Shown: positions 1 through 64,000 of the stretch, one piece after another
How the letters are laid out: the number at the start of each line of letters is the position of its first letter
How positions within the stretch are numbered: position 1 is the stretch's first letter
From: Pelagomonas calceolata
Taxonomy: Eukaryota
DNA length: 64,000 nucleotides
Assembly (NCBI GenBank): GCA_918797485.1
Contig: CAKKNE010000002.1
Location: 3,658,001 to 3,722,000, forward strand
Direction of reading: 5' to 3'
Program-made: the position numbers and the translations under genes
The notes under the pieces: model-generated
What the model saw: the letters and a program-made list of their open reading frames with translations, nothing else
The model's database searches: none
Told to the model about the DNA's origin: nothing

Positions 1-1209
1 TAGTCCGTCATGATACCATCCAAGTCAATAAGACCATCAACTGAATCATGAACAACCTCTCAGAAACAAATAAAGCAGAACGAGCTAGGGGAGATGGATG
101 CGATGCGGGATCTACTTCACGCCCCTCGTTTGCATCAAGATCTACCCGCACCCAACATGGGGTCGACGACATATGTCATGCGAGTAATAAACAAATAAAC
201 AAACTTGAACTAAGGGAAGACCTAAAACAAAGCTTATTAAAAGGAACACGGGCAAGCTCGCTCCTAATTAGTGGCACCGTCACGGTGACTGGCAGGGTAT
301 AGTTCAATAAGTTAGTAAGCCTTTCCAGCGAAATTCCTCCGCATTAGAAAGAAGGACTCACGGTAGTATAGATGCCTCAGGCTCGGGGCCGGCCGGCCGG
401 ACAGGACTCGGATAGAGGGTCCTTTTCGGAGCACTGGCACTGCCAGTGGCAGTTCTAAGTGTGGCAGTCTTCAAAAGTTCGCCAGTGCCCGGTGGGCCCG
501 GGCCCAGGCCACTGGCAGTCACTGAGTCACGGTGTGTAAGCTCAGGCTCACGCCGACTCGGAGCCTTCCCACAGCACAGCACTCAGGCTTCAAGTCACGG
601 TTGGGCGGCCCCGGCCCGGGCGGCGGCTCCGAGTCATGCCAGCCTGGGTGGTCACTGGCCCGGGCACTCAGGCTCAGGCTGACATTGGGGGCGCGGCGGT
701 TGGGGCTAAGCGTGAGATATTTGACCCCTTCGTCGTGCTCTCCGTCCTCGATTTGTTCTTTCTTCGTAGGTAATGTACCGTAGGTACCGTATTCACTAGA
801 CCTACTTTATCCAGGAATTCAAGGTATACGCACATATCATAGCAGGACTGCGGTATAGGTGATTTTTCTTTTCTAGGCATTCACTGTAAAACACTGGCAC
901 TCCCGGGCCGAGTCTACGTCAATAGGCGGAACCTTGTGGGCCCATAACCTAGCAAGAGTATGTCGCAGCATTATTTAAGGTAGCAGGGTCCTAGCTCACC
1001 AGCCAACTTGAAAGGCTGCCAGTGGCCCGGGGCCAGTGGCAACTTGAACCCGGCCCGGGCGGGCCTAACCGTGACTACGAGACTCGGAGTGTTTTATAGC
1101 AAATTGTGTTTACACCGTAGTGTCAATAAATACTCGATGTATAGACTCAAATTTAGAGAGTGGGAGATACATATCCAGGGTAGGAAGGGCTAGTAGGTTT
1201 CTCTCTCTA

Positions 1210-1296
1210 TAGGTAGGTACTTACGGTACCGTACCGTACCGTAGGTAGGTACCGTAGGTACCTACAGGTAGGTCCTACCTACGGTACGGTAGGCGT
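1210..1296. repeat. Array of Tc1/mariner-type excision footprints (TA-CCG/CGG/CC/GG-TA)
   Basis: The sequence parses almost entirely as TA separated by GG, CC, CCG or CGG. Confidence 0.7.
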
Positions 1297-1493
1297 ACGA
1301 GTATAAAAATTATATGACGACATCGATTTTTGTTCCTGAAGTGGGATAATATTTACGCCAGGATCCAGCGACGCGCCGTAATTGCCTCAGCTACCACCCC
1401 CAGCGTAATGCCTCTCAGTTCGGATCACCCCGTTTTTTTTCGCATGGCCCGGGTGCACCGCAGTTACCAGTCTTGCTGTGAGACCTGAAATTA

Positions 1494-3289
1494 ATGGGTT
1501 GTGGTATTTCCAGCAAAGTCGAGTCGACGTCTATAAGGGGCCCTCAGACCGCAGACCAGTCATCAACCTTGACCCTAGGGCTATTGCCTGCTCCGCGAGA
1601 ATCCCACGTGCTTCGTGGGGGCGGGCATGATTCCAGAAATTCGCATGTATCTTGGCGAAGAGGTGATCTGATTGGCACCGGAGCGAATGGACGGGTATAC
1701 CTTGGACTCGAAGAAGATAGTGGTGCAATTATTGCAGTCAAAGAGATGGCATTCAGCAACGAGCAACATTCCAGCGTCCTGCTCAAGAATATAGAGAATG
1801 CACACGCAGGCAAGAACTGGAGGAACTGGCCCAAATGCAAGAGGAAATAGAGTTGCTTCGATCCTTGCAGCATCCTAACATTGTGACTTACCTTGGCACA
1901 GACATCTGTGATGAAAATAAATTGCTTTATATCTTCACAGAGTGGGTTCCTGGCGGGTCGATCCAAGCGCAAACGCAGTGTAGAATATACCTGGCGCGAT
2001 TCACGGCCAATTCTATAGTCTCAGGCACTGATTACAAAATTTGGTCGCTTATCAGAGGCAATTGTGCGCAAATACGTTGCTCAGCTACTTGTCGGTCTTA
2101 AATATTTGCACGAACAACAAGTGATTCATCGCGACATAAAAGCTGCAAACATTTTAGTTGATGATCGAGGTACAATTAAGCTCGCAGACTTTGGCAGCTC
2201 AAAAAGACTGGACTCAATGGGCATGATAAACAATGGTAACCTTTCACTCAGAGGGACGCCGTACTTTATGGCGCCCGAAGTTATCATGCAAATAGGGCAT
2301 GGGCGAAAGGCTGATATCTGGAGTGTAGGGTGCACAATCTTGCAGATGGTCACTGGGCAGCCTCCGTGGAAAAACCTTCGCCTCGGAACGCCCGCTGCAC
2401 TCATGTTTCATATAGCAAATGCTCAATCTCCTCCCCCAATGCCGTGAGATTCAGTGGTCTCTGTATGCCTTTGTCTATGGGGAGAGAGCGGGTTGGGATA
2501 GGGTTGAGTATCATTTTTACTTCAACTATAGGTCAATGTTGTCCATTGAGCTCAATAACTTGCTCCTCGCCACATTCTCTCGCGACACAAATAGACGTCC
2601 AGCAGCCAATGACTTACTCAGATACCCTTTTGTTGTTGCAAATGGTGCAGCAGCAGAGGCAAATGCAGCCGAAAGTCGAGCGGCGCTGCGGAGTACACCA
2701 CTTGCGCGAAGCATGCGGGCTGCCATGCCTAATCAGGTCAGCACCATCGAGGACGCTGCAGACCATACTTTGGCATGTCAGGCAATTGGAATCTTGAGTT
2801 AGATGCCAGAGTCCACCACATATCAATGATGCCTCATTTTCACACTCAGGCAAAGAGTCTGATAGCGCCGAGGGCTTCTTCTTTGAATCATTTCGCATGC
2901 CCCCAGGCGGCGAAGATCCACTTACAGCGAAAGTTGACAAAGAGGGACAGGATGTTTGTGGCCAGATGAACCCCAACTTGAGAATGGAAAAGCAATTTTT
3001 GGGCTCAACACATAGCAATGGAGTGGACAATGAAGCCCTTGTCACTATGTTCCTCTCCAGAGAGGCGGCAGCTCAACTTGCTGGTGCAGACAAACATTTC
3101 CCAGGTCATCCACCAACAGCACAACCAACCCCATCAAGCCAAAGGCACAATGGCAAGATTAGATTGCGAGGGTTTGCAGCAATTCTACCTTCTAGAACTC
3201 GCGGTTGTGATGAATCCTCAGTGGCCCATTCGAATCACCGAACAAGGAAAAGTCCGCTTCTAATGACAAAACTGCCCCGACGTAAATAA
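1494..3289 (+). CDS. MAP kinase kinase kinase (STE11/NPK1/MEKK-like), multi-exon; 3' end uncertain (may extend to about 3770)
   Basis: Kinase motifs across frames: GDLIGTGANGRVYLG, IAVKE, HPNIVTYLG, EWVPGGSI, HRDIKAANILV, KLADFG, GTPYFMAPE, ADIWSVGCT, RRPAANDLLRYPF. Introns near 1763/1775-1809, 1967-2024 (GC-AG) and about 2443-2531 (GT-AG). N-terminal MGC. Confidence 0.9.
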
Positions 3290-4188
3290 CAACAACACCC
3301 CAAACAAGAAAGCCTCACTCGTTGTCCATCCACCAACGACTCATTATGTAACCTACCCGCGGCCAGTCAGGTAGGAATACTAGCAGCACCATTATCTTGA
3401 GATAGGCGCAGATAAGTCCCGCAAAATTCATGCAGGCACAACACGAGCGCTATGAACAGTTTCCAAGTCCCCTTGTCTTCAATGACAACCACATAATGGT
3501 CCAATTCATTCAATGCTTGCCCCTGCCGATTGTCTTAACTGCACCTGCGGCTTCATTTGCATGTCAAACGCAATTGCTGTAGCGCGAGTCCATAGGAGCG
3601 GGCTTGAGTGCTCTGGCCTCCGCAGTCAGAATGCCGCGCGGTTACTTTGAGCTGGGCCAGGGCATGCAGTCACATGGTGTGTTCTCCGAGCGTAAATGAC
3701 GAGCCCAGTAGGACAAACCCCAGTTGGAGTTCTTGGCAAGTGCGATTGACGGGAAGGTAACCCGCTCTAGATACCTCCACTCTTATATTCGCACACCCAA
3801 ATCGGGACCGCACACCGCGCAACAACAATGGCCAACCAGATGATAAAATAGCTGCCATCAAAGTTGCCAGTGACTTAAACTTAAACTTGAATAACTTATG
3901 CCAGTCACGGGCCCGGGCATAATTTTGAAATAAATTTGTGTGGATTAATACACTGGATTAATCATGATTGAAGTGGACCACCCCAATAAATGTCACGGTA
4001 ACACCGCGACCCCTCCAAGACCCACTGTGTTTTACCTTATTTTTTATTTTTTTTTCAATTTCGCATGCTAACTTGAAGCTGGCAGACTTCAAGTTACTGG
4101 CACAGTGACTACTAGTATTAGTATGGTGATGATGATGATGATGATACTGTTGTTAGGGGACTGTTAGGGGAGACTAGTGGAGGTACCG

Positions 4189-4639
4189 TCCCCTAGGCCG
4201 GAACTTGAAGTCGGTTAATTCGTTGGAGTAACATTCTTCCTTACCTTCTCTTAGCTCTAATTAGAATGAATTAGCCTGCGACGCTTAAGGCTCCTTGGAG
4301 ACTTCGAAATTTATAGGGGGGTCGGGCGCAATAGTCGACGTTGGCAGGTTTTGGCGCAATGAGCGTACAGCCACACGCCGGCCGAATGGCGGCAAACTTT
4401 TGCTGAGGCGCAGCTTCCGTATGCTAAAATAATGGGTTGCGTGCAAAGTTTGGTGCATGCGGGCAGCCTCGCGCTGAAAAATCAGCTGCGACGCGGTGAT
4501 GGTCCGAGATAAAACCCGCCCGAAAAACAATCTCTCCAATGGACGGGATAAACCGGCCTCGAATGATCCACTAATTATTTCCTATCGTTCCATATCTATA
4601 TAGGGCTGCTAGGGAATATCCTGCTTCCGGCCCTGCTTA
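4189..4639. repeat. Dispersed repeat family A, copy 1 (non-autonomous element)
   Basis: Aligns with 17061-17443 (high identity) and about 62360-62745 (diverged); short inverted repeats CCGGAAGTCGG / CCGACTTCCG near the ends. Confidence 0.9.
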
Positions 4640-4949
4640 GAGGTACCGTGCGTCGCAATGAGTTTGCACCGCAGGAATCTTGACAGAAAGCGTCAAGGTG
4701 GGCCCCACTAGAAGTCCTGGCAGCTAATTCCCGCTGGTTCAAAACTAATCTGGCCCGGGCAGTTTGGTAAATTTGGCGACACTCTCTGAGGATACACTCT
4801 CGGCGCTTTGCGCGCTAAATACGCGGCGGGAGCGCACATTAGGCGCCTGCGCGGCCCGCAGCAAGCTGTACCGGCATGGGGCAGCTGTACCAGCAAATGA
4901 CGGCCCGGGACTGCGTTTATCTTACCGCTGCGCATTCGCACGTGGCTCG

Positions 4950-7431
4950 CCGGTTGACACGTAGGACGTCATACGCCCATCTCCATGTGGAACGAGCCGT
5001 AGGCCCAAACACATTCTCGGCCGAGATTGTCATCAACTCACCCACGGTCAACATCGCGGCGTCACAAGGTCAGGCATGTTTGTGTAATTACGCAATGAAA
5101 CTTCGGTGGCTGTTCTTTTGGGGGCCACATACTTTTGCCTGCAACGCATGCAACCCGGCAAAACTAGCGTCAAGGAAATGAGTTTGCTGCAGAAGTAGAT
5201 TTCCCAGAAGATCCAGTGGGCTTTTCCCCGCAAATAGTACTTGACATGATGCGCCCGCACTTGTCACGCTGTCACGTGTGGCATCGGCAGAAACATAGAC
5301 GCGGTGCTTTTCACGGCTTACCAGTTCAGGGATACGCGACAATTGGGCGGTGAGAATTCCGAGATCATGGAAGTAGCAGCGTTCACACAGTGACAGATGT
5401 GGAGTTAATTCAGCACCAGCACTATTGAGCAAGGCAGCGCGGCTATTAACGCCCTTTTGTCGAGCGATGGCCATATGCACTACCACTTTGAGTAAACTGT
5501 TATTCAAGACCTATACAAGGTCAACTACCCACTCCAAATTAAATCTGGCATCTTCACTGGTTCCACATTCAATGTTTTGTTTGCTAATGTAAGTTGTGGG
5601 AAGCGCCTGCTGCAAATCAAGCAAAGGGCATTGGCAACTGCCATTGATCGCCTGGCGTAGTCCAGAATTGGCACGGTGACATAACCTTCTAAATATTCAC
5701 GAATATCATTAAGCCAGATTAATGTTTTCCTGCGGGAGGTAAAAATTGCGAGACGCCCAAAAGCGTTGTTAACATCGTCGACCACAGTGATCACTTCAGC
5801 TACAAAATGTAGCATGTCACTGCTGCTGTGCGGGATTTGGCTACGTACAAGCTCTGAAGGTACATAATGATTTGCAGATACATCAATAGCACAGCACGAG
5901 CAATCATCAAACCAGCCTATGCACAAGGGTTAGAGCGGAGTGATATCTTAGCAATATGGCGCAGTGACACAGGGACAAACACAGCATTGTCGCGGAATGG
6001 CTTGCACTGCCTCCAAGGAGACAACTGCTCACAACCTTTAGGTGTGGGTCTGAAGAAATGAAGGTATGACTACAGCGGGCTGGACTTTTGGAGATTACGG
6101 ACTTGATGTCTAAAAAGGCATCCTTTTGTTTCATAATGATCTCAATCAAGCTAAGTAAATGGATAGTGGTCACATCATGCCTGACAACATAGTGTACACC
6201 ACAGCCTGAAGTTTCCAAGCGCAAAGCAGCCTCCTCCACCGCATCAGCAACAAACAGAGACTCAATATGATGCATCATAAAGCTTTCCTGAGTACGCCAT
6301 GCAGGCATGAAAATATCAACTCCACAGAGAATCATGTCGACATGGCCATCATCAGTGGCTATGAGAAGGATCGTTAGTGCGTCTCTGTCACGTGCAACCA
6401 TTTGCAGCGGAGAACTGCCACGTAAGTTCAATGTAAATGATTGGATCAAAGGCGGTTCATGATCAAAGTTTCTTTGCTCTTCTCCTTCAATCCAAGAGAA
6501 ACTGCTCTTTGTAGCCTCACTACTATCCACACTTGAAATGTTTATGAGGTATGGGAAGGTAGCATAGAGCCATCGCAATGGAATTTCCCATTTTCCTTGA
6601 GTTTCATTGCTATTTGCGTAATTCCAGCCATCAACACACGCATCTCTAAGAGCCAAAACTTCACTCTGTGAAGCACAGCTTTGCCGTGGTGCCACGGGAA
6701 ATAGAGTGACGAGCTGATTAGGTGCAAGAAGAAAAACCCCAAAGCGGCTGTGCCTACGGCACATGCAGTTGACAGGCCAAAATCCTGTTACACTGGCTGT
6801 GCTGCTCTGATCCAAAGCAGAGCATTTGTACATGAGGAACACCAGTTATGAGAGATGTTGTGTCTCCCCCATAAATATCCCAAAACGTAATAACACCGGA
6901 GGCATCGATTGTGCAGATGTGGTTATCAAATTGTTGCGGAAAAGTTGCATCCAAGATTTGAGTGGAACTAGAGTTGCTGGGATCATTGAGGAATATCTCC
7001 AGTCTCCACTCATCTGAAGGGCACAGCGCGCCATTTTGGTCGCGTGGTGGAGGCAACACCTAGAAACTCGCATAAAAAGACGTTGTTGTGTGTTCTCTGA
7101 TCGCTCGCAACACCCAAAAAATGGCGCCCCGCAAGGATAACTGCATCAGCTTTATGATTAAAGCGTACAATGCAAAGCGAAGTGTGCTCCAACCTCTTGT
7201 GGGGGATGCACACCGGATAGAGCTTCTGAAATGCATGGTGACTGTAGCCCAATGCATTATTCCGCGTCACAATTAGCAGGTCTCCGCGGCAGGATGTGGC
7301 AACTAACGCGTCCTCCATACTACTGCAACAAAGACAGCCAGACAGTGTGGCCCACGCGAAAAGTTCTCCACTGTCTTTGTTGTTGCGTGTCGTGACGGTC
7401 ACGATTGTTGTCCAATTGAATTGCCTGCCAT
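4950..7431 (-). CDS. Nucleoporin Nup88/Nup82-like protein, multi-exon; ends approximate
   Basis: Consecutive minus-strand ORFs (7010-7402, 6754-7059, 5907-6842, 5525-5926, 5088-5507) give beta-propeller-like segments (VRFNHKADAVILAG, DNHICTIDASGVITFWDI, FGVFLLAP..LFPVAP, LLIATDDGHV) followed by a helical tail (SRAALL..LSLCERCYFHDL). This matches my recollection of Nup88 architecture. Confidence 0.55.
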
Positions 7432-7530
7432 CCCTGCACCGAGATCTTGGGCGGAGCGTCTTAAAAAAAACGAACCCAGAGTACGGTACGGGTTTTTACC
7501 CCCCCCTCGCCCACTAGCTAGCGGTTGCGA

Positions 7531-7645
7531 AAACCAGAGTGTCTACTAGGGCTTACCTGACGAGCACATTTGGCCGCAGAGTAAATTAAGGCTAAAGATA
7601 AATCAATTAGCGGCGAGCCCCGGGCCCTAGTAGACACTCTGGTTT
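7531..7645. mobile_element. Small MITE-like inverted-repeat element
   Basis: Perfect 22-bp inverted repeat AAACCAGAGTGTCTACTAGGGC / GCCCTAGTAGACACTCTGGTTT; TSD not resolved. Confidence 0.75.
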
Positions 7646-9358
7646 CGAGCTGACTGCCTCTCGGCCCCGTCGTAGTGGTCTTCAAAGTCCCATTCAGGCT
7701 GAGGCGTCATTGGTTGCAACGCGTCAATAATGATCTTCGCTGCCTCATGGCCGTGTCGCGGGCACGGCGACGCGCCAAGGCATCCGAGGCCCCTCGGGCA
7801 CGCGAGCCTTCTGAGACGAGGCGGAGGTGTTCTAACGGCGTATCAGACGCCGATGCACACCAGGCGGGGAGTGTAGACTGTGATCATTCTATCGTCCACG
7901 GGAAACATATATGCACGTCCTACCGATCGAATTTGTCAAGAACAGATCCTACCGATCGAATATGGTCCCCCGATGGAAAACTGACCGGTGGCAGTGTGGG
8001 CTTCTGGAGACTAGAGGCGAACCGGTGTGCCTTCTCTACCAGCACCCTGGAGATATATTTGCCGTTCGCGCCGCTCCGGCTTTGGGCCTCGCGGAGAGCG
8101 GCAGCTCTCGGGCCCTGGAAGACCGCTGAACCGCGGTCTTTCAGCGCGCGCGGCGCTTAAGGCACGAGATGATGAAATAGTTATGCCCATTTTTACACCA
8201 AAATGACCTGTTTTTACTCTAATCTGCAAGATTTCCGCTCTAAGGCGAGCGGAAATTTTCAGACATGATTCAAACACATTTTTTTGATAAAAATGGGTCA
8301 TAACCATGTGCCCCTTTTGGCCAACAAAACCCGAACCTTCCCCGAAAAATCGCCGAAGTCGACGTTCCTAGGGGGTAGATCAGGAAAATAAATTTCGACG
8401 TCAATCTCCCCAGACAGACGTGGACACCCCACGCTTAAATTCCGATCAACCTTTCAAATGACACTCGGGGCGATAAGGGCGATAAGGGTGATGTTTTGAG
8501 GTTTTATGAAAATGTAATTTTAGTCTAGGGGGGCGGAATCCTACTAGGAAGGGGTGATGGTGGTCTTAGGGGTGGTGTTTTTTAATCTTCAGGGTAATAA
8601 GGTGTGGCAATGACGGGTGTGGCAATGACGGGCCCTTGCTCCTCGAACTGGCTGTTTTCATTGTTAGACGCATCCGTCCGTACCGTATGAAGTCAAATAT
8701 TATCCAAATAGCGACCATGGCTGTACGGCGTTTTGCGCAAAAAGCACATCAACCGTGACGGCGCAAAAGCGCTTACCCCCCCTAAAAATCGAAGTCTCCA
8801 CGGAACATTAAGTGTCGCAGGGTAATTCAGCACGAATTTACCTTAGGGAGGATCGCTCGGAATCTTACTGTAAAAAAATTCCCGGTGTCCGGCCCTGCTT
8901 ACGTTTCTACTACTACTAGAACTTGAAGTATATTTTAAAGCTCTCAGGGTAAATAGCGTCTCCGAGTCATCCGCTATTCAAAGTTCGCCCCAGGCCGAGT
9001 AATTCACCTGCGGAGCCTGCAACGTCCAGGGTGATACGCTGGGCTGATCGCCAAGCTAACGCCCCGCGAGTAAGATTTCTACACGTACACCTAAAGCGGC
9101 TCGGGCTGTTAATTTTATGTGTCATGGAGAAGGCGCTGTATGTAGTGCTTCGGGCCGTGCACCTGCAAAAGTGTGCGTTATCTTGGGTACTGGCAAGATT
9201 AGGCGCCTAGATATAACCTCTCAGGGAGAGCGCCAACCAGACGTCTTGAGCTATACACTTTAACACCCACACCATTTCACACTGACTAACCAAATGACCG
9301 CGACTCTTGGTGAGGGACAGCGGAAATCTAAGGGGCTAGTCTCAAAGAGTTGGCAATC

Positions 9359-10363
9359 TCACTCGAGGTGGATTTGGTAGATGTCCGATGTGGCCTGCTT
9401 TCCATTCCAGCCACCAATGATGTATAGTCTTGTGCCCACAGCGCTCATGGTGTGGCCATACTTGTGGGCAATTTCCTGATAAGTTTGGGGAACAGTCCAT
9501 CGCTCAATGGAGGTTCCAGGGCTTGATTCAAGTAGGCGGAACGAACCTGAACCTTCTTGATTACAAGCTCTATTCTGAAGGCCCCCACTGCCCCAACCTC
9601 CAAATACAATTAAACCATTGCCAACTTTCGTTGTTGTGTGACCATGCCTCTTCGAAGGCGGTTCCCCCCCCTGAATAGTTGACTTCGTCCAGATCATAGT
9701 CTCGGTGTCGAGTTGGCGCAAATCATTGTGATACTGCGGCACAGGAAATATTGAACTAACGGTACAGCCACCAAAACACAAGATACGACCGTCAGTGAGC
9801 AGGCTGAGAGAGTGGCCATATCGCGGCGATGGTTGAATTCCTGCACACCTAGGCTGTACCCACGTAAAAGTATCAGAGTTAAAGACCCAAAGATCACCCA
9901 TGCACTGCATATGGCCGTCCCAACCACCATGGACCACAACTTTCCTGCCCACAAGCAAGGATGCGTGAAAGAATCTGGGTGATGGACATGCGCTTGTAAC
10001 TGACAGAGGGACCCAGCTCCATTCAACTAAGTCAAGGAAATACATATCTCTCAGCGTGCCGACTTCCCCACGACCTCCAAAGACGAACATCCGTGAGCCA
10101 ATCAACTCCGCGGAATGCCCGTATCGAGGTGTTGGCGCCTCCCCAGAGCAGGCTACCTTGTGCCACAGATGATGCTCTGTGTCAAGAGTAAAAGTATCGT
10201 TAAAGTACGCAAATCTTCCGCCGGAAGTGTAGCATGAACCACCAAATATGATGACCTGATCCTCCGCCATCGCGGCGGAATGTCCACCGCGCGCGGAGGG
10301 GCTGTCTCCATCGGTAACGATTCGGGCAAAGCTTAAAGCCGGCATGCCTCCGTTACCTTGCAT
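9359..10363 (-). CDS. Kelch-repeat beta-propeller protein
   Basis: 334-aa ORF with six Kelch repeats (PSARGGHSA..IIFGG, PTPRYGHSA..FVFGG, PSPRFFHAS..VHGG, PSPRYGHSL..CFGG, PSKRHGHTT..VFGG, KYGHTM..IIGG). Alternative start at 10345. Confidence 0.93.
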   Translation of the reverse strand: MQGNGGMPALSFARIVTDGDSPSARGGHSAAMAEDQVIIFGGSCYTSGGRFAYFNDTFTLDTEHHLWHKVACSGEAPTPRYGHSAELIGSRMFVFGGRGEVGTLRDMYFLDLVEWSWVPLSVTSACPSPRFFHASLLVGRKVVVHGGWDGHMQCMGDLWVFNSDTFTWVQPRCAGIQPSPRYGHSLSLLTDGRILCFGGCTVSSIFPVPQYHNDLRQLDTETMIWTKSTIQGGEPPSKRHGHTTTKVGNGLIVFGGWGSGGLQNRACNQEGSGSFRLLESSPGTSIERWTVPQTYQEIAHKYGHTMSAVGTRLYIIGGWNGKQATSDIYQIHLE

Positions 10364-11126
10364 TTCTCGCGGTATGTACAGTAAGTATCTCGTGAAACAG
10401 GGATACCACGGCCGTGACTATGAAACTAATACGCAGTAATACTCCTACTCGCCCCAGGCGCGCGCCTTGATAGTAGCCGCGGCCCGCGCGGCAAGAGTGA
10501 GGAAGGACACACTCCCCGCGGTCGGCGTCGCGGGCCCTAAGTCCCTTCCACTGGCCGCACGGCGCGTCGGCGCGTCGTTCCAACATCCGCTGGAATGCAC
10601 ACGTACGTCATACCGGTCGAATTTTGTCGATAGATGCCGAAGCGGCCCGCGATCGACATTCACCGAATATGCTCTCGCGACCGGCCGTGGGTTGACATGT
10701 GGCGACGGATAGCTGGTGGACTTCTGGAGGTGCACCGCTGTTTGCGTTGGTCAGGTGCTTCTCTACATTCGCATACGTATAACGATGAAATTAATTGATA
10801 TAGAATATATGATGATGTGCTTACGGATTTACCCAAACCTGAAACTCGCGTGGTACGCCGCGGCGGCCCTTTTCGAGAAGAAGAAGGAGGGAGGTCCGTG
10901 CGACCACCTTACTCTGTCCTAGCCCGACGGATGGGTCCCGGAGGAGCGGGAGCGACTAGGGGGTCGCGCGCCGTGTAAAACCCGAACCCGAACCCAGATG
11001 GCTCTCACGGAACCGACCCAATAATTGCCGGCATCCGGCAAACTCGAGTGCACAGTTGGGCCAGCGTAAAATGACCGCATCCTGTCGTACTTTGGCGCGT
11101 AGGCGTAAAAACTTTTAACTGCCAGA

Positions 11127-12119
11127 ATGAGGAGCTGCCAGCGAGTCTGTTTCTTTTGCTTCGAATGGAGTATGCTTGCCCTAGGACCATGCCTAATCAC
11201 CACGGTGCTGCTACTTGTGACCTGGGAAATATATTGGGTCCTGACCGCACTCGTCCCACGCATCAGCCCGCTAGGGACGACGAGGTGGTGGGCGCACGTC
11301 ACCTGGATTTATTTCCTATCATTTAATGGACTCTTCAACTATTTCTCCTGCGTGCTCACCGACCCTGGCACTCACTTATCCCCATTATACCGTGCGCTAG
11401 TCCTTGTGGCAGATGTGGACGGTGCGCTTGCCCCTTCGGACGTGGCTACAGGCCTTACGAGGGAGTCATTGTCACATACCAGAGCTTTGACCGCATCGTG
11501 GCTTGAGCGCGGTCCTTATGAGTGGGGTTATTGCAAGCAGTCGCGGGGGCCAAAAGCCCCGCGGTCTCATTATGACCACGTAACCCGCAAGCTTGTTCTC
11601 AATATGGACCACTATTGCCCTTGGATGTTCAATTGCGTCGGTTTTGCAAATTATAGGTATTTTGTGCTCTTTTTGTTTTATGTTACGGTAGCATGTGGTT
11701 ATGGTGCTGCGCTTACCTTCCCCGACTTCTCAACAGTCGCTGGGCTGCGGAGTTTTGCTGCGTTTCGTGGTCCACGCCCCACAAGTCGCGCCCATACTGC
11801 GGTCATGTTTACCTTTGTTCTTTCCATCTCGGTTGGAATCGCGGTCATGCTCCTTTTTAGCTGGCATCTCTATCTTGTTCTAACGGCTCAGACAACTATT
11901 GAGTTCTATGGAAATTGCACATTGCGCCGTCGCGCGCGTGTGCGAGGCCATGACTTTCGTAACCCTTATCATCGCAGCTACTCCACGAATTGGCAACATT
12001 TATTTGGCACCATGCGCCCTATAATCGCACTCCTGCCGAGCTCTCGTCCACCTCCAGGGAGGCCGTGGCCTTGCTTCCAGCTGCGGCCTTGCATGGTGAA
12101 ATCTGAAATCGAGGTCTGA
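11127..12119 (+). CDS. DHHC-type palmitoyl S-acyltransferase (DHYC variant)
   Basis: TM helices, TDPG, PKAPRSHY..LVLNMDHYCPWMFNCVGFANYRYFVLFLFY, QTTIEF and NPY motifs. Confidence 0.95.
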   Translation: MRSCQRVCFFCFEWSMLALGPCLITTVLLLVTWEIYWVLTALVPRISPLGTTRWWAHVTWIYFLSFNGLFNYFSCVLTDPGTHLSPLYRALVLVADVDGALAPSDVATGLTRESLSHTRALTASWLERGPYEWGYCKQSRGPKAPRSHYDHVTRKLVLNMDHYCPWMFNCVGFANYRYFVLFLFYVTVACGYGAALTFPDFSTVAGLRSFAAFRGPRPTSRAHTAVMFTFVLSISVGIAVMLLFSWHLYLVLTAQTTIEFYGNCTLRRRARVRGHDFRNPYHRSYSTNWQHLFGTMRPIIALLPSSRPPPGRPWPCFQLRPCMVKSEIEV

Positions 12120-13115
12120 ACCTCATGAGGTTATTGTTCAGATATCATCCACCTGATAGAAGAACTCGGGAGCATCATTATCCCGTGACCTTACTTTCTT
12201 AAAATGGCGGCGTGGCTGCCAATGATCAGGATGCCCCTTTCGGACCCTTCCTTGTTCACATACGGCGGATGCTCAAGCGGCAGGCACGGTCGTCTGACGC
12301 AGGGAACTTCCAGACGGCAAAACTTACCTTTAGGCGGTCCAGATGGCCCTGGCTGGGTACTATTAAAGGCGTCGCCGCGGACGCGTAGACGGTGAGAGCG
12401 AGGACTCCTCGAGGACACGTGGGTACTTTATGTAGAATCTCAGAAATAATCCCAGCGGCGCTGCTCGCGACTGCTTTCGGCGAATCCGGAAAATCGACCC
12501 ACCCTGGTGTCCTGGGGGAATTCGGGGCCGTAGCGGCGCGTCGCACACGTTTCTTGTACGAGAGGAACGGTGCTGCGATAGAACTGCCCTTGGTCGTACG
12601 TGGGTGTCGGAGCGATGCTGTGGGCCGACGGAGCCGCCGAATTTTACGGCCCACGAACGCCAAACCTCCCTGCGTGCATACGTCATGGCGCTCGGAACGA
12701 AGGCGTAAAACCAGATCGCTTAGTGAACGGAACGTTCACGTGGTGTGTATAGATGTGCTCGTGGCGCGGGACGACGTGGCATTGCGTATACAGCGATCCA
12801 GTCACGTCGCGAAGCTACTGGCGGAACTAGCAGAGCTGTGCGGGGCGCGCGGTGCGGCACTGCGCAAATCGCGCCGTCGGTCCCTAGTTTGCGCCCACAA
12901 GGGCGGAATCGAACAAAAAAAAAGACTCGGAGCTTTAGGCGTTTCTCTTTTTGCGCAAAGGCGTGGCCGTTTGATCAAAAGCGAGCCATTGGGAGCCTGA
13001 GCCATTGGGAGCCTGATACCCTGGGTGTTGCTAGTGGGAGCCTAGTACCCCCCAGGTAAAAGGCCGACAGGATATGTTACAGGATATACCCTACTTACTA
13101 TCGTGCATAAGCCCC

Positions 13116-13339
13116 TGCTGAGACGCTATCGACACTCAAGTTCGCCATGCGCGCCAAGCGCGTGACCAATGTACCGCGCCTCAACGAGGACCTTGACCAG
13201 GCATCACTACTGCGCAAGTATGAGCGAGAGCTTAGACGCCTCAGTGCCAAGCTCGAAGAGCGAAATCGCAATGTAGTCGATCAACGGTGTCTACTCGAGC
13301 TCGAAGAGCGCCGCCGTCGCGCCGAGAAGAACAAGCATG
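13116..13339 (+). pseudogene. Inverted 224-bp duplicate of an internal part of the neighbouring kinesin gene
   Basis: Reverse complement of 14495-14718 with about 6 substitutions by eye; encodes MRAKRVTNVPRLNEDLDQASLLRKYERELRR. Confidence 0.95.
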
Positions 13340-13607
13340 GAGGACGCAGGCGCCCACATCTCGTCGCTTGGCGATCTTCGCCCTCCGGCCGTCCCAGGCC
13401 TCACAAGGGCGACAGGAAGAAGTGGAATCAAAAGAGAAAAATAACACCGAGAGACGGTTTTAAGACGTATACATGAGGAACCGCGAGTATTTATTTGACC
13501 AATACCATATTGGACTCGGGAGAGAAATATATGCCGTCCGTAAATTCATTCATTTTTACATCATTACCTCCTAGGATTATTTCGTGATTGTAGGATTCCG
13601 CCTGATC

Positions 13608-15896
13608 TCAAAGATTCCTTTCTGAGGTGGCAAGGCGCCTCCCAAGCTCGCCTTGGCCGGCCTGTTTCAGCGCTTCGACAGACGCACGGATGAGGCGCCG
13701 CAGTGCGCCAAGATCTTTGAGTGCAAAGGCACGTGCAGCACCGGGCGCTACGTTTTGACGGTCGAGATTTGAGGCGACGCTGTCGACCAGGACCGCAATT
13801 TTCTTTTCGAAGATGGTCTGGACAGCATGGCGCTCCTTGTCGCGAAGCTCAAGTAGGGTCAAGAGCTCGGCGACGCGTTTGTCTGCGCTTGTACCACCGG
13901 CCGCAGCACCACCGACCGCAGCGGCCGCGGCAGGAGCACAATCAAGGGGTCGCATTAGCTTTGCATTATCTGCGCGGCGCACAGTGACGTCATGTCGAGC
14001 TGCGTCTGCCTCGTGAAGTGCCGCCCGCGCTCCACCCTCGAGCTCAAGGCGCTGAATTTGGATGCACTGGGTGGTCTTCTCATCAAGCTTGTTTTCGAGC
14101 GCAGCCTGGTTCCGATCATACGCTTCAAGCTCATCCTGGAGTGCCATGATCTGCTCATCGCGCTCATTGAGCCGCTGAGTTAGCGCGATCATGATATCGC
14201 GCTGCTTGAGCAGTAACTGCTTGTAGCGCTCGACCTGAGCCTTCTCGTGCTCAATACGCTCACGCTCACGCTCGAGATCGGCCAGCCGCGCGTCGTACTC
14301 TGCCGCTGTGTGACGTGCAGGCGACACCTTAGCGTCGTCGATGCCGCCTACCCTGCCACCGACCATCCCGTTCCCCCCGACATCAGTCGAGATCATCTGC
14401 GACGTAAGTTTTAAAATACGCTCCTCGAGACGCGTCTTATCCTCCTTTTCGCGCATGAACTCACGCGAGCGTACTTCGAGCGCGCGAATCGCCGCACGCT
14501 TGTCCTCCTCGGCGCGACGGCGGCGCTCTTCGAGCTCGAGTAGACACCGTTGATCGACTACATTGCGATTTCGCTCTTCGAGCTCGGCGCGGAGGCGTCT
14601 AAGCTCTCGCTCATACTTGCGCAGTAGTGATGCCTGGTCAAGGTCCTCGTTGAGGCGCGGTACATTGGTCACGCGCTTGGCGCGCATGGCGAACTTGAGT
14701 GTCGATAGCGTCTCAGCAATCGACTCAGCTGCTGGCGAGATGGTCGCCAACATGGTTGTGCGACAATTGCCGCCAAGTGAGTCCTCCAGGAGCCGTGTGA
14801 GCTTAGAGTCGCGGTAGGGGACGTGCTTGCGTGTAGTACCGCTTGTCTGCCGCGTAGCAAGGGCGGCTATTACATTTCCGAGGGCTGACAATGACGCATT
14901 GATCTTCTTCGATTCTTCGAGTCGCTGGCCAGTAGCGCCTGAGACACCGACACGCTCGGAACCAGCGAGGTCGACAAGATTAAGCTTCCCCACGCGAAAT
15001 GTTTGCTTGACTCGGTTTTCCAGGCGCGCGAGTGCTTCGGCCCGCTTGAGGCCGGCCGATCGCATTTCACGGGCAAAATCGTCTGGCGCCAACTCACGTC
15101 CGTCCTCACCCACATAGACAGTCTCCGAATGCTCGACGATAACGACAAAAACTGCGTGTGACCGCGACGAGAAGTCATTCATCCTCGTGGCGCCAGTTGC
15201 GCGAGATCGCGAAGCGCGGTCCATTAGCGCGTAGACCTCCGAGGGCTGGCGAACAACCCACTCAGAGAGACCGTCGACGTACACGCCGCGCTTGGGATCC
15301 TCACGGATTGCGAGCGCTTCAAGCGGCGATGCTACCGCACTGGTTCCCTCAGGTGCTATGCCGTTGCGTGGGGGCGCCAAAAGATCCGAAACGATCTCCT
15401 GGTAGATCTGGATGCAAGACGCACGCGCGAGGAAGCGCACGTTTTTCTGTGCGTGTCCTGCAACGTGACGGAAGATCTGTTCGACCGACCGTGGGATGAT
15501 GCCACGTGCAACCGGATCACGGGCCTCAGAGCCGTCCATTGTGTAAGTTTTTCCAGTGCCTGTCTGACCATACGCAAACATCGTGGCATTATAGCCCTGA
15601 AGGCAGCTCTCTACAACCGGCTGTGCGGTTGTTTCGTAGACTTCCGCTTGTGTGCTGCCAGCATCGTACGCATCGTCAAACGCGAACGTGTGCACCGCCA
15701 CGCTGCGCTGGCGATTGATTGTCGGCACATCGTTGTCCACGTCGCTAATTGTCACCGTCTGCAGCCGCTTATCCACGCGCGCTACACTCCCCGACGACTC
15801 GTGCGCGAGTAGCGGCCGTACACGGACGACTACCTTGACCGCATCGTCATGCCCCCTGGGGGAGCGCGCCGCCGACGATCGGTCTAACTCATCCAT
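13608..15896 (-). CDS. N-terminal motor kinesin with coiled-coil tail
   Basis: 762 aa: VKVVVRVRP, FAYGQTGTGKTYTM (P-loop), NDFSSRSHAVF, LVDLAGSER, HVPYRDSKLTRLL, ETLSTLKFA, then coiled coils. Confidence 0.97.
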   Translation of the reverse strand: MDELDRSSAARSPRGHDDAVKVVVRVRPLLAHESSGSVARVDKRLQTVTISDVDNDVPTINRQRSVAVHTFAFDDAYDAGSTQAEVYETTAQPVVESCLQGYNATMFAYGQTGTGKTYTMDGSEARDPVARGIIPRSVEQIFRHVAGHAQKNVRFLARASCIQIYQEIVSDLLAPPRNGIAPEGTSAVASPLEALAIREDPKRGVYVDGLSEWVVRQPSEVYALMDRASRSRATGATRMNDFSSRSHAVFVVIVEHSETVYVGEDGRELAPDDFAREMRSAGLKRAEALARLENRVKQTFRVGKLNLVDLAGSERVGVSGATGQRLEESKKINASLSALGNVIAALATRQTSGTTRKHVPYRDSKLTRLLEDSLGGNCRTTMLATISPAAESIAETLSTLKFAMRAKRVTNVPRLNEDLDQASLLRKYERELRRLRAELEERNRNVVDQRCLLELEERRRRAEEDKRAAIRALEVRSREFMREKEDKTRLEERILKLTSQMISTDVGGNGMVGGRVGGIDDAKVSPARHTAAEYDARLADLERERERIEHEKAQVERYKQLLLKQRDIMIALTQRLNERDEQIMALQDELEAYDRNQAALENKLDEKTTQCIQIQRLELEGGARAALHEADAARHDVTVRRADNAKLMRPLDCAPAAAAAVGGAAAGGTSADKRVAELLTLLELRDKERHAVQTIFEKKIAVLVDSVASNLDRQNVAPGAARAFALKDLGALRRLIRASVEALKQAGQGELGRRLATSERNL

Positions 15897-17060
15897 TATC
15901 GACTGAATTGGCCCGCCGGCGCCCGCGGCGCCCGGGCGACGACGACGGGTTTTTAGCCCCCACCCCGCACGAAACGCGCGCGCGCGGCCGCGCGGCGAAG
16001 AGTATGGCGGCCTTGTCCGCCCCCAGGGAGCGTCAGCGGAGGCTTAACGCGCCGTATGCAGGGAGCCCCTCGCCACTCCAGCGCTTGGTAGTGTGCCTAC
16101 AGGAGGCGAGTGCACCTGCGGCTCCGTTGCCCTTCATTGCGCCGATTCCCCGCCAACCGACGATTTGGTCACGGAGGCGCCTGTCCACCATGACCCGAGG
16201 GCAAGCCCACGATGTAACGGACTCACTAGACATCGGTCGACGGGGGCTTGAGCCCGAGTGGTCGCGCCGAGGAAGAGCGACGACTCTATATCAACCACGC
16301 CACACGGCCGTGAACATCGAACCATAGTGTACTACGGCCGAGGAACACCAGGCACCGCCTCGATATTGAAATCAGTGACATGGCGTCGAACGCCGGGTCC
16401 TTGGCAGTCCCTTTTTCATTATAGGTAGAATTGATTTGAGCACCTCGCCCGTGCTGCCCGGTGGTCGCGTGCCGAAGTTTGTGTTTCAAATTTGGCGGTT
16501 CTGGTGCTGTGGCCCAGGAGCGCCAATTTAGGCAGCGTTTTTTGCGCGCGGCGCGTGCCGTAGTGTGTATAGAGGCTGCTGGCAGTGTGCGGTGTGTGTG
16601 GAAATTTAGTAACCGTGTATCTGGAAATTTAGTTAGGCCCGCGAAGTTACCGCGTCAGGCGATCTATTCGGCAGCCCATGAGGTACCCCGGCCGCGCGTG
16701 CGCATCCGCCCCACGCCGCGAGTACCCGAAGCCCTAGGTTCCCGGCAAGAAGCGGTTCTGAAATACCTGCTACGTAACCGCGGACTCCCCATCCTGGTCT
16801 GGAAGCGCAAAAAGTGACCGCAGCCTCTTGAAGAGCCCAACTGGGAATTTGAACCCTAATATCAGGGGACCGGACCGGGCCCCCGTAGTCTCCCTTCCTG
16901 ATCACTATGTTTAACTGTTCATTCAGACTAGTGCCTTTTTTCAAATTCTGTTGGCGAGAAGGGGCAAGGGGATATATCCAAACAAACATTTTAACAGCCT
17001 AAGAACGAACGAACGAACAAACAAAAAGAGGCTTAGGAGCTTACCGTGCCAGTGACTACT

Positions 17061-17443
17061 CCCCCTAGCCGGAAGTCGGTTAATTCGTTGGAGTAACATT
17101 CTTCCTTACCTTCTCTTAGCTCTAATTAGAATGAATTAGCCTGCGACGCTTAAGGCTCCTTGGAGACTTCGAAATTTATAGGGGGGTCGAGCGCAATAGT
17201 CGACGTTGGCAGCCTGAGGTTTTGGCGCAATTGAGCGTACAGCCACGCGGCGCCGACCGAATGGCGGCAAATTTTTGCTGAGGCGCAGGTTCCGTATGAA
17301 ACCCGCCCGAAACCCAATCGCTCCAACGGACGGGATAAATCGGCCTCTAATTCCCCACTAATTATTTCCTATCGTTCCATTATTAACTTCCATATCTATA
17401 TAGGGCTGCTAGGGAATATCCGACTTCCGAGGCTGGCTGCTTA
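17061..17443. repeat. Dispersed repeat family A, copy 2
   Basis: GTCGGTTAATTCGTTGGAGTAACATTC..TTCCATATCTATATAGGGCTGCTAGGGAATATCC shared with copy 1; internal deletion. Confidence 0.9.
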
Positions 17444-17776
17444 TTAAGTAAGTGACTACTAGTAGAATACCTCTGAGTCCGAGTCCGAGTTTCTTCTTCG
17501 GCGCCCATAATAAATACCCCGGGGGGTAGAGGCCGGACTTCGGACAGACTCGGGCCGGCGTGGACTTGATGCGTATCTGCCCGCGTGGGGCCGGCACTAG
17601 AGGCGGGCTGGCAATTAGTTTGCCTCAGTGAAAGTGATAGGAGATCGCTTTGCCTCTGCGAATGCGTGCACCGTGCGTAGGTGCTCGCATGAAAACTAGT
17701 GCGACTTGATTGACGGAACTAAAGTTCTTCTTCTTGCCCGCGCCCGTCGACAGCACCGTTACCCACGAGCCGGAGC

Positions 17777-20700
17777 TTAGATGCGCATCCGCAGCGCACA
17801 AAGCAGGCGGAGGTTGTTCGCGTCGAAGAGGGGCAAGTCAGTCTCCTCTAGCTTGGTAGCCGGCGGTCCTTCGTCGATAAAGAGGTGCCGTCCAACGCGT
17901 CCGTGCCCTATCTCGGCTGCAACAGTCCACTCAATCGTGAGAGCGCCGCATGCGACTGCTGCGTCGCCAGGCGTTGCCGCACCTTGATCAAAGACCCTAC
18001 TTCGCGCCCGTCGAACCGCCTGAAGGGTCCGCGGCGCGTCTGGCGCGGCGCGCCTGGCCTCCTTCGCGACCGAATGAGTGTACCGTGCGGCGGCAATGGC
18101 CGCGTCAAACAGTGCGGCAGCTGGTGCCGTGCCAGTAAGTGCGTTCATGGGAGTGGCGAGGGCGACGTGGTGGACCGCGACGCGCTCACGCGGTAGAATC
18201 TTGACGCCGACAGTGCATGTCTCTGCTGCACGGACGTCCGTGACGAACATGTCGGCGCTGCCCACATTTGCGACCTCAACAGTGAGTACACGGCCGTGGG
18301 CGTGCGTGCTGACACAGAGTGACGGTGCGATGATGGCAGCAACGACGAGCGGCGCGAAGCGCGTGAGCGGCGCTGCCGCGGCTACGGTGGCGCCACGTGC
18401 GCGCGCGTGCCTGGCAAAGTCATCCTTCTCAGGGTCGCCATCGTGTATCGCCGGCCACGCAAGAGGAGCTACTATTGCCTGCGGCCCGCTGATTGCCTCA
18501 TAGCAGAGAGCTGCGTGGAGTGCAGCGGTCCCCATGCCACTAGGGGCGCAGACATGTGCCGGAACGTCGCGCGAGGCGCCTGGCTTAATGGCGTCCCCCA
18601 CACGCCACGCATTTCCCGACGCATCTAGCGGGTTTGCAAGTGCCAGCCAGGCGCGCTCTGTGCGAACGGTTAGGGAACCGGCGCGCGCGCGACCCACGTT
18701 GCGCAGTCGCAAGTGCGTGCGCACCACCTCACCCTCGAGTGCACGCCACGGTCCGCCACAGTCGGGTGCCAGTGTGGCTACGACACGTGGGAGATCTCCG
18801 ACGATGTGGATTGCCAGCGAAGCGTCTGGCGCGCGCGCGCCACGTGCGCGCTCGTCACGAGTCCGCCTGAGTGTTGGCCCCGCACGCGCAATCGCGGCAG
18901 CGCCCCAGACAGCGCCAGCGAGGCGCCAGCGAACGCCGACGACTCGCAGCGTACCCGTGCGTGTCGCACCGCACCGAAGGCGGACGACTCTCGCGCCAAG
19001 GGCAGGCACAACTATGCGCGTTCGCTCGGCAATCCACGCTGGCGTAGCTACGTTGGCGGTGTCTGCAGCTTGCCTCAGCTCTGCGAGGAACGCGTCATCA
19101 ATAGGACAGGAAGACACCATGTCGCATGGCAGAGGCATCGGAGGCGGCGGCGGCGACCACGGTCGGCGGGCCGCATCGTGACCCACGTCCATCGTGCAGA
19201 CAAGCTCAACAGCATCAATATCGAGGGGCGCGGCAAGTGGATTTTGCAAGGTCACGTCGACAGTGACGACTTCTCCGCGACCGCACCACCGTGGCCACGT
19301 CGCGCGACGCGCTCTTTGGGCGACCGCGTCAGCAAGGTGCGGCGGCCGCTCGGCAGCAGTGTCCTGAATGCTCTCGCCGGCTTTTGCTAAGCCGGCAAGT
19401 CGCTGCGCCCAGTCCACGGTACCACCACTGACTTCAAAAGCGAGCTCGTCGGGCATGCGTGCGCAGATGCCATCGGCAATAATGGTGGGCGCGGCGAGGC
19501 CGACAATGACAATGTCGTCTATCGCATCACGGCGTGCGCCCATTGCGGTCGAAGGAGGCGTCGCGAGCGCGTCAGCAACTGCGGCTGGGTCCTCGCCACC
19601 GCCGCAAGAAGCGCTGGGCGGCTGGTCGCGTGCAAGCAAGGCGGCGGCCACTCGGAGCGCGTCCGGATGAGCACGTGCCTGCGGCGAGCATGTGTTCTCC
19701 GCAGCCACCATCCATGACTACGTGGCGAGACGATGCGTGCGCACGGTTGCCAGGAATGTGCGCAGAAGCGCTGCATGGCGCAACGGCGGTGCACGCGCAA
19801 CCGCTATGAGCGCCTGCGTGGCACTCGATCGATTTAATGGGCCTGTCACCGCACCGACTCTGTCGAGGAGACCAACGGAATAACTCTTAAGTGACAGGGC
19901 ACTGGCACGCGCCAGAGTGCATCGAAGTGCGCGCGCATGGTAGCCGAGTGCCTCGAGCCTACGAAGTGGGTCGCTTAGCGTCTTCTAGCGATCGCACGCG
20001 TCGCACGTCCGTCCTTTATTGCACGGTCGCCGCACTGGCGGCCGAGTGCGTGCTCGATATGCTCGTCGATGCGAGGCCAGCCGCACGATGCCGTACCACC
20101 AGCAGCAATTCGGCATAACGAGGCATACTTCGCGCGCGCAGCAACGTAGCACTCGACCGCGTGCGCATCGGCGCCGCATGCGCGGTAACGATGCCCCGCC
20201 ATGACAAGATGCAGTGCACCTTTTCGATTGAGTCCGCCGGCCATGTAGCACCATGCCGCGCGCTCGTATAGGACTGCCACACATGGGCTCATTTCGAATT
20301 GGGCAGCAGCGACCAACGCGTCGGCAGCCGCCGCGGCCGCCGCGTGTGCCTCGCGGCAGCCATTTTTGGGCATACGACGACGGGACACCAGTGGTGACTG
20401 CGTTCTGTCGGCAGCCATCGCGGCGCGGCAGTCGGCTGAGACGAGCGCTGCACGCGTGAGCGCACGAGCAGCGCACGTCGCGCGTTGTTCTAAGCGCACA
20501 TGAGCACCAGTCGCATTTGTGCGGCGCGCCTTGCCAGCCGCAGCGAGTAGCGTCGCCACGGCTGCGTCTGCAGAGGCAATAGCGTCGCGCCAAAGAACGC
20601 TCGTGGCGGCTTTGGTGTCGGCGCCAGAGGCAGATGTGGCCGCGGATACGACAATAGATCCACCGCTGCCACGTACGGCGAGGCCCAGGAGTGACCGGGC

Positions 20701-21891
20701 AATCATTTCATGAGCAGCGCCAGCATGGAGTAGCGCGCGGTCTCGCTTGAAGTCGTCACGCGCCAAGCGGTAGTGCGCGAGGGCAGTTTCGAGGTCACCG
20801 ATAGCAAACGCTGTGTCGGCAAGGAGGCGAATCTGGGCCTCGATGGTTTCATGCGGGTACTGGGGCGGCGACATGTCGGGACTGGCGAGGGTGGCCACGG
20901 CTCCGGTAGATGCTTGTGGTGGCAACCCTCCGTCACGCGGCAGGCGGAGCCAGCTCTTGAGGACATTTCGGACGCCCCGTCGTGATGCGGCCACATTTGT
21001 GTGGAGCGCGGCCACTCGGCGTTCAAGCGCCGGAACAACAACAGCGTGCACTAGCTCAGCGGCGAGACGACGTAAGCCGTCGGCGTCGGCTGCGGAGAGA
21101 CGAGGGAAATGCGCATCGTGTGGCACGTCCGAGCACGCGCCTTCTCCGCCAAGTGCCACGAGCCGCGTGACCGCAGGTGCGGCGGCAACAGCAGCTGGAA
21201 GCGCATCGCGCGCGGCAGCAAGTGCGTCGCGCGCAACGCTTGCGCCGTGCTCACTGTCGTGGATAATTACAACGTGGCGTGGCGTCACGCGTGCATCGTA
21301 TCGGCCGTCTGCGAAGCCAGGCGCGAGGTGCCGCATTGATGCTAACTCTTCAACTGCTGCGCCGACACCTGCCGGTTCAGATGAAGCGACCACAACGACC
21401 ACGGCCGCCGGGCAGGCAAAGCTCTCGTGCGACGCGTGCGCCAAGGTCGCCTCTAGCGCGGTGCGCCACCGCAGAGTCCACGCGCCGGCCTCCCGGCGCG
21501 CGCAAAGGGAGGCCAGCGCAGTGTCAGCTCGGGAGTCGAGCAGCACCGTCGTGTCTACTTGTTCATCGTCGCGCAGCGACACAGCGGCCGCCAATTTGGT
21601 CTCGTCTTCAGCCGCTGGCGCTGACACCATGTCGCCGGCGGCGAGAAATCGCACACTCAGGCCTCCGGGCAAACTCAGGCGCCTGGACGCCGAGCGGAAG
21701 GCCAACGGTCCGGTTGCGGCCTCCGCCACATATGCTGCCAGCAGGTCGCGGAGACCAAAGCCGGCGAGGCGCCTGACGACGCGGTTGGCCTCGGAAGTCT
21801 CGACGCAGCAGACAACCGGACCGACGCCGGCGCGAAATTCCTCCTGGTTCGTCGAGGGGGGTCGCGCATTGGTCGCCTTGATGGGGTCCAT
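17777..21891 (-). CDS. TRAPPC8: TRAPP III subunit TRAPPC8/Trs85, multi-exon
   Basis: EAQIRLLADTAFAIGDLETALAHYRLARDDFKRDRA, RKGALHLVMAGHRY, WPRIDEHIEHALGRQ, GEVVTVDVTLQNPLAAPL. Inferred introns 19959-20035 (GT-AG), 19814-19912 (GC-AG, uncertain, no in-frame stop) and 19679-19744 (GT-AG). Start taken at MDPIK. Confidence 0.88.
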
Positions 21892-23604
21892 TTGAATCCG
21901 TACCTCGGTCTGCTCCGCTCCGCAGCCGTGGCCTGGTTCGTGGCGTCCAAAGCTAGGAGCAACGTAAACCGCAACGTAAACCGCAACTTCGCGAGTGCGG
22001 GCGTCTAACTCGACACGCCGAAAAGGCACGTCGCGCGACGGCGGAAAAAAACAACGCGCGCACGCGCACTGTCCGCGCGGGCCCGAACAGTCCTCTGGCA
22101 GCAGGAGAACGACGTAGTGGCGGCACAAAGCTGCTTAATTTACCTCTTATGCTAGAGCTAAAAAATCAAGGCTTGCAGTGTCTTAGCCTAATGTGGTACT
22201 AGGAGCTTGTATTATTATCTGCGAAATCGTACCCTGGCCTAACGCTAGTAGGATCCTCCCCCCCTTTCTCCTATCTTGTTCGCACTACATTCAAGCCTGT
22301 CTCACTTTGTCCGCGGCGCGCGCGGCACCCGCGGTTCGCGCTGTGACGCCTCTGCTAAACGAATTGCGGCGGCGCGGGCAGGGGTCTGCCTAGTAGAGCC
22401 CTAGCTCTAGGTAGAGAGTCGCTCTGCCTACCCAGCTCGGACGAAGTCGAGCCATAGGACGCTGCAGCCAGGCGGTTGTCTACGCACTCTGGCCGAGCTA
22501 TTTTCGTGGGAACATGATGACGATAGACAAAAAACTTCAAGTTGAAATGTATTACTAGTAAACACCAAAACTGCACTAATGGTGCTCCCGCCAGACGTCG
22601 TTCGCCAGCTCGCCCGATTGCTCCCAGGCCGGCGCGCCGTCCTTAGTAAGCTCTTAGTGGAGCTCCAGGGGACAACAGGTAAACCCGGCCCGGGAATATT
22701 TACCCAGCGGCGGCGTGGCCGCAGGGGAGCTGTTTCGCAAAATCGGGAACCGACTCCGAGTCAGCAGTGGCGTTCTCGGGAGTAAGCGTAAACGGTCGTC
22801 ACGGTTTCCAAGTCGCCCGTGAGTGGCCGTGGCACGCGTCGGCGGCGTGCGGCATGCGTCACACACTATTTTGGTACAAGCGAAACCGCAGCGTGGCACA
22901 TGCCCGCCTGCACATAGGTGCGGAAGCGATGCTACGAGCCGACAGAGTCGCCGAGGTCACCGGAAACGGCCCGCGCATGGCTAAACTCCTGCCGCGCTTA
23001 TGTCGCGGCGCGCGGCGCTCGGAGCCAAGTCATCTCTGGTGGTCGCTCATGGTGGAGAAACCGTTTACACGGGGCGTATAGAGGTGCTCGTAAAGTCGCA
23101 GGTGGTGGCGTTTGCGTACACGTGGACGCGTTTTTCACTCGTACCTGCCAGCGAAAGTAGCAGAGCTCGGTGCGCGACGGCGCGGCGCCTCGCCGGAATT
23201 GCGGCGGTTAGCCGAGTTTGGCACGGAAAGGCCGGGGTTATCGGCGCTATTTTGCGCGCGCACACAGGGGCAATCGGTCGAGAATCGAGAAGGCCAAGGA
23301 CCATCCCTGGATACTCTGAGATGGATTAGAGGTTCACAAGACGCCCGTGTGTGCGTGTGTGTCTCTCTCCCGCGACGCAGCGCAGACGTCCGGCGGCTAC
23401 GGCTGGCCCGCGTCAACGACGCTTTGAAAAAAAAAAAAACGCAACCACCCTCGACGACGCGCGGCCCCCGCGGTACATCACCACCCATCGAGCACGGGGT
23501 ATCTCTCCTAGGCTTCGAAACGCACCGGCCACTCATATATAAGTAGAGGAATCTTACTAAGGGAGGCGGCGATAGCGACGCTTTCGGGCTCGACGCGACC
23601 GACG

Positions 23605-23844
23605 CTAGTATTCCCAGTTCCCAATACCCCTCCAGAAGCGCTTCAACGCTGTGAACTTGGCTCTGTCCCGGTCGTTGCCAACGATAAAATTGGTCATAAT
23701 ATAGAAAATTGCTTGCATGGCCGCCAAGCCGCCGCGGTCGTGAATCTCCTGGCCGATGTCTCTGATTCTTGATAATGTCCGGATGACGTGCTCCTTCCCG
23801 TCTGGAGACATTTGGTCCGGCTTCGAGGCCAGAAACAGATCCAT
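23605..23844 (-). CDS. Small hypothetical ORF or captured exon next to the Helitron fragment
   Basis: 79-aa protein-like ORF ending RDIGQEIHDRGGLAAMQ..FWRGIGNWEY; lower GC than its flanks. Confidence 0.4.
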   Translation of the reverse strand: MDLFLASKPDQMSPDGKEHVIRTLSRIRDIGQEIHDRGGLAAMQAIFYIMTNFIVGNDRDRAKFTALKRFWRGIGNWEY

Positions 23845-23902
23845 TTCGCCTACCTGATCATCTGAAGTACCTAAATGAAGTACCTAAAATGGACACAATT
23901 GC

Positions 23903-24196
23903 TTACTCGCGGATCTCGTCCCTCACCTCGCCCGCCGAATGCGCGACAACGGTTAACGGTGGCCCGATGAGAGCCGGTGGCCCGTGCTCGCGGAGCAGGG
24001 CCAGCGCGTCTTGGTAGCTGCGACCGAACTGGCGCGCCGAACGGGTAAAGTTCGGGCCCAGGACCACGCGCCGCCCGACGTTCGCCGCATCCCCGCCCGC
24101 GTACGCGTCCATCATACCGCCGTAGAGTTCGGCGCGAATCGTCGCCTGGTCAGCTCGGAGCTCGTCGGTCTCGACCGTGCGCTCGACCTCGCCCAT
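23903..24196 (-). mobile_element. Helitron Rep/helicase fragment (Helitron_like_N region), truncated
   Basis: QATIRAELYGGMMDA..VGRRVVLGPNFTRSARQFGRSYQDALALLREHGPP matches the Helitron consensus LRAELY.GL.DA..G.RIILPSSF.GSPR.M...YQDAMA..R..GKP; homology ends before the LFITFT motif. Confidence 0.85.
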
Positions 24197-25581
24197 GCCG
24201 CCGCGCGCGGCCGTGCTGTTTGGTCAGTGCACTGGAACAGTTTTCGCAGGAGCACTCGGCACACGGGCCGCGTGCGACGCACGCGAAGCGGATGAGCTTC
24301 GAGCGCTGTGAAGGCGCGAGTCGCCGCCCGCGACGCGGAGAAACGCCGCGCGGGCGCGTGTGACCGCTGGAGCAAAAAAAACGGGTTTGGGGAGCGGGCC
24401 CGCGGCGCACGGCCTCTCAAGGAGTCGCTTCCGAGGCTGAATCTAACATTATTTCGCCGAGCGTGAGATCGGGGGGGAGGGGGAGGCTAACGCCTCCTCC
24501 CCCCCGAACCCCCCCCACCCCCTCCTGTGTTGCTGGAGCCGAAGTGCTCCGTGGAGCCGACGTCTAGGGCGGCGTCCCGTGTACGGCGTGGAATACGCTC
24601 CCCGAATTTTTATTTTCCGAGCCGACGCGCGCCCGGCGGGCGCCGGACCGGGGACCCATCCAAAAAAACAGGCGGCGGCACGCTCGCGACGCCGACCCGA
24701 ACGCGCCCGAAGCGCGAGGGCGCTCGCGGCGGACGCGGCGCGGAAAAAGTTGACTCGCCGTCGGCCGCGGCCACGCCGCCGCCCGGGCCCGGCAGGGCGC
24801 GCACGGCCGAGCTGGCCACGGCGAGGCGCCCGCGACCGATGCCGACTCCGGCCCGACGCGATCGCACCGCGGCCGGGCCGGTTTCGGCGGTTGACGCGCG
24901 GACCGTCGTCGGGGCCGCCCGACGCGCGGCCGGCGCGGCAGAGCGACGCGGCGCCGCAGCTGCGGCGCGCGGCCTCCAGAGGCGCGGCCCGGCGCGGCCG
25001 AGCCGCGGGCGCGCTTGGGCGGCCGTCACGCGGCGCGTCGCGTGTGTTCGCAGCGCTCGCAGCGCTCACGGGCCCAAAACGCTGGCTCTGCGCGCGCGCG
25101 GCGCCCGCGCTCGCGGAAAGAAGCGTCGCGCAGGGGTTCTAGGTCGCCGACGGCGGCCTCGACGCGAAAACTGCGTCCGTAAAGGGGGCGCTGTCCCCCT
25201 TTTGGGGGCCATTCCGCAAGCTCACGGACTGGTCAGTAGTGATGATAAAAGAAATAGATTAATCACTAAAGAAGAAATAGATAAATCGCTAGAAATCGAG
25301 GATGGGGGTCCGGTCTCCGGTCCACATCATAGCGCTTGGCGAAGTGCTTGGCGCCCTGGCTTTCGTCCGGGCCGGCCCCGCCGCGCCCCAGGCTTATGAA
25401 GTATCCCAGGAACTTGAAAGAAAGCCTGAGCGACCACTGGCAACCATCCATCAGATACGACTTCAAGCTCCTACCAGGCAAAATATTATTATTATTACAA
25501 AGGTATCAAATTCTAGAGAAGTTAAGCGGTCAGGTCACTCGGACGCTATAGACGACAGTTGTAGCGTATGTACAATGTCAT

Positions 25582-28074
25582 GTGAATCTATGTGACATGT
25601 CGCAATCTGCCACTCAGCAGTCTGGAGGAGGGGTGCCTTCGCGCACCGCAGCTGCAAAATTGTCTAGGCCTATTGGATGGACTTGCGTTTACCGTAAATT
25701 AACTCGTGGATGGCCTCGCGAAAGTAGAAAAGAGTTGCGCGACCCGCCCAAAATACTTGAGCTAGATAGGGTCGCCAATGAACAAGTGAAGCGTGTACGT
25801 GACATGACACATTGCCAAGATGTTGTTTGTGTTTCAGTATTGGGGACTGGCATTTTTTGTGAGGAACCAAACATTATTCATCCGATTGTTCGCATTCACA
25901 CAATTGACGCTACCACTGGGCACTACTTAAAAGAAATAAAAGAAATAAAAAACCCTGGACGCACTGGCCATCACGGACGAGCATCATCATTGCAGATTAG
26001 CTCTCCTGGTGGTGATATTGGGGTGGATGGAATCAATATCCCCATTTTAAGCGTTACTCCAGTTTCCACGGCTCCTTGCCACCTTAAGGGCCTGAGTGTT
26101 GCGCCCACATGGAAAGAGACCAGTATTGTTGGCATTCCCTATAGGTGTCTTCTGGATCCCAATGTGATCATACTTTTTGAAATTGTTGATGTCAATCATA
26201 TTCAATCCTCCTCGCAACATCATGACCAACGTGGAGATGGAGTTTGCGGTCTAGCTTGGGCGTATCTACGGCCGGTGGGGATAAATGGCGATGTTTTAAT
26301 TAATACTTCCAAACCTGCTATGAATACGAGCACTCTGGAAAGCACAACAAACAAAAGCGGCAAAGATGTTAAGCAGCAATCTATTCAACTTCAGTTGTAC
26401 AAATACCAGGCACTCTCGTCGCTAGCGAGCTATCAAGCGCATAGGAGGGGCATCTTCTCTCCGCCAGCACCGGCTACTTCAAAAGTTCCTGCTGTCTACT
26501 TACAGTACCTACAAAAGCATTGGATTAAACACACCACCACACTTCTTGTTCAGATCAATCCCGTCCCACAACATGAGGGCAGAGTAGTGGCTTTTCATGA
26601 AAAAGGGTTCTTATGTCGCTCAAGCATATCTTCAAAGGGGGGGGCTTGCATGACAAGTGACGCCAGAATGCCTGCTGCGCGTCTGCTGAGAGGCCTCCGC
26701 ACGAGACGCCTCGAAACAGAGTGCTGCGTCCTGCCTGATTGCTTCCTTTGTCGGATCAACCCAGGCGCTCGTGGCGCGACGACAATACAGTTTTCTCCAC
26801 AGGGGCGACTGCTCGCCGTTGCCGCTGTAGAATTGCTTTGTCATCCTATTCGACTTTATGACGTGACTGGTATGGACGAGGGCATGCTGTCGCCTGGTGT
26901 GTCCTCTGCAGCTTCTGCTGCTACTGTATATGGCCTACAAGTGGATCAAAGCCATGAGGGTGCTCTTCTTGTTGCTGACCTTGATGGGCATCATGGCATG
27001 ATTTATGATTTGCGTTTCACCGACAACGAACGTTATCTCCTCTCTGCATCTGCGGACGCTCTGGTGAAAGTATGGGACCTCGGAGCACTTGCAGCCGTCT
27101 CAGCTTCCGTCCGTCCTAAATATGCACCTCGGATGCTGTGTATCTTCCATGAACCTTCTGCTCAATTTTTCTATGCTGCTATCTTTTTTATGAAGAACAA
27201 CTCCGCTACTCGTGCGCTACCGCTCTATACTCAATCCAAGGAGGATGACGGCAAGAACCATCAGAGAATATGTCCGCACGTTCTTACTGGTGCATTTAAT
27301 GGAGCAGTTGCGCATTGGGATCCCCGGACAAGTCAATGCCAAGGCCTTCTTGGTAATAGAATAGCACACAAAGGGCGAGTGCATTGTCTTGAGAGTGATC
27401 GACGATCTGGTCGAGTCTTCAGTGCTGATTCAAACGGCATCATATTTGTGTGGCGTTGTGAAAGAGACGGTGATTATCCCTCTGACTTCACCATTATTCG
27501 GAAGATAGAGCATCGTGATTTTAGAAACAAGCCCATTGTGTCAATGATGATTCGCCCCAGGAGGCGCCGAGTTCAACTTCTTGTCCAGGCTCAAGCATCA
27601 ACACTCAAGCTCGTAGATGTCACTACCTCCCAACCTGTTGCCCATTTCAAAGGCAACCTTGTGAGAGCAGGAGTGATAAGAGCTAAGTTCAGTCCAGATG
27701 GCACCTATGTGCTGGCTGGGTCTGAGGATGGAAAGGTTTATGCTTGGGATACTGTATCAGCTTCTCCAGTTTCATTTTTAGATGGTAAGTTCGGCTACAG
27801 TGCACCTCTTTGTGACCTATCGTTTCATCCAAAGCAGCATTTAGTGGCATTAACCTGTTTTGGCGGTGATCATCCAGTACTCGTATATTGTACTAATCGT
27901 CCAGACACGCCAAAATTGCTCGATGGTCAAGCTGGTTGCGACGCACGTGCTACAAAGGATCAGCCTAGCGAGATCAAAGCCCGCCGCAAGGCGTTGTCAT
28001 ATCAACTAACAACTGGAAGTAATTAGATCGTAGAGGTTCTCAAATGCTCGACATTCATAGTCCGAAGCTTATAG
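25582..28074 (+). CDS. AHI1: Jouberin/AHI1-like ciliary transition-zone protein (C2-like domain plus WD40)
   Basis: IHPIVRIHTIDATTGHYLK, PTWKE, VIILFEIVD, LAWAYLRPVG, then WD40 repeats (GHHGMIYDLRF..LSASADALVKVWD, FSPDGTYVLAGSEDGKVYAWD, FHPKQHLVA..FGGDHPVLVY). Probable last GC-AG intron 27991-28026 with CTAAC branch site. 5' end uncertain. Confidence 0.85.
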
Positions 28075-28308
28075 GCGCGCAACCACCGGCTCCAATGGCG
28101 CAACTATACAACCCACGGTCCAAGTTGCATATACTAGTATACCAAATACACCTTTTTGCCAGTGCCCCTGCCCCCCCCCCCCCCCGGGGGGGGGGGGTTC
28201 TGACGGGTGGGTGGAGGCCAAATTTTGATGTCCAGGCACAGCGCAAGGGTGCAGATTACGAAGGGGCCTGACCCCGATTAAATCGGGGGCTGTGGCGCCT
28301 CCCCTTTA

Positions 28309-29145
28309 ATAGCCCGAACGTCGCAACTTACTACGAAAGGGCCTTAGGGGGTGCCTCACATTCTGGCGGAGTGTGGGGCCCTGAAAATGCGAGGGGCCGG
28401 AAGGGCCCCCACGCGAACGTCGCGCCAGTCTAGGTTGGCACTTACCATATCCCGTCGGCGGGATATGTTATACGGCACTTACCCGAGGGGTTATTAACCC
28501 CAATCGTGGCCCGGGGTCAGTAACCCGGGTAATTACCCGTTAGTACGGGTTATTAACCCCGCCGGGATCTTATAGTACTAGACTTTCTTATAGAGGGGGA
28601 GGGGGAGGGGGCCTCACGGGCCACTGGCGCGGGCCTGGGCCGCGCCGGGCCACATGACTTGGTACTTGCCTTGGCGCACCTGTACGTACCCAAAAGCTCA
28701 ACGGGCTGCTTGCGCCCATCCGCTCGCCCGGAGGGGTCTTTCGCTAATCTCACTAAACGGGTTTAGTCGAAAACCTGTCGGGTTATTGAGCGGGTTATTG
28801 TCCCGGATCCCCTCCGAGGGGTAATTATAGGTTAATAACGGGTAATTAACAGGTAAGTGCCAACCTAGGCGCCAGTGGCGTTTCGCGTCGTGTTTGCGCA
28901 TCCTCAGGCTACCGACGCCACCGTGACGGGTACCAAGGGGGACTTCGAGGGGGAAATCACCAGCATAGAAGCGAGTTTTGATTTTCACCCCTGAAAACCC
29001 GCGAGTTGAGCTAAATACCCTCACGTTAGGTCATTTTGGGCACCTCACCCCATCTCGAGGGGGGCCCCTCCGTGGCAAGCTAGTGTCGCCGTGTGCTTAG
29101 GATGCCCCTGGGACCAAACGGGCCAAGTTGCGACGTTCGGGCTAT
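28309..29145. mobile_element. Non-autonomous TIR element hosting a nested hAT-like MITE
   Basis: Perfect 21-bp inverted repeat ATAGCCCGAACGTCGCAACTT (28309-28329) / AAGTTGCGACGTTCGGGCTAT (29125-29145). TSD ambiguous (TA, AT or TTAA/TCAA). Confidence 0.85.
28430..28868. mobile_element. hAT-like MITE
   Basis: 17-bp TIR CTAGGTTGGCACTTACC / GGTAAGTGCCAACCTAG, perfect 8-bp TSD GCGCCAGT (28422-28429, 28869-28876), subterminal TAACCCG/TTACCCG/GGGTTATT repeats. Confidence 0.92.
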
Positions 29146-29629
29146 CAATTGAAAATCTCACCAATTTGGCGTCAGGCCCTGTAGATTACGCGTAAAAAAG
29201 CGCGTAAATTACGGCGCACTGCATATAGCATCCGGTGGGCCCCTGAAGGAGATCCCACTTTAAAAACGGCGTAAAAAACAAGGAATCTAAAACTACTGCT
29301 AGCCTGAGGGCTCTCCTCAGCTAGAAGGCGGCCCGGCCGGGCGGGCCCGGGGCCCGGGAGGTACGCGACCCCGAACGTCGCTGATGCAGTCTGACGCCAG
29401 CTGCTCTCCGCGCCGTCATCCACGCGCGTCACATCCCGTAGCATGGTAGGACTCGGATGAGCCTGAGACTCGCCGGACAACTCAGTTTCGCCAGTGAACT
29501 TGACTCGGACTCACTGAGGCTGGCCGGGCAGCCTGCCAGTGAGTGAACCCACTCGGACTCGGAGCCTCTACTCGGATACAATACCCATCATCTCAATAGC
29601 TATAGCTAATATAGAAGCGAGCCAGCTCG

Positions 29630-31202
29630 ATGAAGCTCAAAAGATTCTTACTGGTAAGGACTATCAATAAAAGATTGAATATTGAATATTGACCAGAGGT
29701 ACTATCCACCCGGTGTGATCTTGGAATACGAACTTCGCGATAAGAATCGAGAAACAAAAGAGATTGATTTGCTTCATTTAACCCCGGAGTAATTCACGAA
29801 AGAGCGATCTCTCCCAAAGTGCAAGGTTGTAGGACCGACGTGCAAGTTCTTGTGAATCAGATAACTTTTGAAGAGCCCCTGATAAGTGAAAGTCGTAAGC
29901 CCCAATTACGGCGTTTGATCTACAGTACGTACACTCGGTTCCTTCATCTGATATGTACATTTCACTCATTTAGAACTAATTGAGAAACTCGAGAGCAATG
30001 ATAGTAGTGATTATTATTTATTTAAGATTCTCCGTGCACATATTCTGCCTTTGACAAATTGTGCCTTCAACAAACAGGGCGACAAATTCATCACCGGGAG
30101 CTATGATAGAACTTGCAAAATCTGGCGAACCGAGACTGGAGAAGAGCTATTGACGTTAGAAGGACATCGAAATGTAGTCTATGCGATTGCTTTCAACAAC
30201 CCCTGGGGTAATAAGATAATCACGGGCTCTTTTGGTACTTTCCCTGGCCTTCCTTACTAGTAAGTTTACTAACTTTACGTAGATAAAACCTGCAAAATTT
30301 GGAATGCCGATAACGGGGATCTTTATCATACCTACCGTGGTCACGCCACAGAGATTGTGTGCTTGTCATTCAACCCCAATGGTTCTCTTGTCGCAACTGG
30401 CTCGATGGATAATACCGCAAGACTATGGGATGTGGAGTCTGGAGAATGTCTACATACGCTGCTTGGTCATACAGCCGAAATTGTCAGTTTGAACTTTGAT
30501 ACACCCGGTCGAAAAGTCATGACAGGGTCTTTTGACCATACGGTAAAAGTCTGGGATGCCAGGACCGGGCGTTGCATCCATACTCTGGCAGGACACAATG
30601 GTGAAATCTCCAGCACTCAGGTCAGTTGCCCCTAGTTTGATGTCAATCAAAAGTACATGCATAGTTCAACTACCAGTCTGACTTATGCATCAGCGGCTCG
30701 ATCGATAGGACTTGTAAGATATGGGACGTCCCGAGTGGTCGATGTGTCCATACACTGAGAGGACACAACGATGAAATTCTGGATGTTTGCTACAGCGCCA
30801 CTGGGTCAAGATTGGTGACAGCTTCTGCAGATGGGACATCAAGAGTATTCAACACAATGACAGGGGCTTGTCAATCCATACTCATTGGCCACGAGGGCGA
30901 AATTTCGAAAGTAGCATTTAACCCACAAGGCATCCGAATTTTGACAGCAAGCAGTGACAAAACAGCGCGCCTCTGGGATGCCGAGACCGGCGATTGCCTT
31001 CAGGTTAGACCATTTATTTTATTCAATTACCGTTCATGGTGCGTAGATACTTGAAGGTCACACAGACGAAATTTTTAGCTGCGCATTTAATTACAGTGGA
31101 GACACGATAATAACGGGCTCTAAAGATAACACGTGCCGTATCTGGAAATGTAAGTTGACTTTTAGTAATGCGTCAATAGTTACACTCAATAGTTTAGGCT
31201 GA
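29630..31202 (+). CDS. DAW1: Dynein assembly factor with WD repeats 1 (ODA16/WDR69), multi-exon
   Basis: Spliced [88 protein letters not shown], with about seven short GT-AG introns. Confidence 0.96.
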
Positions 31203-31819
31203 ATTGCGAGTGTATCGGCTGAGTCCACAAATCAACATATACTCTGACCTGATAACGAATGGGGAATTGTTTTCGCTGAGTTTTTGATATTTATTTCCGC
31301 GTTTCTTGTGTTGCAAGTGGCCGGCACGGTGTACTCGCGGTGTGACTCCATGCGCCCCATGCGAGAGGAGTCATGGTCCCGGGATCTCTCCTGGCGGCCT
31401 TACTTAGACTGTACTAAACCCGGTGGCTTCGAGGGAAACTAAAAATGGATAGGAGTCCACAGTGGTCCCCCCCTGGCACCCACTTCCACTGCTCGCCGGC
31501 GGATAAAAGTGGTACTATGATTTTTACAATTGCCACGGCTGCATTGCAGGAAGTAGATAAGCAATTACAAGCCGAAAAGGCAAAGATTGCTCAATTACAA
31601 GGACAAATGAATGACTCAGGCTCCGAGTTCTAGCTCCGAGTTCTACTAGCTCCCGGGCCGCCGAGTCACTGTCGGATGCCAGTGTAGAATGCCAGTGTGC
31701 TACTACTATGCCTTGGAGAATTATTCAGCATTCACTTATATAATGGGTAATAATTCTAATGATGATCTATCGAAATTTAGAAAGGGCCCGGGGGGCCGGG
31801 CCCGGGTCATTCTAGGCCG

Positions 31820-31913
31820 TAGGGTGCAGTTTACGCACGGCGTTTTTACGTGGGATCTCCTGCAGCGGTGCTTTACGCGTAATTTGCGCGTTTTCCACGT
31901 AAACTGCACCTTA
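31820..31913. mobile_element. Short MITE (hAT-like); related pieces at about 29175-29290 and 32558-32591
   Basis: TIR TAGGGTGCAGTTTACG / CGTAAACTGCACCTTA with TCTAGGCC near both ends; shared GGAGATCCCAC..AAAAACG and CGCCGTGCGTAAA..GCACCCTA in the other copies. Confidence 0.75.
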
Positions 31914-32002
31914 TCTAGGCCCGGGGGGTCAAACACTTAAAATCTTACCGTGACGAGACTCAGGCTGAGAATGATACTGTGTATAGATACCTTACTGCTA
32001 TT

Positions 32003-32118
32003 TCGAGCAGGAAGAAGACTCTTAGGAGCTTGTTCCTTTTTTAGGTCTTCCTTAATTTATTTATTTATTTTATTTTCAAGTTATTTATTCAAGTTTGCTT
32101 TGCTTAGCCTGAGAGCAT
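32003..32118. repeat. Dispersed AT-rich repeat family C; inverted copy at about 56912-57000, related piece at about 185-265
   Basis: Shared CTTAGGAGCTTGTTC..GTCTTCCTT..GCTTTGCTTAG. Confidence 0.7.
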
Positions 32119-33197
32119 TTAATTGCTACTAGTACTATGCTACACTGGCCCGGGCACTAGCCCCCTCTTATTCTCCTCTATAGTCCCACCTTGACGTAAT
32201 GAAGGTTCACACCCCACTCATACATAGTGCTAGTATTACACGCCGGCGGGGAGTCACTAGCGCCAAACTCACTCACACCGTTGCAGGGGGTCGGTATACC
32301 ACCGCACCCCTCATATTTCCTGCAAAAAAGGAGGTATAAAAATCCTTCCGGCGCAGCAGGTGTCAGCTAGCGGCCCTTTAAGACACTACTAGTGGCTGCC
32401 CCAAACGCTGTCAGGTCCGAGCCAATTGCTAGTTGCATGCTGTTGCGAGCATGGTGTGCACTCTAGGTGCGCACTTGTGCAACCGTGCTCGTGCTGCTAT
32501 TGAGCTGTGTGGCTACCAAGTCCCTTTTAGTCGCTCTGGCTGCTCTGGACCGTTTCTCACGTAAAAAACGCCGTGCGTAAATCGCACCCTAGTAAAATTG
32601 TTGGTGAAGGATCAGGTTTTATAGCAACAATGGAAGATATGGATGAACTCGACATCCCCGCGGCTGGAATGTACAAGCTTGGAGAAGAAATTGTTCAAGG
32701 CTCAGAGAAGCTTAAGGTGTTGGAGATCTCGGGGAAAGGCCCGGGCGGCTGGGCCCGGACTCTGACTCGGGAGTCAGGCCCGGGCTCGGCCAAGGTTGTG
32801 CGGGTTAGGGGCAGAAAATCTCAATGAGCCTGGCGTGGGCGATTTCGGGGATTTCCTCCGAGAGATAGCAACTGCGGCACCGAGTTTGTCGACGTGCAAC
32901 TGCACGCCGCCAAGGATCGCTGGCGGAGGCCCCTGATACGTGCAACTGCCCCTGACGCATTTCGCTGGCTATGGTGCTTCCATGGGCTGCCCCGGCGCGG
33001 CCCATTGCCCTCAGATGCCCCGCGATAAGTCGAAACGGCGTGACGGAGGCCCAACTTCGGGTGCTGTAGCTCGCGCTGTAGGCGCGCGCTGCCGCGTGCA
33101 AACTCACGGCTATCTCACGGCTATACCTTGAGGCACCACCGCCGTAGCTAGCAAAAGCTCAGCCCCTCTAATAATCTACCTGTAAGTAAATTGTAGG

Positions 33198-36100
33198 TTG
33201 AGAGTCGACTCTCAGGAACCGATGATAGAGTGCGGCGACTCGCGCGATTCTCTGCATTTGGTTTATTACGTGCCGCGTCACCGTACGATTTATTATGCGG
33301 CCGACAGTAGCCACGTGGATGATTGTGCGCCTCAAGACGTCCTCTTAGATAAATGGCGACGACCTCCATGTTCTCTGTTTCATCGGCTGTCTAGCACGCG
33401 TGATTGTTTACACCACGACAGCCATCGTTCGATACTGATGAGCGATGTGAACTCAAATATACCAACACGGCGAGTTACTTGTGAAGTCGTAACTAACAAA
33501 ATTCAACAGCAATCTAGTGTTTTCTTTCAGCGGGCAGAAGCCGGAACCAAAGCCATCTCTCTTAATTCAGTAACTGGTCTTTTCGACATGATCGGATATT
33601 CCATTACTGGTATTGAAGCAACATCTCACTCTCTGTTGGGGGGTTCTCCTGTAGCAGACATGTCTAGTAATGTCGCTTTCAAGAGCGACGAATCTATATT
33701 TGAGCTCGCCGGCGACATAGAAAACACAGCTGGGCCATCTCGACTCAACGAATCGCTCACATCGACAAACAGCCATGATGCAGAGAGTGACACAAGTGCC
33801 ACCAGGACTACTCTGCCTAGCCCAGCCGCAGCAGGTTCCAAATCAGTTACAATAGGCGCTGGTGATCGACCCCTTCTCATTGCGGAACTAATGCCCATGG
33901 CCTCTGAGATGCAACCTGCAGTTGCTCCATCCGAGATCGTCCTAGATTGCGTTCACATGGTTTTCAACAACGTTTCACACAGTAATCTCGAGGCTAAGGT
34001 CAAGGATATCGCTCCGCTGCTGCACGAGGAACATTTTGGGTGGTTTGCAAATTATTTGGTGGTCAAACGGATCTCCACGCAGCCAAATTTTCACACACTG
34101 TACCTGGCCTTTTTGGAGAAGTTAGGTGCAGATGAACCCAAGCAGAAGCTTTTAAAATGCGTCATCAGCGCTGTCTTTCACAATATTGCCAAACTGCTTC
34201 GGTCATCAAAAATAACCACATCTACTAGTGAACGATCACTCCTCAAGAATCTTGGTAGCTGGCTAGGACAAATAACCCTGGCGAGGAATCGACCTATTCT
34301 TCAACGCCAGCTTGATGTGAAGGAGCTTTTATATCAAGGCTACGAGTCCGGTCGCCTCATTGCAATCTGTCCGTTTGTGGCTAAAATCCTTGAAGGTGCC
34401 AAGTCATCTGCTGTGTTCAGACCACCGAATCCTTGGTTGATGGGCCTGATGGCTGTTCTAAGAGATCTTTATGACATCCAGGAACTGAAGATGAACATAA
34501 AATTTGAGATCGAGGTTCTCTCGAAGCACCTAGGAATAAAGCTCGACGAGGTCACAGGCCCTGCTACTCTTGCATTTCGATGTCCGCCCGTGAAAGCTCG
34601 ATCTCCTGATTTTAACATCAAGCGAGCTGCCACAGATCCAATTTCAGAGACCCCGTTTGGCAAAGGACTCTCTTCGAATCCTCCCCACCGAGTAAGTTCC
34701 ATGTCACAGCAACAAACGCAACAACGTCAACAGGTTCAGTCTGCAGGTTATGCGTTGAAGCGTGAGAACAACGCAGTGCGCACCTTCGCAGCTGGCCAAT
34801 CTGCCTCGAACATTGCACCAGGGGGGCCTGATTTATTGCAATCACCACTGCCACCGCAAGCACAGCAGCAACCAGGGCTCTCGGAGCAAACTGTGATACC
34901 AAACCTTGCATCATACATAACGATTTCTGCGCAAATTGCGTCTGGACCTAGTGGTGCAGCTATGCGCCGTGTGGCACCGGTAGCTGTTGATCGGGCGATT
35001 CGAGAAATTATACAGCCTGTTGTGGAACGAAGCGTCACGATCGCGTGCATTACAACGAGGGATCTAGTTGCAAAGGACTTTGCCACTGAACCAGAAGAAA
35101 GTCGCATGCGCAAGGCAGCACAGCTCATGGTTTCTAACCTTGCGGGCAGCCTTGCCCTGGTTACATGTAAGGAACCGCTCCGTGTTAGTATTGCTAAACA
35201 TCTCCGTGCACTACTCCAGCAGCAGCCCGGCTCCTTTTCAGGCAGTGACCAGCACGAGCAACACGCAGTACAAACGTGTGCAGCTGAAAATCTAGACTTG
35301 GGTTGTATGCTCATCGAGAAGGCGGCAACTGAAAAGGCCATTCGTGACATTGATGAGGCGCTAGCTCCAGCTCTGAATGCGCGACAAAAGCGCTTCGAAC
35401 AAGGTCGTGGCTACTCCGATATGATAAGCCCTTTTGGCACTGGCGAGGGGCGATATCCTGCAGCTTTGCCTGAGGCCTTGAGACCAAAGGCAACTGGCCT
35501 TCTTGCGCATCAATTTTTTGTCTACGAAGCTTTTCAACGAATGCCAAGACAAGCTCACTTCCCGCAGCAAAGCGCCCATCAAGCAGCCAACCAGCAAGCA
35601 TCTTCGGCCCACATGCAACAGCAACAAAAGCAAAATCAGCAGCAAAATGTTTCGCGAGTGCCTGAAGCTGCATCAAACCAAGCCCAGCTATCAGGTTACT
35701 CAAGCCGTTTTCGCAGTGGTGCCTGCGGCGGTGCTGCCACTCTGTCTGCAATTGCCCAGCAAGCAGCTGCTGAGCGTCCATCCATCTCAATAGCCGAATT
35801 GATGGACGCATATCGTTCAGCAACAGCAAAACTCGATGCAGAGTTCGCATCACTCACTGCCAAGATGCCAAATGCTGCTGTCGACATCAATTTTGTTCAA
35901 TTACGGAACCATCCCATTTCTGTGCACGTCGGCGAGTTATTGCTCGCAGCTGCACGGGTTGATCACACCTCTAGAGATGATGCAGCATTAGCAATAGCGC
36001 AATCCACTTTCAAGGCGATGTGTGAGCAACGGGCGCTGGAGCCACCTGTCCGACTTGAGACATTAGCAATTGTCCTTGCTGCCGTTGCAGATATTTCAGC

Positions 36101-38371
36101 GCATCTTGTGCGCGACGAGGTGGCCAACTGGATCGCCTTTCTTCCCGCACATTCTGATGCTGATCGCTTCCTCCATGCTCATGTACTTGTGCGCCTGCTT
36201 GGAGTGGAGCTACTAGATGTTGCTGAGCTTGACGCTTATCTTGCGCGGAACATGGATGGAGGTCGGTCCCAACCTTGGCTTGACGTAGCGCTTAACTTTG
36301 TCGAGCTGAGTGTCGCAAAATACCATCTTGCAACATTTCCTGCCGACCTTCAGCGAATCGCGCGGGTTCTAGAAGTTGTCGCACGGCAACCACACCCACC
36401 ACCTGCCCTCAGGCGCCTTGTTGCTGCTCTGTCTGCAGACCAGCAGGGTCGTGCACACCAGCAGAAGTTGCAACAACAGCAGCAGAAGCTCGAAGAACCC
36501 AAGCAGCAATCAGCAACACAGCAGCAATTTCAGCATATCAACTCGGGGCTTGACGCTGGACTCAATGCGCTCAACATTACAGTGAGGAGAGCAATTTCGG
36601 GCACAAACGATGTGCAGAGCAATGTCGGGCATACCGTGAATGCGACTTGTGCTGCTCGGGAGTTGCGCCTGGCAAGTATAGTACCGGAGGACCCTGCTGG
36701 CGCTAGAGAACAAGTCACGGGGTTATTAGAGCAATGGATCCGCGTCTGGAATGAATCACCTGGGTCCGAGAAAGCCTACGCCCAATATCTGACATTGCTG
36801 CAACAACATGGTGTACCGAGAAACGAACAATCAACAGAGCGGTTCGTTCGCCTAGCCACAGTCATTTGCGTTGAGTCATGCGTCGAATCGCGAACAGCGG
36901 AGGAGGGTGCAAGCGCAGACAGCTTAGGTGTGCTTACCTATTCAGTTGTCGACGCCTATGCCAAGTTATTGATCTTATTAGTCAAGTATGCTATTCCTGA
37001 CTCAAGCCCCAGCACTGTATTAGCTGGCACACCGCAGCGCTTGGACCTGTTAAATCGCGTCCTCTTGACCTTGACACGCACTCTTGTGTCCAATTACGAC
37101 AAAACTGTGGAAATGGATAACTTTGACCAAAGACCCTACTTTCGTCTATTTCTAAACCTCCTTCAGGATTTAAATGTGCCAGATCCAGTTCTTGATTCAT
37201 CTAACCCACGTGTCTTGGCAGCATTTGCTACTGTGCTGCATGCGTTGCAGCCGGCAGTCACGCCTGGTTTTGCCTTCTCTTGGCTTGAGCTTGTCTCGCA
37301 TCGAATGTTCATGCCTAATCTTCTGCTCGCTAAGAATCAGAAGGGCTGGGCTTTGATGCACCGCTTACTTGTGGATCTATTTGTGTTTCTCGAACCCTAC
37401 CTTCGACAGGTTCAGCTCTCAGATGCGGCTCGACTCCTGTATAAGGGTGCGTTACGAGTCCTCTTGGTCTTACTGCACGATTTTCCGGAGTTTTTGAGTG
37501 ACTATCACTTCTCGTTCTGCGATGTCATTCCATCATCATGCATTCAACTTAGAAATCTTTTCTTGTCCGCGTTCCCTCGTTCAATGCGCTTGCCTGATCC
37601 CTTTACTCCAAATCTCAAAGTTGATCTGCTTCCTGAGATAAGTCAACCTCCTCGTATCCTATCAAATTGCGTCATCGCTCTGGAGGCCTGTGCCTTACGC
37701 GAGCCGCTGGACGAATACCTCCTGACACGCCACCCTATCTCCTTCCTCCTGGACCTCCCGAGGAAGCTCCTGGATGCAAATACAAACAATGATCATGTTA
37801 TAACCTCATATAATGTGCCCTTGGTAAATTCGCTTGTAGTCCATGTTGGCATGACTGCGATTTCCCAGCTCCATACTAAAAGTGGGAATCTGCAACAGCC
37901 GATCGCTCATAGTACACCTATGGATGTCTTCCAGCACCTCATGAACAACTTGGACTCCGAAGGAAGATACTTTCTCCTAAATGCAATTGCGAATCAGCTA
38001 AGATATCCAAACAATCATACACATTATTTTTCATGTGTCCTCTTATATCTTTTTGCTGAGGCGACTAGCGAATATATTCAAGAACAGGTTACGCGTGTGC
38101 TGCTCGAGCGACTGATAGTACATCGGCCGCACCCCTGGGGACTTCTTATCACTTTTATCGAACTCATAAAAAATCCTAGATACTCTTTTTGGTCTCATGG
38201 ATTTACTCACTGTGCAACAGAAATCGAACGAGTCTTTGAGTCTGTTGCTCGTTGTATCCCGCGTCGTGCTGCAACCCACATTCTTCAGAAATGACTCTCA
38301 TAGGTTCTTGCATGGGCCCCGGCCACGTATCAAACATTACAGGCGAATCAAAACTTGATCAGAGTCAGTGA
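33198..38371 (+). CDS. CNOT1: CCR4-NOT scaffold subunit NOT1; 5' end unresolved
   Basis: CAF1-binding MIF4G (FNNVS..NYLVVKRISTQPNFH, ERSLLKNLGSWLG), DUF3819 (AIREIIQPVVERSVTIA), and the NOT1 C-terminal domain (LLNAIANQLRYPNNHTHYFS, RLIVHRPHPWGLLITFIEL). A final short intron gives VARSCMGP..TGA at 38369-38371. Confidence 0.96.
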
Positions 38372-38773
38372 GTCTCTACTGGGCCCAGTCGCATGCGTCG
38401 GCCAATGACGCCAAACGCTAAATCGGACTCAACTATTACCTACTACTAAAAGCCTGAGCCTGAGGCCGGGTGACCTACCCATTGTATTTAGTACCCCTTG
38501 CCAGATGGGTAACTTCGCAACTGCGTCTCGCCGCGAAAGTGACCCCTTCCCCCCAACCCGGTCTCGGGGCGTACAAAGGGACTCTTCAAGGGCCGAAGTT
38601 TGGGACCCCGCAGCCAAAATCGCCCCTTAGGGGTGACCGTCACAACCCAGCCCGAAAATGGGAAAATAAACCTCTTGAATAGTACGTAAAATATACTATG
38701 ATTAAAAAAAAAACCTCTTGAATTAAACGAGTGGTGGAGACTAGGGCGGCCGTCGCTGCCATATCATGATGCA

Positions 38774-38990
38774 CACTGGCAAATGTAATTTTAATGCCGG
38801 GCCCTGGCCGCTCAAGACGGCTCACGCCGTGCACTGCCAGTCACGGTGCCAGTGCGGCCACTGGCAGTGGCAGCCTGAGGCTGAGTGGCACCGTCACGGT
38901 GACGGTGACTCACTCAGTGTCCAGGCTGTGGCAGGCTCAGGCTCAGGCTCAGCCTGAGGCTGGCAATAAATATGTGCAGTTCCACCGTGA
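38774..38990. repeat. Dense array of overlapping XY-C-rc(XY)-G-XY footprint words
   Basis: CACTGGCA, GTCACGGT, TGCCAGTG, AGCCTGAG, tandem CTCAGGCT and ACCGTGAC in near-continuous succession. Confidence 0.85.
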
Positions 38991-39203
38991 CGACCGGTAC
39001 TTGTAGGTATAGTTATTTATAGACCCGTAACTTTAACGTATGAGTTACGGCGTTACGGCGTTACAAGAAAAAATAAGATCCAGGAAGTCCAGGAAGTAGA
39101 TAAGAACCAGCCCTTTATTTTAAGTCACTGGGTGAATACTTAGAAGCCTGGTCTTCTACACTGTATCGGTAGAATCCCAGAGAGGCTTTTAGCTAACTAT
39201 TGG

Positions 39204-40352
39204 ATGGCGTCTGACCCTGCCATCTCAATCGGGAACTACAAGGGTGTGATGCTATGCAACAGGCCCTTTGTTGGCGCCGTGAGCCAATCCAAGAAGGGGG
39301 GCGCGCCGGCAAAGCAAGCGTTCGTTTGCGGGAAGGTTGACAATAAGCTCGGAGCGACCATACCTATTTCCAAAGGGAAAATCGCAAAAATCAACCAGCG
39401 CTCTAGAAAGGAAACAGCACTTCAACGGCATAGGAAGCTGACTGCAGCGCCTATGACACGACCTTGTGCTTATTATTTCTATTAGGTGGTTAGCAGAGTT
39501 GCAAGCAACTAAGGATCAGCTGGAAATGCAATATTTAAAGGTGTGTCTGGCGGATTATAGCTGACTCAATTGCTTATGATAAGTTCTTAGGACATTCAGA
39601 AAAAAGAGACAAAGCACAAAAAATTCATGGACCGCGAAGCTAAAATGCGTGAGGTAGTTCGTAAGGTAAGGGATGACAGGACCTATGGGTGCGCCGATCT
39701 GGACTCTCAAGAAAAATATGACAAAAATCAAGTAAATGACAACGTTGTAATGGAAGTTGAACTATCCCCGGAGGCATCATCAGGCGCTGCAGGAGATTCG
39801 TCACGACCCATGTGGGCGCTGACAGAAGACCAGGCAAAAGAATTTGCTGGGGGTATTGAAACTGCAGAGGCAGATGACCTTCTCAGTTTTGCAAACAGTC
39901 TAGACTTCGATAAATATATTAATGATACTGAAATTTCAGCACTGGTACAAAATGTCCGCTCTCGTATTTGTGAGCTCGAAGCATATCAGGACTCTGTTTT
40001 GAAACGCCCGATCGACACGTCTTTAAGTTGTAAAACTTCATCAGCGATGAAACCCATTTCAGATGATCTGGATGTCCTCTCTGGAGAGCCAGCTGAGTGC
40101 TCAGACAACACTATGTCCCTAGTGAAGTCAGTTCTCGCATCAGAAGCAGGCAAGTCGGTTGGCGCTATTCATTCACAAAAGTCGCTGATTGCAGTTACAG
40201 AGAAATCGAAGAGCACAATGAAGGAGAACAAACAAGGTTGGGCAGTACCTCTTCCACTAGTTGTGAACCATCCTAATGATGCAACAGGCACCATAGAAGG
40301 AAAAAATTCGGCATCAAACCTACCATATATGCATCGCAATCCAGCAATCTGA
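39204..40352 (+). CDS. Conserved hypothetical protein, 3 exons
   Basis: IGNYKGVMLCNRPF..ALQRHRK|WLAELQ..YLK|DIQKK..RPMWALTE..DDLLSFANSLDFDKYIND..NLPYMHRNPAI. Introns 39437-39485 (GC-AG) and 39541-39590 (GT-AG) restore one frame. Confidence 0.8.
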
Positions 40353-40649
40353 TAAATACAACTTGGTGCAACTGGGATTTTTTAAAATCGCCCAGTAGCC
40401 GTCACTTGGCAGTGAAGGCGCTGGGCACTCGGATCTTGGCGCTGGGCAAGACTCGCCAAAAGATAATGACGCCGAGTTTGTGCTATATGCCACTGGAGAC
40501 CCCGGAGTCGTCGAGATAGCCTGAGCCCCACTGGCATTGACGTGTACTGCCTCTAATGTCGTGTCGGTGCCGTGCAACATCTCGCACGCGACAGCTCAGG
40601 CTGATAAGGACGGTTCTCATTGAATCTACCCACTTAATAACTTGAACAC

Positions 40650-40890
40650 ATGCGATGCATAGGGAAATAGAATGTGTAGCTCCGGACTTTCCCGGCAGCG
40701 TAGTGTAGTCGTCTAACGAAATAGTTTCTCCCATGTTTGATGGGGTTTGTGACGGGGAATTGCGTCCGTCAATAAAAGTGACTCAGGATGATAATAGTTA
40801 GGAGTGAGAGGCGACTTCCCCCTACTAAGGGGATATCGGAGTACCCTAGGATGGGAAGTAGCCTAGGCGAGTAATACAAGTACGGGTTGT
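40650..40890 (-). repeat. Dispersed repeat family B, inverted copy of 57086-57341
   Basis: About 240-bp near-identical reverse complement. Confidence 0.9.
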
Positions 40891-41534
40891 AGTGTGGCCA
40901 ACCATATTGCGACCCTCCTCTTTCGTGTTTTCGGCTGGTGATTTAGTCTCCTGAGGGTCCTTAGGTACCTGTTCCGTGGAGCTGATGCGCAAACGAGATC
41001 ATCTAGCTTGATGGGGTGTCAAAAATATCGCCCGGCGCCGCACAAAACGCCACTGACGGGGCAGTCCGGGGCCCCTAAAATCCCCTTGTGTCGAAAGGTG
41101 GGAGTAGACGTAAGTAAGGAACCTTAGTTCATAAAAATCCGAGGGTGGGCTATGTATTTAACGCGCTATGCCAGTGCCTGTCAAAATCTGGCGTTCCCCC
41201 CACTTGCAGGCCCCATGTCCTCCTAGGCCATTTCAAATTTGGCGCAAAGGCCCTAATCCCATTAAAGTTTACACCTTATGACGCAAAGGTCCACACTTGC
41301 CGCTTAGCCGCGGGGACTCGGAAGCGAAGCGGCAAGATGCGGGCCTTCGCATCCTCTGTCCTAGGTGGATTTGTAAATTTATTATTCAAATTCGCAGGCT
41401 TCAAAAATTTCGAGGGCTGGGCCAAAAACATGATCTATTATGATTGGGGCCTGCGGTGAGTATTCCCCGGAATGTTTTCCCATTGGCCCAGTCCAGAGTC
41501 TCGAATTTGCGAGTATGCTTACATTGGCTTGTAT

Positions 41535-44500
41535 CTATAGCCAAGGTTCCCAGTTTGGTGCGTTGATAGCTATACAGTCTGGCGATTGAGCTAGATGAAT
41601 TAGTTTTGTTAGGCCACTTTCAATCTGAAGGCCACTGGGTGAAAACTTCAAGGGTGGTGCTATCGTCAACACACGGTCGATGATCGCCCTCTTTTCTTCG
41701 AAAATTTTCGTTAAGCACCCCTGTGACCTCGCATGATTATTACCGTCGATTTCGGCGCCCACAAAGAGGCAAATATATGGTTCTAGGAGCCCGCCTGGTT
41801 CTAAAGTATATCGCATGGCAAGCAGGATGGTTCCGATTGTTGTCTTGAAAATGCTGTGCAAAAGGAAAGGTTGTAGTAAACGCTCCATGTTCCGTGTCAG
41901 ACGGAATGGTACAGATCCGGAGGACGGTAGAGATCCGGAGGACGCAGACCGACTAAACGAAAAGGCTGGTCTGAAATCATTGAAATGGACACGCCCAGTG
42001 TGATGGCAGAGCATTGTTTCCTGTGTTCCGCCAGGACCAATAGCCAGAACAAATCCAAGGATGGAGGGAATCGCAAGTTGAGTAGCAAATGTTCGACGAT
42101 AAGTCCATAAACCCTCGAAGCCATCATGAGTAGCACGAACATACGTAGCAAGTACATGCATTGGCACTTTGCCGGCGCAAACTTTGTTATAGATTGCCCG
42201 ACGTGCATCCTGAAGAGACGCACAAGTACGCTTTCTCAAAGACAATGTTGTAGAGAGTAGAGCCTGTGTGTGAATTTGAGCAAAGGAAGCTAGACCGTTT
42301 TTTTCTTGACCGAGGGCAGAGCTCCTTGACTCGGCAATTTCACAGAGACTTGTCCAAGACCACCTATCTTCCATCATTGTAAAGTTTGGTCCAAATCTAA
42401 TATGCGCAAAAGGTAACACTCGCAAGCGACGTTGTTGTGCAGCTTTGCACCGAACGAGTGCAAAGTCGATGACACCAAGATATTGGCTTACTCTTTCATC
42501 TGCCTGTGCATTTCTACAGCGAGTAAAAGAAGATGCGAACACCTGAACCTGTCCTTCGTCGGAAGAAAATGCAAAGTGCTGTCCTGACTTTCCACTCTTT
42601 ACTCTGAGACAGGCAGGGGGATCGATCTGTATCAACGGTAGATGCAACTCCGGCCGAAACAGGCCAAAGGTACTAGTGTATTGACCAGGAACCTCAAGAA
42701 AGCAACCTTTAGTACCTGGCCGAGTTTCAATGGTGCGTTTTCGCTCACTCTGTAGACGAGACAGTGTAGAATATGGATATTTGCAGCTCCTGGTTGACAC
42801 AACCTCAATAGTTCGATTTGCTAGGATTCGAGTCAAAGTGTCGAGATTACTTGTGAGGGATAAGTGATATGATGGAGATCGCCCATTTCTGACTGGGGTA
42901 GGAGTTTCCACCCATATGCTGTTCAAATCTAGCGACTGTAGACGTCCGCAACCAACATACCTCAAACTGACCTTGTGCAGAAGCACGTACAATATATTAG
43001 ATTCTCGATCCCGAGCACTGTCACACAGTTCTCCAGAAACACAACGCAACAGATGAAGCAGCTCTTCGCTCGGACCGGGTCTTGCGGTCAAAACCATCTC
43101 ATCACCCAGTGTATCCATTTTTGTTGCAAGCACTGAATCATTTGAGTAGATGCTGGAGATAAGTTTATTTCCTTGTGTATGCGTTACAGCGCAGGACTGG
43201 TCCTGTGTTGTCTCAGATTTTAAGGCATAGAATATTGCCTGAGGTGTCGAACTGGCAAGTGAGCATACGGCAGTTATTACTTCAGGTAGAGCAAGCATTG
43301 ATAGGAGCTGTGGAATCCAAGGAATCATTGCACCTGTGGGTACCACCTTCGAATGAATATGAAACAGGCGACGGAGTTCGTCAGATTGTTTGCTATGCTG
43401 CAACAAACACAGAATACGGGCCAGTCCGCACACTGATGCATCTTGATGGCCACATTCAATTGCCGCGAGATAGCAGAGGAAAGAGTTTTTGACAAGCCGA
43501 TTTAACAACACTGAAGATAAAGCTGCTTCGGTCGAGCAATTTACATCACACAACACAGCCCAGGAGTACCAGGCACGCCCGTAGTTGCTGCAGCCTCGAG
43601 TAGCAACAGAAAATGCGCAATGCGCATCCCTAAACCTTCCTAACATCCCCAGGAACACTCCCTTAAGCCTGAACAGTTCAGCGCGCTGCTCTGTGCTAAA
43701 TACCTCAATCACCATATTGTCGATGAAATTAAGGCCAGCTTGAGTGCTTCGAAACATACGATCATCAGCATTGCAAAACGACAAAAGTCGTTCCCGAACA
43801 TTGTGGAATGCATTATCGATATTCATCTGAATATCATTCAAATCCTTATTGCCATACTGTGCCTCCTCCCGTAGCCCCTGTTTTCTCGCGACGCGAGCCA
43901 GTGTAACCAATGTCCATGGTGCATCATGAAGTCGGAGAATCTTGTTGGCTGCACCCCACGCGAAAGCCTTCTCTATCGACAAGAAAATATGCTCACGCCA
44001 TCGCATTATGTCATCCCAGCCGGACATGCTGTCCCAGGTGTTTGGCAGTCGGTTTCGCCATGTATGTGTCATGGTACTGAGATCAGGATATGTAAAGGCA
44101 CGAGAGTGTTGCGATGCCTCGTGGAGTAGTTGGCTGCTTTCGTGGACTTCAATAAGCTCATGAAATAGATGTAGTAGTTGATCATGTACAGCTACTCCCA
44201 AATGCGGTCTGGGTAAGCTGCTCCATGATTCCAATGCGAGTTGGATACATTCCCCACAGAGGTCTTCGACGTCAGAATAAAGCCCTTCAACCACTGCCAA
44301 TCGTGCTTGTAACAGCTTGACCTGAGGTGTTAGTTGCTCTGGTTGTTTGCTCCCATTCAGATGCTTCCGAACATAGTCCCATTTGTGTGATTTCCAGGAT
44401 GCTTCAAGACACAAAGTTGGTCTCAGCAACCCTGAAGGGAGAGAAGCAGGGGTATATTTAAACAAATCTGACAAGAGCAGCCACTGAGACATATCGCGAG

Positions 44501-47500
44501 CACATGCTAGCCACTCTGCGCACCACACGTCAGCCTCAAAGATGCAGGATGAAAGCGGTTTCACACCGGTGGCATCATGGTGGGTCTGGCGAAGAGCTGA
44601 CACCATATTACTAAGAAAGATATGTTGAGCTTGAGGAATAAAGCCGTATCGCCGAAGCGAAAATGCGATGGAGGACATGGGGTTGGTGCAACCGTCGGCT
44701 AAAGCACCCACCTTCATATCAGTTTCCTGCAAACTACTAAACAATGATGCGCAGTGCAATTCCGGTAACCTAGAAACATGCTGCGGTGTCAAATTTTGCC
44801 GCATCACAAAAACCTCTTCAATGATGTGTAAGACTGCGTGATAGGAATTATGTCTAGCAGCAGCAGACGACAGCATCCTCACAAGGACCTGGGCCTTCTG
44901 TTTGCCAGCCAAGCATCCTGGCAGGGGGAACTTGCATCCCTGAATCAAAATCCGCGGCACACTTGTTGTGGTAAATACTGTGTCTGTAAAACTCAGGGGA
45001 AACCCGATAGAGGAGGGCACTGCAACCCGTGTCTTCGAGAAAGAGGCGCTTGGCCGAAATCGTGCGTCGTTGCTGGTTGCATATACTTGACTAAGTGGGA
45101 ACATAGCAGGGACTTGTAGCTTCGGATGAGAATGCGATGACGCGAAGTGCGTAAAAATTGAATTTGTCAGCGCAATTTGCCACTGTCGCTGATGACATTG
45201 TTTAACACTGCAGCAAACGTGAGGTAACATGTCAATCCAAAACCTCTCTGCCAGTCCAACATGCGCGTGGACCACCTCCTTAAGAGGTTCGATAAAATTC
45301 TTAAGTGTTCCACATTGTTGTAAAAAGCAACATCGCGCAGTAGTGTATTGCCTTTGAAGGTTTATATCGAGACAAATAAGTGTCTCTAATGACCTGGGTA
45401 AGAATAATTCGCTAAACAACGAAGGTGCCTGCGCAAATTGAGTCGTGAGCCTGACCGGCCCATCCGCATCTATGCCATCTAGGATTACCTCAATGAGAAT
45501 CACGAGCCAAAAACGATTAGAAAGGGGAGACCAATCAAGATCGAACATTTTAATGACATGATGACTGGCACACTTTATGACATCATGCATGAGGAGACCA
45601 CGGAAGGTCGCACGGACTCCTGGATGTACCGCCAATAGACCCACGGTGCTTGACCCTTTACCTGGCCCCCGCCCCACAGAAAGCCTTTTAGTCTGCGTGC
45701 CCGACAACCCGATTCCTTGGCAAAAAGTGCCCTTAGAAATTTGGTTAAGTGTGCATAGAAAACGAGCGTGCAAAGGTTGCAATGCCGCATCTGTCAGATT
45801 GTCAATGTCCAACATGTGTTCGATAAACGCAGTTTTTTCTTTCCTGGAGAGGGGTGATTTGACCTTGACGAGCCAACCAGACACTAATTTGGAAACCTTG
45901 CGCACGAGTAGTGTTGAGTTGCTTCGTTCCAGACAAACAAACACAAGAACGATAAGCTCACGACGCATTCCTAGTAAAAGACTATCGGTCACTGCTTGCG
46001 CAAGAAGCGAAAAAATGATAAGAATTGCATCTATCACACCCAGTGAAAGACTAAAATCACCGGTGATTTCTGGTTCTCCTGCGCAGTGCCCATATGTTGA
46101 TTTAATGGTTTTTGTCAGGACGGATAATGTCGGCGTTGCGTGGCAGGAATTTGATTGCGAGGGGGGGTTCTTGCGGATTGAATTTAAGTGCTGGAAAATA
46201 AGAATCTGACCCACTCTCAGGAGTTGATGCCCATGATTTAGTATATACGCAGGTGCAGACTTACATGCAGCATCAATAATCTTAATGATAGGTAGTACGT
46301 AGGCTACCAATTTGAAGCTTGAAGCGCTCGCCCAGTCCCCGTGTCTATTTGACGTACCATGATTTTCCATTGCAGTAATTAGTCGAGATTCAATTACATA
46401 TTTGACACGCTGATAAAACATCATTGTAGAATTACAGGACTTTATAGGGGGGTACAACACTACTATTCTGGACAAAAGTCCTTGCAGCTTCAACTGAACT
46501 TCTGTGCTCCGCACGTAAAAAAAACAAGGGCAAATCAACAGCTGGGCTTTTAAAACATTGTCAATGAAAAAAGTGTTAGGCCGGGTGTTCCTGCCCAAGG
46601 TGATGTGCATGATCTCTAGGCAAGTTAATAGGAGCGCGGATGAATATGGCGGATCTGTTGCCGTTGTTACGTCCAAACGTGCATTGGAAGTAGCAATGAT
46701 TTTCTCGAAATAAGAGAATCGAATATGGGCATTTGGCCAAGCACGTAACGTGGTATCGAACAGCAGCAGGCAGCGTGGTGCTAGTTGCTGCACAGCAGGT
46801 TCTTTATTGTCGGAGGCAAAAAGAGCCAACCGGACAAGGAAATTAGCTACCATTTCGATCATCGTCATAGTCAAATGAAAGTCGTCGTCAATTTGCGATT
46901 GTTTTGATGAGCCCACAATAGGCTTTAGATTTTTCTCCGCAGTAGTTGCACGTGCCTCCTTGTGACCAATCTTAGACTCCCAATTCATAATCAAATCAGC
47001 CAGGGCAACCGCCAATTGTCGGTTTTCTACTGGACAATTAGGTGGTAGACCCAAGCGATTCAATGAATTTACCATTTGAGGCATGAACTGTGACCGATAA
47101 GGGAAAAATAGTCCAGGGTGGCGAACAACGAGTTGCCACATGTGAACAAGCTGAGCTAGTGCATGTCCTTCCTCATACATGATTTTCTTGGTCCACTTAA
47201 CTGCCTTAACAAAATCGTTGATGGGAAGTCGTTTTGGCAGAGCTGGTATCAATATATCAAGAGCAACCTTGACTAATTCACGTGCCTCAGGTTGAAATGT
47301 TCGCAGCAAAGCTACGTAGACCTACAGGAGCACTGGTAGGCAGATGAAGTAAATGTAGAGTGATAACCTGGAGTATGATTTTTGGGGGCGTCTCATATGT
47401 GGCGACAAATCGACACACATTAACATAAGCCCATTGCTTTGACAGCGAATCATCAGATTTGAGATGATTCCATGCAAACTTGATCAGATCTTTCCTGTGT

Positions 47501-50500
47501 TCCACTAATTCTGGGCCGAGATGCTCGATTAATACTGTTGTTAGTTTGAGTAACTCGACGCGAAGAGCCTCACTATACCGTTGCGTCTTGCAATTTGTAT
47601 TGTCAAGCGCACAGCGCATGAATAGAGTGATCGTCCCCGAATCCACAATGCTAGTTTTCTCAAGTAAAATATCAGTTTTCTTTGAAGCCAAGTTTCTGCC
47701 TTCAAAGGTTGATACCAGCATTGGAGTCACAATTAGACGCAATGCCATCACTTTTAACTCCATCATAGTACCCTGATCTGCAAGAACTCGAAGGAAATAT
47801 AGCATAATGCTTCTTTTGTGATTTGGCCTCCAGGTGAGCGCTACTTCTCTGGAATAAAAGTCCTTCAGAAAGGTAAAGTCAATGGGGCTGGGCAATATAA
47901 AAACAGAGAGCATGTCGAACAAGACATGTATTTTTGCAGAATGTGAACGACAGTAACCAATCAGGCCTTGGATAATCAAGAACGTTTCTTTGTGATTGCG
48001 CAATATCTCTGCATTTAAAACCTGCTTGTGGCCTTTCAAGGATCTACCCTCACTGGCACAAATCTTTTCGTAGGATTTTTCACTCATCCAAGGTGGCCGA
48101 GTTCGCCAGATCGAAACAAGAATTTTTCCGAGGATACTATGGCGCGTAAAGATGCAAGGATCCAACTGATACAAAGTGGTTATCACTAGTAGCCCATGGA
48201 ATTGCGCCTTGTTAGTAATTGTGGACGACGAAACATCCTTCGTTCGAGCAAGGTCTGCCCACGAACTATCTTGCAGCAGTGTTGACAGACCGGCAAAAGA
48301 CAGCGCATCAGAATTATGTGACTGGCAGAAACGACTCTTCGTCGTGCATGATCGGAATCCTTGTTGATCTTGAGAGTATCTCCTGAAATGCTTGCGAGCA
48401 AAGCACCCATCTGCAATACGTGCCATATGGTTTTTAAACGCAGCATTTAACAAGTATTTCATTCCTTCTGAGCTTAAAATTCGGGCTTTTAAATCACCTG
48501 CTTCTCGAATATGCAGTAAGCCGCGTAAGAGTGATACACAATGAGGGTCTGTAAGAGTATGAAAGCTAAGGAAATATTGTGTTGCTGTCGAAGCATGTGA
48601 TGACAGCAATTGCGCAAGCGGAGCGCGGAAAGGCGAAAATCCAAGCCTAACAACACCAGCTAGGGAAGAGAAATATGCAGCGCGCCAAGACAAAAAATGC
48701 CTTACGTTCCCAGTCACATCAAGTTGCAAATAAGCCCGGAAGTATGTTGGAATGAGAGCTTCAAGTCTCAGGACGACCACGACCACCGATGTCAGCATGG
48801 GCAGAATACCGACCTCCTGTGGTTGGTGACAGCTGATGCGCGTTATCAACATTATACATTTTGCTGCAAGCTCCAGGGGATGAGTGCTAGCCCATGATCG
48901 GATGGCGAACATCTTCTCTGGACGGCAAAAGTCCTCCAATAGGCTTAGTAAAGAAGAGGTGAGCACGCCCCTACTCATCTTGTGGGCAGCTGGCAACGAC
49001 AATAGCTTGTTGAGCTTATTCAAGTACCAGAGGCTAATTCTCGTCAAGCTCAATGGCACCTGAACTATAAACGTATTCATATGTCTGTCACACGTTTCTG
49101 CATGAGATTTGCCAAGTGCAAGTGTTTCTTGAAGTAAGGAAACAGAGGCGTGTACAATCATATTCACCGAGGTATTTGTCATTGAGATGAGTGCCACTTC
49201 GATTATTTTGCGTTGTCGATTAGGTGGGATGTTTTCATGCATGAATTTGTTGTAATCGTTGCCGACATCTTGGCTTCGACTGCTATCCTTTACTGCACCC
49301 GATGCTATTCGTTTAGCTGCTCTAACCATACTATGAATTGCCCTTAAAGCGGCTGCCTGTAAACGATCAGGATGGGTCAGTGAAGAAGACGTGTTATGGT
49401 ACAATAAGCAAGAGCTGAATGCAGAACAAAACCGCGCGGAGTGTGATGTCCATCCAAAATGACCGTGATTTTCATCTGCATACTTGGAGGTACAGTCCAA
49501 TGTGCAGCAATGCGTTTGAATACATTGTAGCAAACAATCTTGCAGCTCGATGCTGGGCAGAATTGGACAAGGTTCCAAAGACATGATGTAGTTCAGAGCA
49601 TCAAGAGCACCTACAGCGCTATGAGTCCGTATCTCCGGGTTGAGGTGACAAGTCATTAAAATGTGCGTCAGCTTGGGAGCAATCGGCTTCATAAAGTTGG
49701 ACGACATAAGGGGCAGCCCTGCTAATCTGTTGAGCTCAAAGAGTCCACTTTGAGCCCCCAGACGCACAGCTGGATCAAAACATGTTATTTCGCGAGCGAG
49801 AACGTGCACTAGGAGATGAATCTCGTTGGTGGCTGCACAGGCAGTTTGTAATAGCACGTGAAGCGCTTGCGCAATACCACCTTGACTCAACAGTGTTATA
49901 CCAAAATCATCAAGTGCAAGGGAGCTCAGCAGAGAACCTGCAAGCATGTGCTTGTTGGGACGTGCCCACGCATGCCCAAATGTGGTGAGAAGCTGATACA
50001 ATATCTGAGAAATATTTCTGCGAGATGGCAGATCCCACTCACGAAGCGAAAGACAGATACGCGAAATAAGATCAGTGATGAGTTGCGAGCTAGGCTTAGA
50101 AACTGCCCTGGGCGTTCGTAACTCAAGGAAGTACACGCAACCCATGTGGTATTTCAGAGCACCAAGAGCTGCATTTGCAACCCTGAAGCAACGGTCTGTC
50201 GCGGCTTCAAGCAGGGCTGATGTAAAGGTGCACATTGACTGTTTTTCAACTGGCAAAAGATATTTGCGCTTCCTTCTTCCGTTCGAGGGGATAGTTTTTT
50301 TTTTCTCTGCAGCTTCGCAGTGAGTGCTATCTCCTGCGCTTCGTACGATTGCTGTCTCCGTCGCCTCCCTTCCACAATCGTACGAAGAATGCAATAAGAG
50401 CGCAAATATGAAGCTAAGGGATTGTAGCAAGGGAGTCCCCTCTAGTTCTAGCTTGGGATGTGCTGCAGCACAAAGAATCAAGTATATTAAGCGACACAAT

Positions 50501-53500
50501 TGTGTATTAGATCCTGGATTTGCAGGCAGATCACTACTGCCAAACTCTTTGTTGTAAGTGGGTTTGTTAGCTGGGGATGAAAGGCCTCGATGGGATGTAT
50601 CGGAATGCTGTGGCCAAACTGGGAGCTCAAACGAAGAGCATAAGATGCATGAAAGCAGGCGAAAACATAGAATTTGATATCGATGTACTAATGCTAAATT
50701 ACCAACAACAGCAGTAGTTGGACCAGTCTTTTTTTCCAAACCGCATCTTATAAGTGAGTAAAGCAACTCGCATACGTGAATAACATAGGGTTCTACACCA
50801 AGCACAAAAGGCACATTCTTCTCGTTCCCATTACTCGGAGGTAGCTCAGTTAGACTGGAAGTACCCGACCATTCACAGGAGAATCCTCGCCATCTCAAAA
50901 GAACACCCATTGACAAGCTTTTGTTCTTTTCATTGCAGCGAGTCTGGCCACGATGAGCACTGCCAGCGGGTGCCAAACTTGGGAGCAAACCACTGGAGGG
51001 CTCTAGGAATCGGCGATTCAGTCCGCCCAACTTCCCAAGTATGCGGAGTGCAATAGTTCCGAGTGCATAGGGAGCAGGTCGAAGGTGGCTACAGACACCA
51101 AGCATCGTCAAGGCATGTAACTGAGGTTGGCCGCGCATCAAAGAAATCAAGTGCTCGGGACCCAAGTGATCCAGGTAATATTCAAAGGTTCTCAACCCCA
51201 ATGAAGGGAGATCACCGGATTGAATTTGTACTGCATTGGCGACGAGGGGGAGCAGGCGCGGCAAAAATGGAACCAATTTGGCTAGAGCTATCGGCACTGT
51301 CATGCATAATTCAGTAAGAATCGAGCAAATCAAAGATGACCGTTCCACATGTGAGCGCTGTCGAATCAAAGTTGTGAGTACAAAGGCGGATGTTTCTCCT
51401 AATTGTGCCTGATTAGACTTGAGTTCGAAGACCTCAGGGGCAAGGCAGCTTGAAACCGACCTAAATATGGAACGGAGCAGGAGATAATAGGCCATGGGCT
51501 CGTCTACCACCACGGCATGCTGCAAGCAGGCACAGGCCAGCACGCGGAGACGATCCCTAAGAATGATTTCATTTTGAGGAAACAATGCCACTGAGCCAAG
51601 AATTATTCGAAATAGACGCAAGACCGTTGATGCGCGCACGGGCGGAGAAACCCTGGCAGCATTATTGACAATATCTTTAGATGTTGCTTTATAGACTGGC
51701 GTCGGCTGACTTAGGCCACCGTGTGATTGCGACATGAGAACAGAATGGTCATTAAACAACTCAAAACCTGAGAGTTCGCCAAGCTTCCCCATAAGGTATC
51801 GAATCAAGATATCAGCGAACGTTGCTGATACATTGGAATTGGCAAGAAGAGTTTGTGTTATTGCTAGTAATGATGGAGATTCTAGCATGGCATCAAACAA
51901 CATTGGTACGTGCTGACCGACGGTGGGCAGGATATTGGAGTGTTCAAGGACAGTAAATGCACTAGCGAAATTGTCTAGAATCTCCTTCAGCTCTTTCTTC
52001 TGTACTTTATTTCCACTTGCAATCACGCGACAACATATTAATCCCCAATAGAAGAAGAGACTAATAGTTTCGGCCTCGTCGTGGGAAAGGGAATACGAGA
52101 AGTCGTTGTTGGCTGATGTTCGCATGTGAATCTGATTCGCCAGGCGACCCCCCCACCCTTTACCACTCCCTTGCTCAGACAGGTTATTGGGCTTGGGCTT
52201 TGAGCTTCGTGAGTAGTGTGATATGCACCAAATAACAGTCTTCAAGCCCCGAATTAAAGTTTGGATCAGTGGTCGCACGTCTGCCATACCATCAGTGGGT
52301 GTAGAATCAGATGTTGTAGTAATTGGAGAGCTTTCGGTCCTACCTGTGGTACTATTGCACTTGCTAAAATTAAGCTGACGACACATCATATTACATCCGG
52401 GCCTTTGCACACTATAGTTGATCTGTATCATGTGAAAGCGCAGGGTATCAAACTTTGCGACCATTGTTTTCATAATGTGGACCAGCAAACGCTTTCCGTT
52501 AGCTTTTTCCGACCCACCGCTATGAAAAATAAAATCGACCAGATTCAGCAGTAATCTAACGGATGTTGTTTGGACGTTTAAAGGAAGTGCCGGATCATGC
52601 AAATTTCTCGAGAAGAGCAATACTACACATGAGAGCTGGGATATGCTCAGCTCTGCACGGACGTGATGGACCAAGTCTGCCAGTGTCGAAAATGCGAGAG
52701 GTCGAAGCGTGTCTCGGCTTGGATGACCAACGCCAATGAGCACATTTTCGTCGAGTAAGGTATCTATGTGTTGATAAAATCCTCGACGGAACTCGGTAGC
52801 AAGAATGTGACGAGTAGCAACAAGGAGTTCCTTTCTGGTAGAAATCGCATCGCCGGGACATGCGATCATCAGAGTGATGACAGCCTTTGAAATTGCCTCC
52901 TCGTAAGGTTTCATCAACTCTGAGAATCCGCGTAGCAAGTAAGTCAAAAATGATAAGGTCTTAACTTGACATGCAATGAATTCTTTATATCGATTACGTT
53001 GAAGTTTATGTGCTAGAATAGGCGCATGTAGTGCTAGACCACCCATCATCAGCGGTGTGAGCAAGGGAATATTCTCTTGGATATATTTTGGATATAGTTG
53101 AAATAAGAGCATCACAATCAGCGGGCACTCGGTTAGTACTTTGAAAGAGTCCAGACCCTGAAGAGCTGATATAGCCGCCGCCGATTGCGCACGTGGAGCA
53201 GACTCAAGAGTCACCGTTTGCTCAGGTATTGTCCGTGTAACGGAGAATGCCTCACATTTCTGAAGATGACCAGGGCGATTAAAGACACCTGACGCAGTCA
53301 CTGCTGGTGAACCTAAGAATGAGAATACATTAAAAAAAAAATACTGAGCAACCTACGTTGATCTGGAAGCGAGATAAAAAACGCTTTGTTGATTGATGTG
53401 GGAAGAAGTCGATAGATGCGTTGCACTAGGTCAAGGAAGCACTGTACCTCACCCTCTAGAGCAGGACGGAAATTTTTGTGCAAATCAAATATAATTCGTA

Positions 53501-53947
53501 GGCATGTGAGGGCATTTTCCTCTGTGTCGCGGGATAATGTTTCTGTGGCAATTCGTAGGAGCTCTGGCGCATATGGCCGCAAAACTTCATTATTTGGAAG
53601 TCTATTCATGATCTCTAGCACAAGATGGCGGAATCTTACATCGACGCCATCTGCAGGATGCGTAGCTGGGCTGCGCAGGAGAATAGTTCGAAAAGCGGGA
53701 AACAGATGCCTTAGGAAGTTCGCATATTCAGATGTGTGTACGATCTCCTGCAAACATTAAATTATGCGTATCGTCCAAAGGCTCCTTAACTTACAATTCT
53801 TTCGCGTATGTCAGTTGCACAACGCAATGCGTCAGAGATATTTGTCGCCATAAGTCGTCGGGCGGCTAACTCAAAATTTAGTTTGTGCGTCGCGCGAGAC
53901 TCCGCCGTCTTTGGCCTTACGTCTCGCTGTGCTTGCACAGCCATCAT
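41535..53947 (-). CDS. TRRAP: Transformation/transcription domain-associated protein TRRAP/Tra1 (PIKK pseudokinase)
   Basis: DIRERI|EIVHTSEY, RLPNNEVLRPY, SFKVLTECPLIVMLLFQLY, ACQVKTLSFLTYLLRG, RKELLVATRHIL, LRPLAFSTLADLVHHVR, KDLIKFAWNHLK, FAT (WRNRLPN.WD), VPFRLTRNM, WEPWL end. GT-AG introns near 53749-53794, 53313-53356 and 47322-47367. Confidence 0.97.
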
Positions 53948-54904
53948 CACGTTTGCTTAGCCCCGTAATTATATTGGGAGCTGGACCATACCGCCTCAAG
54001 CTAGCTCTGCCCTGGGGCCGATAGATAAAATATAGGATTCAGCTTACCCTAGTCTCCCTAGTGGCTAGTGAAAGTAGTAGCAGACTAATAGTTGGGAATT
54101 TCTTCTTTGCTCAGTTGTCGCCCACCGGGTCAACCAATCCCGGGGACAGGTAGTAGATCCCCCCGGGCCCCATCAAACAGGGAGGGAGGGCGGGCTAAAT
54201 AAATCTGAGGACCGACACAAACCACAGCCAATTTGGCTTTGTGGTTGGGCGGAGAATCCGAGGGGAGCCTAAGGCTAGTACAGTAACCAGGGAACTGCTA
54301 GCTGGCTTCTAGCCTCGCGTTAGAATTTGGTACACTCACGGAGGTGTCCCAGCCCAAAGGGCAGCCCAGGAATAACCTGGGTTGTGTTTGGTGCCATAAT
54401 AGACCCTATGGTGCTGGAAGCCAGCGTTGAGAAAATTTCTCAGGCACATGGTGCCTCTTTGTGTAAACGATACTAGTGCATCTGTCTCTTTCTCTAGTAG
54501 CCCGGGCCGCGGCCTGCAACTCTGCGAATAACGCAAGACCAAAGGTACGCACCTTTTGGAGTACAGCGGCTGAGACAGTCCGCCAAAGAACTAGCCTATG
54601 TCCGGGCCGGCTAGGGCAAGCATTAGTTATCACTTCAAGTTTAGGCCCGGGATCGTTAGCGAGCTCGCCCGGCCAAGTTGAAGTCGGCGATAGTATCATG
54701 ATATGCGGGAGACTCGGATAGCACACCGTGGCACGAGTTGAGATAAGTTGGGCCCGGCCCGGGGCCGGCCCGGGACTCAGAATCTAGGACTCGGACTCGG
54801 ACTCCTCAGGCTAATTGGACCCAGCGGTCCGGCGTAGGCCTATTTATCGTGTTCCGCCAGTGGATCTGTAAGGGGCCTATTTCCGGCCTGATCGAGGCAC
54901 TAGC

Positions 54905-56764
54905 ATGATAGCGCACATGGCTTCAAAAGAAGCTTCATATCTTCTCATATCACGACGGTAGCTAGCGCACAAACAAGAATGAATGTAGCCGGCTCATCAA
55001 CAGAGGGATCATCGTTGGTTGACCAGTTACAAAGGTATCTAATGAGAGGATGAACTTGTATGAGGAGGATTGTCTTAGATACCGTTCCAGGACCCCTGGG
55101 AGCAGCGTAAACCCAAAAGGTTTGAAACATAACTTGTGCATCTTACTCATCCTTCAGGCGAAGACATATCCGAGAACGGCAACAATATATGCAAAAGTCA
55201 AATCCGTGACTGTCTGTCGGATAGATGTGTGGCTGTTGTTGTTAGCAATTTCGAAAGATACCCTGTGCATGAAAATGTACCTGCAGGGTAAGGTCGCGCG
55301 GTGGTTGCATTTGACTGCGTGTCTTCTAGATGTATGCGCGAAATAACCTCGAGGCTCGTGCGGGACCTAGACCTTAAGATTGCTTCTGAATTTATCTTTG
55401 ATGAGAGTTATTGGAAGCAGCGGTGCTATCAGCTTCTACCTAAAAATTATCAAATTAATGAGCACGGGCTAACTTGGAAACAGTTGTTTTTTGAAACACA
55501 TCTTCAACAAGTACGCTAATTTTTGACACGCCATAATTACTTACCTTGTCAAAGTGCCTGGAAGAGCTTGGTTCTCATGAATTGGAGGTGCACCTGGCCA
55601 ACAAAGTAATTCAATTATGACGCAATTAGGGAAGACACGGACTAGATCTTCTGTCAGTAGCCAGTTACTCCCAAAATTACACATTTACCCTCAAGGTCTG
55701 AGCCAAGCGATTTACTTTCCAGTAATTTGTGTCTGCTGTATAGACTCAACAGCTGCTGGGACATCCAAATATAGATTTGCTTTGCCAAGCGGTGTGCAAC
55801 ATGCGCTGTGAAGTCGCTTAAAATGATCCACATAGCTACCCAACCTCACAAAAATTGAAATGAAGTACGGTGCGAAGAAATTGGGCATGAAATATGATCG
55901 AATGCTTTTCGGAATGAAGGTTGCTCGTCAGCTCCGGACGTGTTGTTATGATATTTTCAAGCCAGGTATCTGATGCATATTGTCTTGCCAAAAGTATTTC
56001 TCAATCCGAGAGTCTCACGACGCTCATCCTCCAGTCAAACTTAATTGATGATGACTTACTCAGAATGTTGATGACTGGTCTCATTAAGGTAGCTATCGAT
56101 TCTTGACTTCAACGATATCACTATCTCAGAGCTCACAAATAACCAGTCTGGATCTTGCTCACAACAAGATAACAAACCATGGAGTACGTTTACTGTCAAA
56201 GCTACTAGACAAATCGAGCGTATTGACAAGCCTGAACCTTGCAGACAATCAGATCAACACAGAGGTGCATGTATGAGTCAGTTGACACCAACTTTTAATA
56301 TTTTCCACAGGGTGGTCGCTACCTTGGGCGGGCTCTAAGAGCAAATGAATCTCTCGTAGACATGAACCTACGACTTAATAGATTGATGGATGACGGAGGG
56401 CGTATGCTCCTTGAAGGTCTTTGCGATACCTGTAAAATAATTCACCTGAACCTTTCTGGAAACTTGCTTGCAAGGCAAACTACAATAATGCTGATGCACA
56501 TTTTAGCTGAAGGCAATTTACTTCTGGAATCTTTGGACCTATCGTGTAATGAACTCACCAACAGAGACCTGCACGACATCGCGAAAGCGATGGAAGAGAA
56601 TGAGGTAATTCATCAATACTATCAGCCCCTGATTTGCTTTTTGGTTCTAGGCCTCGATAAGCATGGATTTGCGATTGAACAGAGTAACTGGCGAATCTGC
56701 TGTATATGATACCATACAGCAGATCCTTCGGCGAAATGAATTGAAAGCACAATCTGGTGGCTGA
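54905..56764 (+). CDS. TCTE1: Dynein regulatory complex subunit 5 (TCTE1/DRC5), LRR protein, many short introns
   Basis: IFDESYWKQRC..INEHGLTWKQLFFETHLQ, YGAKKLGMKYDRMLFGMK, NLIDDDLLRMLMTGL, LDLAHNKITNHGVRLL, MNLRLNRLMDDGGRMLLEGL, ISMDLRLN. 5' exons uncertain. Confidence 0.88.
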
Positions 56765-57085
56765 GCTCAAGTCCAGCGCTTACATATCTGGGTGCCGTGG
56801 TGAGTGACGTGAATACATGTATTAGTGCTTGAACAAACTAGCTACGGGAGTCTGGGCCGGCCCCGCAGCGAAGCCGGGGCGGATTTGGAAATAAGTAAAT
56901 ACATAAATCACGGCCTAGCTCTAAGCAAAGCAATAAACAAGTAAATAAAGGAAGACAAAAAAATGAACAAGCTCCTAAGACTCTAGTAGGAGCCTGCTCC
57001 GAGTCCGACTCGCCGGGAGTGCAATGGATTCAATGGAAATACACGTCTAGTAGGATCACAAGGTTCAACTGAGACGTATCCAAGC

Positions 57086-57341
57086 ACAACCCGTACTTGT
57101 ATTACCCGCCTAGGCTACTTCCCATCCTAGGGTACTCCGATATCCCCTTAGTAGGGGGGAGTCGCCTCTCACTCCTAACTAGTTTCATCCTGGGTCACTT
57201 TTATTGACGGACGCAATTCCCCGTCACAAACCCCATCAAACATTGGGAGAAACTATTTCGTTAGACGACTACACTACGCTGCCGGGGAAGTCCGGAGCTA
57301 CACACTCTATTTCCCCGGGCCTCAGGCTATCATGCATCGCA
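57086..57341 (+). repeat. Dispersed repeat family B, followed by decayed ORF pieces (57369-57831); possible 5' end of a retroelement
   Basis: Matches the reverse complement of 40650-40890 apart from substitutions and stacked short insertions at 57314-57333. Confidence 0.85.
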
Positions 57342-58279
57342 GGTAAGTGATTAGCTGCACAAGTTCTAGTGAAGCAGCAAATGAACGCGCTTAGGGAACA
57401 ACTTGCACAAGTGAGGCAGAAACCTCCTACTCAAGGCGCAGCCCTCGAGGCATTAGCAGCAAGCTCTAAAACAAATGAACTTGAAAAGCTTGCGCGGCGG
57501 GCACTGGCAGTAGGCAACTCACTTAACAAATCACATGGTGTATATAAACGCGATATGCCACCCTGGGCTGGCAGAATTACCTCAAGTACAAGCCAGTCAA
57601 CGTGCGTACTGGGGCACAGCTGGACGCGGTTCTGCTCATATTGAGGGACGTACGTCAAGAGATGCATTAGATCACCTTTACTGGATAAATGACCTCGACG
57701 ACAATGAAGAACGACGAGGAATCTTCAAAATAAATAATACAGCATTACTAAAAACGAATGTCATCTTGCAAATTACATGCTTCCCCATCAATCTGACTTT
57801 AGCAAGAAAACCACTGTTATATACGTGCTAAAACAGTACTTTAGGCAAAGGAGTAGACACAAGCGAGCCAGGGTATGCTCAAGCCGCGCGGGTTCGTGCC
57901 CTGGGGCCTTCCAGGGCCAACCCGCGGGCGCCGCGGCGCCGCCGCGTTAGCCTCGAAAACGAAGGGGACTGCTCGGATGGGGGGCGGGTCGGCGTGGGGC
58001 CCACAGATTCCACGTTTCCCCTTCCTATGCAGCCTTCCGGACGGCCTTGGGCATCGAAACGGACCCCTGGCATGCGTTTAATACCAGCATTATCTAGCAT
58101 GGTATTTTTCCTCCCACTTGCAGTCGAACTTGCTATGACCTCGTCGCACGCATCACCCTGCGTTGACCGTGTTTTCCGTCCGTGTGGAGCGTTCAGAGCA
58201 CTCCGGCTTGAAGGAATTATAGTCACTCCGGAGCGAGCGCACTTGCTACAGCTGCACACAAGGTAGTTCTCCTTTTTGC

Positions 58280-59562
58280 ATGACGACGGCCCCTTCGCTC
58301 CAGGCGGTCGCGGGTCGCGCCACCGCCGACGCGCGGATCCCTCCGTCTTGCCCCCTCGTCGGGGGTGCGTCGCGGGAGGCCGTGAAACGCTGGGCAGGCG
58401 CCTCGCGCGACGCCCTGCTGCTCACGCTCGCACTGGCCCGCTGGCTCGCGGCGTGCCGCGGCGGCGCGGCGGCGGCGGTGCGCGAGCCGGTCCCGGCGGC
58501 GCGCGCCGCGTCCGCCGCCGGCGTCCCCCTGCGGCGGGCGCTCCGCGGCGTCCGCGCCCGGCGGGCGCGCACGACGCGCGGGCTGAGCCCGGCGGGCACG
58601 CCCGCGCGGGCCGCGCCGCGCTGCGCGCGCGCGGTGGCAGCGTTCGACCAGTTCGAGAGCGTGCACACGGTCCAGGGCCGCGGCGAGGGGGCGAAAAAAA
58701 GCGCGCGTGCGGAATTGGCGAGCGCCGTCCCGCGCGCGCCGGGCGCGCGGGCGCGCCTGGCCGGCGGCGCGCTCGCCGTCGCGGCCGCCGACTTCGCCCT
58801 CGGCGCCGCGCCGGCTGGCAGCGGCTGGGCAGTCGGCGGCGGCGCGGCGGCGGCGGCCGCCCCCCTGGCGGCCGCGCTGCGCGCGGCGGCGCAGCGCCTC
58901 AACCGCGACGCCCTGCGGCGCTTCCGCGCGGCCGCCGAGGCCCTGCTGGCGGCGCGCGGCGGCTTCGCCGTCGTCGGGGCGCCCCGGGACGAAGCGCTGG
59001 CGCTGCGCGCCTGGCCCGCGGCGCACGCGCGGCGGACCTGGGGCGTCGAGGTCGTCGTTGGCGCGAAGCGGGGCGCCGCCGCGGGCCTTGAGCGCCGCTG
59101 CGGCGTCGGTGATGTCGAGGTGCCTTCGGCTTGGGGCGTTGGATCTCGGCCTCGGCCGCCGTTCGACACGCAGCGCGCCGCGGCCGCGTCGCGACGGTTC
59201 GTTCACGCAGCGCCGTGGCGACGGTCCTGCCGCGGCGGAACCATGCTCGGCGCGTGGAGGCTCAGGGCCGCCGCCTGACGCCGCTGGGCGTGCTCCACGG
59301 CGCGACCGGGCTCGCAGCGGCCCAGGCAGTTACGTCGGCGCTGCCCGCGCTGGCAGGCGTGTTCCCCGGCCCCGTCGGGGTCGCGCGCCGCGGCCACTAC
59401 GCCTTTACCGTCGAGGCCCCCCTCCCCGGCGCGGTGGCGCACCTCGCCTGCCCGCCCCCCCGTGGGGGCTTCCTGCTCCTCCACGGCCCCCTGAATCTTC
59501 CTGATCGTGCACGCGAGCGTGCGGCGAGCGCACTGACGCGCGCCTTCTGCCACAGGAGGTAG
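58280..59562 (+). CDS. Hypothetical GC-rich protein, probably two exons
   Basis: ORFs 58280-59278 and 59131-59562 can be joined by a GT-AG intron at about 59120-59265 (VE|GRRLTPLGVLHG); no family recognised. Confidence 0.4.
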
Positions 59563-60905
59563 TAAGGTTTTTCCGCTAAGGGTTTCCTTACCGTTTAACG
59601 GCAGTGGGCACGACACACACACACAACAACATATATCCATCGGGGCGACGGCGGACGAGGGCTTGCAAATCGGTCAGAGCCAAAACTTGACTCTAAGCTG
59701 CTTGCTAGTGTCTTACAGTCCGCTAGCTCTCAGCTCGCACCAGTCCTAGCACTAGTCCTAGCACCGTAACAATAGAGGAGCGTGAGACATGGTCCAAAGG
59801 TCCACAACGAACGACAGGTGCCGCGTTCGATGTATAGATACTAAACGCTGCATTACTCGGGCTCGCACCGTCGTCCCCTCGCGTTCGCGGGGAACGGCTG
59901 CATTTCGCTCCGTCGAGCTTTTTCCGTACCGACAGCAGGCGCCGTCTCTATAGCCGTGATATTTCCGTCAAGTTCAGTTCCATGACGAAAATATCCATGG
60001 CGATTTCTGTTACGTCGCGCCGCGGGGCGGTACGCTGAGCATGATCTCAGCGACGGAATTGGTGCGAAAATCCAGAAATTTCTTAAAATGCGAAATTAAC
60101 AAAATGCCCAATTCATGAAATCCGTTTTTACCGACTCCTGCGAACTTGACCTTGAGTCTCTTGCGGCGGCGTCTATTAAGTGTAGTTGCGGGATACCGCG
60201 GTGCGCGGGTATACGGTATTGGTGCAAATAGCCGCCCCTGCGCGTTGCACTGACTTTGTTACCATCTCGGGCAGCCTCGGCTCAGCGAAAGTTTTTCGCA
60301 CGGAGCCCCACGAGGCTCGTTATGGGTGCGTCAAGGGCCGAGCTTCAGGTCAGCTTTTCTTGGCCGCATCGCGTGCCCGACCGCCACTACCACCGCGGCA
60401 CACTCGAGGCATCCCAGAGCAACTTCCACCTTGCTTGCGGAGACCGCCGGGCAGCGGCTTCATCGCGAACTAGTGCTGCGATTTCTGCGTGAGATTTCGC
60501 CCCAGGAGAGCATTTCAGCACGCCATAAAACCACGAAACGCGGTCGCCACGGGCAGCCCGCGCGCGTGGGCTGCGACGAAGGTGCCGTCCTGCGGCCTCG
60601 ACCCCACAATCGCAGCCACGGCCGCCAATCGCCGTGCTGTGCCGCCTAAAAAAGCCGGCCTGATGGGGGGCGAAAAAAGCCGGTCCACGGCGTCCAAAAT
60701 TTTAACAGGTCACAACGTTAAGGATTTTGCCGGAGGGCCGCTAGAGACTCACCAAACTAGGATTTATTTTGCCTGCGAACCGGGCGGGTTGCTAAGCTCC
60801 AGGGGGCTCGCCCGGACGCCAAGGGGGCAAGGGGTTTGAAACTCCGGTTGCTACAAGAGTGGTTAAGACAGCTGATAGATCACTTGCCACGAGCCCCATC
60901 TTGCG

Positions 60906-61866
60906 ATGGATGGCAGCCGCAAGCGAGCGTGGACGCCCGCCGAGGACGAAAAGCTACGGACCGCGGTCGCGGTGGGCCCCGTGAAGTGGGCGAGCGTCGC
61001 GCAGGCCGTCGGCACGCGCAACGCGAAGCAGTGTCGGGAGCGGTGGCACTATAACCTCAACCCCGAAATAAAGAAGGGCCGCTGGACCGCGGAGGAGGAC
61101 GCGCTCATCGCTGCGCTGCCACACGGCGACTGGGCGAGGGTCGCCAAGGCGCTCCCGGGCCGCACCGACATGGCGATCAAGAACCGCTACCACACGCTCT
61201 CAAAGCGCAAGCGCTCGGCCGCGCGCCCCGGGGCCGGCGGGAGCGCGCCGGCGGCCGCACGCGCGGCCAAGCGGGGCCGCGGCGCCCCGCGCGTATTGCC
61301 GCCGCCGCCGCCGCGGGCGGCGCCGCCGCGCACATCGCCGCCGCGCGTCGCGCGCGGCGGCCCCGCGCGATCGACGTCGAGCCCCGAGCTCTCGGCGCTC
61401 TGCGACGTCGCCGGCGGTGCAGAATTCAACCAGTGGTCCGCGCCGACCGAGGATGGGAGATTTACACGTCACCTTTCCACACAATCGGCCTATTCGAACT
61501 CATTTGATTTCCGCACAGGTCGCCGGTGTTGCACTGGGCGACGACGCCGCACGGCCGGAGTCCTGCTCGCCCGAGCTTCTCCGCGTCTGGGCCCGCGCGG
61601 CCGACCTCGGCACGCCGGAGCCCCCGGAGCACCGGCGCGCCGCGTCGGCCGCGTCGGCGCTCTCGGCGCTGAGCCGCGCGACGACTGCGCGGCTTACGCC
61701 AGTTGCGCCGTGCGGCGGGCCTTTGAGCTCGCCCGAGCTCGGCGCCGCCTTCGGTGTGCTCCCACCCCCACCTAGTCCTCCGAGACTCCCACCTAGCGCG
61801 GCGACGGCTGGCGCAGACGTCGCGCACGGCTATTTGCAACGCGAGGGCGCCGGCGGCCCGGGGTAG
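60906..61866 (+). CDS. R2R3-MYB transcription factor with an introner intron
   Basis: WTPAEDEKL..WASVA..RNAKQCRERWHYNLNPEIKKGRWTAEED..WARVAKALPGRTDMAIKNRY. Removing 61407-61518 joins in frame to the 61417-61866 ORF. Confidence 0.92.
61415..61518 (+). mobile_element. Introner element (TIR DNA transposon forming a spliceosomal intron)
   Basis: Perfect 8-bp TSD GTCGCCGG (61407-61414, 61519-61526); right TIR TTGATTTCCGCACAG and degenerate left TIR CGGTGCAGAATTCAA. The GT donor lies in the TSD and the AG acceptor at the TIR end. Confidence 0.92.
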
Positions 61867-62359
61867 TGGCCACACCGCTATAATGTCCGTCAGCTCAGCC
61901 TGGAGTCAATTGTTCTTCATTGTTCCTAGGAGCTCGTGCGAAGCCCGTCGACTCGGAGCTAGTAGCCGCTGCACGTCTAGGACCCAGGGCTCGATGTAAT
62001 AGCGCCGACGTCCCCGTCACGTATTGAGCTCATGCCTTGTATTAAAAGAAGAGTAGCTTATTCCTGGCAAGGCCCGTTCATTTTATCCCTCAGGCGCTAG
62101 GCTCTCAAAAATCATTGGCCCTCGGCGTAGGGAGGAGGCTATAAACTTCGCGTAGGGAGGAGGCCTTTAGAGGCTTGGTGTATGTCCTTTTCCACTAGGA
62201 TATTCCTTCATGCCTTGGTACTTGCCTCGACGCGCCTGCACGTATCAAAGGCCCGACGGGCAGCTTGTGCCCATCCGCTTTTGGCTCACATCAAAAAGAA
62301 CCCAACACCGCAATTCGGGACAGGGTCTAGGTTCCCATCACCCCGTAGGCCCCACCCCA

Positions 62360-62745
62360 CCCCAAGTCGGGTAATTCTTTCTTGTAAGATTTTGACGCAT
62401 ACTCCATGAGTCCTAATTAAGATAAATTACCCTGTGAATCTTAATACTGCGTTGAGACTTCGAATTTTATAGGGGGTTAAGCGCACCCGTCGACGTTGAT
62501 TTTGCGCAATGTCGCGACAGCCACGCGCCGAATGGCGGGAAATTTTTGCTGAGGCGCAGGTTCCGTATGCTAAAATAATGGGCTGTGCGCAATTTGGTAC
62601 CATGCGGGCGACCGCGACCACTGCGATAAAACCCGAACCCGAACCCAAAATCGCCCTGAGACTTATAAATTGAACCATAATTACGAAAAAATTATTTCCT
62701 AACGTTCCATATCTATATAGGGCTCTAAGGGATTTTCCTCCTTTT
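62360..62745. repeat. Dispersed repeat family A, copy 3 (diverged)
   Basis: Shares GAGACTTCGAA..TATAGGGGG, GCTGAGGCGCAGGTTCCGTATGCTAAAATAATGGG and ATTATTTCCT..CGTTCCATATCTATATAGGGCT. Confidence 0.85.
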
Positions 62746-63136
62746 GGCTAGGCCGAATCACCCCGATGAAAAAGTTGCGCGTAAGAATAAAAAATTAATT
62801 ACCTTGCTTAAGAGCTAGGCCGCCTTCGGGGGCTGCAAGACCGAACGCCCGTGACGTACTTTTTTTATGTATGCACGAAAAACAAGGGTAAAGTTTTTTT
62901 AGACGCACCCTGCGGGCGCATCGAAAAAACCGTGACCTTACCCAAAAGGGCCCGGGATGCGTGATTGTCCCGCAGCCCCTCTTTTCCCCGACGTCGAACT
63001 AAGATTTCGGGGAGAACACGGGGAGACTCGAGTTAGAGAAGCTCTCGGGTGACCAGAGGGGTGATTCACTAAGTGATTCACTGGGGCCGCCCGGGAAGGG
63101 GCCAAATCGGCGTTCTTATTAGCAATACGGGCTACC

Positions 63137-64000
63137 TTACTTCACCCGCAGGCTCTTGGCCCGTTCGATGGTGGCGAAGAGCCCGTTCGTGTGGACGGCG
63201 GACGTGTTCCCGGCGCGCGGGCAGAACGGCGGTCCGGGCGGGGCCTTGCCTAGCGTCGAAAGGCCGACAGTCAAATCATCGGCGCCGCGCGGGACGCCGC
63301 GCTTCAAGTATGGATTGCGCCAATGCTCGACAAACGGCGCGCCGTCGTTCGCCCCGCGACGGTACGGCGCCGGGCGCACCCGGCCGCAGGAGAAATCTGC
63401 GGCGCCGACCTGTGTGGAAATCAAAATTGTTCGTGCTGAATCATCGCGATTTCCACACAGGCGCCAACGAAGCCGGCGCGCGCCACGCGCGCGGCGAGCC
63501 GCTCGGCGTCTCGCGGCGCGTCGAAAGGCGCGGCGGCGCGGAGCGACGCGGCGCTCGAGGGCGGCGGCTCCGCGTAGCGGCGGCGGCTGAGCGCGAGCGC
63601 GCCCCGGACCCCGGCGCGGAGGTGGGTCTCCATGGTCGCGCCGCGCGCGGTGGGCGCGCTCCGCGGGTCGAACACGGGGGCGGCGTAGACGCCCGGCGCG
63701 CTCGCGGTCGACACGAGGTGGTGCAGATGCCGCGCGGCCGCGGCGAGCGCCCCGGCGCGCCGCGCGTCGTCGGCGGCCTGGTCGTCCAGCTCTCTCGCGG
63801 CGCGCCGCTGGTCGAGGCGCTCGCGGAGCGCCTCGCCCGTCGCGACGACTGCCTCGACGTAGCGCCGCCGGGCACGGAAGTCGTGTCGGTAGCGCCGCGA
63901 GTAGAACCCGCGGAACGTCCGCTGCGCGAGCGTGGCGTGGTAGTGGTAAATGGCGCGCGCCTCGCGCCGCGCGCGGGCCGCGCGGCGCGCCGCCGCGAGC
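63137..64000 (-). CDS. SPATA17: SPATA17-like IQ-motif protein, 5' end outside the window
   Basis: YHYHATLAQRTFRGFYSRRYRHDFRARRRYVEAV (IQ-like) and ARHLHHLVSTASAPGVY resemble SPATA17; spliced across the introner to the stop at 63137. Confidence 0.7.
   Translation of the reverse strand, partial: ARGGAPRGPRAARGARHLPLPRHARAADVPRVLLAALPTRLPCPAALRRGSRRDGRGAPRAPRPAARRERAGRPGRRRRAARRGARRGRAASAPPRVDRERAGRLRRPRVRPAERAHRARRDHGDPPPRRGPGRARAQPPPLRGAAALERRVAPRRRAFRRAARRRAARRARGARRLRWRLCGNRDDSARTILISTQVGAADFSCGRVRPAPYRRGANDGAPFVEHWRNPYLKRGVPRGADDLTVGLSTLGKAPPGPPFCPRAGNTSAVHTNGLFATIERAKSLRVK
63410..63460 (-). mobile_element. Minimal 51-bp introner element
   Basis: Perfect 13-bp TIR CTGTGTGGAAATC / GATTTCCACACAG; TSD GCGCCGAC / GCGCCAAC. 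Minus-strand intron 63468-63410 (GT..AG) restores the frame ARAGF|VGAADF. Confidence 0.93.

Follow-up and report, generated by a model that had tools for sequence, protein, structure and literature searches.

A six-base insertion of one exact form in Pelagomonas calceolata DNA, likely the excision scar of an unseen transposon

Introduction

Copies of a short repeat, here called family A, are found in a 64,000-nucleotide stretch of the Pelagomonas calceolata genome (contig CAKKNE010000002.1, positions 3,658,001 to 3,722,000; hereafter, the window). Two of these copies differ by six bases at two places and in opposite senses, as the first copy is longer at one place and the second copy at the other. 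The question raised by this locus is which state is the original one at each place, and what kind of process changes DNA by exactly six bases.

The window is intron-poor eukaryotic DNA with Not1, Tra1, kinesin, TRAPP subunit, Kelch, DHHC, WD40 and Myb genes. The closest named matches of its Not1 are from pelagophytes (85% and 78%), and its DNA is present in many marine metagenomes and in small culture-sized runs. Much of the window has a GC content of 43-52%, resembling the centromere-spanning regions of P. calceolata, for which 52% GC is given (PMC9481584). The family A members of the window are the following:

4189 to 4639, plus strand: family A copy 1, about 450 bp, non-autonomous, between 9-bp direct repeats at 4180-4188 and 4640-4648
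8718 to 8901, minus strand: partial or rearranged relative of family A
17060 to 17450, plus strand: family A copy 2, which lacks about 79 bp internally, between 9-bp direct repeats at 17051-17059 and 17451-17459
62346 to 62756, plus strand: family A copy 3, from a subfamily that has diverged; it has a 9-bp direct repeat and gives no information on either of the two sites discussed below

Direct repeats of 9 bp, identified by eye, are present at six family A loci (the three window copies, L035, L044 and L048). One more locus, L049, has an 8-bp direct repeat, and at several other loci none is evident. The inverted ends are short and imperfect. MULE elements produce target duplications of about 9 bp, and family A matches a MULE-like MITE in the length of its duplication and in having inverted ends. 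No match to the family A pattern was found in viral contigs. As described below, family A is the carrier or target of the six-base insertions, not their maker.

Two reciprocal insertions that follow one rule

Copies 1 and 2 are 93% identical over 227 aligned columns. At site 1, copy 1 has AACTTGAA where copy 2 has AA; at site 2, copy 2 has AGCCTGAG where copy 1 has AG. All four strings that an earlier note had quoted from the two copies are found where it placed them, and its claim that both insertions obey the same rule holds, as both 8-mers have the form XY-C-revcomp(XY)-G-XY. In other words, a dinucleotide XY becomes XY-C-revcomp(XY)-G-XY, with a gain of 6 bp. These 8-mers are called scars below. 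The positions concerned, to which no strand is assigned, are the following:

4202 to 4209: scar on AA, AACTTGAA, private to its locus (site 1, copy 1)
4346 to 4347: AG without a scar, ancestral at site 2 (copy 1)
4359 to 4360: untouched AT, where the same-locus alleles L045, L046 and L047 have ATCATGAT (allele comparison)
17073 to 17074: AA without a scar, ancestral at site 1 (copy 2)
17211 to 17218: scar on AG, AGCCTGAG, private to its locus (site 2, copy 2)

The earlier note had presented this pair as a filled/empty proof. What stands is the stereotyped insertion; the two states are scarred and untouched. Because no element-filled site was seen, the pair proves a stereotyped insertion and not a transposon origin.

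The short alleles are ancestral

Metagenomes scanned for family A yielded 57 loci; with the three window copies, this makes 60 copies, which manual grouping assigned to 30 insertion loci. Ten of these loci have the short state of site 2 and one has the filled state; the filled locus enters both counts owing to L002, which shares just its left flank with copy 2. At site 1, one locus is filled, two have the exact short state and three more have the short length with substitutions. In the remaining loci, the sequence at these sites has diverged or is truncated. The short alleles are, thus, ancestral at both sites, and the six-base insertions are derived. The opposite case, considered in the earlier note, was a consensus that holds the 8-mers, with the short alleles as deletions; the tallies at both sites run the other way. 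The same note had described copy-specific gains after a duplication. The gains are indeed derived and private, but the two copies belong to a family with 30 or more loci and need not be direct duplicates of each other.

Other scars give a similar result. There are 69 rule 8-mers in or beside family A copies, 22 of them informative, and for 18 of the 22 the collapsed allele is found elsewhere (13 with the collapsed state only, 5 with both states). The remaining 4, which are GC-rich, are only filled at other loci, and one site is scarred in three family A loci; these cases suggest some shared ancestry, homoplasy or conversion. Contigs that lack the six bases at 17211 were seen in all four runs, and both 6-bp insertions among the matches listed for those runs fit the rule. 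In addition, a second high-copy family, at about 863-1219, has copies that bear different scars on a common short backbone, including this cluster:

1005 to 1088, no strand: scar cluster in high-copy repeat family C, whose paralogues lack these 8-mers; the scar at 1068 is also missing in allele L047

Abundance of the rule

The rule was also followed along the whole window:

1 to 64,000, no strand: field of 159 rule 8-mers, from a scan for the rule compared with shuffles

In 100 dinucleotide shuffles of 1-kb blocks, 26.1±4.9 such 8-mers are expected, with a maximum of 39, so that about 130 are in excess of chance. All 16 XY variants are seen. In a larger set of 257 kb (the window plus 25 loci, of which L001 and L012 overlap in part), there are 387 rule 8-mers with an A/T-containing XY against 45±7 expected. 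Every rule event in the window and between alleles has the inverted dinucleotide, as palindromic P nucleotides at the joint. By chance, the rule would be fitted by 0.11% of random 6-bp insertions and by 3.6% of 6-bp tandem duplications, while a random 6-bp deletion would return a rule 8-mer to its dinucleotide in about 0.7% of cases.

One outcome dominates. The observed/expected ratio of the +6 form is 8.7 in the 257 kb, and the alternative forms +8, +7, +5, +4 and +3 show no comparable enrichment, with ratios of 2.0 (6 vs 3), 1.3, 0.8, 0.9 and 1.2, respectively; the ratio of the +3 form equals that of its control. Direct joins of the forms XY-CG-XY and XY-C/G-XY are not enriched above controls in the same set. 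When the central C and G of the rule are replaced by other pairs of bases, the classes CC, GG and GC are likewise high in the window (69, 84 and 66 vs about 25), and the remaining twelve are close to chance. Nested and tandem scars yield words with CC, GG and GC centres, which may explain part of that excess.

Recent insertions between alleles

Alleles of one locus were compared at a cut-off of at least 95% identity over at least 600 bases, with clean flanks. L002, which may be a chimera or recombinant, does not enter this strict count; in the tally of loci above, it is treated as one locus with copy 2. Thirteen of the 16 six-base indels between same-locus alleles follow the rule, the other three being simple or microsatellite duplications; the process is, therefore, recent. 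Six bases is the second commonest indel size between these alleles (n=16), after 1 bp (n=42) and before 2 bp (n=12). The window has 4 scars missing from some alleles, and alleles have 3 missing from the window. Three of the window scars, all from the allele comparison and without an assigned strand, are the following:

279 to 286: scar without counterpart in allele L047, nested in an older scar starting at 276
3992 to 3999: scar without counterpart in alleles L046 and L047
10857 to 10864: scar without counterpart in alleles L045 and L046

Several of the twelve 2-bp allelic indels are dinucleotide duplications. These could be duplication-only scars, a class indistinguishable from slippage.

Target choice and distribution

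The scars show no preference for a target sequence. The dinucleotides XY occur in the proportions of the local background (chi-square p=0.29), the flanks of the rule 8-mers are flat and without consensus, and TA serves as XY in 24 of 386 cases against 30.7 expected. C and G are the flanking bases in just 40 of the 386 rule 8-mers and in 3 of the 13 allelic events; hence, the central C and G are not derived from the flanks. Scars are nested within each other in all registers (9, 6, 1, 9, 5 and 3 cases) at about the local density, which fits independent repeated events.

Position, by contrast with sequence, is far from uniform. The density of scar pairs falls from 0.02 per base at distances of up to 20 bases to 0.002 at 0.5-1 kb. 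In the window, ten Pfam-supported ORFs (28.6 kb) hold 4 of the 101 A/T-containing rule 8-mers, and the other 35.4 kb hold 97. This scarcity in ORFs, despite a +6 change that keeps the frame, could be caused by targeting or by selection. All loci compared were picked for their family A content, and the scar density applies to such loci.

Search for a donor element and a transposase

Although the scars number in the hundreds, TIR scans and boundary checks of the window and the 57 loci recognised no C…G-ended element flanked by a 2-bp duplication, nor any CAC/CCC-type TIR element flanked by 2 bp. The combined scans for TIRs and target duplications gave 2,581 pairs, mostly due to chance, with no convincing 2-bp C…G family, and no donor ends are among the matches listed in loose-end tables. 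Elements that truly end in C…G do exist (28430-28868, L019, L048 and L011). These have 8-bp duplications and, therefore, no +6 scar is possible from them. Three large co-linear indels between alleles were also considered, and they are not 2-bp-flanked elements.

Transposase Pfam families, CMC included, have no match in 121 ORFs (15 from the window and 106 of the 233 locus ORFs). In the annotation of P. calceolata, the single transposase among the matches listed is a Tc1-like DDE_3 gene; the Tc1-like family has a TA-specific target. Duplication lengths other than 2 bp also discard as makers family A (9 bp), the local elements (8 bp) and AanRAGL (5 bp), an active RAG-like element of the pelagophyte Aureococcus (PMC9435367).

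A proposed origin by excision

The insertions were probably left by the excision of an unseen DNA transposon of the cut-and-paste type, which would have C…G ends and duplicate 2 bp of its target. The simplest source of the constant C and G is the first base of such an element, left behind by a nick one base inside its end. We infer the following steps from insertion to scar. The element would land at any dinucleotide of accessible intergenic DNA, giving XY[C…G]XY. At excision, the transposase would nick the non-transferred strand one base inside each element end, and the 3′-OH of the flank would attack the opposite strand at the element tip, forming a flank hairpin with one element-derived C in its loop. 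A host nuclease of the Artemis/Pso2 type would open each hairpin two bases past the tip, leaving a left 3′ tail that reads XY-C-rc(XY) and a right one that reads rc(XY)-C-XY. Whatever the XY, the two tails end in complementary dinucleotides and, thus, could anneal; fill-in would then produce exactly XY-C-rc(XY)-G-XY. Repeat visits would accumulate scars in hot patches a few hundred bases wide.

Parts of this scheme have precedents. Published work on hAT, MULE, Transib and RAG documents flank hairpins, their opening by the host, P nucleotides and joining by microhomology (PMC5499845, PMC5873905), and the zebrafish CMC-EnSpm element EnSpm-N49 has 2-bp target duplications and CAC ends (PMC13189230). 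No description was found, in the literature searched, of a flank hairpin together with a nick one base inside the element, and this counts against the transposon model. Perhaps the break-and-repair chemistry is itself undescribed: a transposase that nicks inside its own end, or a host cut with a 2-nt stagger followed by an added C and a hairpin, without a transposon. This is a possibility that we hold tentatively.

Other explanations

A related explanation dispenses with the transposon. A Spo11/Top6A-like host nuclease, of a type that cuts with a 2-nt stagger, would break open chromatin, and fill-in, addition of an untemplated C, hairpin closure, opening and annealing would follow. The failure to find a donor or a transposase in the window and the loci searched favours it, as do the absence of target preference, the clustering of scars in intergenic patches and the presence of SPO11 in P. 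calceolata (PMC9481584). Still, it requires an invariant untemplated C at both ends together with hairpin closure, for which no precedent was found; the simple fill-in products +2, +3 and +4 are not enriched; and the P. calceolata authors make a case for the suppression of breaks in low-GC regions, such as the window. On balance, it is unlikely. The source could also be a transposon whose transposase makes no hairpin. Here, each flank would keep a 1-nt 3′ C after a mariner-like cut, and fold-back synthesis by a host polymerase would copy two bases before the ends are joined. Cutting inside the element end is a habit of Tc1/mariner elements, and the Tc1-like gene is the only P. calceolata transposase among the matches listed. 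However, TA is not preferred, the joins XY-CG-XY and XY-C/G-XY do not exceed controls, and fold-back synthesis should depend on sequence and yield mixed lengths, all of which makes this route quite unlikely.

Finally, the 8-mers may be read as ancestral motifs, either binding sites or slippage units, with the short alleles as deletions. The 2-bp terminal repeat of each 8-mer could slip, and four GC-rich 8-mers are common to several family A loci. Against this, scars are private while the short state is common to many loci, all 16 XY variants occur, nesting takes place in all registers and few random 6-bp deletions would collapse a rule 8-mer. The contigs that lack the 17211 insertion and the tally of family A loci contradict this reading, which is extremely improbable.

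Comparison with known systems

If the insertions are indeed excision scars, as we favour, they can be classed as hairpin-type excision footprints of a new form, outside every named transposon family. As in Ac/Ds (hAT) footprints, they are short insertions of palindromic P nucleotides with one base at the centre of the palindrome. That base in Ac/Ds is the complement of the flank base adjoining the element (PMC5873905), whereas the scars have a constant C and G irrespective of the flanks; furthermore, hAT footprints vary, while one outcome dominates here. A hAT-like reading with a 4-bp target CXYG was tried, and it fits the AG site and fails at the AA site and most other events. The duplicated segment also differs, as it has 2 bp here and 8 bp in hAT elements. 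RAG-type hairpins have no extra loop base, and TA, the target of Tc1/mariner elements, is not matched by the scars. The hairpins on flanking DNA that are proposed here do resemble those of RAG, Transib and MULE elements (PMC5499845). Nevertheless, a Transib/RAG-like element such as AanRAGL differs in duplicating 5 bp rather than 2 bp (PMC9435367). Thus, the geometry of the rule differs from hAT, RAG/Transib and mariner scars.

The 2-bp duplication and C…G ends implied by the scars are a likeness to CMC/EnSpm elements (PMC13189230), and a 2-bp target duplication without a fixed target would be CMC/EnSpm-like. By contrast, two published footprints of the CACTA element dTac1 are TGCATGG and TGGCCGG from TGG, neither of which keeps the terminal C and G of both sides (PMC3859356); this counts against the transposon model. 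The '10-bp repeats' of Ustilago maydis, which have been suggested to be transposon footprints (as cited in PMC4081816), are an earlier case of a dense footprint field with no element in sight. These repeats are also many tiny stereotyped words in a compact genome with few visible elements, although of another length and in another host, and they are compared here by description alone. Neither the rule nor a pelagophyte report of it was found in the full-text literature (a scope that excludes subscription literature), including the accessible portions of 10.1101/2022.06.06.494994 and PMC11282704.

Implications

The rule is exact enough for the geometry of cut and repair to be read from sequence alone and, as it matches no hAT, RAG/Transib or mariner scar, it predicts at which specific position an uncharacterised enzyme would cut. 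Insertion by this rule has taken place recently in wild populations of an alga that is abundant in the ocean, and it accounts for the commonest multi-base class of indels between the alleles compared here. Its scars rewrite intergenic DNA and provide nearly homoplasy-free markers for populations. The best-studied genome of the lineage is reported to lack an accumulation of transposons in its low-GC regions, and the scars record activity in that lineage. If the chemistry is in fact undescribed, a globally abundant picoalga would carry a live, sequence-blind and self-recording mutational process that maps open chromatin.

Elements with C…G ends

Three MITE-like elements have CTAGG…CCTAG ends and an 8-bp target duplication:

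window 28430-28868
L019:7620-8011 (metagenome locus with repeat family A)
L048:1650-2205 (likewise)

As makers of the 6-bp scars, these elements have fitting C…G ends, but their target duplication of 8 bp is too long, and they are therefore not the source of the scars.

Short elements with CTG…CAG ends, which are similar to pelagophyte introners, are also found both in the window and in metagenome locus L011:

window 61495-61525
window 63403-63433
L011:2967-3114, with an 8-bp duplication

Scars and allelic indels in repeat families

Indels of 8 bp between alleles, each consisting of a 5-bp duplication plus 3 bases, were observed in two cases and possibly represent a second, rarer class of scar:

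window ~4065, alleles L046 and L047 of the copy 1 locus
L025 versus L005, family A loci

Repeat family B is present in two copies:

window 40662-40890, lacking both scars below
window 57086-57315, with AG and GG scars side by side at its end

One end of family C (window 1213-1291) is a low-complexity GGTAC/CCTAC tract, rich in palindromes, that is present at further copies of this family too.

In family A, the AT equivalent to window 4359-4360 is scarred at three separate loci (L001, L014, and L045-L047) and is polymorphic within one of them. Thus, either this site was hit more than once or gene conversion carried the scar from one copy to another.

Genes and base composition

Part of the kinesin ORF is duplicated as an inverted copy directly downstream of the gene (224 bp, 97% identity):

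window 13116-13339 versus 14495-14718

Tra1 (window 41535-53301) consists of two long ORFs that overlap slightly near 47290, a split probably due to an intron or a frameshift. Throughout the window, GC content shifts abruptly between blocks of ~43-50% and 60-71%, for instance, at ~58000.

What the first reader, a model, noticed from the sequence alone, without database searches (positions are those of the whole stretch)
38774..38990. Intergenic tracts made largely of nested scars (hotspots upstream of genes)
This tract is nearly continuous overlapping words, including tandem re-insertion (CTCAGGCTCAGGCTCAG). Similar tracts lie at about 270-700, 890-1090, 3865-3920, 4070-4150, 29300-29575, 31610-31810, 32735-32790 and 54600-54815 (GACTCGGACTCGGACTC). 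Several sit tens to a few hundred bases 5' of genes (kinase, DAW1, NOT1, the 39204 gene, TCTE1). Inference: open promoter chromatin is the target, and scar density may be a clock of cumulative transposition in a low-recombination region.
Basis: partly seen in the sequence, partly recalled or inferred. Interest (0 to 1): 0.7.

Follow-up and report, generated by a model that had tools for sequence, protein, structure and literature searches.

The report
Six-base transposon scars in ocean alga
The DNA between genes of the abundant ocean alga Pelagomonas carries clusters of one stereotyped six-base insertion that differs between wild copies of the species about as often as point mutations in this spacer; these are likely scars left each time an unidentified jumping gene cut itself out, and they are not confined to gene starts.

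Summary
Observation largely confirmed; promoter reading not supported. The words share one grammar, ab-C-revcomp(ab)-G-ab, for any dinucleotide ab: 159 in the window versus 28.6 in shuffles. The host is Pelagomonas calceolata. Among 12 conspecific haplotypes, 10 of 14 clean 6-bp indels are exact de novo ab→scar changes (0.014 expected). In the spacer holding the tract, the window and L002 differ by 9 scars and 9 SNPs. Collapsing scars removes 33% of the tract and makes two haplotypes identical, so 'largely' means a third to a half. Scars avoid gene bodies (0.21/kb) but are equally dense in convergent, tandem and divergent spacers (4.3, 5.6, 4.7/kb), with no shift toward the ATG. Best mechanism (inferred): excision of a 2-bp-TSD, C…G-ended transposon (CMC-like) through flanking hairpins rejoined on 2-bp microhomology. 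The central C/G do not depend on the flanks, unlike Ac/Ds. No donor element or transposase was found. The scan noted similar scars before on other DNA (smut fungi, Perkinsus, a freshwater alga). The 'clock' is uneven.

The parts
38774..38991 (.). Scar tract: 10 exact ab-C-rc(ab)-G-ab words, partly nested; 12 collapse steps remove 72 of 217 bases
38774..38781 (.). CA scar; empty allele (CA only) in L002, L004, L005
38840..38854 (.). GT scar overlapping a TG scar; the GT scar is absent in L002, L004, L005 (nested insertion caught as a polymorphism)
38936..38963 (.). Tandem CT scars plus AG scar; L002/L004 carry four further 6-bp units here (CT, CA, CT, TG), L005 three
38451..38464 (.). AG site seen with 0 (L002, L004), 1 (L001, L003) and 2 (window, L006) scars
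39054..39203 (+). Proximal upstream block, about 72% identical in the sister species and free of scars; the tract lies beyond it
38868..39203 (+). Stretch covered by a spliced RNA contig of the downstream gene, so the distal half of the tract may lie in a transcribed leader (a contig cannot show a start)
   Evidence: table 8, X15 record 5
39204..40352 (+). Pelagophyte gene of unknown function (349 aa; cluster holds CAH0368859.1 of P. calceolata), downstream neighbour
33222..38371 (+). NOT1 gene, upstream neighbour (start approximate); no scar of the 14 enriched words in 5.1 kb
3865..4150 (.). Scar clusters between two convergent 3' ends (RNA contigs end at 3840 and 4588): counter-example to promoter restriction
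4202..4209 (.). AA scar inside one repeat copy; the 91%-identical copy at about 17070 has the empty AA
17211..17218 (.). AG scar inside that second repeat copy; the copy at about 4345 has the empty AG
270..1090 (.). Densest scar tracts of the window, 250-1070 bp before the kinase RNA contig; 30-31% collapsible
29300..29575 (.). Scar tract 55-330 bp before the DAW1-like ATG
31610..32160 (.). Scar clusters in the DAW1-NOT1 spacer, over 1 kb from the NOT1 start; 5 scars here are absent in L004
54600..54815 (.). Scar tract in the divergent Tra1-TCTE1 spacer

Best explanation
The tract is a pile-up of one stereotyped +6-bp insertion (ab → ab-C-revcomp(ab)-G-ab) that is polymorphic in wild Pelagomonas calceolata and is likely the excision footprint of an unidentified cut-and-paste transposon predicted to make 2-bp target duplications and to end in C…G. 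Shown: the grammar, the empty and filled alleles, gain polarity in repeat copies, nesting, and absence from gene bodies. Inferred steps: (1) the element inserts at almost any dinucleotide ab, giving ab|C…G|ab; (2) on excision each flank is sealed as a hairpin whose loop keeps the element's terminal base (first nick one base inside the element); (3) host enzymes open the hairpins to ab-C-rc(ab) and rc(ab)-G-ab and join them on the shared rc(ab); (4) repeats of this cycle in the same spacer, plus some slippage and deletions, build tracts. Scars survive between genes on either side; selection against the inserted element in transcribed DNA, nucleosome-poor targets at both gene ends, or local hopping could each cause the clustering, and the data do not separate them.
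For: Grammar 159 vs 28.6 and specific to k=2. 6 bp is the commonest indel size above 1 bp (14 of 89), 10 of 14 are de novo scars, 0.014 expected. Reciprocal single-copy scars in paralogous repeat copies and singleton scars in L003, L005, L009 point to gain. Hairpin prediction met: after removing full scars, the inverted half ab-C/G-rc(ab) is enriched for non-palindromic ab (477 vs 384, z 5.2; A/T centre z -1.2), while the direct form ab-C/G-ab is enriched for self-complementary AT/TA (136 vs 83, z 5.9) and not for non-palindromic ab (387 vs 387). Flanks of scars take all four bases, so C and G come with the event. CMCT-clade elements mostly have CA..TG ends and 2-5 bp TSDs, PlavakaB 2 or 3 bp (PMC12730594, passages). 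Flank hairpins, P nucleotides and microhomology joining are shown for Ac/Ds (PMC5873905, passages) and for hAT/Transib/MULE (PMC5499845, passages). Same grammar in a sister species (27 vs 4.6) and in L023 (48 vs 4.6).
Against: No filled site ab|C…G|ab was identified in the window or in the loci scanned (part's output was cut), and no transposase domain in 111 ORF scans. The published hairpin rule for Ac/Ds centres palindromes on the complement of the flank base, which these scars break, so step 2 has no tested precedent that I saw. Footprints of known elements are heterogeneous; these are very uniform. The CG/GC +3 excess is non-specific (A/T centres are also enriched). The genome papers report no transposon accumulation in the low-GC regions. 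Distant loci L015, L019, L024 show no clear excess.
Confidence: 0.75

Rival explanations
1. A host or domesticated nuclease, not a mobile element, makes a 2-base staggered break and repair adds the C/G and the inverted copy (Spo11/topoisomerase VI-type cut or polymerase-theta-type templated insertion; both recalled, not tested).
For: No donor or transposase found; product very uniform; deletions with short repeated ends are common in the same spacers.
Against: A constant C then G, independent of the flanks, has no obvious source without element ends; the inverted-half signal fits hairpins; the low-GC regions are proposed to be recombination-cold.
Confidence: 0.15
2. One reading: the same scars, but specifically targeted to open promoter chromatin and usable as a clock of transposition.
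For: Peak of 8.6/kb at 151-300 bp before ATG vs 3.8/kb after stop; the four L023 spacers with clusters all precede a gene start; introners of Aureococcus are reported to favour nucleosome linkers (PMC9860276, passages).
Against: Convergent spacers are as dense as divergent ones (sister 5.4/kb); 12/kb between two RNA 3' ends; no shift toward the ATG in 10 tandem spacers; the scar:SNP ratio ranges from 6:2 to 1:7.
Confidence: 0.2
3. The words are selected transcription-factor sites or ordinary microsatellite slippage.
For: 3 of 14 six-base indels are tandem duplications; the tract sits 215-430 bp before an ATG.
Against: All dinucleotides are used; 10 indels are not copies of neighbouring bases; the tract does not align with the sister species while the scar-free proximal block does.
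Confidence: 0.03

Closest known systems
Ac/Ds (hAT) excision footprints with P nucleotides (PMC5873905, PMC2921059; passages read)
   Same: Short inverted copies of flank DNA around a single central base, joined on microhomology.
   Different: There the centre is the complement of the flanking base, the TSD is 8 bp and outcomes vary; here the centres are always C then G, the duplicated unit is 2 bp and one product dominates.
CMCT-clade transposons: EnSpm/CACTA, Mirage, Chapaev, Transib, PlavakaB (PMC12730594; passages read)
   Same: C…G (CA..TG) ends and 2-5 bp TSDs match what the scar predicts; Transib forms flank hairpins (PMC5499845).
   Different: No element or transposase found here; I saw no sequence-level footprint data for a 2-bp-TSD member (the dahlia and soybean CACTA papers give footprints only in figures or as lengths).
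Tc1/mariner footprints (TA + element-end bases + TA; recalled, and abstract start of PMC4561436)
   Same: Duplicated dinucleotide around bases left from the element's ends.
   Different: Those have a fixed TA and a fixed filler; here ab is free and the filler mirrors it, which needs a hairpin.
Scar arrays noted earlier in this scan (smut fungi, Perkinsus, an 8-bp-TSD eukaryote, a freshwater alga; unchecked AI notes)
   Same: Dense forward-inverted-forward scars in non-coding DNA read as hairpin excision footprints.
   Different: Other unit lengths and hosts; this case adds population alleles and scar:SNP counts.

Membership tests
Hairpin-type excision footprint (works like hAT/Transib/RAG) | Inverted copy of flank bases (P nucleotides) at the joint | tested here: met
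   Central dinucleotide is rc(ab) in 10 de novo indels; inverted half enriched
Hairpin-type excision footprint (works like hAT/Transib/RAG) | Empty and scarred alleles at the same site, scar derived | tested here: met
   polarity from paralogous copies and singletons, no outgroup aligns in the tract
Hairpin-type excision footprint (works like hAT/Transib/RAG) | Filled allele (element present) at a scar site | tested here: inconclusive
   None found in window or loci scanned; whole genome not held
hAT (Ac/Ds) footprint | Palindrome centred on the complement of the base next to the element | tested here: not met
   Empty alleles flanked by A/T give C and G centres too; flanks unconstrained
hAT (Ac/Ds) footprint | 8-bp (5-8 bp) target duplication | tested here: not met
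   Only the 2-base form is enriched among k=1-5; k above 5 not counted; 8-bp-TSD MITEs exist in the window but are separate
CMCT clade (EnSpm/Mirage/PlavakaB) | C…G termini and 2-5 bp TSD | tested here: inconclusive
   Read from the scar only; no element seen
CMCT clade (EnSpm/Mirage/PlavakaB) | DDE transposase of the clade in the host genome | not testable with these tools
   No genome held; 0 transposase hits in 111 ORF scans of window and loci
Tc1/mariner footprint | TA-only target and fixed filler | tested here: not met
   All dinucleotides used, filler varies with ab
Promoter-targeted insertion | Excess near 5' ends over 3' ends | tested here: not met
   approximate gene models, 14 genes and 10 tandem spacers, so low power
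Promoter-targeted insertion | Overlap with open chromatin | not testable with these tools
   No ATAC/MNase data on hand

The most novel reading that the evidence does not exclude
A still-active, undescribed CMC-type transposon of pelagophytes excises with a chemistry not yet recorded (nick one base inside its own end, terminal C kept in the flank hairpin) and is repaired almost deterministically. It then acts as a rule-governed mutator that rewrites the spacers and 5' leaders of the gene-rich putative centromeres of one of the ocean's most abundant eukaryotes at about the rate of point mutation, while leaving almost no copies behind.
Probability: 0.35. Interest if true: 0.72.

Novelty: new variant of a known kind. 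Interest (0 to 1): 0.52.

Why it matters
If right, a fifth to a third of the sequence in these tracts is the residue of transposition that repeat annotation misses; the genome papers saw no transposon build-up in these regions. The scar also predicts the ends, TSD and cleavage position of an element nobody has isolated, a direct test of how 2-bp-TSD CMC transposases cut. Because scars are homoplasy-prone but unmistakable and segregate in ocean populations, they could mark recent transposition bursts per lineage, though not as a steady clock.

Tried and rejected
Whole genome not held; the metagenome records behind the loci are not searchable either. Donor search: TIR/TSD scans of the window and 15 loci gave hAT-like MITEs (8-bp TSD), a repeat with about 10-bp flanking duplications, an ambiguous TIR element at 28311-29143 and a G-ended MITE in L013, none clearly ab|C…G|ab. 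The 28311 TIR had 0 matches in viral contigs. Wider distribution: 121 viral loci with the tandem word held at most 4 other scar words; a three-word pattern gave 0 viral hits and 6 prokaryotic hits whose three-word matches look like chance (L150 showed 13 vs 3.5 words, not followed up). The BLAST-based indel list was discarded for counting because it forced alignment through non-homologous parts of L007/L009/L010; one search replaced it (its 89 rows include a few large events listed twice with different flanks). Read laying indel tables were dominated by repeats and truncated, so they gave no scar alleles. A strict target preference (A/C before, G/T after in 10 of 10 events) did not hold in further events or across all scars. 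GC content vs scar density across 16 spacers: rho -0.35, p=0.19. Huff et al. 2016 could not be read.

Full report
Host and setting. The protein encoded at 39204-40352 falls in a 173-member cluster that includes CAH0368859.1 of Pelagomonas calceolata. The window is gene-rich with mostly 43-58% GC and short introns, which fits the low-GC putative centromeric regions described for this species (10.1101/2021.10.25.465678 and PMC9481584, passages; 10.1101/2024.10.30.620910, passages). That the window lies in such a region is inferred from GC; no genome was held. The main texts of these three papers have no hit for 'palindrom', and PMC9481584 none for 'footprint'; I did not open their supplements, where a note on low-GC regions could bear on this.

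The grammar. The window holds 159 such 8-mers against 28.6±5.7 in 100 local dinucleotide shuffles; 14 words are clearly enriched and the two all-GC self-complementary ones are near background. The analogous forms with units of 1, 3, 4 or 5 bases show no such C…G excess. Insertion into the middle of an existing scar, or in tandem, yields the CC, GG and GC variants, which are the next most common.

The tract. Ten exact words start in 38774-38990, covering 32% of it; iterative collapse removes 12 scars, 33% of the bases, against 0.145 steps in 200 shuffles; the other eight named tracts lose 18-32%. So the tracts are real, but a third to a half scar, not nearly all.

Empty and filled alleles. One metagenome scan gave 24 loci with a relative of the 39204 gene: 11 conspecific, 3 from a sister species (81-84% protein identity) and 10 more distant. 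Among the window and the 11 conspecific loci there are 89 clean single indels; 14 are 6 bp, the commonest size above 1 bp; 10 are exact de novo scars, 1 a tandem scar, 2 hexamer duplications inside the tract and 1 an ATGATG insertion; 0.014 matches were expected. A scar-aware alignment of the NOT1-39204 spacer gives 9 scars, 9 SNPs and 13 other gaps between the window and L002 (three of the nine could equally be slippage); 5 scars and 18 SNPs in the DAW1-NOT1 spacer against L004; but only 1 scar and 6-7 SNPs against the L007 group over the tract and downstream. After collapse L002/L004 and L005 become identical and L007/L009 differ by one base; pairs with L010, which has a deletion inside a scar, get worse. 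Two copies of one repeat in the window differ by reciprocal scars at 4202 and 17211, and several scars are private to one haplotype, so the change is most likely a gain.

Not conserved sites. The sister spacer shares a roughly 170-bp block just before the ATG (72% identity, scar-free) but not the tract, although it has 14 scars of its own.

Mechanism (inferred). A transposon with a 2-bp TSD and C…G ends gives ab|C…G|ab. If excision seals each flank as a hairpin that keeps the terminal base, opening gives ab-C-rc(ab) and rc(ab)-G-ab, which join on rc(ab) to the observed 8-mer. This predicts inverted half-scars for any ab, but direct +3 products only when ab is self-complementary. After removing full scars from 29 kb of spacers, ab-C/G-rc(ab) is enriched for non-palindromic ab (477 vs 384; A/T centre not), ab-C/G-ab is enriched for AT/TA (136 vs 83) and not for non-palindromic ab (387 vs 387); the CG/GC class is enriched non-specifically. 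Hairpin footprints with microhomology are established for Ac/Ds, but there the centre is the complement of the flank base (PMC5873905, passages; PMC2921059, passages). Here the flanks vary freely, so the scar is not an Ac-type footprint. C…G ends with 2-5 bp TSDs fit the CMCT clade (PMC12730594, passages). No donor and no transposase were found, which is the main gap.

Position. With approximate models for 14 genes, gene bodies hold 8 scars in 38.7 kb (0.21/kb, about chance), and spacers hold 4.3/kb (convergent), 5.6 (tandem) and 4.7 (divergent). The 500 bp before ATG vs after stop hold 44 vs 29 (p=0.57), with a hint of a peak 151-300 bp upstream. In 10 tandem spacers from three lineages, 6 have the median on the ATG side and the mean relative position is 0.51. 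RNA contigs place the 3865-4150 tracts between two 3' ends (12/kb), while three 3' UTRs hold 2 scars in 1.3 kb. A spliced contig covers 38868-39436, so part of the finding's tract may be in a leader; contigs cannot show starts. The pattern is 'between transcripts', not 'promoters'. The tract is nonetheless a hotspot within its spacer (p=0.002, partly circular; p=0.05 using only events absent from the window).

Range. The grammar is strong in the sister species (27 vs 4.6) and in L023 (48 vs 4.6), weaker in L018 and L020 (13 vs 3-4), and not clear in L015, L019, L024.

Novelty. Ten paper searches (listings and abstract starts, with passages read as cited) found no description of this scar or of such arrays in pelagophytes; the library lacks most subscription papers. 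Earlier notes of this scan report like arrays with other unit lengths in other genomes (unchecked), and none for this DNA. I rate it a new variant of a known kind: a well-supported mutational process with an inferred transposon, and a promoter/clock reading that the data do not back.

Noticed in passing
window 28430-28868 and 31819-31925: hAT-like MITEs with CTAGG ends and 8-bp TSDs; the first has about 100-fold depth in run X2; the second has an 8-bp TSD in L004 and an empty site in L007/L009. Contrasts with the report of no transposon build-up in low-GC regions.
   Followed up: partly
window 28311-29143: 833-bp element with 18-bp TIRs and palindromic flanks, so its TSD could be AT, TA or GC; with GC it would start with C and be a donor candidate. 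Multi-copy by depth. Not resolved.
   Followed up: partly
window 776-791 and 1213-1291; L021-L023 about 60-110 bp before the orthologue's start: Arrays of TACCGTA/TACGGTA and TAGGTA/TACCTA forming palindromes; could be a second footprint class (TA + 3 bases + TA, Tc1/mariner-like) or a promoter motif.
   Followed up: no
window 4190-4639, 8718-8901, 17062-17443, 62364-62743: Repeat family without terminal inverted repeats; two copies are flanked by about 10-bp direct repeats, MULE-like or retroposed.
   Followed up: partly
window 40662-40890, 57040-57315, 32016-32075: High-copy repeat ending in (TTTA)n, SINE- or LINE-tail-like; its copies collect scars.
   Followed up: partly
window 13116-13339 vs 14495-14718: 224-bp inverted, 97% identical copy of part of the kinesin coding sequence just past its 3' end; could form antisense or hairpin RNA.
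   Followed up: no
window 33186-38294: NOT1 ORF carries the CAF1-binding, DUF3819, ARM and Not1 domains but no Pfam hit for the N-terminal HEAT part; the gene may be split or have upstream exons.
   Followed up: no
L004 6755-8620 vs window 38407-38410: The NOT1-39204 spacer is 2.9 kb in L004, 0.85 kb in the window and 0.76 kb in L007, with about four deep haplotype groups: rapid spacer turnover within the species.
   Followed up: partly
L013 6080-6323: 244-bp MITE with long TIRs starting GGGG and CT on both sides (2-bp duplication, G…C ends); itself contains scars.
   Followed up: no
L023 3846-4017 vs window 32147-32324: 90% identical repeat shared with a locus whose 39204 relative is only 41% identical: transfer between pelagophytes, or L023 is a paralogous region.
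   Followed up: no

Follow-up and report, generated by a model that had tools for sequence, protein, structure and literature searches.

Stacked three- and six-base insertions in a Pelagomonas calceolata LTR resemble hairpin-type excision footprints of a transposon with C...G ends

Elements of the hAT superfamily duplicate 8 bp of their target, and Tc1/mariner elements leave excision footprints of the form TA-(2-3 end bases)-TA. The Tc1/mariner excision pathway is described in the available text of PMC5499845, where hairpins on the flanking DNA are also given as established for hAT, Transib, RAG and Muta1. The footprints of Ac/Ds are palindromes centred on the complement of a flank base, and 28 kinds of them are reported in 128 clones (PMC5873905, available text). 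The CMCT clade comprises EnSpm/CACTA, Mirage, Chapaev, Transib, Plavaka, ESTA, as well as Lanisha; most of its members have CA..TG termini and target duplications of 2-5 bp, PlavakaB duplicating 2 or 3 bp, and the words “hairpin” and “footprint” are absent from the portion of the paper available (PMC12730594). In the literature searched, mainly open-access, we found neither an account of a scar of the form XY-C-rc(XY)-G-XY (a dinucleotide XY, its reverse complement in the middle and XY again) nor a description of the excision chemistry of elements with 2-bp duplications, and the available parts of two pelagophyte genome papers do not mention such a scar.

We analysed a 64,000-nucleotide stretch of the Pelagomonas calceolata genome (the window), in which an LTR of an LTR retrotransposon with TG...CA ends, probably the remnant of a 3' LTR, hosts stacked scars of this kind (57020..57341, plus strand). 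A partial, unscarred paralogous copy on the minus strand (40651..40890, LTR reference positions 58-297) keeps the ancestral end, which reads ATTTCCCTATGCATCGCA at positions 40668-40651. Relative to it the focal LTR has 15 extra bases at its 3' end, composed of three changes: CC became CC-C-GG-G-CC (57314..57321, added bases 57316-57321), CT, a target overlapping the CC target by one base, became CT-C-AG-G-CT (57321..57328, added bases 57323-57328), and the palindromic AT became AT-C-AT (57329..57333, added bases 57331-57333). Our automatic parser, which strips a rule-fitting unit only if the alignment to a real unscarred copy improves, splits the insert into these three events with zero residue, just as an earlier note on this DNA had described three insertions at adjacent dinucleotides. 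The empty and filled strings quoted in that note are both found in the sequence; its interval ends correctly at 57341, while the filled string starts at 57309, two bases to the left of the start it gave. It had called the comparison a proof: the insertion events stand, and the word is too strong given that the mobile element was not found.

Since the window's two copies are paralogous LTRs and not alleles, more copies were needed to establish polarity. A pattern scan for the LTR gave 76 loci and 81 LTR matches (the window's two included), or 55 flank-distinct entries; genome-wide statements in this paper refer to the window plus these 76 LTR-centred loci, a sample biased to low-GC regions. The 15 bases are absent from 48 of the 50 LTR entries covering the site, the two carriers (L056 and L067) being the focal locus itself, so the short form is ancestral. 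The identical 15 bases in L013, L040, L056 and L067 likewise show that the insert is not an assembly error. Contigs of four runs hold it unchanged, starting only 7-30 bases to its left where the bridging rule asks for 31 bases. No intermediate allele of the focal triple appeared among the contigs and loci compared.

The host repeat has all the features expected of an LTR: TG...CA ends, a length of about 297 bp in unscarred copies, a purine tract upstream in many copies, the conserved sequence GGTTATGGGCCC downstream in 5' copies, and 5-bp target duplications at three solo LTR loci (L007; L027/L029/L039; L044/L075). Judging by the GGTTATGGGCCC motif, the element may be of the Ty1/copia type. 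Read depth over the LTR is 110-260, versus 5-13 in unique flanks; the LTR had no match in the viral collection, and Rfam gave none at 56700-58200. In L017, an allele of the 40651..40890 copy, one 6-bp and one 4-bp insertion are present that are absent from the window. The internal ORF of L032, which runs off the locus, has only weak matches to rve (E=0.049) and DDE_3 (E=0.01), and an atlas query with it returned nothing. Two ORFs lie in the element behind the LTR there (L032 1-9773, minus strand), one of 1388 aa and one that is at least 1881 aa long, contains a C5 DNA methyltransferase domain (E=2.7e-15) and gives a weak integrase-like match; related pieces occur in L010 and L052, and the LTR retrotransposon behind the scarred LTR thus seems to carry a DNA methyltransferase.

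Other events have also touched this LTR. At its 5' end (57020-57036) lies a 9-bp insertion, CAATGG-ATT-CAATGG; L049 has a 9-bp duplication with a 3-base spacer and L050 an 8-bp duplication-plus-spacer insertion, and all three are possibly footprints of MULE- or hAT-like elements. Four flank combinations surround the LTR among contigs (window 54693-57341, L049, L056 and L007), arising either from LTR-LTR recombination or from mis-joins through the repeat. L049 combines the window's left flank and an unscarred LTR end with a different right flank; it may itself be such a mis-join and was not used as an empty focal allele.

The six-base scars obey a single rule far beyond the focal site. The window contains 159 8-mers of the form XY-C-rc(XY)-G-XY, versus 18.6-43.6 expected from Markov models of order 1-4 and 13-84 for each of the 15 other centre-base pairs; all 16 dinucleotides occur as XY, and the middle is rc(XY) throughout. 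Among aligned copies the rule fits 46 of 58 unique six-base indels, a length class that compares with 20 five-base and 9 seven-base indels in all. It also fits 17 of the 20 six-base indels in long allelic alignments, showing that the scars segregate among present strains. The earlier observation compared two paralogues only, which left room for chance or for an assembly or sequencing error; such an origin is now scarcely credible, given the same 15 bases in four other assembled contigs, a motif over-represented 4-8 times in the window, the ancestral end kept in nearly all entries and the two rule-fitting fractions just given.

The distribution of the scars is uneven. Pfam-supported ORFs, 27.7 kb of the window, contain ten of its 8-mers, and the remaining 36.3 kb contain 149, with dense intergenic stretches at 376..1088 (26 scar 8-mers), 38763..38991 (11, with tandem stacks) and 54501..54812 (11). 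In 456 kb of non-redundant sequence, counting XY with A or T, density is 4.8/kb in low-GC non-ORF DNA, 2.5/kb in high-GC non-ORF DNA and 0.26/kb in low-GC ORFs, against 0.91, 0.57 and 0.19 per kb for a swapped-centre control, so that insertions of a multiple of three are not enriched in coding DNA. Low-GC DNA has 992 scars in 360 kb. The excess of variants with one mismatch is smaller than the number of exact motifs, which indicates that most scars are young. The 50 LTR entries (9,762 bp) hold 38 scars versus 175 substitutions, and scar and substitution counts are uncorrelated across 23 full-length LTRs (rho 0.25, P=0.24).

Among the window's genes are those for NOT1, TRA1, a kinesin, subunits of TRAPP, and proteins of the Kelch, DHHC and Myb types; for the Kelch protein the nearest named relatives come from the pelagophytes Chrysophaeum taylorii (60%) and Pelagophyceae CCMP2097 (59%), and the stretch is present in marine metagenomes of 11 studies. 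Most 2-kb windows have 43-56% GC, with blocks of 60-71%. Genes at the neighbouring loci include dyneins, kinesin, tubulin, RNA polymerase subunits, Dcc1 and MCM, the same gene set that the genome paper gives for the putative centromeres of Pelagomonas calceolata, which are low in GC and in which no transposon accumulation is reported (10.1101/2021.10.25.465678, available text). Part of the kinesin gene is repeated, just downstream of the gene, as an inverted copy of 224 bp (97%; 13116-13339 and 14495-14718).

We consider it probable that the 15 bases are three footprints of a cut-and-paste transposon with C...G ends that was excised by way of hairpin-capped flanks. Three marks of a hairpin footprint are present: a derived insertion with a target duplication, bases that are the reverse complement of the flank, and a microhomology junction. 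No allele or copy in 456 kb of non-redundant sequence had the element in place at such a site. The middle tracks rc(XY) for every XY, so a fold-back is needed. The C and G are constant, and the flanks do not provide them: when the empty sites were reconstructed (518 sites, 1036 with both strands counted), C-XY-G was read at only 114. An element that begins with C would most simply account for a constant C on both strands.

In the mechanism that we propose, the element would insert at any dinucleotide XY to give XY[C...G]XY with a 2-bp target duplication. Excision would begin with a nick that the transposase makes in the non-transferred strand, one base into the element; attack by the freed 3'-OH on the opposite strand at the border would then close each flank into a hairpin, with the element's terminal C as its one-base loop. 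Host enzymes opening the hairpins two bases past the loop would produce 5-nt 3' overhangs, XY-C-rc(XY) on the left and its mirror image on the right; annealing of the terminal two bases and filling of the gaps would yield XY-C-rc(XY)-G-XY, an addition of six. For a palindromic XY the overhangs could instead pair over their full length around one C:C mismatch, giving XY-C-XY or XY-G-XY, an addition of three. This shorter product would win at CG and GC, where four G:C pairs form, and compete with the longer one at AT and TA. A rare 3-bp target duplication would give the same scar with eight added bases. For a nick inside the element we found no measured case in the literature searched.

The three-base form bears directly on this scheme. 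Of 32 three-base indels, 15 are tandem and uninformative, 9 are not XY-N-XY and 8 are informative: five are palindromic with a C/G centre, two palindromic with an A/T centre and one non-palindromic. The 6-bp events divide into 43 at non-palindromic dinucleotides, two at AT, one at TA and none at CG or GC, so that the choice between the two forms depends on whether XY is palindromic (Fisher P=1.2e-4). The earlier note had taken the 3-bp product at palindromic dinucleotides as a prediction of the hairpin model, and this largely held. Its expectation that the form would be restricted to AT, TA, CG and GC is borne out as a bias (7 of the 8 informative cases) and fails as a strict limit, three of the eight breaking the strict rule; an earlier indel listing also had one non-palindromic TC-C-TC.

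Motif counts agree. XY-C/G-XY at palindromic XY occurs 712 times (both strands) versus 449 expected, or 1.59-fold, while the three other classes are at 0.99-1.08 times expectation. The signal is clear at AT (95/47) and TA (83/53); at CG and GC every one of the four centres stands at 1.4-1.5 times expectation, which makes the 5-mer test uninformative there. The 6-bp motif in turn stands at 0.14 of expectation at CG, 0.27 at GC, 0.95 at AT and 0.78 at TA, versus 1.04-1.34 at non-palindromic XY. We would explain the order of depletion at CG and GC by self-complementary overhangs pairing around a C:C mismatch, which should be more stable when rich in G:C. An alternative is that CG and GC are avoided as targets. 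Decay of CpG does not account for the CG deficit (46 decay variants versus 70 expected); the GC decay variants show a small excess (84 versus 59).

A longer variant, XYZ-C-rc(XYZ)-G-XYZ, is found at 22 free-standing sites, versus 6-14 in the 15 other centre classes (Poisson P=1.7e-4, uncorrected), and an empty/filled pair of it exists at CAT (L009 versus L065/L066). Between the forms the duplication changes and C and G do not, and this fits C and G as the ends of an element and the duplication as its target-site duplication.

Set against the known systems, the scars quite likely work like a hairpin-type excision footprint, one of unusual inferred geometry, unusual uniformity and high density. 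They share with Ac/Ds the palindromic additions from opened flank hairpins and end joining at microhomology (PMC5873905, available text), and differ in their constant C/G centre, the 2-bp duplication with both copies whole and the one dominant product; an 8-bp duplication and a flank-complement centre, as in hAT elements, were not found. With Transib, the V(D)J coding joints of RAG1 and Muta1 they share a flank hairpin opened by host enzymes, yet Muta1 cuts at the border with mostly precise excision, target duplications are long, and a base of the element in the hairpin loop is not described for any of the three in the available text (PMC5499845). The nick that we place inside the element would separate our scheme from Ac/Ds (PMC5873905) and from border-cutting Muta1 (PMC5499845), as far as the available text of both papers goes. 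This counts against the scheme, as does the near uniformity of the scars beside the varied hairpin footprints known so far. As in Tc1/mariner footprints, a 2-bp duplication is kept with end bases of the element between the copies; Tc1/mariner uses TA only and has a fixed middle, whereas the scars use all 16 dinucleotides and have a middle, rc of the target, that varies with XY.

The CMCT clade is the best fit by ends and duplication length, and we do not claim membership in it. The duplication deduced from the scars (2 bp, rarely 3) lies within the clade's range of 2-5 bp, PlavakaB, which duplicates 2 or 3 bp, matches both the major scar class and the minor one, and the end bases C and G would agree with CA..TG, of which only the first terminal base is readable from scars. 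The clade is further marked by a DDE transposase that has C(2)C and H(3-4)H motifs; no transposase was matched in a Pfam scan of 202 ORFs, 16 from the window and 186 from the loci (185 of the latter from 222 listed).

We looked for the element itself among large insertions between collinear matches, inverted repeats, repeat families and places where repeat ends pile up, over 631 kb of sequence (456 kb non-redundant). None with C...G ends and a 2-bp duplication turned up, nor did any CA..TG family with 2-bp duplications in the non-redundant part; what the search yielded was MITEs of hAT-like and MULE-like type whose duplications are 8-9 bp, besides LTR ends and chance pairs. MITEs lie in the window at 28431-28869 and 62345-62757; a hAT-like MITE has CTAGGTTG ends and an 8-bp duplication, and a 420-bp MITE has a 9-bp duplication and an empty site in L012. 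Two candidates (L071 3886-6440 and L004 2506-2816) were rejected, as their inverted repeats extend beyond the apparent 2-bp duplication. Where contigs were compared with two stretches, none of the loose ends listed (24 of 124 and 24 of 223) could be ascribed to an element. Some 1000 scars per 360 kb with not one parent element is an extreme ratio, and it counts against the transposon reading.

A decayed DUF6729 gene lies in L034 (115-1038, compared with L006), and the other allele in this comparison has a 336-bp fold-back element at about the same site. Atlas neighbours of DUF6729 include CxC4/CxC5 clusters of KDZ transposases. The fragment was rejected as the maker of the scars, its insert (GGGC...GCCC) being flanked by a repeat of about 8 bp; no longer relatives of it were found, and the domain is unnamed in the literature searched. 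Separately, a contig of run X15 is 100 bases longer at window 29569/29570, where contigs of three other runs break; the insertion could be an element or a scar stack.

The missing parent invites the question of whether a mobile element was ever involved. Enzymes of the Spo11/topoisomerase VI type make a 2-nt staggered break, and a host enzyme of this kind, or a lone domesticated transposase, could start a series in which the ends are filled in, gain a fixed C, are sealed into a hairpin, reopened and joined. Such a series would pass through the same hairpin intermediate to the same 6-bp and 3-bp products; it would agree with the empty-handed search of 631 kb and with a flank composition around empty sites that is nearly flat, leaving hardly any target preference, and SPO11 is reported in Pelagomonas (10.1101/2021.10.25.465678, available text). 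We nevertheless hold it to be distinctly unlikely, because it requires an invariant non-templated C at both ends, and because the 3-bp-duplication form keeps C and G while the stagger changes, as would be the case for the target cut of a transposase. For recombination breaks in particular, the higher scar density in low-GC than in high-GC non-ORF DNA is the reverse of the prediction, if low GC means low recombination.

Errors of the polymerase account for the data less well still than a host break does, and as the source of the main class we think short-range template switching or slippage very improbable. Slippage cannot produce a reverse-complement middle with a fixed C and G, and the three focal events are at three different dinucleotides, none of them tandem; a template switch requires an empty site that already reads C-XY-G, which the small share of such sites largely refutes for this class. 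Slippage may extend some stacks, since in 4 of the 17 allelic events of 6 bp a scar unit already present is copied in tandem and motif pairs number 65 at exactly 6 nt versus 28-30 at 7-8 nt, and a template switch fits a minor 4-bp class, WX-rc(WXYZ)-YZ. This class was seen in LTR copies of L004, L017, L035 and L072 and makes up 5 of 14 four-base indels, one of them also tandem; its motif, at 1564 versus 1402-1853 for controls, has no clear excess. It fits either a hairpin footprint of an element with a 4-bp duplication or a short template switch.

A further class of scars occurs at TA, as arrays of TA-CC/GG-TA and TA-CCG/CGG-TA at 2.2 and 5.4 times expectation; there are 18 arrays in the non-redundant low-GC sequence, and those of the window are at 776-791, 1222-1264 and 1276-1291. 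In shape they seem to be footprints of the Tc1/mariner kind, such as an element ending in CCG...CGG would leave, and each event doubles its TA target, so that arrays can grow.

The focal stack is one instance of a wider tendency. Twenty of the 38 LTR scars have a neighbour within 4 nt, versus 4.1 expected under a uniform null, 7.3 with positions drawn from other copies and 6.1 under a growing-target null (6 bp added per event), in which 20 was reached in 0 of 10,000 runs. This count left out five of the 55 entries (L043+ and L060 as misaligned; L067, L055 and L076 as duplicates of other loci), as well as three-base parser calls that are not palindromic with a C/G centre (L019, one; L069, two; L071, one). 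The signal is carried mostly by about six heavily scarred LTR copies and persists without the focal locus (17 of 35 scars, P=0.0005); under the growing-target null, three events within 3 nt in one 297-bp LTR, as at the focal site, have P=0.002. The excess is confined to 0-4 nt, with none at 5-10 or 11-30 nt, which disfavours a broad chromatin-linker cause.

Over the whole sample the tendency is weaker. Motif pairs count 65 (6 nt), 25-46 (7-20 nt) and 17-21 (41-200 nt), the raw pairs at 7-20 nt being only about 1.5-2 times those at 60-200 nt; gaps of 12 nt or less between scars in the window (28 versus 7) are inflated by a null that includes unannotated genes. Among polymorphic scars, 6 of 17 are within 3 nt of a shared scar where about two are expected; three of the six are tandem copies that slippage could make, and the slippage-free test gives 3 of 13 (P=0.19). 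The strong local re-targeting proposed in the earlier note thus holds for clustering within 4 nt in LTR copies and loses its “strong” genome-wide: the LTR sample does show re-targeting, which is moderate when all the data are taken together.

Stacks likely grow event by event, a scar or its edge acting as a favoured target. The alleles L042, L071 and L050 have one stack in common, to which L071 adds AT-C-AT and L050 two 6-bp scars; these alleles show stepwise growth at least once. Scars of the TA class are intermixed with the 6-bp scars in this stack. A stack could also form in a single burst, if an excised element re-inserted at its own hairpin-capped or repaired donor site and left again; this concerns the stacking step only, and the scars would still be transposon footprints. 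Hairpins as targets stimulate RAG transposition (PMC1618415, available text), a preference that offers a precedent, by analogy, for scars as targets as much as for a burst. The excess restricted to 0-4 nt, the lack of an intermediate focal allele and several 9- and 12-bp differences that parse as two scars together suit a burst, while the later gain of scars in single lineages of the L042/L071/L050 stack and three non-tandem allelic scars in or on a scar common to both alleles speak against it; we regard a burst as a serious candidate that is nonetheless on the unlikely side.

Growth by successive events remains our preferred reading of the stacks, and the hairpin reading of the earlier note is supported, its predictions on clustering and on the three-base form having largely held. 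Footprints are usually known from a few laboratory excisions; here they would be the commonest class of 6-bp indels in the sampled DNA of a marine pelagophyte present in many ocean metagenomes. The shape of the scar predicts a cleavage geometry for an element with a 2-bp duplication, in which the hairpin loop is the element's first base, and how hairpin ends anneal would show naturally in the way dinucleotides divide between 6-bp and 3-bp forms. The scars could also serve to date and polarise intergenic DNA in the putative centromeres of low GC. More speculatively, and in our estimate rather unlikely, the transposase would be very low-copy or domesticated, RAG/CMCT-like, and write scars in a hit-and-run manner, putting in and taking out a minimal DNA end with a nick one base into it and re-attacking its own marks by preference. 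If so, each round would leave a near-deterministic mark of 3 or 6 bp with no standing population of elements, and the intergenic DNA of P. calceolata would grow by self-propagating mutations, at about one event per 4-5 substitutions.
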